Source: Mytilus trossulus
Taxonomy: Eukaryota
DNA length: 64,000 nucleotides
Direction of reading: 5' to 3'
Assembly: GCF_036588685.1 (NCBI RefSeq)
Contig: NC_086376.1
Location: forward strand, 9,920,001-9,984,000
The notes under the pieces were generated by a model that did not search any database, was not told where the DNA came from, and saw only the letters and a list, made by a program, of their open reading frames with translations. Both the position numbers and the translations under genes were made by a program. This document shows, one piece after another, positions 1-64,000 of this stretch; positions within the stretch are counted from its first letter, which is position 1; each line of letters opens with the position of its first letter.

Positions 1-40
1 AATACTGAGGATGTCACACCTGAACAGAAAGTATAGAACA

Positions 41-156
41 CAGGAGTCAGTTTAAAAAAAAAAAAACTTGCGACTAAGATTGACCGTAAGTTATGAACAA
101 TGCAGTACACTTAAAACCAATCTTAGTCGTAAGTTTTTTTGTGAAACAGACTCCAG
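41..156. mobile_element. Small foldback MITE (imperfect inverted repeat)
   Basis: ggagtc..aaaaaacttgcgactaagattg (43-82) pairs with caatcttagtcgtaagttttttt..gactcc (118-154). Confidence 0.55.
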
Positions 157-219
157 GCATTTGTCTCAGAAGTTTTTTTCTTCTATATAATTGAATATAA
201 CACTATTAATGTATATAGT

Positions 220-423
220 GGAGGGATTGAGACAATTGCCTGTGGTATAGAGTGGGGGATTGAGACAATTGCCTGTGGTATAGAGTGGGGGGATTGAGAC
301 AATTGCCTGTGGTATAGAGTGGGGGGATTGAGACAATTGCCTGTGGTATAGAGTGGGGGGATTGAGACAATTGCCTGTGGTATAGAGTGGGGGGATTGAG
401 ACAATTGTCTGTGGTATAGAGTC
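220..423. repeat. Minisatellite, ~33-bp unit (gggggattgagacaattgcctgtggtatagagt), ~6 copies
   Basis: Direct tandem copies that differ mainly in G-run length. Confidence 0.95.
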
Positions 424-1094
424 ATTGATAAATACAGCATTTCATGTCTTTGGTCCAATAAAAACAAAGTTAGAAAAAAATGCTATTAATAAAGCAAGGT
501 TTAATACAGAAGTTAAATACAGTACTATCCAACAAAAATCGTTGACCAGGCTTATCAAAATGTGAACTATTCTATCCTTAGATGTGAAAAACTATAATTC
601 TTTCGTAGCACAAAAAAGAATTAAAAAATCCCCTTATATCGAGATATGAAAAGATCCGTTTTCGGTAAATTTAAATTCAGTGCAACTAAGAACAATTTGA
701 AGAGGGCTTTATACCAATCTTGAAAGAAAATAACGCCTTTGCCTATCCTTATTTTGGCAAGAAATTGAGGATGAATATAATTTCTTCTCAGTTTGTCCAT
801 GTTAAATATCATTTAAGGATACCTATATACAAAAAAAATAAAACTATTCTTAATTCTAATTTTATTAATCACAATCAACTTTTACACTGAGGCATATAAT
901 CACACTTTTGAATAGCAGTTTCCCATTAAGAAAGAAAATTGTTTTTTTTTTTACATGTGTCCCCTTTATTCATCATTGACAGTATGTGTAGTCTTCTTTT
1001 TCGTCTGAATTCCACTGTCACTCTTATTGTTGTTAGTTTATTATTTCAATTGTACTAATGTATGCTGTTACCATTTCATAAAGATAGATATTAG

Positions 1095-4000
1095 TTCACA
1101 TGTGGATTGTCGACAGGCATTCGAAATATAATTCACATCTGGATTATCGACAGGCATACGATATGATTGAAATTAGGATTGTGGACAGGCATTCAATGTT
1201 ATTGACATGTGGATTGTCGATAGACATTCTATGTAATTGACATGTGAAATGTCGATAGACATTCGATGTTATTGACATGGGGATTGTCGACAGACACTCA
1301 ATGTTATTGACATGTAAATTATCGATAGACATTCAATGTAATTAAAATGTTGGTTGTCGACAGATACTCGATGAAATTGAAAGGTAAATTGTCGACAGAT
1401 ATTCGATGTAATTGACATGCAAATTGTGATACTTGTTGCTTGTCGACAGACATTCGATGTAATTGACATGTGGATTGTTGATAGATATTCGATGTTATTG
1501 ACATGCGAGTTGTCGATAGATATTCGATGTTATTGACATGTTGGTTGTCGATAGATATTCGATGTAATTGACATGTGAATTGTCGATAGACATTCGATGT
1601 TTTTGACATGAGGATTGTCGATAGATATTCAATGTTATTGACATGTGAATTGTCGAAAGATATTCGATGTTATTGACATGAGGATTGTCGATAGATATTC
1701 AATGTTATTGACATGTGAGTTGTCGATAGATATTCGATGTTATTGACATGATGGTTGTCGATAGATATTCGATGTAATTGACATGTGAATTGTCGATAGA
1801 CATTCGATGTTTTTGACATGAGGATTGTCGATAGATATTCAATGTTATTGACATGTGAGTTGTCGATAGATATTCGATGTTATTGACATGATGGTTGTCG
1901 ATAGATATTCGATGTAATTGACATGTGAATTGTCGATAGACATTCGATGTTTTTGACATAGGGATTGTCGACAGATATTCAATGTTATTGACGTGTAAAT
2001 TATCGATAGACATTCAATGTAATTAAAATGTTGGTTGTCGACAGATACTCGATGAAATTGACAGGTAAATTGTCGACAGATATTCGATGTAACTGACATG
2101 CAAATTGTGATACATGTTGCTTGTCGACAGACAATAAGTGTAATTGACATGTGAATTGTCGATAGATATTCGATGTAATTGACATGTGGATTGTCGATAG
2201 ATATTCGATGTAATTGACATGTGGATTGTCGACAAACATTCAATGTTATTGACATGTAAATTATCGATAGACATTCAATGTTATTAAAATGTTGGTTGTC
2301 GACATATATTCGGTGTAATTGACATGTGAATTGTCGATAGATATTCGATGTAATTGACATGTGAATTGTCGAAAGATATTCGATGTTATTGACATGTGAA
2401 TTGTCGATAGATATTCGATGTAATTGACATGTGAATTGTCGATAGACATTCGATGTTATTGACATGTGAATTGTCGATAGACATTCGATGTAATTGACAT
2501 GTGAATTGTCGAAAGATATTCGATGTAATTGACATGTGAATTGTCGATAGACATTCAATGTAATTGACATGTGGATTGTCGAGACATTCGATGTAATTGA
2601 CATGTGGATTGTCGACAGATGTTTAAAATGTAATTGACATGTGGATTGTCGATAGACATTCAATGTAATTGACATGTGGATTGTCGACATATATTCTATG
2701 CAATTGACATGTAAATTGTCGATAGACATTCAATGTAATTGACATGACGGTTGTCGACAGACATTCAGTGTAATGGACATGATGGTTGTCGAAAGACATT
2801 GGGTGTAATTGACATTTGGATTATCGGCAGACATTCAATGTAACTGAAATGTGAATTGTCGAAATCATTCAATGTCATTGACATGCGGATTTCGAGACAT
2901 TCGATGTAATTGACATGTGAATTGTCGACAGACATTCAATGTAATTGACATGTGGATTGTCGACATATGTTTAATGTAATTGACCTGTGGATTGTCGATA
3001 GACATTCAGTGTAATTGAAATGTGGATTGTCGACAGATATTCGATGTAATTGACATGTAAATTGTCGATAGACATTCAATGTAATTGACATGATGGTCGT
3101 CGACAGACATTCGATGAAATTGACATGTGAATTGTCGAAAACATTCAATGTTATTGACAGGTGGATTTCGAGATATTCGATGTAATTGACATGTGAATTG
3201 TCGACATGCATTCGATGTTATTGACATGTGGATTGTCGACAGGCATTCGATGAAATAGACATGTGGATTGTTGACAGACATTCGATGTAATTGACTTGTG
3301 AATTGTCGATATATTTTAAATGTAATTGAAACGTGGATAGTCGACATGCATTCAATATGGCACGTGGATTGGACAGCCATTCGATATCATTGACATGTAA
3401 ATTATCGATACACATTCAATATAATTGGCACGTGGATTGTCGACAGGCATTCGATGTTATTGACATGTGGATTGTCGAAATACTTTAAATGTAACTGACG
3501 CGTAGATTGTCGACAAACATTCGATATGATTGACATGTTGATTGTCGATATCGATACAATAGATCAATTTGACATGTGGATTGTCGACATGCATTCTATG
3601 TAATTGACATATAGATTGTTGACATGCGGTAGATGTATTGACATGCGGATTGTCGACAAGCATTTTATATATAAAACCAATTTGGATTTTCGACCTGATT
3701 GACATGTATATTTTTTACAGGCAATCGATATTATTGGCATGTGGATTGCCGACAGGCATTCGATATAATTGACATGTGGATGGTTAACCGGCCTTCAATT
3801 TAATTGAGATGCATATCTTCGACAGGCATTCGATATGATTGACATATGGATTTTGCCAAGCATTCGATATGATTGACGAGTGGATTGTCGACAGACATTC
3901 AATATATAAAACCAATTTGAATTTTCAACATGATTAACATGTGTATTTTCGACACACTCGATATAATTGACACGTGGATTGTGGACAGGCATTCGATATA

Positions 4001-7000
4001 ATTGACATGTGGATTTTCGACAGGCATTCGATATAATTGCCATGTAGATTGTCGACAGGCATTTGATATGATTGACAAGCGGATGGTCAACAGGCATTCG
4101 ATATAATTGACATGCATATTTTGGACAGGCATTCGATATAATTGACATGTCGATTGTCGACAGGCATTCTATATGATTGATTAGCGGATGATCAGCAGAC
4201 ATTCAATATAATTGACATGTATATTTTCGTTAAGCTTTCGATATAATTGACATGTGGATTGTTGACAGGCATTCGATATATTTGGCATGTCTATCTTCAA
4301 CAGGTATTTGGTATGATTGACATGTGGATTGTCGACAGGCTTTCGATTAAATTGACATGTGGATTGAGCACATGCATCAGATGTTAATGACATTCAATAT
4401 ATAATTCTAATGTGGATTGTTAACAGGTTTTCGATATGATTGATAAGTGGATGGTCAACACACATTCGATTATTCACATGTGGACTGTCGACATGCAATC
4501 TATATGATTGACGTGTGGTTTTTTGACGGGCATTCGATGTAATTGGCAAGCGGATGGTCAACAGGCCTTCAATATAATTGACATGTATATTTTCGACAGG
4601 CATTCGATATAATTGACATGTGGATTTTGCCAAGCATTCGATGTAATTGACAAGCGGGTGGTCAACAGGCCTTGAATATAATTGACATGTTTATTTTCGA
4701 CAGGCATTCGATATAATTGACATGTGGATTTTGCCAAGCATTCGATATGATTGACGAGTGGATTGTCGACAGGCATTCAATATATAAAACCAATTTGAAT
4801 TTTCGACATGATCTATATGTGTATTTTCGACAGCCATTCGATATGAGTGGCACGTGAATTGTCGACAGACACTCAATATAATTGACATGTGAATTGTGGA
4901 CAGGCATTATATAATTGACATGTGGATTTTCGACAGGCATTTGATATAATTGCCATGTAGATTGTCGACAGGCATTTGATTTGATTGACAAGCGGATGGT
5001 CAACAGCCATTCGATATAATTGACATGTATATTTTGGACAGGCATTCGATATAATTGACATGTGGATTGTCGGCAGACATTCTATATGATTGACAAGCGG
5101 ATGGTCAGCAGACATTCAATATAATTGACATGTATATTTTCGTTAAGCATTCGATATGATTGACATGTGGATTGCCGATAGGCCTTCTATTAAATTGACA
5201 TGTAGATTGAGCACATGCATTAGATGTTAATGACATTCAATATGTAATTCTAATGTTGATTGTTAACAGGTTTTCGATATGATTGAAAAGTGGATGGTCA
5301 ACACACATTCGATTATTCACATGTGGACTGTCGACATGCATTCTATATGATTGACGTGTGGTTTTTTGACGGGCATTCGATGTAACTGACAAGCGGATGG
5401 TCAACAGGCCTTCAATATAATTGACATGTATATTTTCGACAGGCATTCGATATAATTGACATGTGGATTTGCCAAGCATTCGATGTAATTGACAAGCGGA
5501 TGGTCAACAGGCCTTCAATATAATTGACATGTATATTTTCGACAGGCATTCGATATAATTGACATGTGGATTTTGCCAAGCATTCGATATGATTGACGAG
5601 TGGATTGTCGACAGGCATTCAATATATAAAACCAATTTGAATTTTCGACATGATCTATATGTGTATTTTCGACAGCCATTCGATATGAGTGGCCCGTGAA
5701 TTGTCGACAGACACTCAATATAATTGACATGTGGATTGTGGACAGGCATTATATAATTGACATGTGGATTTTCGACAGGCATTCGATATAATTGCCATGT
5801 AGATTGTCGACAGGCATTTGATTTGATTGACAAGCGGATGGTCAACAGCCATTCGATATAATTGACATGTGGATTGTTGACAGGCATTTGATTTGATTGA
5901 CAAGCGGATGGTCAACAGACATTCAATATAATTGACATGTATATTTTCGTTAAGCATTCGATATAATTGACATGTGGATTGTTGACAGGCATTCAATATA
6001 ATTGACAAGCGGATGGTCAACAGACATTCAATATAATTGACATGTATATTTTCGTTAAGCATTCGATATAATTGACATGTGGATTGTTGACAGGCATTCA
6101 ATATAATTGACATGACTATTTTCGACAGGCATTCGATTTAATTGACATGTGGATTGTCGATAGGCTTTCTATTAAATTGACATGTAGATTGAGCACATGC
6201 ATTAGATGTTATTGACTTGTGGGTTGTCGACAGACATTTAATATATAATCCTTATGAGGATTGTAAACAGGTTTTCGATATGATTGATAAGTGGATGGTC
6301 GACACGCGTTCGATAATTGACATGTGGACTGTCGACATGCATTCTATATGATTGACGTGTGTTTTTTTTGACGGGCATTCGATGTAATTGACAAGCGGAT
6401 TGTCAACAGGCATTCAATATAATTGACATGTATATTTTCGACAGGCATTCGATATAATTGACATGTGGATTGTCGACAGGCATTTGATATGATTGACAAG
6501 CGGATGGTCAACAGACATTTAATATTAGACATGTATATTTTCGACAGGCGTTCGATATAATTGACATCTGGATTGTCGACAGACATTCGATATGATTGAA
6601 AAGCGTATGGTCAACAGACATTCAATATTATTGACAAGTATATTTTCGACTTGTAGTAAGCATTCGATATAATTGACAAGTTGATTTTCGACAGGCATTC
6701 GATATGATTGACATGTTGATTTTTGACAGGCATTCGATATGATTGACATGTTGATTTTTGACAGGCATTCGATATGATTGACTTGTGTATTTTCGACACG
6801 CATTTGATGTTATTGACATGTGGATCGTCGAGAGGCTTTCGATACATAATTTCAATGTGGATTGTCAACAGGTATTCGATATGATTGATAAGTGGATGGT
6901 CGACACGCATTCGATTATTCACACGTGGACTGTCGACATGCATTCTATATGATTGACGTGTGGGTTTTTGACGGGCATTATATGTAATTGACAAGCGGAT

Positions 7001-10000
7001 GGTCAACAGGCATTCAATATAATTGACATGTTTATTTTCAACAAGCATTCGATATAATTGACATGTTGATTTTCAACAGGCATTTGATATGATTGACATG
7101 TGGATTGTCGAGAGGTTTTGATTAAATTGACATGTGGATTCTGCACATGCATTATATGTTATTGACATGTGGGTTGTCGACAGGCATTCAATAATAATTC
7201 CAATGTTGATTGTCGATATGATTGATAAGTGGATAAGGGACACGCATTCGATAATTGACGTGTGGACTGTCGATATGCATTCTATATGATTGACGTGTTG
7301 GTTTTTGACGGGCATTTGATGTAATTGTCATGTGGATTGTGGACAGGCATTCGAAATAATTGACATGTTGATTGTGGACAGGTATTAAATGTAGTTAAAA
7401 TGTGGATTGTTGACAGGCCTCAGGTGGAATTGACATGTGGATTGTTGATAGGCAATCGATGTAATTGGCACGTTGATTGTCGAAACGGAATCGATGTAAT
7501 TGACTTGTTGATTGTGGACAGACATTCGATATAATTGACATGTGGATTGTTGACAGGCATTCGATGTAATTGACATGTGGATTGTTGACAGACATCCGAT
7601 ATAATTGACATGTGGATTGTGGACAGACATTCGATATAATTGACATGTGGATTGTTGACAGGCATTCGATGTAATTGTCATGTGGATTGTTGACAGACAT
7701 CTGATATAATTGACATGTGTATTGTGGACAGACATTCGATATAATTGACATATGGATTGTTGACAGCCATTCGATGTAATTGACATGTGGATTGTTGACA
7801 GACATCCGAAATAATTGACATGTGGATTGTGGACAGACATTCGATATAATTGACATGTGGATTGTTGACAGGCATTCGATGTAATTGACATGTGGATTAT
7901 GGACAGACATTCGATATAATTGACATATGGATTGTGGACAGACATTCGATATAATTGACTTGTTGATTGTCGACAGACATTCAATAAAATTGACATGTGG
8001 ATTGTTGACAGGCATTCGATATAATTGACATATGAATTGTGGACAGACATTCGATATAATTGACATATGGATTGTGGGCAGACATCCGATATAATTGACA
8101 TGTGGATTGTGGACAGACATCCGATATAATTGACATATGGATTGTGGACAGACATTCGATATAATTGACATGTGGATTGTTGACAGGCATTCGATGTAAT
8201 TGTCATGTGAATTGTGGACAGACATTCGATATAATTGACATATGGATTGTGGACAGACATTCGATATAATTGACTTGTTGATTGTCGACAGACATTCAAT
8301 AAAATTGACATGTGGATTGTTGACAGGCATTCGATGTAATTGTCATGTGGATTGTGGACAGACATTCGATATAATTGACATATGGATTGTGGACAGACAT
8401 TCGATATAATTGACATGTGGACTGTTGACAGGCATTCGATGTAATTGTCATGTGGATTGTGGACAAAAATTCGATATAATTGACATGTGGATTGTGGACA
8501 GACATTCGATATAATTGACATGTGGATTGTTGACAGGCATTCGATGTAATTGTCATGTGGATTGTGGACAGACATTCGATATAATTGACATGTGGATTGT
8601 CAATATGCATTCGATGTAATTGTCATGTGAATTGTGGACAGACATTCGATATAATTGACATATGGATTGTGGACAGACATTCGATATAATTGACAAATAG
8701 ATTGTGGACAGACATTCGATATAATTGACATGTGGATTGTTGACAGGCATTCGATGTAATTGACATGTGGATTGTTGACAGACATTCGATATAATTGACA
8801 TGTGGACTGTCCACAGACATTCGATATAATTGACATATGGACTGTCCACAGACATTCGATATAATTGACATATGGATTGTGGACAGACATTCGATATAAT
8901 TGACATATGGATTGTGGACAGACATTCGATATAATTGACATATGGATTATGGACAGACATTCGATATAATTGACATATGGATTGTGGACAGACATTCGAT
9001 ATAATTGGCATATGGATTGTAGGCAGACATTCGATATAATTGACATATGGATTGTGGGCAGACATTCGATATAATTGACATATGGACTGTCCAGACATTC
9101 GATATAATTGACATATGGATTGTGGACAGACATTCGATATAATTGGCATATGGATTGTGGACAGACATTCGATATAATTGACATATGGATTGTGGACAGA
9201 CATTCGATGTAATTGACATGTGGATTGTTGACAGACATCCGATATAATTGACATGTGGATTGTTGACAGACATCCGATATAATTGACATGTGGATTGTGG
9301 ACAGACATTCGATATAATTGACATGTGGATTGTTGACAGGCATTCGATGTAATTGACATGTGGATTATGGACAGACATTCGATATAATTGACATATGGAT
9401 TGTGGACAGACATTCGATATAATTGACTTGTTGATTGTCGACAGACATTCAATAAAATTGACATGTGGATTGTTGACAGGCATTCGATATAATTGACATA
9501 TGAATTGTGGACAGACATTCGATATAATTGACATATGGATTGTGGGCAGACATCCGATATAATTGACATGTGGATTGTGGACAGACATCCGATATAATTG
9601 ACATATGGATTGTGGACAGACATTCGATATAATTGACATGTGGATTGTTGACAGGCATTCGATGTAATTGTCATGTGAATTGTGGACAGACATTCGATAT
9701 AATTGACATATGGATTGTGGACAGACATTCGATATAATTGACTTGTTGATTGTCGACAGACATTCAATAAAATTGACATGTGGATTGTTGACAGGCATTC
9801 GATGTAATTGTCATGTGGATTGTGGACAGACATTCGATATAATTGACATATGGATTGTGGACAGACATTCGATATAATTGACATGTGGACTGTTGACAGG
9901 CATTCGATGTAATTGTCATGTGGATTGTGGACAAAAATTCGATATAATTGACATGTGGATTGTGGACAGACATTCGATATAATTGACATGTGGATTGTTG

Positions 10001-12215
10001 ACAGGCATTCGATGTAATTGTCATGTGGATTGTGGACAGACATTCGATATAATTGACATGTGGATTGTCAATATGCATTCGATGTAATTGTCATGTGAAT
10101 TGTGGACAGACATTCGATATAATTGACATATGGATTGTGGACAGACATTCGATATAATTGACAAATAGATTGTGGACAGACATTCGATATAATTGACATG
10201 TGGATTGTTGACAGGCATTCGATGTAATTGACATGTGGATTGTTGACAGACATTCGATATAATTGACATGTGGACTGTCCACAGACATTCGATATAATTG
10301 ACATATGGACTGTCCACAGACATTCGATATAATTGACATATGGATTGTGGACAGACATTCGATATAATTGACATATGGATTGTGGACAGACATTCGATAT
10401 AATTGACATATGGATTATGGACAGACATTCGATATAATTGACATATGGATTGTGGACAGACATTCGATATAATTGGCATATGGATTGTAGGCAGACATTC
10501 GATATAATTGACATATGGATTGTGGGCAGACATTCGATATAATTGACATATGGACTGTCCAGACATTCGATTAATGGCATATGGATTGTGGACAGACATT
10601 CGATATAATTGACCTATGGATTGTGGGCAGACATTCGATATAATTGACATATGGATTGTGGACAGACATTCGATATAATTGGCATATGGATTGTGGGCAG
10701 ACATTCGATATAATTGACATATGGATTGTGGACAGACATTCGATATAATTGACATATGGACTGTCCAGACATTCGATATAATTGACATATGGATTGTGGA
10801 CAGACATTCGATATAATTGGCATATGGATTGTGGACAGACATTCGATATAATTGACATATGGACTGTCCAGACATTCGATATAATTGACATAAGGATTGT
10901 GGACAGACATTCGATATAATTGACCTATGGATTGTGGACAGACATTCGATATAATTGACATATGGACTGTCCAGACATTCGATATAATTGACATATGGAC
11001 TGTCCAGACATTCGATATAATTGACATATGGATTGTGGACAGACATTCGATATAATTGACCTATGGATTGTGGGCAGACATTCGATATAATTGACATATG
11101 GATTGTGGACAGACATTCGATATAATTGGCATATGGATTGTGGGCAGACATTCGATATAATTGACATATGGATTGTGGACAGACATTCGATATAATTGAC
11201 ATATGGATTGTGGACAGACATTCGATATAATTGACATATGGATTGTGGACAGACATTCGATATAATTGACATATGGATTGTGGACAGACATTCGATATAA
11301 TTGGCATATGGATTGTGGGCAGACATTCGATATAATTGACATATGGACTGTCCAGACATTCGATATAATTGACATATGGATTGTGGACAGACATTCGATA
11401 TAATTGACATATGGATTGTGGACAGACATTCGATATAATTGACCTATGGATTGTAGGCAGACATTCGATATAATTGACATATGGATTGTGGACAGACATT
11501 CGATATAATTGACATGTGGACTGTCCACAGACCTTCGATATAATTGACATATGGATTGTGGACAGACATTCGATATAATTGACCTATGGATTGTGGGCAG
11601 ACATTCGATATAATTGACATATGGATTGTGGACAGACATTCGATATAATTGACATATGGATTGTGGACAGACATTCGATATAATTGACATATGGATTGTG
11701 GACAGACATTCGATATAATTGACATATGGACTGTCCAGACATTCGATATAATTGACATATGGACTGTGGACAGACATTCGATATAATTGGCATATGGATT
11801 GTGGGCAGACATTCGATATAATTGACATATGGACTGTCCAGACATTCGATATAATTGACCTATGGATTGTGGGCAGACATTCGATATAATTGACATATGG
11901 ATTGTGGACAGACATTCGATATAATTGACATATGGATTGTGGACAGACATTCGATATAATTGACATATGGACTGTCCAGACATTCGATATAATTGACATA
12001 TGGATTGTGGACAGACATTCGATATAATTGACATATGGATTGTGGACAGGCATTCGATATAATTGACATATGGATTGTGGACAGACATTCGATATAATTG
12101 ACATATGGATTGTGGACAGGCATTCGATATAATTGACATATGGATTGTGGACAGACATTCGATATAATTGACATATGGATTGTGGACAGACATTCGATAT
12201 AATTGACAGGTGGGT
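1095..12215. repeat. ~11 kb satellite array, 35-bp monomer (cattcgatataattgacatRtggattgtSgacagR), ~300 copies, with 33-bp variants and higher-order duplications
   Basis: 35-bp period, clearest at 10320-12200. Degenerate at left, homogeneous at right. Higher-order offsets of ~105, 842 and 1468 bp. Confidence 0.97.
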
Positions 12216-12417
12216 TGTCGTAAGTGAACTTTAATTTTAAAAACTTGTATCATACTTTATGCAGATGACATAGTCTATCATACATTTTATAAATTTCTAA
12301 TAAAGGTTAGCAAGATTGTATTTTTTCTATAAGAACAATACAGTTTTTAATATTGTGAATAATTAAAATAGAACAGTGTAAAACAAGTAGAAAAATCCAA
12401 CTGTACTCTCGTCTTTT

Positions 12418-15400
12418 TTACTGTAACATATTTGAGTGTTGTAGGCAGTGCTTTAGATACAGGGCCAGTCCAATATGTGATGTTTTAAATCTTGGAGGTA
12501 CATCTTCATACAACTGACCGGTCGTATCGTATAAGTGACGTAGTAAGACCTACAATATAAAAATATCTCATATGAGTTTAATATAATTAGCTTGAAGAAA
12601 TGACCTTGTCTGCTTAGAAAATTCGCCCCTTCAAGAAACATAAATAACTGAAGTAACTTATATCAGATGGCTAGGGCTTGTAACTATATCATATGGCTAG
12701 GGCTTGTAACTATATCATATGGCTAGGGCTTGTAACTATATCATAGGGCTAGGGCGGCTTGTAACTATATCATATGACTAGGGCTTGTAACTGTATCATA
12801 TGGCTAGGGCGGCTTGTAACTATATCATATGGCTAGGGCTTGTAACTATATCAGATGGCTAGGGCTTGTAACTGTATCATATGGCTAGGGCGGCTTGTAA
12901 CTATATCATATGGCTAGGGCTTGTAACTGTATCATATGGCTAGGGCGGATTGTAACTATATCATATGGCTAGGGCTTGTAACTATATCAGATGGCTAGGG
13001 CTTGTAACTATATCATAGGGCTAGGGCTTGTAACTATATCATATGGCTAGGGCTTGTAACTGTATCATATGGCTAGGGCGGCTTGTAACTATATCATATG
13101 GCTAGGGCTTGTAACTGTATCATATGGCTAGGGCGGCTTGTAACTATATCATATGGCTAGGGCTTGTAACTGTATCATATGGCTAGGGCGGATTGTAACT
13201 ATATCATATGGCTAGGGCTTGTAACTATATCAGATGGCTAGGGCTTGTAACTATATCATAGGGCTAGGGCTTGTAACTATATCATATGGCTAGGGCTTGT
13301 AACTGTATCATATGGCTAGGGCGGCTTGTAACTATATCATATGGCTAGGGCTTGTAACTGTATCATATGGCTAGGGCGGCTTGTAACTATATCATATGGC
13401 TAGGGCTTGTAACTATATCAGATGGCTAGGGCTTGTAACTGTATCATATGGCTAGGGCGGCTTGTAACTATATCATATGGCTAGGGCTTGTAACTGTATC
13501 ATATGGCTAGGGCGGATTGTAACTATATCATATGGCTAGGGCTTGTAACTATATCAGATGGCTAGGGCTTGTAACTATATCATAGGGCTAGGGCTTGTAA
13601 CTATATCATATGGCTAGGGCTTGTAACTATATCATATGGCTAGGGCTTGTAACTATATCATATGGTTAGGGCTTGTAACTACATCATATGGCTAGGGCTT
13701 GTTACTATATCATATGGCTAGGGCTTGTAACTATATCATATGGCTAGGGCTTGTAACTATATCATATGGCTAGGGCTTGTAACTATATCAGATGGCTAGG
13801 GCTTGTAACTATATCATAGGGCTAGGGCTTGTAACTATATCATATGGCTAGGGCTTGTAACTATATCATATGGCTAGGGCTTGTAAGTATATATCATATG
13901 GCTAGGGCTTGTAACTATATCATATGGCTAGGGCTTGTAACTATATCATATGGCTAGGGCTTGTAACTATATCATATGGCTAGGCTTAACTTCTTTTTAA
14001 TATAATAAATAACAATAACAGTAAGCAATTCGCCATTTTAACAAACCAGTTTACCATATTGTAGAAAGGCTTAGGCTGATTGACTTTTGTGTGGAATTAA
14101 TTATGATTATCACTTATACTCACTGTATCGGTTATTTTTATTTTTATTTGCATGCAGAATGTAAATTCATTTTTCCTGTTAGTTTCATTTTTGTTATTAA
14201 TTTATGATATCATACTCCCCGACAATAGAGCTTCTTGTGTGTTTTAAAAAATATTTGCAACGTGACCATTTAGGAGGATTACTAAACCGATAGATGGATA
14301 AAATCTGATTAAATTGGACTAACTTCCCAAATAAACAAGTAAAACTGCGAGCTACTGCTCACTGATGATACCCCCGCCGCAAGTGGATAATATATTAATA
14401 GTGTAAAAATATGCAAGTGTTCGATAAACAGGAAATTGACGAGGAATGAATCTGAAAACGCATCACACGGTATAGCTGACTTATATAAATCCTGAAACCA
14501 AATTTCAGAAATCCTTGTATTGTAGTTCCTGAGAAAAATGTGACGAAAATTTTCAACTTGGCTATCATGTGTAAAATCATACAAGTGTTCGGTAAACAGG
14601 AAGTTGTCAAGTGATCAATCTAAAAACGCATCGCACGGTATAGCTGACTTAGATAAATCCTGAAACCAAATTTCAGAAATCCTTGTAATGTAGTTCCTGA
14701 GAAAAATGCGACGAAAAATATTCATGGGACGGACTGACTGACGGACGGATGGACGGACTGACGGACTGACGGACTGACAGACAGAGGTAAAACAGTATAT
14801 CCCCCTTTTTTTTAAAGCGGGGTATAATTAGAGAATCATAAGAGTCTGATCACTCACCTGCGTACACATAATACAAGGAAGTGAAAGTTAAAACTAGATG
14901 TGTCAAAGCGACACGAATGGCCCCGTCCCAAAAAGTTGGAAAATCTGCAATTTCAATAACACATGTTGACACTTGTAAACATGATGGTAGTCTCACATTG
15001 ATGTGTTCATAATTATATTTTTTTTAAATCAACTGTTAACAAAACTCAGCTCAAAATGTGGAGGCCTATGGAAAAAAAGTCTGTTTAACTGTTAACAAAA
15101 CTCAGCTCAAAATGTGGAGGCCTATAGCAAAAAAGTCTGTATAACTGTGATTTTCAGCAATTTTCAAAGTTGTAAACCCTTAATTTTGGCAAAAAAACTT
15201 GGCAAAAATTAATGGAGAGGAACAAAACTTAAACTTGATTTATAACTCATCATGGTTTTAAAACTCACAAACCAAAAATCAGCCCAATATCTGAAGCGTT
15301 TAGAAAAAAACTCCGTATAACTGTGATTTTCAACAATTAATCAAAGTCCAAAGCGCGTAATTGCAGTAAAATTTAGCGTAGCGGAACGAAACTTAAACTT

Positions 15401-16100
15401 GATCTGTAACTCATCATGGTTAACTCACAAACAAAAAATCAGCCCATTATCTGAAGGCGTTTAGAAAAAAAACTCCGTATAATGGTTTGTAGCAGCATGA
15501 CGGAATGACAGAATTTCGGAATGGCAGAATTTCGGACAAGGAAAACCTATATGGCACCGACAACTTCGTTGCAGGGCCATAAAAAGTACATTGGAGAGAA
15601 GTCATTAGCGAAGTTGACAGAAAACTAAAAGGATATATACAGTAGTGAAATAATATTAAAAATTAATTGATTAAAACTATTTCAAAAGTAAAAATTATCA
15701 TCTGTTGAGCTATCTCCATTGACGTTCGTCCTTAAGATGCATGAAATGTTTGTCACTGGACATAAAGGAAAGAAAAACAATAAATTAATCTATTGGCGTT
15801 GCTTTAACAATTTGACTTATTTTTCTCTTCCAATACAGTAAAATCTTTGTTTCCGAATCAATTATTACTTACCCGCATGGCTCGCGGATCTGGTTTTACT
15901 CTCTCATATTCTTTAGGTATTCCTTTTATGGTTGATTCGTCTTTAACAGCAACTCCGCTATTTCTCAGTGAAATGTTTAAATTAGAGCATATTTCGTCCA
16001 TAATGTTGTTTGCTTCGTTATTTTTATTGCTTTCAACGATTTCCACATTTTCTGCTATATCCATACTGTCAAGTAAGGTTAGATCTGACTTGTCATTCAT
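12418..16100 (-). CDS. Predicted small uncharacterised protein, ~119 aa, 2 coding exons (16100-15873; 12549-12418)
   Basis: Acceptor tttctttctacctatacag just before ATG 16100. Donor CGG|gtaagt at 15873 (phase 0). Acceptor tttttatattgtag|GTC at 12549. Spliced frame is open: ...KEYERVKPDPRAMR|VLLRHLYDTTGQLYEDVPPRFKTSHIGLALYLKHCLQHSNMLQ*. No family recognised. Confidence 0.6.
12655..13986. repeat. Minisatellite, 26-bp unit (ggctagggcttgtaactatatcatat) with 29-bp +ggc variants, ~50 copies
   Basis: Direct tandem periodicity. The rare variant ggcggat recurs at ~12945, 13188 and 13512. Confidence 0.97.
14333..14830. mobile_element. Non-autonomous Helentron-associated element (HINE/DINE-1-like)
   Basis: Starts aaacaag, then short hairpin gagc-tact-gctc, sub-terminal IR atacccccgc / gcggggtat, two ~168-bp internal repeats (14414, 14582) and a GACG/GACT microsatellite (14728-14783). 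Confidence 0.75.
14890..15585. mobile_element. Second HINE/DINE-like element with internal tandem repeats
   Basis: aaactag start, hairpin gtgtc-aaagc-gacac, sub-terminal IR atggccccg / cagggccat, ~57-bp and ~170-bp internal repeats, gacggaatgacagaa simple repeat. Confidence 0.7.
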
Positions 16101-16734
16101 TTCAAAGAGCTGTATAGGTAGAAAGAAAGTGCATAAATACAATGGAATAAGTTTTTTCCGTCAAGTTTGATACGATATAAAGGAAAGGAAAACAAAAATT
16201 TAATTTAGTGTATTTTTCCTCAATTGTTTTAATCACTTCATTTATAGCATGGGCACTTGTCTCAGATTTTTTTTTTTATCACTGACTGATTTTTTATGTA
16301 TAGGTTTAAAAACGTAAATGTAGCTTTGAAAAACAATCTGAGACGAAGGCCTGTCTCTTCAAGATATATAGAACATATGTATTGCGATTGGTTTTCGAGT
16401 GTGAAAGTAACTGATAGATACTCGATTGTCATGTAATAGTATTTGTAGTACATTATCTTAGTAGTCGGTTTAAAATGAGTGGTATTAAGCGGTATCATAA
16501 TACTATCATCGGAACTCCTCGTATGTTTTCATTATTTCGAAGGAGATATCTGAGGAAGAACCTATTTATAGCACAGTTCTATTTTAAGGTATTTACATAA
16601 TTTTTGTCCTATCAAAAGTTTGAATTAAACATTGCACCACCAGATTGAAATACAACGACAGTATAAATAGATAACAACCAACTACCTTTTCATAACAACA
16701 AATACGTACAGAAAAAGGGTCGAACCATAAGACA

Positions 16735-19700
16735 ATGGTGCAGAAAATATCCAAACGGGGTGTCCACTCAGGGAACACCCTCAGAGCATCAAATTCAAGG
16801 TAAGTCAATACAAAATTAAATGTGCTTTTCGTGTTATTTCATTGTGTTTTGAAAACAATATCAAAATGTAAAGTACATGTGAATTGATTAAAATCAGTTA
16901 ATAAAATTAATGTGCTCCTGAATATATCATTACAACGACCCCCCCCCCCCTAACCCACCTTTTCCATTGCCTACAATTGCTGCTAGTTTGAATATTGGTA
17001 AACATTTATCATCATCGAGAGAATTTTGTCAACTTATAATCACATATTTCCAAACCTTTTCGTTTGTTAACACTTGACACCAGACTTGTCTTTATACACC
17101 CTAATTCTCAGGTGTTTTATTAATTAAACTTCGAAACTTTTATAATAAATCTAATGCTAGAATTAATCATATGAAAATGTATTTCAGCTACATTAGCTAG
17201 TGCTACTTAATTAGCCCTCGCATATAGACATTCTAAACTTTACTTTGAAGTCGTCGAAAAGTCACTCGTCATATGTATACTTAAGGTGGGCTGGCTGTGG
17301 CCTATTCGAAGTTTCTATCAGAAGTGCCGTATTTTTTGTTATTTTACTCTTTACAGAAATTGAATCAAATTGGTCGAAACAATAGGGGTATCAAAAAACG
17401 TTCTATGACACTTGGTCCAAAACTGTAATACACAAATCTTAAATATAGCTTCAAAGAATGAGCAAATAAAAAACATAGATCACCGAATAGGGAAAAAAAA
17501 TATTTTGCCTTCAGACCTTTTAATCACATAACTACAATGATTTAACAAGTTCTAATCAATCGAAATATTTAAAAAATATTGGTATTTCATTGTAGGTTCA
17601 ATCGTACATACAGTAGGAGATCTTGTCTTCTAAGAAAGTCATGGAGTCCAACAGCAGTGAAAGATACCATTTTGGAAGACCTAAATATCGATAGAGATGA
17701 TGTGTTATATTCGCTCAATAAAAAGGGAAGATGGGAACTTCCGGAAATGCTGAAAAATTCCATTTTGACAGGAAGCTACAAGAACTTGAAATCAAACGTC
17801 AAGTTAATTGTATCCCATGACATCCGAAAGAAAAGTCATACTGTTGGGTACTATTCCTCAAAAGGAAATACGAAGAAAATAGAAAGTAAAAAGAAAACTT
17901 ATTTCAACGGGGAATCAGTCGTAGCTCAAAGCAGAATAGACGACAAAACTGGTACACAACCTATCCTTCAAATTGAAGTCGTTTACCCTAGTCCATCAAC
18001 ATGTTCAGTAGTTCACAATCCAAAATATGTCGGGCATTATATTGATAAACCTGAAAATGGGCGTGGCCGAACAACAAAAGCCAGAAGACAAAGGGAGAAA
18101 CTCAGTGTTGGTCAATACTATGACGAATATTGCGAATCATTTCAAGATAATTATGACGACGTATCCGAAACGGAAGCGGAGTTAGACGATGAATCTGCTT
18201 CGTACCTGTACGAAAACGCTAATAAAGAAGACGTCACAAACACAGAACTATTAGAAGATATCATGATACATGCTGCTTTAATGCAAAGTTTGTGTCAAAG
18301 AAACAACATTAACTATTTTGCAAAGCACATTTTCGAATCTAAAGACAGAAAAATATATGAACCTAAAATGACGGCAGACGAAACGGAAACGCCCCAAATC
18401 GAAGAACCTACAAGTTTAACTGTAAATGAGAATAGAAAAACAATGGAGCCCGTGTTTGTCTTACTTCCAAAAAGAGAAGTAGAGAGTTCGTTGTTGAAAG
18501 AACGATATGGCAAAAGCTATGTTGAATGTCCTTGTTTACCACGAAAGTTTCTAATCGATGTTAGCGACAGAATGAAAATGCGATTGAAAAACTCCGGATG
18601 TTTGAAAGCAGAAATCTTAAAAAATTGGGACCTGACCTCCTGCGTTGTATTTACATATGATGAATACGATGTTAACAGCACAGAGACACACAGCGTATTT
18701 AGAGTATGTCTTAATATTGGAACAAACTCAGAAAAATTCAGAATTTTGACAATGTTTGACTATTACAACGGTTGCGTAGAAGATGTCTTACACAGAGCTG
18801 TGACATTCCTAGATATGATGTCGACCGACGGATTTATAGAAAATGAAAAACTTCCCCCGATAGAAAGTTTGTCCATGAAATTTGAAAATTTGAACAATTG
18901 TCAAAATTTTAAGAAAGACGCGTCTTTAGTTTCGCGGAAAACGCTATTTAAAGATATTTTTAACAGCAATTTGAGGGACAATGAAACAGTTGTTGAACTA
19001 GGTTATGAATGCATTTCGTCAGAATTTTGTGGAATTTGCTATGACTTTATAGCTGAAGGAGGAAAACCTGGAACAGCTCTTTCATCCTGTGGCCATTGGT
19101 TCTGTGATGAATGTTGGATAGACCATTGCAGATCGCGTATGATTATGGGTTCTGTGAACATAACATGTCCAGAACATGGATGCAAAGAAACCGTCGCTGA
19201 AGCTGTACTTTTGACATTTATAAACGTGTTCGAAGTAATTAGTTTAAAACGACGAGACCATGACCTTAAGTTGCAGGCTTCTGACGCTAAATGGTGTCCA
19301 AATCCAAACTGTTGTAGGGTAATCACAGTAACTAATCCGGAAAAAGCGAAGGATGTTGCGTGTAAGTGTGGAACACACATTTGCTTCCAATGCTTGCAAC
19401 CACCACACTGGCCAGTTCCATGTGATAAAGTGCCAGCCTACTGGAAAAAGTTGAAAATGAATGGTGACGACATCACCATATCAGAAACATTTGTAAAGGT
19501 CCGTGGGAAATCATGTCCGAAATGTAAAAGATTCGTTGAGAAACTGGGTGGCTGTTTCTATATGAGCTGTGTATGCGGAGCTGAATTTTGCTGGGGATGT
19601 TTAGGCACGTATCCAAACCACGTAGCGAGTGAAAAATGCAATCAGTACAAACATGGAGACATTAAAGGAACGAGTACTCTGCAGGTAACGGAAGTGGATG

Positions 19701-20212
19701 GTTATATTAATCTATCGAATAGAAACAGAAGTGGAGATTACAAGAAAGCCGTTAACCACCGCAAGAGTCGCCATCCACTTAAAATAAGCCAAATAAGATC
19801 AGGCTCTCGTCAGATCATATTTAAATGTAAAAACGTTGCCAAAAGAAAAGGACCCCTATATTTTCAAATGTTTAAGGGTACAGAAGATAATGTTTCTATA
19901 TATTCAGATGTAGAAGAGAAGATTAAGGAGCTACTGAACAATATAGTATCGGTCTACATAGAGCTCCATCACATGGCAGAATATTGCTACGTGTTTATTG
20001 AAAAACTTATGAAATCTGGTATTAAATGTTCACATCTTCGAGGAAATGCTGAAATGCTGGGTTATTTAGCCGATAGGATATTTAGTATTTTAACAGATTC
20101 CGCTGAAGTGAAGGACTGCCGACCACTTCTCTCTTCCTTGTTACAAATTCAACAAAAATCAGTAGATGTCACGAAAAACATTGTTTCAGTCACTAAAAAG
20201 TTTACAGTATAA
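16735..20212 (+). CDS. Ariadne-like RBR (RING1-IBR-RING2) E3 ubiquitin ligase, paralog 1, ~893 aa. Exons 16735-16799 and 17596-20212
   Basis: RING1 CGIC..CGHWFCDEC..CPEHGC, IBR WCPNPNC..CKCG.HICFQC..HWPVPC, RING2 CPKC..EKLGGCFYMSC.CGAEFCWGC, helical C-terminus. True ATG is in a 65-nt exon (MVQKISKRGVHSGNTLRASNS, AG|gtaagt) spliced in phase 2 to ttgtag|GTTC. Confidence 0.9.
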
Positions 20213-20723
20213 ACATGCATTTGTGAAAAGACTTGCACAACAGAAGTGATACAAAAGTGTAAATCAAAATTAAAAAATGTAAAATTATTAACAAGTTTTT
20301 GTTTGTTTTTACTACACGAACTTAAAAGAACTTGAAATGACACCAAGGTCGTCTGATAATAAGTAAAATATCAGACGAATACGTATGTTTCTGTTATACA
20401 AATTTGCATGGTTGAGAATAACTCCATTTGGTTATTCAAGAGTTGCTGTTTATGCAATCTCCTTTAAAGTTTGGTTGTCGATACTAGGTATGGAACAGCA
20501 TAATTTTAATATCAAATTGTTTGCTTCCAGAAATTGATTAAATTTCCCATTGCTCTCCTTTGTACTGGATTTTCTTATCTCTCAAACTGGTTTTAAAGAG
20601 TTCAGAGCTTTTCTATATTCAGCTTTTTAGCTTACTCTTTCTAAGGATCTTTTGATATTCTTCTTAGAAAGAGTGGATGGTTGCAAACAAGAATGTGTCC
20701 ATAGTACACGGATGTCCTACTCG

Positions 20724-20980
20724 CACTATCATTTTATATGTTCAGTGGACCGTGCAATAAGGGTCAAAACTTTAATTTAATTTGGTATCGAAAATAGACA
20801 GATCATATCATAGGGAACATATGCACCCAGTTTCAAGTTGATTGGACTTCAACTTCATTAAAAACTACCTTGGCCAAAAACTCTAACATGAAGCGAGACA
20901 GACGGACAGACGTACGAACAAACGGTCGAACGGACGCACAGATCAGAAAACATAATGCTCTTAAATGGATCATAAAAAGA
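20724..20980. mobile_element. Short HINE/DINE-like element
   Basis: aaacaagaatgtgtcc..acacgg hairpin start, GACA/GACG/GAAC microsatellite at 20896-20940, A-rich end. Same layout as the 14.3 kb element. Confidence 0.6.
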
Positions 20981-23900
20981 TTAAACATTTCTGGATCAAA
21001 TCAAAGGCCTCGTTAAATGGGATTTTCTTTTATTATTTTACAGATCTTTTGATATTTCCTTTTATATTTATTTTTTTTTGCACCGAAGAAAAGACATTAA
21101 TCTAAAAATTTAGCCCGACACACCGAAGAAAAGACCTCAATTTGAAAAGTTAGCCCGATATTCTGAACGCATCTGGGAATGAACCCGCGCTTAAAATAAG
21201 GAGATGTGTTAAATATGGCCTCTGTCGACCAGTTTCATCAGCGAAAGTCAGCAATCATGGGTAACTATATGGTCTTCAACATTGAGCAACATCCATACTG
21301 TATAGTATTTTATATTTTAAAATGCCCGACACTTTGTATGCAAAAGAGAGGCGAAAGATACAAAAGAAATATTCAAGTTCATAAAAAAATTGACAGTTAT
21401 GGTTAAAAAGATAGAAACAAATGTCAGCAAACTTTCACCAATGTTACTTCAAATAACTTAATGTTTATATGGAACCCGGATAACTATGAGGTAATTGTGG
21501 AATTTATTGCTTAAAAAGATTTCTTAAGGTATACCAGGACCATTTAACAAAATCTGTAGTTTAACGCCCACTCTCATCAAGAAAACATTTCTAACTTTAG
21601 TTTAAACTTGTAACTGGGGATTTCACAAAATTCTTTGCATGTTTTCAGTGAATTTGTACAAAATCAAGGAAACTGCTAGTACCAATTGCTCAAAATCAAT
21701 GAAACTGCTAGTACCAATTGCTCAAAATCAATGATTCTTATATTTATATTTACAAAATCCCTCATTCTTTAAGTGATTTTATGAAACTCCCAGCTACAAA
21801 TACGCACATTATATTGATTATATATACAATATGTCTAGCGTTTGAAAATGTGATCGAGTCTACGGTAAAAAAAATAATAATATTAAAAACTAGCATAAAA
21901 CAATCAAAACTCTACCGTCAACAATTACATCCAACTCTTCAAATAACGAAAAACATTCGAAGATTATTTACCACATCTATTGGCGAGATTCATGACTGGG
22001 TACATTTGTTGGGGTTGAGCCAGTGTTTTTCGTCCCCATTTTACCTTAATCGCTTCTCTATGACAGGTAATTGTCTCAGATTTTTACATTATGTATAAAT
22101 AGGTAAATTGGGTTGTCTTCTCAAAATGTATATATATAAACTATTCTAATATGACGTGCTTCTTTCGCTTTGTAAACAACACTGTGTGAAAATTCTCGAT
22201 ATATCTATACTTAGCGCAGACTCAGAGATATACATAATAATGGATGTTACAATATACCTCCCACGTAAATCCACATGTATTTGAACCTACATTGCAAACG
22301 CTTTGCCAAATTTATTGTATTACTAATTTTAATTAAACAAAAAACATTGCAGAACTTTTATTCTTATTCAGATGCATAATAAAAAGAATTAATGTATTGC
22401 AACTAGTTTTGTTTATTTCCTAAATATAGTAACACTGTATATTTTGTGCAATGTCAATTTCATCATGGAACACTTTCTCTACAATGAGGGGTTCATTAAG
22501 GGATGCAAATAAGCTTGATATTTATGTTACGATTTAAAAAAAATATCAAAACACTAATTTAAGTTGCAGTATAAAAACAATATTTAGTCAATATCACAAA
22601 AATAAAAACTTTTTTGTAACCAACGAAGTTCGTATAATATTGTATTAAAATGGAATTCTGAGGTTTTCTATTCTATTGCCTTTGATTCAGCGAGTCAACA
22701 TGGCAGCTCCTTCTTTACGAAATGTCAATTTTGGATTTGACGGTAGCTTACGGGAAAACATGTTGTAAATTAAAAATCGGAAATATTGGGTTTGAGAATT
22801 AAACATATTTTTTCTAGCGGTTATTAACGAAATAATCAATGCAAGTTAAAGATGTATGAGCATGTTTGAGCTTTATCTAACAAGGAGTAAAAAAGAACAG
22901 CTCCACACACGGCATACCAACCCTCGATTCAGTATTTAAATTAACTTATTTGTCCTATTAGAATCGAAATAATTCATGGAAGCCATAGATCACGGCCGAC
23001 ACTCGGCTAACCGAGAGATAGGTCTGTTAATCTATATTGAGTATGCGGCTATATCGGCGGTGGGTCTGTTAATCGGGTTGGCTAAAGTCTGTTAATCAGG
23101 CGTTATCGTGAAAATCAGTGCAAGGTCAGCATGTTTCATTGTATAACTTTTTTATTATATTTATATCATAAAAACTATTTATGTCTGACAAAATGATTTG
23201 GAGTACTGAATCCAGTGGTGTAATTATTTTTTTTCTAGCTTCAATAAACGATCTATAAAATGAAAAGGCGAGTTACTCATCAGTAAATGTATACACATTT
23301 TACACACACACAATGTACACAAAAATGACAAGTTGGTTGAGTTTACTTGCATGCAATCTTTTGAACATCGAAAAAAGACTGGCATTATGTTTGTTTACCA
23401 TATTAACATCAATATGTGAAAAATCTACACGAAAAACTGTATTTTGGTGACATAAATCAATTTTTGATAAAAAAATATGGTCTGTTAATGGGTCGGATGT
23501 ATAAAACTCGGTCTGTTAATTGGTCTGTTAAGAGTTATGAATGACATTACAAGTATAATTTAATTGCCATATGGGGTGTTATCTGAATAAAGAGATAGGC
23601 CCAAGATTAGTGGCTAGAATGAATGGAAACAACACATGAACAAGGATACATAAGTTTAGACAATGGAATCTGAAAATTGATGAAAATGATTTTAAAAAGT
23701 GTAAAATCAAAGTAATATTAATTTTATCAAAGTATGGTCGCATTAATCATGTGGATTCTGTTTCATTGATATGAATGACACCAATTTGTCATTTACATAG
23801 TTAAGAAGTATATTAAGCAGAGATAAACTTTCTAATGTTTGGATTTTTTTATCAAATGAACTGAAATATGTTTATAATGCAAACAAATATAGACAAACCT

Positions 23901-24378
23901 TTCAACATTAACCTTTCTCTACATTACCTTGAAGGTCACTCAATAGAAAAACAAGCACGTTTGTGGACTGCGAGTCGGCTAAATGACTTACGATATCATA
24001 GGAATACATCATTACTCGAAAAATAAAATTAATATGCATTTATTGTAATTTACAGGAATATAAAAGTGTCTTGTTGTTACACATTGAATAAGCACCCAAC
24101 ACTTATATAAAAAAACTTACTAATGTCTATTTCTTGTTTAGAACCACAGTTTAGAACTTGGTACAGACATTTCGATCCTTAGGCGGCAGAAAATGAGAAT
24201 GATGACTCGGTACAAAGGAAATAAACTCCTCATAGATACCAGGATTGAAATTTGATATTTGCGCCTTATATTTATGCCAGACACGCGTTTCGTCTACGAA
24301 AACCTCATCAGTGACGCTCGAAAAAAATGTTTAAAAGGCCAAAAACAAAGTTGAAAAGCATTTAGGAAATACAACTAA

Positions 24379-25079
24379 TACCGGCGTCACACATCAGCGT
24401 ATAGCTCCGGCGTGTTAAAAATCATTTACGCTGCCTATATGCTTTAAGCGTGTATTAGGCGTACTAGAAGCGTACATAAAGCTGAGCGTTTATTTGGCGT
24501 TCAAGAAACGTATGTTGGCGTATGTTGTATGTTTTTTATGCTGCATAAAAATTTCCTCGGGTTGCAGCGTTCATCAAGCGTATTAACTTTCCTTCAGTGG
24601 CTAGAGGTATAGGGGGAGGGTTGATATATCATAAACATGTTTATCCCTTCCGCAATTTTACGCCTGTCCCAAGTCAGAAGCCTATTGCCTTTGTTAGTCT
24701 TATATGATTTTTAATTTTAGTTTTTGTGTATAATTCGGAGTTTATTATGACGTCCATTATCACTGTACCAGTATGCATATATTTAAAGGGGCCAGCCGAA
24801 GGACGCCTTCGTGTGTGGGAGTTTCTCTCTACATTGAAGACCCATTGGTGGCCTTTGTCTGATGCCTGTTCTATGGTGTCGGGTTGTTGTCGCATTGACA
24901 CATTCCCCATTTCCTTTCTCAATTTTACCTTTGTATTTCGACGTACTTCAAACTTATGCAACGCGCTTTGAAGGATTACTAAGCGTTCCTATGGCATGCA
25001 ACTAACGTATACCGACTTTGTCAGTTTTCTCTGTACGTTTGGTGCACGCTGGTCTATCCGCCAATGTGTGACGCCGTCA
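24379..25079. mobile_element. PIF/Harbinger-like MITE nested in the TIR transposon
   Basis: TIR cggcgtcacacat / atgtgtgacgccg. TAA TSD at 24376-24378 and 25080-25082. It interrupts another repeat (..gaaatacaactaa|ggtaatctattcctgagg). Confidence 0.7.
24594..24927 (+). mobile_element. ~330-bp interspersed repeat (SINE/Helitron-type, class uncertain) nested in the Harbinger-like MITE
   Basis: Homologous copies at 52863-53165 and, independently, 45255-45500 (shared ..gacacattccccatttcc..ctcaatttt end). Confidence 0.7.
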
Positions 25080-26458
25080 TAAGGTAATCTATTCCTGAGG
25101 TAGAAAAGCCTTAGTATTTCAAAGAAAACGCATGGAATTTAATCAGCTGAATTGCAACACATGACATATTCATAGATGTTACAGACTTTAAAAAATAAGG
25201 CTGATTGATAACTTGGCGTAAATAATAAATGCATGCGAATTCGAGCGGCAAATAAGTCTATATAACGCTAATTTGAAGTGACTCACCCTTTTAATGAAAT
25301 GCAGAGAAAAAAAATAAAAGTGCTCTTTCTACTGTTGCACGGTATTGTAAATTTTTCGTCATAAGTACATCTCATTGCTTTTCAATGTGAAAATATAAAC
25401 TCAAGGTAGTGAGACTATTGTCGTGGCTAAATAACTCTTAACTGACATGATTTAAATTGTCCAACCCATTAACAGACTGTATTCCCCTAATTTTCATTAA
25501 AATGTGGTATAACTCAACTTATATAACAATTATGAAATATTTATCAATGACAATTGATTTTTTTGGAACCAAAGTACTACTTTGTGTCCTTTAAATCATA
25601 TCTAAAAATGGTTTTTGGCCTTTTATCTAAAATATTGCTATGCGTACAAGCACAAAAAACACATACTTGCGCTACGCCTTTTCGTTTTACTTAAAATTGC
25701 GCAGGCTATGCATTTTTTTTAATGGTGGAAAATGTTCTATGATATATATCATTTTGCCAGACACTTTTCTTTTTTTGATGTGATTTTCATAATGTGCCAA
25801 AAAATCTGTATATTTAACAGAGTTTAACATTAAATGGTGAGTTTTCCTCTTAACAGACTTTAGCCAACCCGATTAACAGACCCACCGCCGATATAGCCCT
25901 ATACTCAATATAGATTAACCGACCTATCTCTCGGTTAGCCGAGTGTCGGCCGTGTAGATTTGTTGGAAATTTACACATGGCCTGGGCCGTGATATTCGTT
26001 AATTTTATCCCTCGCTAACGCTCAGGATAAAATTCGAATATCACGGCCCAGGCCATGTGTAAATTTCCAACAAATCTATGGCTTCCATGAATTATTTCTT
26101 AAGTATATGACGATCCATTTCCCGTTATGAAACAAGACAGTAATACATTGTTACAGTCGTTTAAAAATCAATATTTCTTGGTTTTTTAAAAAATTCTGTT
26201 CTGAATGGTAATATGCGTTATCATACAACTATCATCAAGTTTTCGTATGTTTACTTTAATTCGAGGGAGATATCAGAGAACGTACCTATTTATCACACTG
26301 TTTTATCTTAAACTATTTACTTACAATTTTGTCCTATCAATAGTCTAATTCAAACATTGCACCACAACCGTGTAATACAACGACAGTATAAATAGATAAC
26401 TATCAACGACTTTTCTTAACAACAGAATAGAACAGAAAAAGCGTTGAACCACCAGACA

Positions 26459-29400
26459 ATGGTGCAAAAAAAATCCAAACGGGGTGTCCACTCCGGGAAC
26501 ACCCTCAGAGCATCCAATTCAAGGTGAGTCAAGGAAAAATCAATCCTGCTTTCCGCGTTATTTCGTTAGGCTATATCAAAGCATTAACGGCAAACTATAA
26601 GAACTTAGTTGAATGAAATGAAATAATAAATAAATATATAATAAATAAATAAAATCGGAAAACAAATGAATTTGAATTTTTAAGAATCTCCTTTTGCATG
26701 CACTTCACGCAATATTCCTTTTACCATATTTTATTATGATCACCAGGCGAAAATATTTATGACACGATTAACAATTTCGTTTCCAAATGTCTTTCTATCG
26801 GATTTTATTATCCATATAAAACATTTATTGTTTATGCCCCACCTACAATAGTAGAGGGGCATCATGTTTTTGGTCTGTATAACAGTCATATGTACAATAA
26901 AAGTAACTTCACTGTTTGGTAGGTGTGGGGCTAAAAAAATACCCTTGCATAAATGCGATAAGTTTGTGATTTAAAAATATTGGTTTTACATTGCAGGTTC
27001 AATCGTACATACAGTAGGAGATCTTGTCTTCTAAGAAAGTCATGGAGTCCAACAGCAATAAAAGACACCATTTTGGAAGATCTAAATATGGATAGTGATG
27101 ATGTGGTATATTCGCTCAATAAAAAGGGAAGATGGGAACTTCCGGAAATGCTGAAAAATTCCATTTTGACAGGAAGCTACAAGAACTTGAAATCAAACGT
27201 CAAGTTAATTGTCTCTCATGACATCGCAAAGAAAAGTCATACTGTTGGGTACTATTCCTCAAAAGGAAATATGAAGAAAATAGAAAGTAAAAAGAAAACT
27301 TATTTCAACGGAGAATCAGTCATAGCTCAAAGCAGAATAGACGACAAAACTGGTACACAGCCTATCCTTCAAATTGAAGTCGTTTACCCTAGTCCATCAA
27401 CATGTTCAGTAGTTCACAATCCAAAATATGTCGGGCATTATATTGATAAACCTGAAAATGGGCGTGGCCGAACAACAAAAGCCAGAAGACAAAGGGAGAA
27501 ACTCAGTGTTGGTCAATACTATGACGAATATTGCGATTCATTTCATGATATTAATGACGACGAATCCGAAACGGAAACGGAAACGGAGTTAGACGATGAA
27601 TCTGCTTCGTACCTGTACAAAAACGCTAATAAAGAAGACGTCACAAACACAGAATTATTAGAAGATATCATGATACATGCTGCTTTAATGCAAAGTTTGT
27701 GTCAAAGAAACAATATTAACTATTTTTCAAAGCAGATGATCGAATCTAAAGACAGAAAAATATATGAACCTAAGATTACGGCAGACGAAACGCCACAAAT
27801 CGAAGAACCTACAAGTGTGGCTTTAACTGAGAATAAAACAATGGAGCCTGTTTTTGTCTTGCTTCCGAAAAGAGAAGTAGAACGTTCATTGTTGAAAGAA
27901 CGATATGGCAAAAGCTATGTTGAATGTCCTTGTTTACCACGAAAGTTTCTAATCGATGTTAGCGACAGAATGAAAATGCGATTGAAAAACTTCGGATCTT
28001 TGAAAGCAGAAATCTTGAAAAATTGGGACCTGACATCCTGCGTTGTATTTACATATGATGAATATGATGTTAACAGCACAGAGACACACAGCGTATTTAG
28101 AGTATGTCTTAATATTGGAACAAACTCAGAAAAATTCAGAATTTTGACAATGTTTGACTATTACAAAGGTTGCGTAGAAGATATTTTACATAGAGCTGTG
28201 GCATTCCTAGATATGATGTCAACCGACGGATTTATAGAAAATGAAAACGTACCTTCCAAAGAATGTACATCCTCCATGAAATTTGAGAATTTGAACAATT
28301 GTCAGAAAATTAAGAAAGAAGTATCTTTTGTTACGAGAAAAACGCTATTTAAAGATATTTTCAACAACAGTTTGAGTGATAATGAGACAGTTGTTGAACT
28401 CGGTTATGAATATATTTCGTCAGAATATTGTGGAATTTGCTTTGATTTTAAAGCTGAAGGCGGAAAACCTGGAACAGCTCTTTCATCATGTGGCCATTGG
28501 TTCTGTGATGAATGTTGGATAGACCATTGCAGATCGCGTATGAATATGGGTTCTGTGAAAATAACATGTCCAGAACATGGATGCAAAGAAACCGTCGCTG
28601 AAGCTGTACTTTTAACATTTATAAACGTGTTCGAAGTAATTAGTTTAAAACGACGAGACCATGACCTTAAGTTACAGGCTTCTGACGCTAAATGGTGTCC
28701 AAATCCAAACTGTTGTAGGGTAATCACAGTAACTAATCCGGAAAAAGCGAAGGATGTAGCGTGTAAGTGTGGAACACACATTTGCTTCCAATGCTTACAA
28801 CCACCACACTGGCCAGTTCCATGTGATAAAGCACGAGCTTACTGGAAAAAATTAAAACTGCTTGGAGACGACATTGCCATATCAACATCATTCGTAGATG
28901 TCCGTGGGAAATCGTGCCCGAAGTGTAAAAGGTTCATTGAGATTCTAGGTGGTGTCTGTAGCTTTATGAGTTGTCCATGCGGAGCTTATTTCTGCTGGGA
29001 ATGTTTAGGCACGAATCAAGACGGCAACCATAAATGGACTGAAAAATGCAGACAGTGCATTAAAAAACCATTGAGAGGAACAACTACTATACAGGTTACC
29101 GAAATGGATGGTTATTCTAATGTATCAAATAGAAATAGAAGTGGAGATTACAAGAAAGCTGTTCACCATCGACAGGGTCGTCACCAACAAAAAATAAGCC
29201 AACTCAGAAAAGGTTTTCGTCAGATCATATTTAAATGTAAAAACATTGCCAAAAGAAAAGGACCACTATATTTTCAAATGTTCGATGGTACAGAAGATAA
29301 TATTTCTGTTTGTTCAGATGTAGAAGAGAAGATCATGGAGTTACTGAACAATATAGTATCGGTCTACATAGAGCTCCATCACATGGCAGAATATTGCTAC

Positions 29401-29622
29401 GTTTTTATTGATAAACTCATAAAATCCGGTATTAAATGTTCACAGCTTCGAGAAAATGTTGATATGCTTGGTTTTTTAGCCGATAGGATATTTAACATTT
29501 TAACAGATTCTGGTGACGTGAAGGACTGCCGACCACTTCTCTCATCTTTATTACAAATTCAACAAGAATCAGTAAATGTCACGAAAAACGTTTTTGCGTT
29601 CACTAAAAAGTTCACAGTATAA
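26459..29622 (+). CDS. Ariadne-like RBR E3 ubiquitin ligase, paralog 2, ~896 aa. Exons 26459-26523 and 26997-29622
   Basis: Same architecture as paralog 1. 65-nt first exon MVQKKSKRGVHSGNTLRASNS AG|gtgagt, acceptor ttgcag|GTTC. RING2 CPKC..EILGGVCSFMSCPCGAYFCWEC. Confidence 0.9.
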
Positions 29623-29754
29623 ACATGCAACTGGTGAAAGATCAATGATATAAATCAAAATTAAAACATGTAAAATTATTAAAGGATTTTTGTTTATGTT
29701 TTACTGAACAAACTTAATTAAATGAACTTGTAGTGTCGTAGTGTCGTAAAAGAC

Positions 29755-29856
29755 CAATCTAATTAAAAACCGATCTCTCATGCTCCCGTTTTCTGATATG
29801 TCGCGTGGGACATATCAGAAAACGGGAGCATGAGAGATCGGTTTTTAATTAGATTG
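29755..29856. repeat. Perfect 102-bp palindrome (48-bp arms, 6-nt loop)
   Basis: caatctaattaaaaaccgatctctcatgctcccgttttctgatatgtc - gcgtgg - exact reverse complement. Confidence 0.95.
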
Positions 29857-30719
29857 ATCCGTATGCAACCGGATTTGACGGTACTATGATTTGTGGTGGC
29901 ATTACACCTTTATCATTGCTAATGTAATGTCTGTTTTTAATTCTATATAAAATTTTCTTGGAAACTCTGATTTTCATTCGTTCCACCGTCAACGATTTGG
30001 ACAATGGTACCATTCCGCTATTGTTTGATGCTAAGGAAATCACTTGATAAAACTTATCTAACATATTTATTGGAGTAACCGACGGGTGTCACATGTGGAG
30101 CAAGATCTCTTTCCATACCTTTCCGGAGCACCTGAAATCACACTCAGTTTATGACTACGTTTGTGTCGCTCAGTCTTCAGTTGTCTCTACAAATTTATGT
30201 GTACATGTGTTGTTATTTGTATTTTTGTCGTTTTTCGTTTTTTGTTGTTGCCAAGGCATCGTCAGAGTGATGACTATTTTTTGGTATACATTTTTGCTAC
30301 TTTTTTTTCGATCAGTTGACGCAAGTATGTATTCATAAAAACGGTGTGGAAGAGGTATCCATGAGTGAACATACCAAATTATCTTGAAAAATACTCACAA
30401 ATTGCAATGTGAGACTCACCACTCCTAAAACAATTCAGGTGCACCAATGAAGAGCTAAATGCAATGGCTTCATATCGTTGTCAAAACCATCAATGAAATA
30501 TTCGGGAAAACGTTAACTTGCCGATAATGAACGTCACATTGTCTGATGACGTCGACAAAACACAATATTATGACGTCGAACTAACGACAATCGCAAGAAA
30601 AGTGCCGTCCAGAAACAAATAATCCACGCACTTGTGAAAATCGATGGATTGCTATTTGGCCGACTGACAACACTATAAGCTATAGAAGGTAAATCAAGCA
30701 GAGTAATCTAAGATTCATA

Positions 30720-33700
30720 ATGTCAAAAGACATTTTAGGCACTTGTTCTCAAGTTCTCAAAATTCTTTCAGAACATGTTTCATCTGATAATGAAATCAGC
30801 AAAACTTTATCGCCGGAAAATGAAAACGGACTTGGCACAAATCAAACAAATTCGGCTAATTTAACACAGAAGGTTGGAAGGGGTATTGCAACAGTTCAAA
30901 CAGTTGTATGTCATTCACCCGAACCTGTAGACAAAATGCCGATACTTGCAAATGCGCTGAATATTGCGACACCATTTCAAGCCATAAATCCTCAGGAATG
31001 TCAGAAAACAGAGATTTTCTTTATGTCGGCAGATGGATCTATAAAAAGAAGATTTTTACCAGAAGATCTACCAGCAAAGAGAAGGCATCCTGCACCAACT
31101 CTCATGCCAGGTATATATGTTATTGAGTTTAAACAAAAAAAATCTTTATAAGAATATTTGACATTAAAGCGGTTAAGAATATGCCTCTCCAATACATGAT
31201 TATACATTTGCCTAGAACATGAAATAATATAATTTAAGTTTAAACATCATATAAAATTAAATGGCAGCATTCATTTTGCGGCACGACTGATATAATAGTA
31301 AGAATACAATTTGCGCTCAAATTTATTTTCGAAAAAAATGTGCAAGAAAATGTTTGATTGATAGAGGGTTGTTGAGATTGATATACGCCACATTCGACAC
31401 TCTTTGCTCAACAATTTTTGTTGTCAAAGTACCGCCAGACTTTAAGAGAGGAAAGATGTTATGCCACCTACAACAGGTGGGACTCGAACTTGTACAATCT
31501 CAATATTTACAGGTTACATATGCAGATAGTGGTTCCTGTATAGATAAACTAATTTACCCACTTCATCACCGATGTCCCGCGCTTGAATATTGAATTCAGT
31601 TGCGCCAATTTTATTTGCGTACAAAGTCAGTGTAATAAACTTTGAATAATTGATTACCTTTTTTTCTGAATGCCTTTTCTGAACTCGGCAAAATGAACTA
31701 TTTTAGAATGTTTATGATAACTCAAACGAAAAATATCAACAGTAACATTTTTCTTACACATGCGCTAACTAGCTGAAGGTATTCGGCAATTTACGATAGT
31801 AATTATTTAATTCGACTGTCTGTTGTTAAAAGTGTGAGGGTAGCTTTTCGAGTGCAATTTAGACCCTCCTATCGTGTATCACACATAACAAATCGTTTGC
31901 CATCTGGTAACTAAAACATAAATCGGAGTACTTGTACAAGCCCGTCTTTTCCTGGATGTGAACTATCAAATGAGACTTGTCATCAATTTGTAATTACATA
32001 AGAAACACGATGAGTGACTTGTCTTTGTCAATTGCAATAAGAATAAGAACAAGAATAAAATAAATGAAGTTTTAAAGAAAAGTAAAATAACTTTTCAGAT
32101 AAAACTATGACACTTAGTATTTGGCTATAAAATTTCCGAGGAAGAATATTTTGACTTAAACTATTTTTTAACAATTGTGGGGTTTTCAATTTACAAAGCC
32201 TACTACATATCTGATCAAAAGACAAAAAATGTCAATGTTTTCTCAATTTTTCTCAGTGAGTTCAATAAAAGAGTATGTTTGAAAATTAAAAGTAATGTTA
32301 AAGCAACTATTAGAAAACATATGAATAGTCATATTATGTGATTAAGAGATATTATCTAATATATATATGATGTAAAAAATGTAATATGTATTTTGCAACT
32401 AATCACTAACCTGAGTGATTAGTGTATTGTAACAGGGAAAATCAGGAGGAACTTGGACTCCTGAATGATATTGTAACAAGCCAATATTTGAAATAAATAT
32501 TTATTTATGTTGTTAAAAAAAAAAAAAAAAGAATAAGATTTCTTTTATGTTTTAATAGATACAATAAAATGCTTCGCTGAGCGCAGCCTGATATGACAGC
32601 AGAGGTTGAACCCTGAACAGTTAGGGCAAAGGAAAAGGGGCTATAAAGGCTAATATTGGCCTCAATTTCGAATTTTTTTTTAATTCTACTTATTGGACAA
32701 AATATTCAAGCTTGATACGGTCTGAATTTGGATTGTGATAAAAAATTTGACAAAACATAGTATTTTGACTCAAAAGTTTAACAAATGTCAAAATCTTACA
32801 AATATATTACGCAATACTGTGCAATTAAAGATTTGTTCTTGAAACTTTTCAAAAATTTGAAATTTGGGAAATTTTGAAAAAGAAAATTGAACCCCTTAAA
32901 TAATTTGGAACCAAAACTTTATGACCCCCCCCCCTTTTGGAGCAATTACCCCATAAATCGATCCCAGCATTTCCATTGTAGTATGGAACCTTGGTACAAT
33001 TTGAGAGAGATCCATTCACTTAAACACTAGTTATTGTCGGGGAAACTAGTACAATGCTTGTTTTAGCACTTTTTTGCCCCTTATTCCTGCATGAATAAGG
33101 CAATATCCCCCAAACTCAATCCCAGCCTTCCTTTTGTGATGTGGTACAATATCAGAGAAATCCATACTCTTACACACAAGTTATTGTCCAGGAACTACAA
33201 AAATGATTGTTTTGGCCCCTTTTTGACCCTTCATTCCTAAACTGTTGGCACCATAACCCCCAAAATGAACTCAAACCTTCTACTTGTGGTATTAAATACA
33301 ATTAAAATACTTATACACGAGTTATTATCCTGAAAGTAGAAAAAATGCTTGTTTTGGGACCTTTACCAAAATTTCTAAACGGATAGGACCATCATCCGCA
33401 AAATAAACCCCAACCTTTCTTTTGCGGTATTGAACCTTCTTGTTGAATTTCAAAAAGACCCGTTCATGAAAACTAACGTTATCGTCCGGACATCAAATGT
33501 GTCTTCGGACGACGCAGACGACGACATCATACCATTATGCGATCCCAAACAATGTTTTGCGGTCGTATCAAAAAACAAAGAAGAATTAACATTAAGACGA
33601 GACACACAGATCAGGGGCGGATCCAGCCATTTTTAAAAGGGGGGTCCCAACCCAGGGCAAAAAGGGGGTTCCAACCACATGTCCCCATTCAAATGCATTG

Positions 33701-36700
33701 ATTGGCCCCCAAAAAGGGGGGTTCCTACCCCCGGACCAATCCGCCACTGCAAATTACTGATCTGAGAGTATTCCAAGTTATAAAAGTTAGTTCAAAGACA
33801 ATTTACTTGTAACTTAAATTGATTTCGTATACATTTTCACGTTTATTAGGTACTGGGATACCGTATAGAACACCTGGTCAAAGTTCACGGAATAAGAATG
33901 GTAAGATTAAACGTCCAATGAATGCCTTCATGATATGGGCAAGAACAGCAAGAGGAAAGCTGGCTGAAGAAACCCCAAACGCATCAAATGCTGAAATAAG
34001 TGTCAAATTGGGAGAGTTGTGGAGTCATTTGGCAAAGGAAGAGAAGCAGAAATACTACATGGAAGCAGAAAGGGTAAAAGCAAGACATAGACAAGACTTC
34101 CCAGGTTCGCAGTATTACAATTCTCTCACAAAAGTACCAATGAAAATTACAGATATATAGTACTATTTTTAACCCTGCATCAAATGATAAAAACTATTCA
34201 CAAAAAAACAATTTTTACATCATTTTCCATAAAATCATCGATACACTAATTTATTTCTGTCAACTTTACATTTGATATATTGACTGTGAGAGGAAGAAAA
34301 ACAATAAAAGCGATTCTCCTATGGTACTCAGTGGGGTTTTCATGTGAATGATATTTTATACACCATCTTCTTTTCCCCCAACAAGCTAGTGCTTCAAAAT
34401 TTGTGAAAATCAATAAAATTTTAGGCGATGATGTGTGCTAGGATTGAGTTAAAACAATTCTAGACTAGACTATTGGAATATTTCATAGAAATCCGTATTA
34501 TCGAATCTAAATAATGTTTGCCATACAGTAGGTTTGATTTTTTTATGAGGGGGAGGTGGGGAGTTCATAGGTTTAAATTATTTTCTAGATGCTATCATGG
34601 TTTATAATCATTAAAAAAAATATTTCAAAAAAGGATGGCTATAAAGATGTTGTAAAAACAACCGCGAGGATAAGTTTAACAGAAGAAAAAAAACTAAAAT
34701 AGATTTCAATTCAATATTCATCAAACCATTTTCTGTACAATAACTTCATATCTTTAAGTGCTAGGTGAATAAGCATGCATAACTCTTTATTTCATATTAA
34801 TCAAATTAATTCTTAAATCGATTCTATTATGATTCAAAATTGCCATTCAATTTCTTATAATCTTTGAAAAAATGTTTGCTCTTTTAAATAGTTAACAGTT
34901 TTTACTGTGGCATAATGCTTATCCCTTTCAAAATCTAAACCATTTAAAACTGACGGGTGGTTCCATACAAAGAGTAAACGAAATACGAAGATACCCAACA
35001 GAAAAAAAAGAACATTTGAAAGCCGTTTTGATTTGTTTAAAAATTGGACCTTGATTTGATTTATTTTGTTCTTTAACGAATCAGAATTCAATTATTCTAG
35101 ATTGGATTTATCAACCAGAGCCATCAACAAAGAAAGGCGTTGAGGAATGTGGTACCACTCTCAATCACAGACAGCTATGGAGTAAATATAACGAAAGTCG
35201 ACCAAAAATGGCTCCAAGTCAGATTGCACCGACACCTCAAGGACCTTTCATTAACTTTATTGGACAACAAAACAGACCAATATTACCCCGCAATGTAATG
35301 CCTATTCAACCTGTAACAATGCTACCTCAAGGTAACCAGTTTGTCTGTCCGCCAGGACTACGAATCGTTCAACCAATGCAATATCCCATGTATGGACAGC
35401 AATTCCAGCCGAGGAATTTCTTGAATGGTATGTTAATTATATTTACCTGTCCTCTATACAGCAACACGTATTACTATGATCAATTATATATACATCTCAG
35501 CAATAACCAGCCATCTTTATATACGCAAGACTGAATATCATATCACATTTTTATTCAACTGTATTTATCATTTAGGGCATTTTATACTAGTAATCATACA
35601 TAAAAATCAGTTACTAAAATATTTGGGTCTAATCAGTATATATATATGTTACAGGCATTTTCTAGATTTAGGCATTTTGTAACATATACATCCATATAAG
35701 ACTTGAGATTATTATATATTATTTTTTTATTCATGCTTAGGAAATCAGATTCCTTATCAAGACGTCCCAAGATTACAAACAGCAGGAATACCCGACTACA
35801 ATGCCGTACAAAATGTCACAATAATACACCCCAAGCCATTTCCAGTTCAAATACCAGCTCCAAGAGGAAGGCCGCCTGTTGTCACTGAAAGACTTAAAGG
35901 TATGTTTAGTTAGAATGACTATAGATATCATGATCATCATTTAACATGTATTACTTAAAACAATGACTCGGGAAAGTAAGGTCTAGACCAAAATAACGAA
36001 AAGTCAACATTGACCAATAAATCATAAACAAATTCAGTTGCACACTTTCGGATGGACATGGTCATTCATGATTACCTTTTTTTTTAAAATTAGGACATGT
36101 GATGTCATTGACAATGAGATAACTATCTATCAGAGACCAAATGAAGCGGATTCAAGCAAATAAAGGTAACCGTACGACCTTCAACAATGAGCATATACCG
36201 TATATTCAACGGAAAACGGGCTCGACATGTTAACATATTAAAGAATATATGAAAGAAAAAAATGGGCTGATTTATGCATAACAATAAGCGAAAAACATTT
36301 GCACCTGTCCTAAGTCAGGAATCTGATGTACAGTAGTTGTCGTTTGTTTATGTAATATATACGTGTTTCTCGTTTCTCGTTTTGTTTATATAGATTAGAC
36401 CGTTGGTTTTCCCGTTTGAATGGTTTTACACTAGTAATTTTGGGGCCCTTTATAGCTTGTTGTTCGGTGTGAGCCAAGGCTCCGTGTTGAAGGCCGTACT
36501 TTATAACCTATAATGGTTTAATTTTTAAATTGTTATTTGGATGGAGAGTTGTCTCATTGGCACTCACACCACATCTTCCTATATCTATGAAATTAGCAAC
36601 CAACGACAAACACTGAATTACAAATTCCTGACTTGGAACAGGCATATACATGGAAACTGGTAAAGTTAACCATTAATTTCTCTAAACAAATTATTTTGTA

Positions 36701-39700
36701 TATCACTATAAAATTTTAACAGACGTATACACCTTACAATCATTTTCAGTGGTAAACGAACTTGACTAAGAAATTGAGTTCAAGGACGACAGACATATGC
36801 CAGAAACTTCAGACCATGGCATGAGTCATTTGTATTTTAGATGTGGATTATTCAGTTTATCTACCTTATGTTCTGTGCTGCGATATTCTTCGCAGACGAG
36901 ATAATGTAACAAAAGTTATATACTAGTATATGCGAGGAATACTTGTGACAGTTGTGTTCATGCCCTGTGACAGTGAGCTGAATTACCGATTTTTGGCTAT
37001 ATCGTCTATCAATGAGTATTATTTATTTCTGCATTACATACTACACTAAATAATTCATGCTTTTCTTGCACACATATATCATTTTTATGAATTCAGCTGT
37101 CCCAGCAAACTTACAGGCAAAGATTCAAGCTGAAGCAGCAGGGAAAACAGATCATCATCCTATCGTATTGGAAAGCAAAGACTGTAATGCAACGGAAAAG
37201 AATGAAAAGACAAATAAAGAATGCAAGAAAGATACACCAGAAACATCTGATAATGGAAACAATGACAAGCCAGTAGAGGATAAGGAGCAAAAGACAAAGA
37301 AAGCACAAAGGACACGAAAAAAAGACAATGATAATAAAAAATCGTAAGACATTTGCATGTTAACATTTATACCATATGTGATATACTTAGCAACCATCCT
37401 TAGAACTATTCGTTCGACCTATTTTACAGAACTATTCAATTACCATGGAATCGGTTCAATCCCACATCTAGTTTCAATTGGTGTTATTTATATCTTTTGA
37501 TAAATACTAGCCTATGTATCTCATCTGTCAGTATTTTTTAAAAGGAGTTGTTTTTTCTCACTTATATGCCAAAACGGCAATCTTTTGCAAAATAGTCATG
37601 TAGATTTTTCTTTAAATAAATGGATTAGAATGATGATCTTCAATCTACAACCTGTGATTGATGTAGCAGAGTATCATAAGAAGTAACGGATTCTGAAAAA
37701 AAAAGTAATCAAAATAGCTTGCAGTGTGTTTATATCCTTTCCCTTAGACAATATGTATATTAGTTAATTGAAATGTTAGTTAAAGAAAACGCATGATTGC
37801 ACCAAACAACATTGCATTTTGTTTTTAATAAAATATGGTTCTAGATCTTCAAAGAAATCAAAGAAAGCAGACCAAAGTAACACCTTAGACACAGACAAGA
37901 CTACCGATGATGATTCAGAACTTGCCTCTACCACTCTTCCCGGAAGTACGACACAGCTGAGAGAGGAACATCCAGAAGACTTTTGGCCATTCCCATTCCC
38001 ACCAGCAGAGCAGGAATCTCACGTGGACGATATGTTTGAGGGTAATAACTTCTTATGAAATTTTATATTTCCAACAATTTTGACAAATGAATGAACGAGC
38101 TTGTTATAAAACCAAGAAGATACTGCAACATGAAAGAAATCTAGTTGCAGTCCAATCATTTACAGCTAATTTTAGTACCAGACACATTCCATTGTCATAA
38201 AACCGGTTTAAGTAGAATTTATTTCATATCAAGTTATGATTTTTTTTTCAAGCTATTATGGTTTTACTCATTTTGTGATATATTATAATCGGAATAGCAA
38301 TACGGTTATTAAAGGGTTTTTGTACTGTTGTCTCTGTTTCTATTAATAACAGTACTTTACCTTACCTTTCAGGTCCAATCGATGATACCATAGTAGAAAG
38401 AGATCCATATAATACCTACTTCTGTAGAGAGAAGGAAAAGGGAGAAGACGATAAACTAAATGTAGATGTCTCTAGGTAAGAACCTCTTCAGTAGCATAAA
38501 CATTGTACCTACTTCTTTAGAGAAAAGGAAAAGGGGAAGACGATAAACTACATGTAGATGTCTCTAGGTAAGAACCTCTTCAGTAGCATAAACATTGTAC
38601 CTACTTCTTTAGAGAAAAGGAAAAGGAGGAAGACGATAAACTAAATGTTGATGTCTCTAGGTAAGAACCTCTTCAGTAGCATAAACATTGTACCTACTTC
38701 TTTAGAGAAAAGGAAAAGGGGGAAGACGATAAACTAAATGTTGATGTCTCTATGTAAGAACCTCTTCAGTAGCATATACATTGTACCTACTTCTGTTGAG
38801 AAAAAGAAAAGGGGGAAGACGATAAACTTAATGTAGATGTCTCTAGGTAAGAACCTCTTCAGTAGCATATACATTATACCTACTTCTGTAAAGAAAAAGA
38901 AAAGGGAGAAGACGATAAACTAAATGTTGATGTCTCTAGGTAAGAACCTCTTCAGTAGCATATACATTATACCTACTTCTGTAGAGAAAAAGAAAAGGGA
39001 AAAGACGATAAACTTAATGTAGATGTCTCTAAGTAAGAACCTCTTCAGTAGCATATACATTGTACCTACTTCTGTTGAGAAAAAGAAAAGGGGGAAGACG
39101 ATAAACTACATGTTGATGTCTCTAGGTAAGAACCTCTTCAGTAGCATAAACATTACCTACTTCTTTAGAGAAAAGGAAAAGGGGGAAGACGATAAACTAA
39201 ATGTTGATGTCTCTAGGTAAGAACCTCTTCAGTAGCATAAACATTGTACCTACTTCTTTAGAGAAAAGGAAAAGGGGGAAGACGATAAACTAAACGTTGA
39301 TGTCTCTGGGTAAGAACCTCTTCAGTAGCATATACATTGTACCTACTTCTGTTGAGAAAAAGAAAAGGGGGAAGACGATAAACTTAATGTAGATGTCTCT
39401 AGGTAAGAACCTCTTCAGTAGCATAAACATTGTACCTACTTCTTTAGAGAAAAAGAAAAGGGAGAAGACGATAAACTACATGTTGATGTCTCTAGGTAAG
39501 AACCTCTTCAGTAGCATATTCATTGTACCTACTTCTGTTGAGAAAAGGAAAAAGGGGAAGACGATAAACTAAATGTTGATGTCTCTAGGTAAGAACCTCT
39601 TCAGTAGCATAAACATTGTACCTACTTCTTTAGAGAAAAAGAAAAGGGAGAAGACGATAAACTACATGTTGATGTCTCTAGGTAAGAACCTCTTCAGTAG

Positions 39701-42700
39701 CATATTTATTGTACCTACTTCTGTTGAGAAAAGGAAATAGGAGAAGACGATAAACTATATGTAGATGTCTCTAGGTAAGAACCTCTTCAGTAGCATAAAC
39801 ATTGTACCTACTTCTTTAGAGAAAAAGAAAAGGGAGAAGACGATAAACTAAATGTTGATGTCTCTAGGTAAGAACCTCTTCAGTAGCATAAACATTGTAC
39901 CTACTTCTTTAGAGAAAAAGGAAAGGGGGAAGACGATAAACTAAATGTTGATGTCTCTAGGTAAGAACCTCTTCAGTAGCATATACATTGTACCTACTTC
40001 TGTTGAGAAAAAGAAAAGGGGGAAGACGATAAACTTAATGTAGATGTCTCTAGGTAAGAACCTCTTCAGTAGCATATACATTATACCTACTTCTGTAAAG
40101 AAAAAGAAAAGGGAGAAGACGATAAACTAAATGTTGATGTCTCTAGGTAAGAACCTCTTCAGTAGCATATACATTATACCTACTTCTGTAGAGAAAAAGA
40201 AAAGGGAGAAGACGATAAACTTAATGTAGATGTCTCTAGGTAAGAACCTCTTCAGTAGCATATACATTGTACCTACTTCTGTTGAGAAAAAGAAAAGGGG
40301 GAAGACGATAAACTACATGTTGATGTCTCTAGGTAAGAACCTCTTCAGTAGCATAAACATTACCTACTTCTTTAGAGAAAATGAAAAGGGGGAAGACGAT
40401 AAACTAAATGTTGATGTCTCTAGGTTAGAACCTCTTCAGTAGCATAAACATTGTACCTACTTCTTTAGAGAAAAGGAAAAGGGGGAAGACGATAAACTAA
40501 ACGTTGATGTCTCTAGGTAAGAACTTCTTCAGTAGCATATACATTGTACCTACTTCTGTTGAGAAAAAGAAAAGGGGGAAGACGATAAACTTAATGTAGA
40601 TGTCTCTAGGTAAGAACCTCTTCAGTAGCATACACATTGTACCTACTTCTTTAGAGAAAAAGAAAAGGGAGAAGACGATAAACTACATGTTGATGTCTCT
40701 AGGTAAGAACCTCTTCAGTAGCATATTCATTGTACCTACTTCTGTTGAGAAAAGGAAAAGGGGGAAGACGATAAACTAAGTGATGATGTCTCTAGGTAAG
40801 AACCTCTTTAGTAGCATAAACATTGTACCTACTTCTTTAGAGAAAAAGAAAAGGGAGAAGACGATAAACTACATGTTGATGTCTCTAGGTAAGAACCTCT
40901 TCAGTAGCATATTTATTGTACCTACTTCTGTTGAGAAAAGGAAATAGGAGAAGACGATAAACTACATGTTGATGTCTCTAGGTAAGAACCTCTTCAGTAG
41001 AATATACATTGTACCTACTTCTGTTGAGAAAAGGAAAAGGGGGAAGACGATAAACTAAATGTAGATGTCTCTAGGTAAGAACCTCTTCAGTAGCATATTC
41101 ATTGTACCTACTTCTGTTGAGAAAAAAAAAGGGGGGAAGACGATAAACTAAATGTTCAGGTCTCTTTGTAAGAACCTTTACAGTAACTTATACATTGTAG
41201 ATGCAAACAGGGGTAATTTTACTTTCTTAAAAAATAACCAAATAAATACAATACTATTACATAGCTATTTGAACAGAGTCTAGACCAATCATAACGTTTT
41301 CATTTACGATTTAAAAAGTATTACCTAGATTTGATTAGATTGTATTGAGATTTATTTTGACCAAATTTTAACAGTCCGAAATGTTGTTGTTATATAACTT
41401 TTTAATAAACCAACTTTTGATATTTGAACATTTTCCTAGAGTTTTGAAGTTGTTTATAAATCTTTTTGTAAAAGTTATTTTTTACTAAGTGGATATGTGC
41501 ACTAATTTTGTCTTCATATCCATCAATACTTTGTGGTATCCTCATAGAAAAAGAAATTTGTCAGCACAAAGTCTACTAAAATTATAGAAGGAAACCAGCA
41601 TATATAGATATAGGAAGTTGTGGTGTTAGTGCCAATGAGACATCTCTCCATTCAAATGACAATTCAAAAAAGTAAACCATTATAGGTCAATGTACGGCCT
41701 TAAACACAGAGCCTTGGCTCACACCGAACAAGCTATAAAAGGCCCCAAAATCACTAACGTGAAACCATTCAAACGGGAAAGAAAACGAGAAACGAAACAC
41801 GTATAAATTACATAAACAAACGACAACTACTGTACATCAGATTCCTGACATAGGACAGGTGAAACATTTGCAGCGGCATTAAACTTTTTAATGGTATCAA
41901 ACCTTCTCCCTTTTTCTGAAACAATAGCATAACATCACAACATAGAAAAACACACGATAAAACATCAATTGGCAGGCTTAACTAAGTCAAAAAACGTAAA
42001 TTAATACACTATGACCGAATAAATTTGATCTGCGATATCTGAATGCAAATGCACAGTTAATAAAATATTAGGGACAAACATTCAAGGCCAAAAATATGTA
42101 TTTTTGTAAAAAAAAAAAAAAAAATGTATCTATTAGTTCTGGTAATGAAACTAATTTCAAATGCAAATAGTATGGTGTCTTCTTTTGATTCAACACTTCT
42201 ATATTTTTCAGCTGGCAACAATACTTAAGACATGACCAGCAACAAAAACCTTCGGAACAATCAGAGAAGCTTGACACGTTTTTTGTTGAAGAGAAAGCTG
42301 AGATTGTTAACTGTCCTAGTGACTTTGATATTTGTCCGATACCTGTGGCTTTGACTCTCACAAGGCAGGAAGACGACAACAGACAAAATGATAAAATGGA
42401 TACCAGTTTTGGTAACAGTATAACAAATGCCATCAACGTTCTTGGAGGACACGAAAACGAGGAACGTTATGAAAGCAATTCTGCCATTGAAATAGATTCC
42501 GAAAATAGCAGCTCCGACTCAGACATCAGTTCAAAAAATATGGTGATAGATTGTAATGATCATTCTGATAGTTATGTAAACCATAATGCAATCTCTGGGA
42601 GACAAGTCACCGCACCAATGGATACACGACCCCTTAAAAAGCGTACTAATCGGTATATACATAATATGGAGGATAGCAATGGGACATTAGGTGAACAGCA

Positions 42701-42806
42701 AATCTCACGAGACCAATCGAAATCTCATTCCAATGCAGGGAAATACATTTCTATTCAAATTGACGATTGTCTATCACAGTTAAGAAAACCCATTGGCACT
42801 TCGTAA
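30720..42806 (+). CDS. SoxH: SoxH / Sox30-like HMG-box transcription factor, ~757 aa. Exons 30720-31110, 33850-34104, 35101-35427, 35741-35899, 37097-37343, 37845-38041, 38373-38475, 42212-42806
   Basis: HMG box KIKRPMNAFMIWARTARGKLAEETPNASNAEISVKLGELWSHLAKEEKQKYYMEAERVKARHRQDFP|DWIYQP. The WAR, NAEISV and FPxWxYQP motifs are Sox30-type. All GT-AG junctions are phase-compatible and total 2274 nt. Pro/Gln-rich region follows the box. Confidence 0.85.
32049..32530 (+). mobile_element. 5'-truncated L1/Tx1-like retrotransposon 3' end
   Basis: Remnant LVFGYKISEEEYFDLNYFLTIVGFSIYK resembles an L1/Tx1 ORF2 C-terminus. aataaa at ~32492, poly(A) 32515-32530, flanking direct repeat aagaataaga. Confidence 0.55.
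32558..33576. mobile_element. HINE/DINE-like element with degenerate internal tandem repeats (SoxH intron 1)
   Basis: 5' hairpin tgcttcgctgagcgca, sub-terminal IR atatgacagca / tgcggtcgtat, GAC microsatellite at 33508-33525, recurring ccccaaa..cc/agttatt motifs. Confidence 0.55.
33612..33750. mobile_element. Short MITE with CAG ends (hAT-like)
   Basis: TIR caggggcggat / atccgccactg, GC-rich interior. Confidence 0.6.
36298..36588 (+). mobile_element. Interspersed repeat, with an inverted copy at ~41603-41875
   Basis: cacctgtcctaagtcaggaatctgatgtacagtagttgtcg...ggcactcacaccacatcttcctatatcta is the reverse complement of the 41.6-41.9 kb segment. End fragments also at ~60168 and ~63360. Confidence 0.75.
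38413..41200 (+). repeat. Tandem array of ~30 x 93-bp units made of SoxH exon-7 3' end + splice donor + intron start
   Basis: Unit gtaagaacctcttcagtagcataaacattgtacctacttctttagagaaaaggaaaagggggaagacgataaactaaatgttgatgtctctag. The first copy is the real exon 7 end. Internal block duplication at offset ~1207. Confidence 0.95.
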
Positions 42807-43669
42807 TCAGCTAAGTTTGTTCTATATGGTTGATATGCGTTTTGATGTTTGCATTCAAATGGTAAAATTGGACTATTTTGAAAGACTATTGTTAAACTGG
42901 GGATCATAACAAGATCTTTTTTATAAAGTTTTCTATTGAAATTGATCATCTTTTATTTTAATCTATTGCGTCTGGCAGTTGCATATGGAACACATAATTC
43001 ATGATCAAGATGGTCAGGGAACTTATCATAACAAGAGTATGTTTAGTCCACTTCAAACTGTATAGTATGTACATTCTTAAATTTGCAATACATGCAGATC
43101 TTCCGTTTTAAACACCTTTGCAGTTAAGTGTCAGGATGACATTGATCTTTGTTGGATATTTTTATTCTTTTGTAATGTAATTTTTAGGATAAATGAAATA
43201 CTAGTATTGTGAAAAGTTTAAGGCTGTGAAAGGGGTTTGAAAACAATTTTATCTCGAAATTTCGATATTTATATAATAAAACATGATAAAGTTTACTTGA
43301 GCATGAAAAGTGTAAAAAGGAACATGTCTGATTTCATGATGGAAGAACTGTATTATCATATAAAAGTTCTAGTTCATAACTTTTGTTTCATAACTGAAAC
43401 TTCTAAATTTGTGCTGTCATTCTATTAAATAAGCTCGTTTTCTTGTCTTTAAAAGTTTTTTTATCGAACTCCTTATTATAGACTGGTTTTCAGCAACCTC
43501 GGATTTGGCGATTCGTGTCGTAACTTTCTTGTTCCCTAGATATATCTTTAACTTGAGAAGCTGATTTTTACATTCTCATAATATCCTTACTGAAGAATAA
43601 ACCATCATATTTGATAGCAAATGAATATGATGATAATGACCAATCACTAATTAGTGACACTGCTATCAT

Positions 43670-43906
43670 TTGGTTTAAAGTTCAGGTGAACGAACTTTTG
43701 GAACACTGATTTGCCTTTTTTGGTTCGTGGTTCAGGTGAACGAACTTTAGTGGTAATGCTTTCATTTGGTTTGCAGTTCAGGTGAACGAACTTTTGGAAC
43801 ACTGATTTGTTGCACTAAATGCCTTTTTTGGTTCGTGGTTCAGGTGAACGAACTTTAGTGGCGATGCTTTCATTTGGTTTGAAGTTCAGGTGAGCGAACT
43901 TTTGGA
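43670..43906. repeat. Five copies of ttcaggtgaacgaacttt in an alternating dimer array, directly 3' of the Cdc25 stop
   Basis: Cores at ~43681, 43731, 43777, 43839 and 43884. Confidence 0.85.
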
Positions 43907-43928
43907 TCACTTGGTTGTATAAAGGTCA

Positions 43929-46900
43929 TCAGGAATACAGACAGAAAGGTATTTTCTTTTTCTCTCCAGCAGTCCACGATTTAGATTTAGACCGAAATCG
44001 TTTGATGTCATCCACATGGTCTTTGTGTAGCATGGGGACATAGTCAACTGGTTCACATAGTTCCTGAAACATTTAAAAAAAATGTAGCTCATACAAACAG
44101 AAGTGCCATAAATCGTACTTATTTAGAAAGAAAGAGCTGATGGGTATGCTACCCTTTACAATTAACTCTCAGTTAAAATAGTAACTGAGTGTAATATGTA
44201 TTGATTGCTATCACTAGCAAAATACACTTGTAGGACATATGGAAGTTTTTAACAACCTTGACTGGCTATACAGCCCTTGCACGGTCGGTACTAGTAGGAC
44301 TACAGTATCATTACTGACTTGGAAAAAGCACTTTGAAAATGATATTCACGTTCATAATTACAACATGTCTTTAACACATTTAGAAATTGCATATTGTGTT
44401 CTTGAAATAAACCCAGTTAACTGTTTAATCACACAAGATACCGAGATAAATTGACAGATTGAACTAAAATATAGTTATAAAAACAATTGCAAAGAGTAAC
44501 GTAACTTCATGTAGTTTCAAAAATGACAATAATATGAAAGTATACTTGAATACGATTCATATGTTGCACGTAGATAAAATATGATTATTACCTTATGGTT
44601 TTGGTAGAACTGTTTGTAGCCTCCCTCTAAAATGTACATTTCAGGAAAGGTTAAGAGCGGGTAGCTATTTCGTTGACGGTCTATATTACGGAGAAATCGG
44701 CAACTGTTGAAGAAGAAAAAATACAGTTGTAGTATTGTCATTGCTTTGACAAAGTTGGAACATTTTCGTGAATATTGAAGACAAAGTTTTACTTTTGAAT
44801 CTAAAGTTAAAAATCGATCAAAACTACGGGTAATAGTTAATGTTAAATGGTTAGTGAAAATGTGAAACCTGAAACAATACATGCCAAACGATATACACAA
44901 CGTATACCAGTATACGATGTCAAATATTCGTATGACAACAGTGTGCACTTACAGCTTGGGTCCTCTTTCTGATGAAAACTCGCAATGAAAAATGAGCACT
45001 TGTCTTTTCGTTACGTCACAATTATCTTCTAGGAATTCTATTATTCCATTTTTTGTATAAATATTTTCTGCATTCTACAAAGAAGAAAAACAACCAATTT
45101 ACTTAAAGGAGTATCTATCTAATGGACTTCTTTGTATAATATACTTTACTGATATCTGTATACTGAAGCAATTAAAACAATCTAATAAGTGGTCATTCTT
45201 CCTGTCATATTCTAATATATATTTTTCCTTTCTATACCTCAAGCAAAACATGTTCTCTGGCCTTTGTTAGTCTTGTATTATTTAAATTTTAGTTTCTTGT
45301 GTACAATTTGGAAATTAGTATGGCGTTCATTATCACTGAACTAGTATATATTTGTTTAGGGGCCAGCTGAAGGACGCCTCCGGGTGCGGGAATTTCTCGC
45401 TACATTGAAGACCTGTTGGTGACCTTCTGCTGTTGTGTTTTTTTATTTTGGTCGGGTTGTTGTCTCTTTGACACATTCCCCATTTCCATTCTCAATTTCA
45501 TTTTAATTTTATACCGAAATTTTGGTACAGGGATATATTCAATTACATAGATAAAACATTTCGTTTGTCCACATATATATAATGTACCATTAAACTATAT
45601 ATTTGAATGGTACTGTTTTATGCCACAGAGGCTTAGAATGCTATACATATGGATATCCTTGTACTGACCTTGATATGCCCACCTTCATATTCATAGGGGT
45701 ACCTGCAGTCAATGATACGATAACGGGATATAACGTCATCATAACTACCATTTATAACGCTTGACATCTGAAAAATAAAATTAAGATTAACAGTCTACAG
45801 TTTTAGTATGTTCAACAATAGAATTGACTTGTGGTCAATATAGATAGGTCTTTACAGAAAAATCTGCCGTTTTCATTGTCTGCAATATCAAGTTTAAAAT
45901 GCAGTGCCCTGTCTAGCAATTGTTGAAAGATAGATTTATATAGAATAGGTGAAAAACATCATTGAAATTGATTGATTGATTAGTGTTTTCTTATTGTACA
46001 ATGGCAAATATTTCATTTTAGTTCATTACGAACATCATTGAGGCTATTTGCCACAATAGGAAGTTTGAGCAGGGTTGAATTTACACAAACTTACAGTATC
46101 ATGCGAGATAGTCTTTAGGTCAGGGTTTTTTCCTGTCATTGCACGAAGGGCATACCGTCGACTCCCGTCTCCTATCATATCATTGTCGCCTGATATGTCA
46201 TTTACAACTATCTCCGGTTCAATAATCTGATCACAAATCATATCCTGAAAAAAAAAAAACTAAACATTAGTAAAAGATGGCGAAAGATAACAAAAGGACA
46301 GTCAAACTCAAAATTGAAAACAAACTGACAACGTCATGGCTAAAAATTAAATCGACAAACAGGCAAACAATAGTACACATGACACAACATAGAAAACTAA
46401 AAAATAAACAACAAGAACCTCCGATATCAGGTGTTCTGGAAGGGTAATCAGATCCTGCTCCACATGTGATACCCGTCGTGTTGTTAATGTGATATCAAAT
46501 ACGGCAAATAGTCTAATTCGGTAGGTCACATTCATGAAATGGAAGGGGATTGTAGTTACGACGTAAGGAACATATCCGATATTATTTGTGAAACGGTTAT
46601 TGCATAACGGTCAACCAACTCGTGATGGCGTCCGTAAAATTTACGAAGGGATGATTTCAACTTATCCATTTGAAACTCTTGGTTTAATAGCTTCCTTGTG
46701 AGCAGCAACCCTCTATCAAGAAAATCATGATAGGGCATCTCGTATCAATTGGAGATATATACCCCGTATGCAGGTGCTGCTGGAATGTTGCTTCTTAGAA
46801 ATGGAAAGTTCACAATTGGAAAACTGAAATCATCTCTTGTGTCGTAAAGTTTTGTTTTCAACCGACCCTCATTGCCAATTTCTAGATGTAAGTCAAGATA

Positions 46901-48220
46901 TGAGGCCGATTTAACTGTCTCTGCATGTAGTATCTTTTATCTCTAGTGTAATGGGATAGATGCGTTCATGCACATACTCACATAATTTTAATGCAGGAAT
47001 TTGAAGAGGAAAATAATAATTGTAAACAAACATGTACATCAAAGAAATATAAATTCATGATAAAAGAAGTTGTTTTAATATCTAATCAATTTCTTTTCAA
47101 CTTCGAAAAAAATTTGTACATATGGACACATATTACTAGTAATAGAAATAATTTTAGACAGTTTTTACATACCCCGAACGACAAAGATTGTTTAAATCTT
47201 TTGACAGGATGAAGTCGTGAAGGACTACCAAGATTTGACATAAACGGAGATCGTTTTGTTTTTCTGTAAAAACTATCATTCTTGTCCTGGAAAATGACGT
47301 AAATACATGATTGATTTGCAGTGAAGTCAGTCGACATACTAATAAAATGGAGACTATAAAAAAAACTAGATTCTCCAACGTAATTGATGTCTACAAATAT
47401 CTTATATCATGTGACGCTTGATGAATCACTTGGGATATGCACATATAGAATATGACTGGGTTAAATATGTTACTGTACGCATATGCGCAACCCTCAACCT
47501 AAGCTGAGTCATAAGTGCAACTGCACAACATACGCACTTACTCAAAATATCAGACGAAAAGAAGCTTGACTTCTCAGATCGATACCAAGCATATAACAAG
47601 TAACAAAATACTAAACTACAAAGTACTGATTTGAGAGTACTCGCAGTTATACTGCAAATGAAAAAAATCATGCATCGAAGACAAAATATTAGTTAGTACA
47701 CATCCGATGGATTTTGTATAGAGGCGTCATGAAATTCTATGAAAACATGCCACTGCCCAATTCCAAATGAATTGATAACAAAAACAATGTTAGAAGCGAT
47801 AAAAACAATATGCAGAGATCGTTGGCTGCTAACTTCACAAAAATGTTCTTATAAAGTTATTTTAGAATAAGTTAATTCAAATGACCGATAAGCTTACATG
47901 TATCGAAACTTTTCTATGAAGTCTACAAATAAATTTATAAATGGTTAAGCAAATAAATATTTTCTTCACAAGACAAAATTCTTGTGCGTCATCGAAATTT
48001 AACTTTTTCATGTAGGTATGCAAAGTTATCGAGGAAAGGAATTTTTTTCTTATAATTTAAAAAAATAATCTAAACAGAACTGAGAAAGTCTGTGTTAACA
48101 GTTGTGTTCCGTTTGAGTATGCGTTACCTTTTGAAGAAAGTCAGGTGGAGAGATTAAATCTGTTATATCATCTTCTTCATAATCCATTGCTCGACTGGGT
48201 AATTCACATAAAACAGACAT
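43929..48220 (-). CDS. cdc25: Cdc25 (M-phase inducer) dual-specificity phosphatase, ~274 aa if started at ATG 48220. Exons 48248(48220)-48128, 47286-47173, 46244-46095, 45767-45669, 45074-44953, 44703-44592, 44063-43929
   Basis: [16 protein letters not shown], catalytic [35 protein letters not shown]-terminal [24 protein letters not shown]. All junctions are GT-AG and in phase. The start codon is uncertain, with possible upstream exons 48517-48446 and ending 48584. Confidence 0.9.
46275..46975 (-). mobile_element. Penelope-like retroelement fragment (RT C-terminal region plus flank), in a Cdc25 intron
   Basis: Minus strand reads [55 protein letters not shown], then (frameshift) [40 protein letters not shown]. 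Confidence 0.8.
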
Positions 48221-48897
48221 ATTTCTTTCATAGGAATTACCGTGAATGCTGAAAAAAGGAAATCAGGTATAATGGTTTTGATTGGGTCCCATAAAAAAAA
48301 CATGTGGTAGATAATTTACATGCAGAAGAACTCTGGAAACAAATAATTGAAGTGATATCTAAACTAGTTAAAATACGAAAAAAACTTATACACTTTATCA
48401 ATATAAGAATAAGTTAACATGAATAGAAAACTATATATGCCTTACCATCTATTTGGCAAATCAAATGTTAGTAAATTTGAAGAGGTTTGAGTTTTTATCT
48501 TTATATATATAAGCGTTCTAAAAAAAATGTCCAATAATAACGGACCAATTATCAATTTCTCACCTTTTAACAATTTTTCTCACCTTGTTACAAGATTTTT
48601 GCCTTATCATAACACCTTGAGCCACAAACAGTTTACCGAGTATACGAGCCGAGTGAGCAGACGTGTAAACTGCTTTTAGCTGTGACACACGCGGATCGTC
48701 ATTGCTTATATTCAGCCAACAGCCATTTTGTAAGATCTGACACCAAGCAACACATCAGCATAATCGTTTTCATTGTTTTGACTCATTTTTGAATTGTTAT
48801 TATGTAGATTAATTACAATTATCATAAACGTGTCTTATATGTCTATAGGGCTTTAAATAAAAATACATATTACAGAAATAATCAAATCAAAGAGTTA

Positions 48898-50360
48898 GGC
48901 AGTGGCTATTTGACCGGCTCCGGCTAAATATATATAGCAAATTTGCTATTTGACCGGCACCGGCAGCATAGTAAATTTGCTATTTAGCCAGCACTGAATA
49001 AAACTGTTCATTAATGTGATTAGCAGCGAAGAAAAAAGCTTAATAATAATTAAAATTCATTTTATCACAATATAAAGCATTATAAATATAGTACAATAAA
49101 AAAAAATATTGAAGATGTTCATAACTAAAAAATTTATAACTTTATAATATCAATTAAATGCATGAAAACAAATTTGTTTATATACATTACTAAATATATG
49201 TCTTTTTCTAAAATATTTTAAACCTATGATACATCATTACTCTATATTACCAAATTTTGCTGAACACTTTCTGATTGCCTTAAATTCTGTGCGAACAGAA
49301 CGAGACCTCAAGACAAGTGGTATATTTCATAAGAGAACTCTGTTTCAGCATTCTCGAATGATTTACCTGAATATAAATATCAAGATTTGTGACACCATAT
49401 GCTTGGACATATATCCTGAAACAGTTTTCACTACGGTCTGAAGTAAAACTGAAGCAGAAAGAGAGCAGTGATAGAGAGATTATATGGACCACTACAACAA
49501 ACAGTCATCGGTCTTCCAAAAAAGAGGACCCGAAAAGCAATTGCGGATCAATTCACATAAGAAAAGTTCCAAAGAAATCGGATTTCTTTTATAAGACGGT
49601 TTGTTGGAAGCGATTTAGCAAAAAAATGCTGCTGATAGCAACATTTTAATAACCGAGGAACAAATTGAAGCAAGACCTGTCTTGTTTGGACTCAATTGTA
49701 AACCGTTTAATTGATTTAATCAAAAAGTATTGTCAAAAAGATGCATGGGTCTATTTTAAAGAGCGTTTATAAAGAGAAATAACAGAACCCTATGCACACA
49801 TGATACAGATTCAAAGGAAGCAAGTGTAATGTGTAGTTCCTGTGTGGAGTGGCAACATTTATCTTGTGCTAGATTAAAACAACTTTCAAAGGCAAAGAAC
49901 TGGTTTTGTAGCAATTGCAAATGTTAAATCATGTGTCCTTTTCAAATCGTAGCAAACAACTTTTAATATTGTCTTTTTTAGGATGTACGTAGTTTTACAT
50001 AACACTATATTTATAGCATGGCAAGATATTAAAACGGCATAGATTTTACACAGATTTGGACATCAACCTTTTTATAAATATTTTTGAAAAGAATATATAT
50101 TTAAAAATGTATATACAAATGTGTTTTCATGCTTTTAATTAATATTATAAAGTTATAAATTATTTATTTATGAACATCTTCAATATTGTTTTTGTTAATG
50201 TTCTCAGTGTATTTCTAATGCTTGATATCGTGAAAAATGATTTTAAATTACTATTAAAAGCTTTTTATTCTCTGCTAATCATATCAATGAACAGTTTTAT
50301 TTAGTGCCAGCTAAATAGCAAATTTGCTATTTTGCCTGTGCCGGTCAAATAGCCACTGCC
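48898..50360 (+). mobile_element. Decayed Mutator-like (MULE) DNA transposon, 1463 bp, with PHD-finger remnant
   Basis: ~300-bp TIRs starting ggcagtggctatttgaccggc. 9-bp TSD aaagagtta (48889-48897 / 50361-50369). 49793-49927 reads CTHDTDSKEASVMCSSCVEWQHLSCARLKQLSKAKNWFCSNCKC*. Confidence 0.85.
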
Positions 50361-51243
50361 AAAGAGTTAACATTGTAAAAAACTTTCAATTTTAGTTAAG
50401 TACGGTAAGAGACGGTTAATACGGAACTATTTTAATAGTGAATATAAAAGTGAAGGTTGTTATTCAACACTGACTAATATAATGTAGGAATAGTATCACT
50501 AAATTTACCATTTTAAAGATTTTATTACATATCACACTTGTTTTTCGTTGATTGTTTTAAAAATTGTGATTTCTCGTTTAAATTGTGCTGCATTTGCTAA
50601 TTCGGGACTTTTATAACTCGCTATATTGACAAGACTAGTATTGTTTTTTTCCTGTTTTTGAAGGCCGAAAGATGACCAAAAGTTGCTAGATCATTCGTCA
50701 TTTGGTTTCTTTTGAGAGTTTTCTCGTTAACTTCGCACCACATTTTCTAATTTTTAACGCATTTGCAGGTCCAACAACAGATATTCTTAACCCCTGCTGA
50801 CTGCCATGGCCCATGCAAAATAAAAGGATCACAAAATTGATCTTAATAATTAATTTAATTTTCAACTGAAAACAATAAATTTGCGAAAAAGATGGTATAC
50901 TACATAGATCAGGTACAAAAAGTACATATCCAGATTTCGACAATTCATTTCACTTCGGTGAAGTTGGGAATCGAAACGGTATTTTCTATGAATTTGAATG
51001 TCCCTTTGGTATTTTTTGCCCCTTTTAATATGCCCATATGTCATTGCTATAATCGCCATTGTTAATCAAATGACAATTGGGGAGAGCTGTTTTTCCTCTT
51101 CAAATGTTTGTACAACTGTTTTATCTCCATGAATCTTGGTTCTCCAAAGATAATTTCTGTGATATTTTCTCAAAAAGAGTCTTTCCTATTTTTCCTCGAG
51201 TCATCTGAATTTAACGCAGAAAGCAGGTTGCAATACAAGGTAT

Positions 51244-54200
51244 CACGGCCGACACTCGGCTAACCGAGAGATATGTCGGTTAATCTATATTGAGTATGCG
51301 GCTATATCGGCGGTGGGTCTGTTAATCGGGTTGGCTAAAGTCTGTTAATCAGGTGTTATCGTGAAATTCAGTACAAGGTCAGCATGTTTCATTGTATAAC
51401 TTTTTAATTATATTTATATCATAAAAACTATTCATGTCTGACAAGATGATTTGGAGTACTGAATCCAGTGGTGTAATTATTTTTTTTCTAGCTTCAATAA
51501 ACGATCTATAAAATGAAAAGGCGAGTTACTCATCAGTAAATTTATACACATTTTACACACACAAAATGTACACAATAATGACAAGTTGGTTGAGTTTACT
51601 TGCATGCAATCTTTTAAACATCGAAAAAAGACTGGCATTATGTTTGTTTACCATATTAACATCAATATGTGAAAAATCTACACGAAAAACTGTATTTTGG
51701 TGACATAAATCAATTTTTAATAAAAATATGGTCTGTTAATGGGTCGGATGTATAAAACTCGGTCTGTTAATTGGTCTGTTAAGAGTTCTGAATGACATTA
51801 CAAGTATAATTTAATTGTTATATGGGGTGTTATCTGAATAAAGAGATGGGCCCAATATTAGTGGCTAGAAAAAATGGAAACAACACATGAACAATGAAAC
51901 ATAAGTTTAGACAATGGAATCTGAAAATTGATAAAAATGATTTTAAAAAGTGTAAGATCAGAGTAATATTAATTTCATCAAAGAATGGTCGCATATATCA
52001 TGTGGATTCTGTTTTATTGATATGAATGGCACCAATTTGTCATTTACATAGTTAACAAGTACATAAATCAGAGATAAACTTCGTAATGTTTTGATTTTTT
52101 TTATCAAATGAACTTAAATATGTTTATAATGCAAACAAATATAGACAAACCTTTCAACATCAACCTTTCTCTACACCACCTTGAAGGTCACTCGATAGAA
52201 AAACAAGCACGTTTGCGGAAGTCCTGTGAGTCGGCTAAATGACTTACGATATCATTGGAATACATCATTACTCGAAAAATTAAATTAATATTATGCATTT
52301 ATTGTGATTTACAGGAATATAAAATTGTCTTGTTGTTACACATTAAATCAGCACCCAACACTAATATAAAAAAAAACTTACTAATGTCTATTTCTTGTTT
52401 AGAACCACGGTTTAGAACTTGGTTCAGACATTTCTTTAGGCGGCAGAAAATGAGAATGATGACTCGGTACAAAGGAAAATACATACTGGAAATAAACTCC
52501 ACATAGATAACAGGATTGAAATTTGATATTTGCGCCTAATATTTACGCCAGACACGCGTTTCGGCTACGAAAAACTCATCAGTGACGCTAAAAAAGTGTT
52601 TAAAAGGCCAAAAACATGTTGAAAAGCATCGAGGAAATACAACTAATACCGGCGTCTCACATCAGCGTATAGCTCCGGCGTGTTAAAATTCATTTACGCT
52701 GCCAATATGCTTTAAGCGTGAATTGGGCGTACTAGATGCGTACCTAAGTCTAAACGTTTATCCGGCGTTCAAGAAACGTATGTTGGCGTATGTTGTGTGT
52801 GTTTTAAGCTGCATAAAAATTTCCTCGGGTTGTAGCATTCATCAAGCGTATTTACTTTCCTTCAGTGGCTAGAGGTATCGGGGGAGGGTTGATATCTCAT
52901 AAACATGTTCATCCCCTCCGCAATTTTGCGCCTGTCCCAAGTCAGGAGCCTCTGGCCTTTGTTAGTCTTATATGATTTTTAATTTTAGTTTCTTGTGTAT
53001 AATTCGGAGTTTATTATGACGTCCATTATCACTGTACTAGTATGCCTACGGGTGCGGGAGTTTCTCTCTACATTGAAGACCCATTGGTGGCCTTTGTCTG
53101 TTGCCTGTTCTTTGGTCGGGTTGTAGTCGCTTTGACACATTCCCCATTTCCTTTCTCAAATTTTACCTTTGTATTTCGACGTACTTCAAACTTATGCAAC
53201 GCGCTTTGGACGATTGCTCAGCGTTCCTATGGCATGCAACTATCATAACAGGAAAAAGATTGATATTTGTGTACTCCATATATTATAACAAATGTATTTG
53301 ACTCATTACAACGATGTAAATGGTATATGGATTGTGTGTATATTGTGAAATTAGCCGTTGTGTATGTTCCCGACGGACTCTCAACAGACGAACTACATCT
53401 GTGAGAGCTGGTTCTGGGTTTTTAAATGATGTGGGGAAAACTAGCTGTGACAATGCCAAGGATGGTACATGGCATTGCTGCCGATATAGAGACAGGCCGG
53501 GATCGACTGACACCTAGAATATCAAGAAACTCGCTATTTATTCAATAAACATAACATCAAAGAAATTACAATATAATTTCAAAGTACACATTTTGAAGTC
53601 AAAATAAGTTGAAAACAATAATAAAATACTACAAACAATTTCAATTCAATACCAAATAATAACAAAAATACTTACTGTTAAAATAAACATCTGAATTAAA
53701 ATATTAGTTACTTGTAAGCTTTATTTATTTGTTCAAAATAAGATTAAAAGAAAAATAGTTTTAAACCTTTTAATGAATTGCAGAGACATTTTTTTAAAAA
53801 TAAAAGTGCTCTTTCTATAAGGATACTGTTGCACCGTATTGTAATTTTTTCGTCATAAGTACATCTCATTGTTTTCAATGTGAAAATATAAATTCTAGGT
53901 AGTAAGACTATTGTCGTGGCTAAATAACTCTTTAACTGACATGATTTAAATTGTCCAACCCATTAACAGACTGTACTCCCCTAATATTCATTAAAATGTG
54001 GTATAACTCAACTTATTTAACAATTATGAAATATTTATCAATGACAATTGATCTTTTAGAACCAAAGTACTACTTTGTGTCCTTTAAATCATATCTTAAA
54101 ATGGTTTTTGGCCTTTTATCTAAAATATTGCTATGCGTACAAGCATAAAAACCACATACTTGCACGACGCCTTTTCGTTTTACTTAAAATTGCGTAGGCT

Positions 54201-54447
54201 ATGCATTTTTTTTAATGGTGGAAAATGTTCTATGATAAATATCATTTTGTCAGACACTTTTCTTTTTTTGATGTGATTCTCATAATGTGCCAAAAAATCT
54301 GTATATTTAACAGAGTTTAACATTAAATTGTGAGTTTTACTCTGAACAGACTTTAGCCAACCCGATTAACAGACCCACTGCCGATATAGCCGCATACTCA
54401 ATATAGATTAACCGACCTATCTCTCGGTTAGCCGAGTGTCGGCCGTG
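51244..54447. mobile_element. Non-autonomous Transib/RAG-superfamily-like transposon, copy 2 (3204 bp)
   Basis: Same TIRs as copy 1. Different 5-bp TSD GGTAT (51239-51243 / 54448-54452). Colinear with copy 1 except 53242-53765. Confidence 0.85.
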
Positions 54448-56732
54448 GGTATGTCATACCCCCTTTCCACATCCAGGTGAATGCAGAAGTTGTCTCCAGC
54501 CCTTAAAGTAAGAGGCGGGATAAGCAAAACTTCTGAACGTGAAAGGAACTGTTTCTAAAAGTTTAGTTGTTTTTTCTCCACCGCTGCTCTCATGGATGCC
54601 ATCAGGAACGTGTATATATTGACTGACAGGTTTACTGTTTCCAGACACAATATAATTATGATTATGGTTTTGTTTTTTATTGACTTTGTGATCTATTTCA
54701 CGGTAGTTGAAACTGATTTTCATGTACAGATTTTTATTGCATATTCTTTTGATGCATCAAACACATAGTAATACACCAAATGTATTTAAAAGAGTTCTAA
54801 TGGCAAATCTTTGATAGTGCCTTTTTATTAAATTGGGTTACTGTCTCATTGATGTATACCCTACACATCTGTATATCCATATCATGGTCAGATGACGTTT
54901 GTCAATACAAAAACTCTTAAATCCATGTGCATTGTAGTTTGTCCATCTGTTCTTCCTTTGGAAAATTTAGACATGTTGGCAAATATGACTGTAGGTGGAT
55001 TTGACATCTTTTCAGCCATAAAGTTCTTCGTCTGTTTTTGGGTTCTTATAAATCTTTGGCTTTTAAATAATCTGGTTTAAGTGTTCAGGATGAAGATAAA
55101 TCCATTGTTTTCAATAAGTGAACACATTTGCTTCAATTGTCAGATAAGTATACATTTGTTTTGCATTCTGTTACCTGAATGTGACGAAAAGGTCAATAAG
55201 AAATACAAATTTCTTCTCATTTGGTTGATTAGTTTTATCAATTGTTACAATATTTTGTAAAATTGAAGGCAATGTCTCTGGAAAAGTAAGGGAATGAAAC
55301 TTCAATTCAAAATAACATTTCATTCATTTATTAATTAAAATCTATTTGGTCCAGTGGTTTTCTATCTTTCTGTTGACATGTGCATCACTATATGCTCTTG
55401 ACCCTTTCAGACAGAAAGTATGTGGGCAGTGTATGAACATGACTATTTAAGGAAATCTCTTCTTTAAAGTAGTGTCAATGTGTGTCAGTGAAATCACTTA
55501 TCTAACTATCTGTGATTTCCCTTTACTAATTTTAAAAGAAAGTTTCACTGAAAGAATGGGAGTCATGAATTTTGAAAGATTTGGGCTTATATATAGTTAT
55601 ATAGAAAGTATTTTAAAAGTATTTTGGCATAACTTACAAGTACTGCATGGGGTATCAACTAAGCATTGAACACTATGGAGAAACAGATTAATGATGATCT
55701 CTTTTTTCAAGACAACTTGAACTCATATAATTCTGAATGGAATCAATTTAAGACAGTTTCAAACTTGCCAAAGCCATTGCTCAAAGCAACCTTTGATCAA
55801 AGACTCACAAAAACCATAGAATAAATCAAGATTGACAGCATTAACAATGGAATTTACAATGACTTATATTTCCGAGGGGAATAATCCCTGTGATAATAGT
55901 TGATTTGAAGAATTGAGAGAGCTTCCAATCATAGAGAGATAGCTTATATAAAAAATAACAACTATACAAAATTCAAAATTGAAATATGCTTAGCATACTT
56001 TAAGATTTGAAATCAAAAAGATATGGACACTTAGTGAGAATGACATGGAAATCAAATCATAAATTTACATTTTCTAACTTAAACATGATCATTGGGTACA
56101 CCAAAATGGGTAATTTGTTGATATCAGTGACTACGTAAAGCTAAGCTTTTAATTATAGGGGAACAAGAAAATAGCTTTAACTTCAGAAAATACATCTCCG
56201 TACAAATAATGATATCAAAATTAAAATTTGAGTTTTTATTTTTGTGAAACTCATCATGGTGCAATAATAAAAACATTTTAATTTTATAAATAAAATGAAA
56301 GATAATATGCATATGTTACATCAACGTATATACACAGTTCAATTTGACATTGAATACAATTTGGTAATGAGATAAAATGTTATAGTATGACAAAATGCAC
56401 ATTTCTGAAATTTTCTTAGATTACCAAGTCAGTCTTCATTTAGAGACACATTATATGTACTCATAAAAAGACTATGTACTGTGGATTCATCATTATTCAT
56501 AGGATACCATTTTTCCTGGATTTTGTGGGTACAGGCCGTCTATAGCTAGGTGAACCATGATTTCAAATGTTCAATAAATAACAAACTTCCCAAAGGCTTT
56601 TTATGCAGTGATTGACAAAACCACAAAAATTAAATATCCACAAGAAAAAATTAATACCAAATTAAATAAATGAATCCAGAGTACTGTAATGTGGCTTGAA
56701 TCTGATAAAAAAAAAACATTAATTGATGGTGT

Positions 56733-59700
56733 TCAAGCTTTTGGTTTGGTTTCCTGATCACTGACATTCCTGATATATATAGAGTCCTGAGGAATATCCA
56801 CAGCATCATCTGTTTCATGCATGTACGAAGAGGCAATCGCAAGAACTGATCCGTCATGGCTGAACATAAGGGAAGCAATACTGGTAGGATATCTGTAAAA
56901 CATAAACATAATCAGGCTGAACATAAGGGAGGTAATACTGGTAGGATATCTGTAAAAATAAACATAAACAGGCTGAACATAAGGGAGGTAATACTGGTAG
57001 GATATCTGTAAAACAAAACATAAACAGGCTGAACATAAGGGAGGTAATACTGGTAGGATATCTGTAAAACAAAACATATACAGGCTGAACATAAGGGAGG
57101 TAATACTGGTAGGATATCTGTAAAACAAAACATAAACAGGCTGAACATAAGGGAGGTAATACTGGAAGGATATCTGTAAAACAAAACATAAACAGGCTGA
57201 ATATAAGGGAGGTAATACTGGTAGGATATCTGTAAAAATAAACATAAACAGGCTGAATATAAGGGAGGTAATACTGGTAGGATATCTGTAAAACAAAACA
57301 TAAACAGGCTGAACATAAGGGAGGTAATACTGGTATGATATCTGTAAAACAAAACATAAACAGGCTCAACATAAGGGAGGTTATACTGGTAGGATATCTG
57401 TAAAAATAAACATAAACAGGCTCAACATAAGGGAGGTAATACTGGTAGGATATCTGTAAAAATAAACATAAACAGGCTGAACATAAGGAAGGTAATACTG
57501 GTAGGATATCTGTAAAACAAAACATAAACAGGCTGAACATAAGGGAGGTAATACTGGTAGGATATCTGTAAAAATAAACATAAACAAGCTCAACATAAGG
57601 GAGGTTATACTGGTAGGATATCTGTAAAACAAAGTGTAAACAGTTGACAATGACTTGTAATTTGAATTAAAAAAACAATTAGAATATAAAGTATTTACAA
57701 GATGCTCAATAATGGCTTTTCAATGTTGCAGTTTCTCCTATAAGGTCGCTGTGCAATTACTTCAATAAACATATAAAATAAATAAAATCATAAATTTTTT
57801 TTATTTAAAAAATTGATAATCTTTAAGTGGATGATTGATTGTTTACTTTTTGTCTGTCAGTACTTATTCCAAGTATTCTGTATATTCATTGGCTAACATG
57901 TTTCTTAGATACAGATCATGTCTTTTTCCATGTTTCGAATTTGGAAACACATTTGAATTTCTTTTTGAAGAGATTATTTCAGCACCCACCTTACAACTGT
58001 AAGTTTTTATTTATTTAGAATATTTACTTAAGGAGGCTCGCGGGTATAAGATTTTCAGAAAAAATTAAACATTTATTTTTTTATTACAAATTTTATTAAT
58101 TACCTTTAGTAGTTGGTACTTTATCATATGGAACAGAAATCAATTCATGTTGGCCCCAGGTGACTTTTAAAATGTAGATATCATTGAAAAAGCTACAAAT
58201 TATCTCCCTTTGGTGCAAAAATGACATTTTTGGCATTAAAATTGAAATATTTGTTTTAACTCATCGGTGACCTATATTTTTTTATTGTTGTTTTCAATTA
58301 AGCTGTAAATAAACTAAAGAATTGTAAAATTTAAGCGATTACTGTAATTTAGTTCTTTTTTAATTTCGATATCCCCACTTTTCTCCTATCAGTTCAACAG
58401 AAAAAAAGGACATTAACAAAAATGTATGCTTGTTTCAAAGGCAGATTTTGAGCGTAAATGAACCGTGACCCCATTTTTTTATTTCATTTTTCTACTAAGT
58501 ATAAGATAAAGTTCATTTATAGAAAAATATAGCAAAATCCTATATTAAATAAAAAAAATGATTTGACCTGTGAGCCCCATTAAAGAGTAAAAGTATTAAT
58601 TTTATGTGGTTATCTCAAATGGATAATTTGATCTGTTTGGTTTATGTCATATACTATTTCTGATGTTATGTCACTTATCTTGCTTACATACATATGGCAT
58701 GACTGCTTGTTAGATTATTTTAAATCCTATTCTGTGATATGTATTCCCTTAAATTTCTTGTTTAGATTCTTAATGTGACTGTTGTAATAAAATGTAATAA
58801 CTTCTGCTTTCATTTATGAAGTGTCAGAATTGAGAAAATTGAAATGAGATAATTGAATACCACAAAAAAATAATTTCTCTACAGTCAATTACCTGTGAAA
58901 CTGACAAAGTCGTTTTTTATTAAATCCGTCCCATATATTGACATAACCATCAGATCCTCCTGAAGCAAAAGTATTGTGTTGTGCGTGGAAAGCTATAGCA
59001 TTTACAGGATAAATCATTTCTACTCCATTCTCTTTGATTCTGTGACATTTAAATGCATATTTCTTCTTCTGAACTTCAGGACTTGGGTCTAGGTATTCTA
59101 CAGCTACTCTACCTATAAATACATAAATAGAAATATGACAAGCCAGGACTAGTTTTTTCTTTTCCATAGAAAAGATAAACTGAGGACTTTCTTTATGAGA
59201 ACTGCAATGTTCTCATTTAGTATCATGTTAATGTGATACTGCATTGCTGTAATGTGATATCATCTGCTGATTATTATCTGGTATTACAATTTCTACCCAT
59301 CTATATAGGGTCAAGTGGGCTAATATGAAAGGATGGGAATATTGCCATAATGTCCTCTGGTATAACAAATGTCAATCAGTGGATCAAATGCAGATTAAAC
59401 TTAAATTTGACAACGATAAAAAGCTGAACAGCTTTACAACCACTATACACTAGAAGGAGGTATAAAATGTTCTTTCTGTAAAACTGCACACAATAAGGGA
59501 AAATATTTGTAAGAGTGGCATCTCAGAAACAGTAAAAAAAACCCACCTATAGCTACCATTTAATACTTTTAATTTAAAAACAACCTAAATTAACAACATA
59601 ATTTACCTTCAATAGAACTTAAAACATAGCCGTTTTTATTTGGAAAACATCTGATACATCTTGTTTGATATTTGAGACTTGATTCTCTTCTCTGTTGTAC

Positions 59701-62087
59701 ATATCCCATGTTTCTTAGGTCCCAGACCAGAATCCTCCTTCCTGCTGTTCCTACGACCAATCTGTCACCACACACCGATAATGTGTACACCTAAATAAAA
59801 TAAAAAACCAAATATGTTTATGTTGGCAACCACTTCAAAGAAAATCAGACATGCCATTGCCAGCCCTAGAATGGCTTCCCAGCTGTTTATGTTAACTTGG
59901 GCATGATTGTCCAATTGAAGTTGTAATGATTATAATTGAAGTCATTTGCTATTCAAGAAATACAAAAATTGTCGGAAGACCTAACCAGTTTTATATTCTA
60001 TATCACAAGCCAATCTTATCTAAGGAAAATAACTCTACTTTATAAAGATCACTTTAACAATGACATTGATTACTTTTCGAACAGACATAAGATTCCTGCA
60101 CCTTGCAAAAGTAAAGAAATTTTCTTGACAAGTTTAACACTTTCCTCCATGAATTTTTTTTTTACATAGATATAGGAAGATGTGGTGTGAGTGCCAATAC
60201 ATACTTGATTCACATAGGTTTTTTTTCAATAAAAAGTTTAAAGTTGTCATGCATTGCAAAAACAAATATCTCATCAATAAAATTCCAAAATATACATACG
60301 TTTTAACTGAGGGACTACACAGGCGTTATTATTGAGTAAAGGGGGTGGCGTCAAAATGCGTCATTATAGAGGAAAGGGGTCAACATCATTTTGTGACACT
60401 TGAGTATCTGAGCATATATTTCTTTGATGGAAATATTCCTGATTAGGATGTATAGAGTGCACTATATTTTTAGTATATCAATGGTAATGATAAACCTTGG
60501 AGATTTAGATATAAAGTCATCAGTACCATAGGTTTTCGATTGCATATTAATCCTTATGCTTATTAACGCTACTTCTAACCTTGTCTGGTTGACTAAATGA
60601 TCCAGCAGCACATGGAGTACGTGGATCCCATAATTTGACCGTTGAATCCCAACTACCTGTTATTACAACATTGACCTCAGGACAATACTCTACACATTTT
60701 ATAGGTGCTTCATGAGTACCCACGGTAGTACCTGAAATTATAATCCATTTTTTCGTAACAGATAAATTTTCCATTTTAGGTATTGTTAGATATAAAAATA
60801 AATTATTGCTCCAATAACAATGCTGTTTTATTAATTATTATTATTTCAAATTGGTATGTACAGAATCCTTATTGTATCTTTTCTTGAACAGATATTTACA
60901 TCTTTAACAATTGAAGAAACAGGCCCTAGGTTTGATGAACACAATAGCATTTTTTCCCTATGTTTTTTGTTTAATCTGAAAGAAAATAAATACTAAACGT
61001 CTTCGATATATTTAGTCTTAACTCTATTTTCTGTAGGTGGAAAAGATCAAAAGAATAGATGGTCAGTAAAGAACAATATCAAATATCATAGAAGTGTCAA
61101 TGGTTAATGCCCAAACATATGGGAAATTGCAGGTAAATTTTCTAGTTGATATAATATAAATAATAATTTTTATAAACATTATCTGATGGTCTTGATACAA
61201 AAATCAATGTACCTGAATTTGTATTAAAATCAAACATTTTCAGTGTGTTGTCAAGTCCTCCACTGTATGAGTGAACTGCATCCTGGAAAAACAAAACATT
61301 TAATAAGTTAGAATACACATACTGTCATTAATTATAAGGGTTAAAAATCATCATTAACTTACAATATGTACTTGCATTCTCATAAAGTAAATTCATCTGG
61401 ACTGTAAAAAAAACTATGTAGTCCGAACCAAGATTATGTGTCCATATATAAATGTAGGAGTCTCTCTATCCTGTTTCCGTTCTCAGTGACTGTGAATTTT
61501 GGGATGAACCCTTCACTTAGCTTTAATTCTCAAAAGTCACATAAATATTAAGTTTTAAGATGATGAAAACATATTTCTGGTAACCTTAAACATGTTAAAT
61601 AATTAAAGCATTGTCAGTGCTGTGATCAAGCAATTTTTTAGGTACAGGTAAATTTTGGTGTCTATACATTTTTTTAATCTTAATGATTTAATACTTAGAA
61701 GAAATAAGAAAATGTGGTACATGTACAGTATGAGCATGATGAGTAGACCAGTATTCAGAAGTGGAAAAACAAAATAATAGAGAATGTATCATACAATTCC
61801 AATATTTTCATCACTGCATTACATGTAGTTACACAATGTGACTTTTCCTTTCAAATTATCATACTTACATGGAAACAACAATCTAAAACTGGTGCAGAAT
61901 GAAAATATTCCATTCTCTTGTTGTTGGCAACAATATCGTACAATCTGACTGTAGAGTCCCATGATGAAACAAGAAGAAACTGGCTAGAGTTAGGACCAAA
62001 TTTTACACTTGATATGCCATCATTTGGTGGGTTTTTCAACTGAAATTCATTTGGTGTTTCTCCCATCTCTATAGCTATCTCTGGCAT
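56733..62087 (-). CDS. BUB3: Mitotic checkpoint protein BUB3 (WD40), ~334 aa. Exons 62087-61869, 61282-61213, 60731-60580, 59790-59607, 59112-58893, 56892-56733
   Basis: Hallmark peptides [112 protein letters not shown]. Phases are consistent and total 1005 nt. Confidence 0.96.
56858..57632 (-). repeat. Tandem array of 14 x 56-bp units made of the BUB3 last-intron acceptor + start of last exon
   Basis: Minus-strand unit tttatgttttgttttacag|atatcctaccagtattacctcccttatgttcagcctg. Acceptors run from 57621 to 56892 (12 x 56 + 57 = 729 nt). Confidence 0.95.
58032..58579. mobile_element. TTAA-flanked non-autonomous DNA transposon (Kolobok/piggyBac-type)
   Basis: ttaa|ggaggctcgcgggt ... acctgtgagcccca|ttaa. 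Confidence 0.65.
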
Positions 62088-63762
62088 CTATAAATAGAAC
62101 TGAACACAATCATTTCAATTAGAGTTCATTTGAGACATTTCTCCTGCACAGCATCAATATAATGTAACACATCATATAATCACCATTTAATTCTCTAATA
62201 TGAATATAGATACTCAGATATTCTGTATTACATTGTTCACAGGCGCACTTGTATATGGTTTATGAATATGCCCTCCTTGAGCACTAATTGTATGAATAAA
62301 AATATTCTTTTCTTGATAAAGCATTCTTAGCCATGTTAGCTAATCTGTATAATTTTCACTGACACATATGCTTTACTTATCTTAGAGACTTAGAAATGTT
62401 AAATCATGATTTTTAGTATAACATGTACTTTTACTTGTTAGTGGCTTAGAACGAGCAGTAAGGTTGGTGCTGTTATACATGTAGGTACATTGTAAAGAAC
62501 CACTTATTCAGGCCCAGTCCAGATGCCGAAGAACATAAAAAAAGTAGTATATTTCCAACAAAATAGTTTCTATACATAGCTGTATTTTTGTCAATAGCGG
62601 GATATTTGGGTAGTTTTGGTATCAAATGAAAGTGTGGGAACTTGGAATCACTGTAGAACCCTTGTTGAAAGATCTATTTTTGTACTATAAAACATCCCGG
62701 AACCAGAACTCTCTAATATTATGCAATTTAAGTTATGCTGATTTTTTTTAGCACAAGTCAGATTAAGGCGCTGTTTTGACATGAAATAACTGCCACTTTA
62801 TTTGAACTTAAGATTAAGTAACCATTAGTGCTTGAAATTGCAGAATTTAATATAGAAAGCAATGAGGCTATGAATTAGCGCAAAATGGAAAGGGATTAAT
62901 ATAAGTTGCAAAACTTGTTTCCCAATCCACTATAAACAAATATGTTTAAAATTAACTATGAATTAGTGGTTTAATACCGTTAGGGGGATGGTTGGGATCC
63001 CCCTTACATGTTTAACCCCTTTACATATATATACAGATTCATGGAACTACAATCTGTCAATACCTATATCTTGGCATTGCACAAGGTCATGTTTTTCTCT
63101 GATTTTTTATGACTTCTTTACACTAAATCCATTGGATGTTGGATGTGTACTGATTGATAATCTAGTCTTAGATGCACGATTTCTTTATTAGTCGTAAGTG
63201 GCTTTGAACTAGCTGTCAGTTAACTGTGAGTACTCTCAGATCTGTTCCTAGTGTCTTTTTGTTGTTGGGATGTACAATAATGCGGTATGGGCATTGCTCA
63301 TTGTTGAATGCAGTATAGCGACCTACATGTATAGTTGTTAATTTTTGTGTCATTGTGGTCTCTCATGGAGAGTTGTCTTATCGGCAATCATACCACACCT
63401 TTTTTTATATTAAAATTTAAATGAAATCGACTCAAATATGATATTTATGGCTTGTTTTTTCTCCAAGGCAATAGAATACCTATATAAGTATATTATAGTT
63501 GTCTTGGACATTTCTAAAAAAAATAGAATTTGATAAACTAAACAATAACAAATTTGTGATTATAAAGAAACATTTTTACATAGTGGTAGTGCATATTTTT
63601 ACTACTACAATGCACTAACAGGGTTCTCGCTAAGGCGAGTCCATGAGTCCTGGGTCCTGGACTCATCAAAATCTGTCTGGACTCACCATTTTTAAAACTG
63701 GTGAGTCCACAGATACATGTACATCAATATTGAAATATTTTGTATAAACTGAACACAGTTAA

Positions 63763-64000
63763 GGGGGCTCCTGGGTATAAATGATTTTTTTTTTCTAATA
63801 TAGGATTTCGCTATATTTTTTCATAAATGAACTTTATCATATACTTAAAAGAAAAATGAAATAAAAAAATGGGATCACCGTTCATTTAGGCTAAAATCTG
63901 CCTCTGGAAGATGCATACATTTTTGTTAATGTCCTTTTTTTCTGTTGAACTAATATAGGAGAAAAAGAGGAAATATCGAAATAAAAAAATAACCTAATAT
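63763..64000. mobile_element. Second, inverted copy of the TTAA-flanked element (cut by the window end)
   Basis: ttaa|gggggctcctgggtataaatgatttttt..taggatttcgctatatttttt..aatgaactttatc is the reverse complement of 58350-58579. Confidence 0.65.

Follow-up and report, generated by a model that had tools for sequence, protein, structure and literature searches.

CAC termini combined with 5-bp duplications of the target site (TSDs) are the classical mark of Transib, and excerpts of PMC1131882 give its ends a CACAATG-like heptamer consensus. Symmetric terminal inverted repeats (TIRs) are known in subgroup II Transibs (PMC9435367). Transib is further characterized by a transposase homologous to the RAG1 core, an A-rich nonamer with AA at positions 5-6 behind a 12- or 23-bp spacer, and a preference for GC-rich targets. 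Protostome RAGL elements likewise have CAC ends and 5-bp TSDs, and RAG1L-RAG2L pairs occur in two mussels, as sections of PMC7204232 describe. Across the CMCT lineages, termini are mostly CA..TG and TSDs 2-5 bp long in the relevant part of PMC12730594. The clade's DDE transposases carry C(2)C and H(3-4)H motifs. The portion of a 2026 preprint that addresses classification (10.64898/2026.08.26.747230) assigns CMC elements TSDs of 2-4 bp, describes duplications of 3 bp and of TA in members of the Transib clade, and argues that transposase homology should outrank TSD and TIR. Repbase, for its part, assigns families by a match of termini over bases 1-11 (PMC4455052). A survey of bivalve genomes recorded a single Transib ORF across its molluscs (PMC10294476).

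We analysed a 64,000-nucleotide stretch of Mytilus trossulus DNA (the window), in which a preliminary description had reported two TIR-bounded insertions. Sequence comparison confirmed their coordinates, lengths and duplications. Copy 1 spans 22991-25954 (2964 bp) between TAGAT duplications at 22986-22990 and 25955-25959 (forward strand). Copy 2 spans 51244-54447 (3204 bp) between GGTAT duplications at 51239-51243 and 54448-54452 (forward strand). The TIRs begin CACGGCC and are nearly intact, as had been claimed: 105 nt at 97% complementarity in copy 1 (22991-23095, forward; 25850-25954, reverse) and 103 nt at 98% in copy 2 (51244-51346, forward; 54345-54447, reverse). The window holds four occurrences of the 16-base terminus, where 100 shuffles predict 0.03, and CAC was terminal in 6/6 ends. 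When flank repeats of 1-11 bases were tried, both copies had one at length 5 only, apart from a trivial 1-base match at copy 1; the probability of two 5-bp matches by chance is ~2.6e-6. Because the two copies have unrelated flanks and resemble each other only up to their termini, we rejected both chance TSDs and segmental duplication. The 5-bp TSD is a property of 2/2 full copies (n = 2 TSD pairs), the two additional loci described below being right ends only.

The DNA hosting copy 1 provides an internal empty-site control. Copy 1 interrupts one arm of a 133-bp palindrome. The left piece of this host mini-element (22966-22990), which ends in the left TSD, is 25 nt long and 100% complementary to 26074-26098, and the remaining palindrome lies at 25960-26098, with the right arm and a single copy of the target. 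Removing copy 1 together with one TSD yields a 64-nt arm that pairs with the opposite arm free of mismatches. Since that opposite arm carries TAGAT only once, the 5-bp duplication made by copy 1 is demonstrated directly, and unusually cleanly.

The element ends are arrays of the motif GTC(T/G)GTTAA. There are 10 instances in copy 1 and 9 in copy 2, every one directed inward, against a single one outside the elements in 45.5 kb of the window (a count that excludes positions 1-12300, mostly satellite). In the left TIR of copy 1, for example, motif copies lie at 23022, 23064 and 23087. A motif had been said to recur three times in each TIR; the exact 10-mer GTCTGTTAAT is present three times in only one of the four window TIRs. 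The first motif copy is GTCGGTTAA in five of the six ends examined, and the third is variable in right TIRs. Measured from the left end, the proposed internal left cluster was recovered at 490/521/533 bp; its inverted right counterpart was recovered at 478/509 bp, measured from the right end. In copy 1 the left cluster consists of three GTCTGTTAA (23480-23531, forward) and is mirrored by two copies 31 bp apart (25438-25477, reverse); the clusters of copy 2 lie at 51731-51782 (forward) and 53932-53971 (reverse). We agree with the earlier view that such long, motif-rich TIRs are atypical for Transib or RAGL. Ends that are long and carry repeated binding motifs are commoner in hAT and CACTA elements: the former usually have subterminal repeats, and the latter typically have subterminal binding motifs in several copies.

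Both insertions belong to a multi-copy family with several interiors. Variable interiors lie between conserved arms, ~850 bp long on the left and ~650 bp on the right, and change between the copies increases from the termini inward, ranging by part from about 2 to 6.5%: 1.9% in the left TIR, 2.7% in the left arm, 6.1-6.5% in the interior, 4.1% in the right arm and 3.8% in the right TIR. In two public runs, single contigs over the element core were roughly 12-15 times (run X10) and ~50 times (run X7) deeper than a flank contig, rough ratios in which contig depth does not equal copy number. One X10 contig (record 15) joins 52377 to 53797 via 345 other letters. A TIR pattern search of metagenome contigs returned two loci, L001 and L002, both right ends only; L001 has preserved the right arm (82-85%) together with a left piece of 124 bp, with different DNA between them. 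Exact TIR patterns had no matches in viral contigs or prokaryote genomes. Two viral loci found with a looser pattern, L003 and L004, were dropped as chance because blastn showed neither site to resemble copy 1, its only match being one of 13 bases elsewhere in L003. The interior of copy 1 holds a nested MITE-like unit (24375-25083) with imperfect 30-nt inverted ends, which encloses a repeat of very high copy number (24687-24925, present again at 45260-45498); peaks in depth fall on the corresponding part of copy 2. Copy 2 has a segment of its own (53243-53765, forward) that has no counterpart in copy 1 and recurs elsewhere in public runs. From the longest contigs of one public run, copy 2 differs by 2.3% (41/1760 letters). 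Together with the 2-6.5% separating the two copies, this figure lends moderate support to the suggestion of recent activity.

Neither copy has a detectable gene, and the element is non-autonomous. Six-frame read-throughs of both copies gave 15 Pfam queries (12 whole frames, 3 short), none of which reached the curated cut-off, the sole match being PV-1 at E 0.2; the six frames of L001 gave no match. RAG1-like or RAG2-like sequence was not found in the two copies, nor were RAG1L or kelch-PHD RAG2L genes detected in them or in L001. A codon-usage scan placed no element window above control DNA (best 11.1 vs 13.2; controls include some exons). Two sub-threshold Rfam matches were discarded. Within the segment specific to copy 2, one frame (53283-53540) is Cys/His-patterned by eye and resembles a decayed, PHD-like coding end followed by AATAAA, a reading to which searches lent no support; ten RNA fragments from run X23 end at 53587, behind the AATAAA. 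Word-index protein searches with this frame, one left-interior frame of copy 1 and one interior frame of L001 returned nothing, weak negatives in which stops were entered as X and frameshifts left uncorrected. The PHD-like frame also matched nothing in PDB sequences or, by full phmmer scan, in 1.84 billion proteins, again a weak negative with stops as X. Run X23 placed 7925 reads on the stretch, 7599 of them only partly aligned and 7660 below 95% identity; these reads derive from related repeats, and no transposase transcript was among them.

We interpret the family as a multi-copy element with no detectable gene that likely moves by cut-and-paste and is mobilized in trans, probably by a transposase of the CMCT clade (CACTA, Mirage, Chapaev, Transib; RAG1-related). 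Its CA..TG termini and 5-bp TSD fall within the broad CMCT range of 2-5 bp. Transib is the likeliest single group for the partner, an assignment we make tentatively and at somewhat less than even confidence; another or undescribed CMCT lineage is an unlikely but credible source. The earlier preference for Transib-type over ProtoRAG-type ends is upheld, because the TIR departs from the consensus of protostome RAGL. As for the claim that a RAG1-related transposase acted in trans, supply in trans is indeed needed, but no RAG1-like sequence came to light in the two copies. CAC termini plus a 5-bp TSD, taken at the outset to identify Transib and RAG elements, are not an established identifier: hAT5 elements also duplicate 5 bp in the section of PMC12730594 concerned, and Transib-clade elements with other TSDs figure in part of the preprint (10.64898/2026.08.26.747230).

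The transposase would bind the inward GTC(T/G)GTTAA repeats in the TIRs and in the mirrored clusters ~480-540 bp inside, pair both ends and cut at the terminal CAC. The ends would then be joined to the target with a 5-nt stagger, from which host repair would write the duplication. Were the enzyme a Transib, it would cleave by nick and hairpin, as in RAG and HzTransib. The interior would be passive cargo, its other repeats presumably acquired before the family amplified. A more speculative and rather improbable version has an undescribed RAG1-related lineage of mussels that kept the 5-bp stagger and CAC site and reads its ends via arrays of 9-10 bp motifs and mirrored sites ~500 bp in, as CACTA and hAT do; it may carry a PHD-bearing gene. 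If true, such a lineage would link heptamer-nonamer and subterminal-repeat recognition within the RAG1 clade.

The main rival makes the partner a hAT5 transposase and the repeated motifs usual hAT subterminal binding sites. Position 2 of the terminus is A and position 5 is G, in agreement with the familiar hAT consensus, and the element's targets show no clear GC richness (n = 2). However, CAC..GTG is a CMCT mark and not typical of hAT, whose TIRs are usually far below 105 bp, and the Pfam search found no hAT remnant in the two copies. hAT5 is placed among animal hATs and has 5-bp TSDs in the excerpted text of PMC12730594, and hAT ranks among the richest DDE groups in bivalves against one Transib ORF in the surveyed molluscs (PMC10294476, relevant sections). 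On balance we consider a hAT5 partner unlikely.

Far less probable is that the element arose by deletion from a RAG1L-RAG2L (ProtoRAG-type) transposon and is supplied by such a pair, with the PHD-like stretch of copy 2 as a decayed RAG2L end. The mussel pairs and the CAC ends and 5-bp TSDs of protostome RAGL (PMC7204232, in the sections cited above), the Cys/His-like look of 53283-53540 and the ten X23 fragments terminating at 53587 after AATAAA all invite this reading. Yet the TIR has GAC at positions 8-10, not the AAA of the RAGL consensus, and matches that consensus at 8/14 positions beyond CAC (chance P = 0.15) and at 6 of its first 11 bases. The PHD reading works only with several frameshifts, and neither Pfam, PDB sequences nor the 1.84 billion proteins gave it any score; moreover, the segment is missing from copy 1 and L001, and the coding potential of the element is no higher than that of control DNA. 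PHD fingers and long TIRs are found in some Academ elements, and the termini of Ginger2 and LTR elements are TG..CA. A partner from elsewhere, such as another long-TIR superfamily (for example Academ) with an unusual TSD length, seems to us quite improbable: parts of PMC10294476 describe the Academ elements of bivalves as abundant and long, but their TSDs are given as 3-4 or 9-10 bp in excerpts of PMC10045372, and no homology was found.

Full-text literature searches with the first ten bases yielded no transposon paper among the matches listed, and the TIR was absent among the matches listed in supplements of PMC7204232 (9 files), PMC9435367 (1 file) and PMC10294476 (12/33 files). The family may already be catalogued in Repbase, Dfam or a bivalve library. 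At present it adds a further non-autonomous DNA transposon family to a mollusc genome rich in repeats, an ordinary finding whose value lies mainly in its use as bait for the partner transposase. The mollusc survey records a single Transib ORF (PMC10294476); a multi-copy family that combines CAC ends with 5-bp TSDs therefore points to either a missed RAG1-related transposase or a CAC-ended hAT5. The former would bring a different way of reading its ends, and the latter would mean that CAC plus 5 bp is no safe marker for RAG-like elements.

Set against known systems, the element shares CAC termini with EnSpm/CACTA and Chapaev/Chapaev3 but differs from their 2-4 bp TSDs, as given in parts of PMC12730594 and PMC3014272, with 5 bp in 2/2 copies. 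With hAT5 it shares a 5-bp TSD and an animal host (PMC12730594, in part). It resembles the protostome RAGL of oysters, pearl oyster and mussels in its bivalve host, CAC termini, 5-bp TSD and non-autonomous TIR pairs, whereas its TIR does not follow their consensus (CACTWMCAAACKTYKBB, AAA at 8-10) and is long and symmetric where theirs has a 13-15 bp core, as excerpts of PMC7204232 present them. Unlike Transib, its heptamer CACGGCC is not CACAATG-like (3/7 positions) and there is no A-rich nonamer: AA falls at nonamer positions 5-6 with 0/6 spacers (11-13, 22-24), and the best match is 3/9. Its 105-bp TIR of repeated motifs with mirrored inner clusters also sets it apart. Over 35 bp, its two target sites have GC contents of 31% and 46%, compared with a window background of 34%, which is no clear GC richness at n = 2. 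It is nevertheless like the non-autonomous Transib elements TransibN1-N3_AG and Hopper/Kodama, as portrayed in sections of PMC1131882 and preprint 10.64898/2026.08.26.747230, in having CAC..GTG ends, a 5-bp TSD and no transposase, in a group where symmetric TIRs are possible.

We located both insertions of the CAC-ended transposon family where the preliminary description had placed them, copy 1 at 22991-25954 with TAGAT on both sides and copy 2 at 51244-54447 with GGTAT on both sides. Their terminal inverted repeats (TIRs) span 105 nt in copy 1 and 103 nt in copy 2 with 97-98% complementarity, and the window holds four occurrences of the terminal 16-mer, where 0.03 would be expected. Identity between the copies is 91.6% across one aligned block of 2014 bp and 93.4% across another of 684 alignment columns; 25005-25287 of copy 1 and 53243-53765 of copy 2 have no similarity. 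Because their flanks are unrelated to each other, the two are independent insertions. Copy 1 sits within the left arm of a palindromic mini-element, and deleting it together with one TAGAT leaves a 64-nt arm with zero mismatches against the intact right arm, which holds a single copy of the target. The 5-bp target duplication (TSD) of copy 1 is demonstrated directly, beyond inference. The host palindrome (22966-26098) is itself near-perfect and 133 bp long, and the window contains no second copy of it. At copy 2, two contigs of the public run X7 lose their match at 51243, the final base of the left TSD, and run on for 109 and 99 letters of other sequence. Depth in the X7 bin 54500-54626, predicted at 27.0 if both contigs enter the right flank, was 26.5. 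These contig ends and the depth fit empty alleles and are suggestive only, the joint itself not being among the rows listed.

Copy 1 lies between two paralogous plus-strand ORFs of ~880 aa each (17573-20212 and 26962-29622), tandem and apparently intronless, with IBR domains like those of RBR E3 ligases. Copy 2 is flanked by minus-strand exons of a Cdc25-like gene (44517-47406) and of a BUB3-like gene with a WD40 match (56733-60834), names that we presume from resemblance. Positions 1098-12220 consist of ~317 tandem copies of a 35-bp unit, whose minus strand has long frames free of stops, and a 26-bp array comes next (12653-13984). Downstream of an HMG-box exon (33813-34160), a 93-bp unit is repeated 30 times at 92% (38413-41199); by eye, each unit combines a 48-nt exon-like and a 45-nt GT..AG intron-like part, and this could be a tandem exon-intron array. 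Three more units with long inverted-repeat borders (36299-41864, 48895-50363 and 58387-63955) are probably other mobile or foldback elements.

Comparing six ends (the window's four, plus one right end each from L001 and L002, two metagenome-contig loci matched by TIR pattern), we found the first 29 bases identical in all six. GTC(T/G)GTTAA recurs 32, 74 and 97 bp from the element end, with the akin GGTTGGCTAA at 86 bp; the earlier count of three motifs per TIR is exact in one of the four TIRs, the others needing one mismatch. Inner copies, oriented inward without exception, sit at left-end distances of 490, 521 and 533 bp and at right-end distances of 478 and 509 bp, with a 31-bp spacing common to both clusters. 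Copy 1 carries ten motifs and copy 2 nine, against one in 45.5 kb of other window sequence, counted beyond position 12300.

Neither copy has detectable coding content. The sole ORF of at least 90 codons in either falls inside a nested high-copy repeat, and Pfam returned nothing credible for 15 queries on both copies and six on L001. A PHD-finger remnant in copy 2 is an unproven lead: the frame 53283-53540 resembles, by eye, two decayed PHD fingers followed by AATAAA, and ten fragments of the RNA run X23 terminate at 53587. This reading requires several frameshifts, copy 1 lacks the stretch, and the frame had zero matches in a word-index search, PDB sequences and 1.84 billion representative proteins.

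Intact ends, 5-nt duplications, conserved arms flanking variable cargo and the lack of a detected gene are the observed basis for a mechanism in which an autonomous relative would supply transposase. The enzyme would bind the GTC(T/G)GTTAA repeats of both the TIRs and the inner clusters, bring the two ends together, cleave at CAC and insert with a stagger of 5 nt. Cleavage by nick and hairpin would be expected only of a Transib-like enzyme (PMC10462144). Between the copies, the left TIR and left arm change more slowly than the interior, a pattern that fits selection acting on the ends as the family amplified.

Of 24 listed runs, 20 (from 12 studies) contain some of the element's left 1.2 kb; gill and mollusc metagenomes are among their labels, as are five coded organisms. 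With the nested repeats, which resemble repeats known from Mytilus, these labels point to a mussel as the likely host. We compared contigs or reads of four runs with copy 2. Element-core contigs reach ~12-15x the depth of flank contigs in run X10 and ~50x in X7, summed contig depth not being equal to copy number. The outer arms are far deeper than even the core, and shorter derivatives are therefore probably much more numerous. Family interiors are variable: X10 record 15 links 52377 to 53797 through 345 unrelated letters, and L001 retains a right arm at 12% divergence and a 124-bp left piece with different DNA between. Set against the five long native-part contigs of run X1, copy 2 has 41 differences in 1760 letters (2.3%), with three X1 pieces that were shorter or more diverged excluded; in evolutionary terms the family is therefore young. 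The window copies and compared runs bear no signs of present-day activity. L001 also holds two further palindromic mini-elements (2978-3119 and 3596-3771) within or next to its diverged copy. In L002 (1-4610 and 4769-5438), a right arm at 97% to copy 2 shares a contig with bacterial DNA, being joined to a region whose genes we take, from resemblance, to be dnaA, rpmH, rnpA, yidD and yidC; the junction is most likely an assembly chimera from a host-associated sample.

CAC with a 5-bp TSD, proposed earlier as a Transib/RAG signature, is indeed the classical Transib mark (PMC1131882, in part), and hAT5 likewise gives 5-bp TSDs (PMC12730594, in part); the cited section of a mollusc survey lists one Transib ORF against many hATs (PMC10294476). 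Chapaev3, with 3-bp TSDs (PMC3014272, in part), and Academ, with 3-4 or 9-10 bp (PMC10045372, in part), differ from the element. Transib shares CAC and TSD length with it but not the heptamer and nonamer positions: against the CACAATG heptamer and A-rich nonamer of the consensus, whose positions 5-6 are near-perfectly conserved across 21 families in the cited passages of PMC1131882, three of seven heptamer bases agree, and AA at nonamer positions 5-6 is absent for all six spacer lengths tried. The protostome RAG-like (RAGL) consensus, as excerpted from PMC7204232, has AAA at positions 8-10, not present in the element TIR, which agrees at 8 of 14 degenerate positions past CAC (P = 0.15) and at 6 of 11 initial bases. 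Transib/RAGL termini start CACAGTG, CACTA or CACACCC, among those in the supplement consulted (PMC9435367). Transib is less likely yet still standing, because subgroup II includes symmetric TIRs (PMC9435367) and Transib TIRs and TSDs vary widely, according to part of a 2026 preprint (10.64898/2026.08.26.747230); the missed consensus lowers its candidacy without removing it.

Judging from its sequence, we class the element as a TIR transposon that is non-autonomous and has CMCT-type ends, a class set at end type, above superfamily. It is real and well defined, yet ordinary as long as its autonomous partner stays unfound. Lineages of the RAG1-related CACTA/Mirage/Chapaev/Transib (CMCT) clade have CA..TG ends in common and TSDs of 2-5 bp (PMC12730594, in part). 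The preliminary description proposed a RAG1-related transposase; such a link to RAG is reasonable as a guess at the level of this clade and weak at that of RAG1L-RAG2L transposons.

Follow-up and report, generated by a model that had tools for sequence, protein, structure and literature searches.

How do long tandem arrays come to lie across splice junctions, and how do the genes that carry them stay intact? The question is raised by a 64,000-nucleotide stretch of Mytilus trossulus DNA (the window; positions are counted from its first letter), in which two genes carry such arrays. We consider it likely that both were seeded by chance across a junction, grew by unequal exchange and have survived because the original splice site remains in use.

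Junction-spanning arrays in SoxH and BUB3

The original prediction placed long arrays across a SoxH donor and a BUB3 acceptor. Both arrays are real, with 30 units of 93 bp and 14 units of 56 bp, and the gene names given, SoxH, Cdc25 and BUB3, are confirmed by protein matches, domains and exon models. The genes and arrays are as follows.

30720..42806, plus strand: SoxH / Sox30-like HMG-box gene, 8 coding exons, 757 aa (exon model; HMG_box PF00505)
38373..38475, plus strand: SoxH exon 7, 103 nt, phase 1 to phase 2, whose donor is the authentic site
38413..41197, plus strand: array A, 30 units of 91-93 bp, copies of the SoxH exon 7 donor (TRF)
42212..42806, plus strand: last coding exon of SoxH, whose acceptor is joined to the authentic exon 7 donor (exon model)
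43932..48220, minus strand: Cdc25-like phosphatase gene, 7 coding exons, 274 aa (tblastn with XP_063432096.1, P0075; Rhodanese PF00581)
48556..48593, minus strand: two-copy 20-bp duplication with two donor-like sites at 48584 and 48564 (TRF, 1.9 copies)
56733..56892, minus strand: last coding exon of BUB3, authentic acceptor at 56892 (exon model; tblastn with P0061)
56859..57643, minus strand: array B, 14 units of 56 bp (the last 57), copies of the last BUB3 acceptor (TRF)
58893..59112, minus strand: BUB3 exon 5, whose donor pairs with the acceptors of the array

The 8-exon SoxH model built from the window DNA is identical to the 757-aa M. trossulus RefSeq protein XP_063432093.1 (P0001). Used as a query, the last SoxH exon found, at 100%, a Mytilus trossulus protein of 757 aa, and member names in the protein cluster include "putative SoxH" and "SOX15_30"; the gene is described as male-biased in M. 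edulis in the available portion of PMC11470919. Both arrays consist of head-to-tail units of minisatellite size, and in both the outermost unit contains the authentic splice site of the real gene. Each unit of array A joins 63 nt of the end of SoxH exon 7 to 30 nt of the start of intron 7, and the donor is identical to the authentic one in 25 of the 30 units; through the array, intron 7 has grown from 1044 to 3736 nt. Each unit of array B joins about 22 nt of intron end to 34 nt of the start of the last BUB3 exon, with the acceptor AG intact in 14/14, so that 13 decoys lie upstream of the working site at 56892. A search of the 64-kb window for further copies of either unit found none, the best outside match being 20 nt; within the window, the units thus do not behave as a dispersed or transposon-borne satellite family.

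A miniature case had also been proposed at the 5' end of Cdc25, with a donor occurring twice 20 bp apart. The motif is present at both sites of the 1.9-copy repeat, and a third donor-like site lies at 48446. A role as a coding donor was rejected: the start codon annotated in P0075 (48220) is downstream of the repeat, and all Mytilus models begin at 48220 or later. On sequence alone, this repeat cannot be counted as a third junction case.

The idea that such arrays form a system without a name is in essence mistaken. For five human genes, the available part of Borensztajn et al. (2006; PMC1557585) describes minisatellites in which the first monomer straddles the exon-intron boundary: in the 37-bp VNTR of F7 intron 7, as in 6-16, CBS intron 13, lamin B2 and PDGF intron 4, the donor is repeated into the intron, just as at SoxH. 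According to the same text, the first donor alone is used in three of these genes, and two more are used in 6-16 and CBS; the most upstream donor gives normal mRNA in the F7 class, and would do so at SoxH. The human units measure 31-100 bp in 5-26 copies, a range that includes the SoxH unit size (93 bp) while SoxH has 30 copies; the exonic part of the unit is 63 nt at SoxH versus 4 nt at F7, and SoxH thus permits in-frame cassettes. On the acceptor side, CBS 844ins68 is a two-copy, 68-bp junction duplication with a strong preference for the distal site and with normal mRNA as the outcome (PMC2630376, as far as its accessible text goes). The BUB3 array resembles it in a probable preference for the distal acceptor, with 14 copies versus 2. 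That accessible text of PMC2630376 calls the CBS sites "donor", and the reference that it cites concerns 3' splice-site selection. By their size, their authentic outermost site and their repeated splice signal, the SoxH and BUB3 arrays, here known from a single haplotype, belong to the F7 type of boundary-spanning minisatellites.

Frequency of arrays at splice junctions

Seeding would have taken a single tandem duplication across the splice junction, helped by 1-2 nt of microhomology; microhomology of this length is found at the array breakpoints. No special mutational hotspot at junctions would be required. Whether arrays meet junctions more often than expected was assessed in the window against a length-matched null with 41 junction ends, for which some Cdc25 and RBR positions are approximate and only counts were used; the arrays numbered 15 after hand merger of 28 TRF rows. 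The window had been picked for the feature, all comparisons are post hoc, and P varied from 0.009 to 0.17 with the choice of arrays. Among all 15 arrays, two span a junction against 0.68 expected (P of at least two, 0.14), and the five arrays in gene bodies give a P of 0.17. With the Cdc25 repeat counted as real, P is 0.027. Among arrays of at least 10 copies, 2 of 4 span a junction against 0.16 expected (P 0.009), as do both of those inside genes (P 0.017), and these two figures count against chance seeding.

As an outside control, 49 of 80 metagenome BUB3 loci were used (192 edges taken from tblastn ends, 185 kb), the other 31 having no inferable junction. One of 44 arrays in these other eukaryotes spans a junction versus 1.29 expected, hence no enrichment, in a set that is redundant and non-Mytilus and whose contigs may break at long arrays, so that these are likely undercounted. 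In the single junction-spanning repeat the AG is lost in the upstream copy, which points in the same direction as last-acceptor preference at BUB3. Orthologous Mytilus DNA was sought among the same 80 loci, and none was present (best identity 90%). The polarity originally offered as a test, with the true exon outermost, is uninformative, because any duplication across one junction yields it: by geometry, every copy but the outermost is cut off from the remainder of the exon.

It is conceivable that Mytilus junctions are true hotspots for array seeding or expansion, for example through R-loops, co-transcriptional pausing or the step in composition at the boundary. The large arrays of the window (2/4, and 2/2 in genes) would agree with this, as would a possible second event in BUB3 of M. 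coruscus. Yet the P of 0.14 with all 15 arrays, the choice of the window for its feature and the 1/44 of other eukaryotes argue the other way, and the array breakpoints share neither a motif nor a distance from the junctions, which are 22-63 nt away. We regard such hotspots as improbable. A literature search that covered few subscription papers turned up neither a genome-wide enrichment test for minisatellites at junctions nor a report of the present Mytilus arrays; within the portions available, PMC2812944 contains no junction enrichment test, and junction-spanning units are absent from PMC10078293 and PMC12783039.

Splice-site choice and gene models in sister species

According to the favoured explanation, chance seeding followed by continued use of the original site, that site would mostly be used and the array excised with the intron. 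At SoxH the first donor would win, as in human F7, and a later donor would lead to an immediate stop; translation from three downstream donors of array A gave a stop at the next codon. Selection against the decoy donors was considered and rejected, with 4 derived alleles in 9 columns versus 30 in 84 elsewhere (P 0.42); the decoys decay no faster than background.

At BUB3 the last acceptor would win, probably aided by a branch-point-like motif that is absent from the decoys:

56911..56915, minus strand: branch-point-like CTGAT before the authentic BUB3 acceptor, with its A at -20 (putative role)

The pyrimidine count is 8/11 at all 13 decoys, equal to that of the working acceptor. A YTRAY motif at -18 to -40 occurs in 0/13 decoys versus 6/12 genuine acceptors of the window, the working BUB3 site included, in a comparison that is post hoc and whose decoys are not independent of one another; 4 of 78 possible single changes would create the motif. 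The lone motif is a candidate reason for the success of the last acceptor, offered as a lead only. The working exon has the Ala of most relatives and the array has Thr, so that the array has diverged as a group; translated from the decoys, 3 of the 13 acceptors return to the normal C-terminus.

Proteins of sister species, mostly gene models, allow the arrays to be followed outside the window. Of 12 Mytilus proteins aligned over the end of SoxH exon 7, 11 have a single copy of it, and RefSeq models of M. trossulus, M. edulis and M. galloprovincialis are among these. In the M. edulis model P0049 the 16-residue end of this exon is present three times, and the two extra segments match the expected product of 48-nt phase 2-2 cassettes. 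Of the 12 aligned proteins long enough to include the BUB3 C-terminus, again mostly models, 11 have the canonical form (the alignment held 14 cluster and outgroup proteins, two of them N-terminal fragments, with 15 of 19 cluster members listed); the transcript-like records among the canonical proteins come from species outside those with signs of an array. The RefSeq M. galloprovincialis BUB3 isoform X2 (P0066) equals read-through of the first decoy at 28/28 residues, and in the second unit M. trossulus and M. galloprovincialis differ by a stop. Because of the triple segment in P0049 and the 28/28 match of P0066, array A very probably exists in M. edulis and array B in M. galloprovincialis, as far as these models can be followed.

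The earlier suggestion that such arrays survive because splicing hides them is thus upheld in part: it fits the intact annotated proteins, mostly models, and the human precedent, whereas isoform X2 suggests that hiding may be incomplete, which counts against the favoured explanation. Low-level leakage to decoy sites would be possible, and gene finders may read it as isoforms.

A further observation that counts against it comes from M. coruscus. In one of two BUB3 models of this species the first 10 residues of exon 5 are doubled, and in the window the first 30 nt of exon 5 are followed by GT. The model suggests a second, independent acceptor duplication in BUB3, different from the one in the window. 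Its implied layout is that of the potato RdRp gene, where a duplication crosses the acceptor and the donor comes from former exon sequence; there a tandem duplication across the intron-exon boundary led to intron gain (Ma et al. 2016, PMC4974935, in its available part). For human paralogs, the accessible text of De Grassi and Ciccarelli (2009; PMC2812944) likewise links internal tandem repeats at exon-intron boundaries to new introns and alternative transcripts, though these repeats lie in primate segmental duplications and average 4 x 30 bp, versus 30 x 93 and 14 x 56 in the mussel. A general route from such arrays to new introns and alternative sites, as originally envisaged, is therefore partly in print in what these two sources offer, with some support from the sister-species models; potato RdRp has a new intron, whereas the Mytilus window shows none. 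A new intron between duplicated segments is implied only by the gene models P0049 and P0063.

The arrays might also be in use, the SoxH units as in-frame 16-residue cassette exons and the BUB3 decoys as regulated alternative acceptors that alter the C-terminus. In 14 of the 29 extra SoxH units an AG, 48 nt in frame without a stop and a GT form a predicted phase 2-2 cassette, for example:

38613..38660, plus strand: predicted 48-nt phase 2-2 in-frame cassette in unit 3 of array A (sequence layout)

Pyrimidines before the three cassette acceptors tested number 9/11, compared with 7.8 on average at 12 genuine acceptors, and the two extra copies of the M. edulis model, isoform X2 and the apparent presence of the arrays in several species would all suit such a role. 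However, 14 of the 29 units lack the cassette AG and one is frameshifted, the distance from a SoxH donor to the next cassette acceptor is only 45 nt, and M. edulis RefSeq models have one copy. At BUB3, short junction reads could be misplaced, because over its first 15 bases the exon that starts at the first decoy is identical to the true exon, and X2 would remove the end of the conserved WD40 propeller. Regular use of the arrays seems to us even less probable than junction hotspots.

Growth of the arrays and their significance

Slippage and unequal exchange would have enlarged the arrays after seeding, and the internal structure of array A bears on this step. Its units differ at a mean of 6.7 positions, and only 5 of 435 pairs are identical, every one of them at lag 13. 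Lag-13 pairs differ by a mean of 2.56 versus 5.4-6.8 at other lags, a value reached in 0 of 20000 permutations; units 5-14 differ from units 18-27 by 0-2 positions, and the similarity fades toward both ends. This pattern marks a single duplicated block, about 1.2 kb long:

38784..41197, plus strand: 13-unit higher-order duplication within array A (lag analysis, per-pair differences)

Block duplication in a minisatellite is the usual mark of unequal exchange, and the 13-unit block fits that process better than a rolling circle. Divergence within the array is highest (14.3) in the last unit, where the repeats pass into unique intron. Rolling-circle amplification, one of the routes originally put forward, would in its one-step form copy an excised circle or an RNA-derived template; it is not needed and very improbable: the units are head-to-tail and of constant length and those of BUB3 are similar (mean difference 3.5), but the near-identity expected of such an array is lacking at SoxH, with its heterogeneous units and single block duplication, and less clear at BUB3, the edge units are the most diverged, and the intron sequence within the units excludes a spliced-RNA template.

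Growth by unequal exchange from a chance duplication thus remains our preferred account, and the two arrays may be regarded as further natural examples of an oddity previously known from several human genes. They also carry a warning, since such arrays give rise to gene models with extra exons and to isoforms that are doubtful. Of the two, BUB3 has the more useful array, with 13 intact decoys upstream of a working acceptor, and a single base, the branch-point-like A, offers a direct test of last-acceptor choice. A bolder conjecture, which we hold to be improbable, is that junction-spanning arrays in mussels are commoner than chance and outlast species splits, and that they keep a reserve of alternative acceptors and in-frame micro-exons available; an acceptor array would survive only if no copy except the working one had a branch point. 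Two genes would then be cases of intron gain part-way: SoxH through its 14 ready cassettes, and BUB3 through two hits, each at another acceptor and in another species of Mytilus. If a genome-wide excess and real cassette use were both true, such arrays would be an observable and countable source of new introns and exons.

SoxH and BUB3 in other species

By comparing the exon 7 segment of SoxH in the window (38373-38475) with M. coruscus-type SoxH proteins (P0057 and P0059), we found that the latter carry an insertion of two residues, which falls in the same exon 7 segment as is amplified in M. trossulus. Outside Mytilus, at a eukaryotic BUB3 locus (L066:1330-1386), a two-copy 28-bp duplication spans the BUB3 acceptor, and the AG has been lost from the upstream copy.

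Other arrays and duplicated sequences

1098-12220, array of a 35-bp unit, 11 kb in total
12653-13984, array of a 26-bp unit, 50 copies
211-422, array of a 34-bp unit, 6 copies
17642-20212 (+), IBR/RBR-type ubiquitin ligase gene, tandem paralog 1, one long coding exon
27043-29622 (+), tandem paralog 2 of the same type, one long coding exon
22989-25954, 3-kb element, copy 1, terminal inverted repeats
51242-54447, 3-kb element, copy 2, terminal inverted repeats
48945-50353, element with inverted ends of ~280 bp at 84%, directly upstream of Cdc25

A link to any exon was sought for the first three arrays, and none was found. The RBR paralogs share about 90% identity across 2.8 kb, and their upstream exons also match each other. 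The two 3-kb copies are 92-93% identical, with terminal inverted repeats of 103-105 bp (97-98% identity), and likely represent a non-autonomous DNA transposon. The element at 48945-50353 contains a broken reading frame, which, judged by eye, we take to be PHD-finger-like.

The Cdc25-like gene and its 3' repeats

43651-43911 (-), nested 46/108-bp repeats, immediately past the Cdc25 stop

The Cdc25-like protein encoded at 43932-48220 (-) comprises only 274 aa, versus 344 aa in the scallop relative, and its N-terminal region is much shorter. The M. coruscus Cdc25-like model (P0077) extends into sequence resembling these nested repeats.
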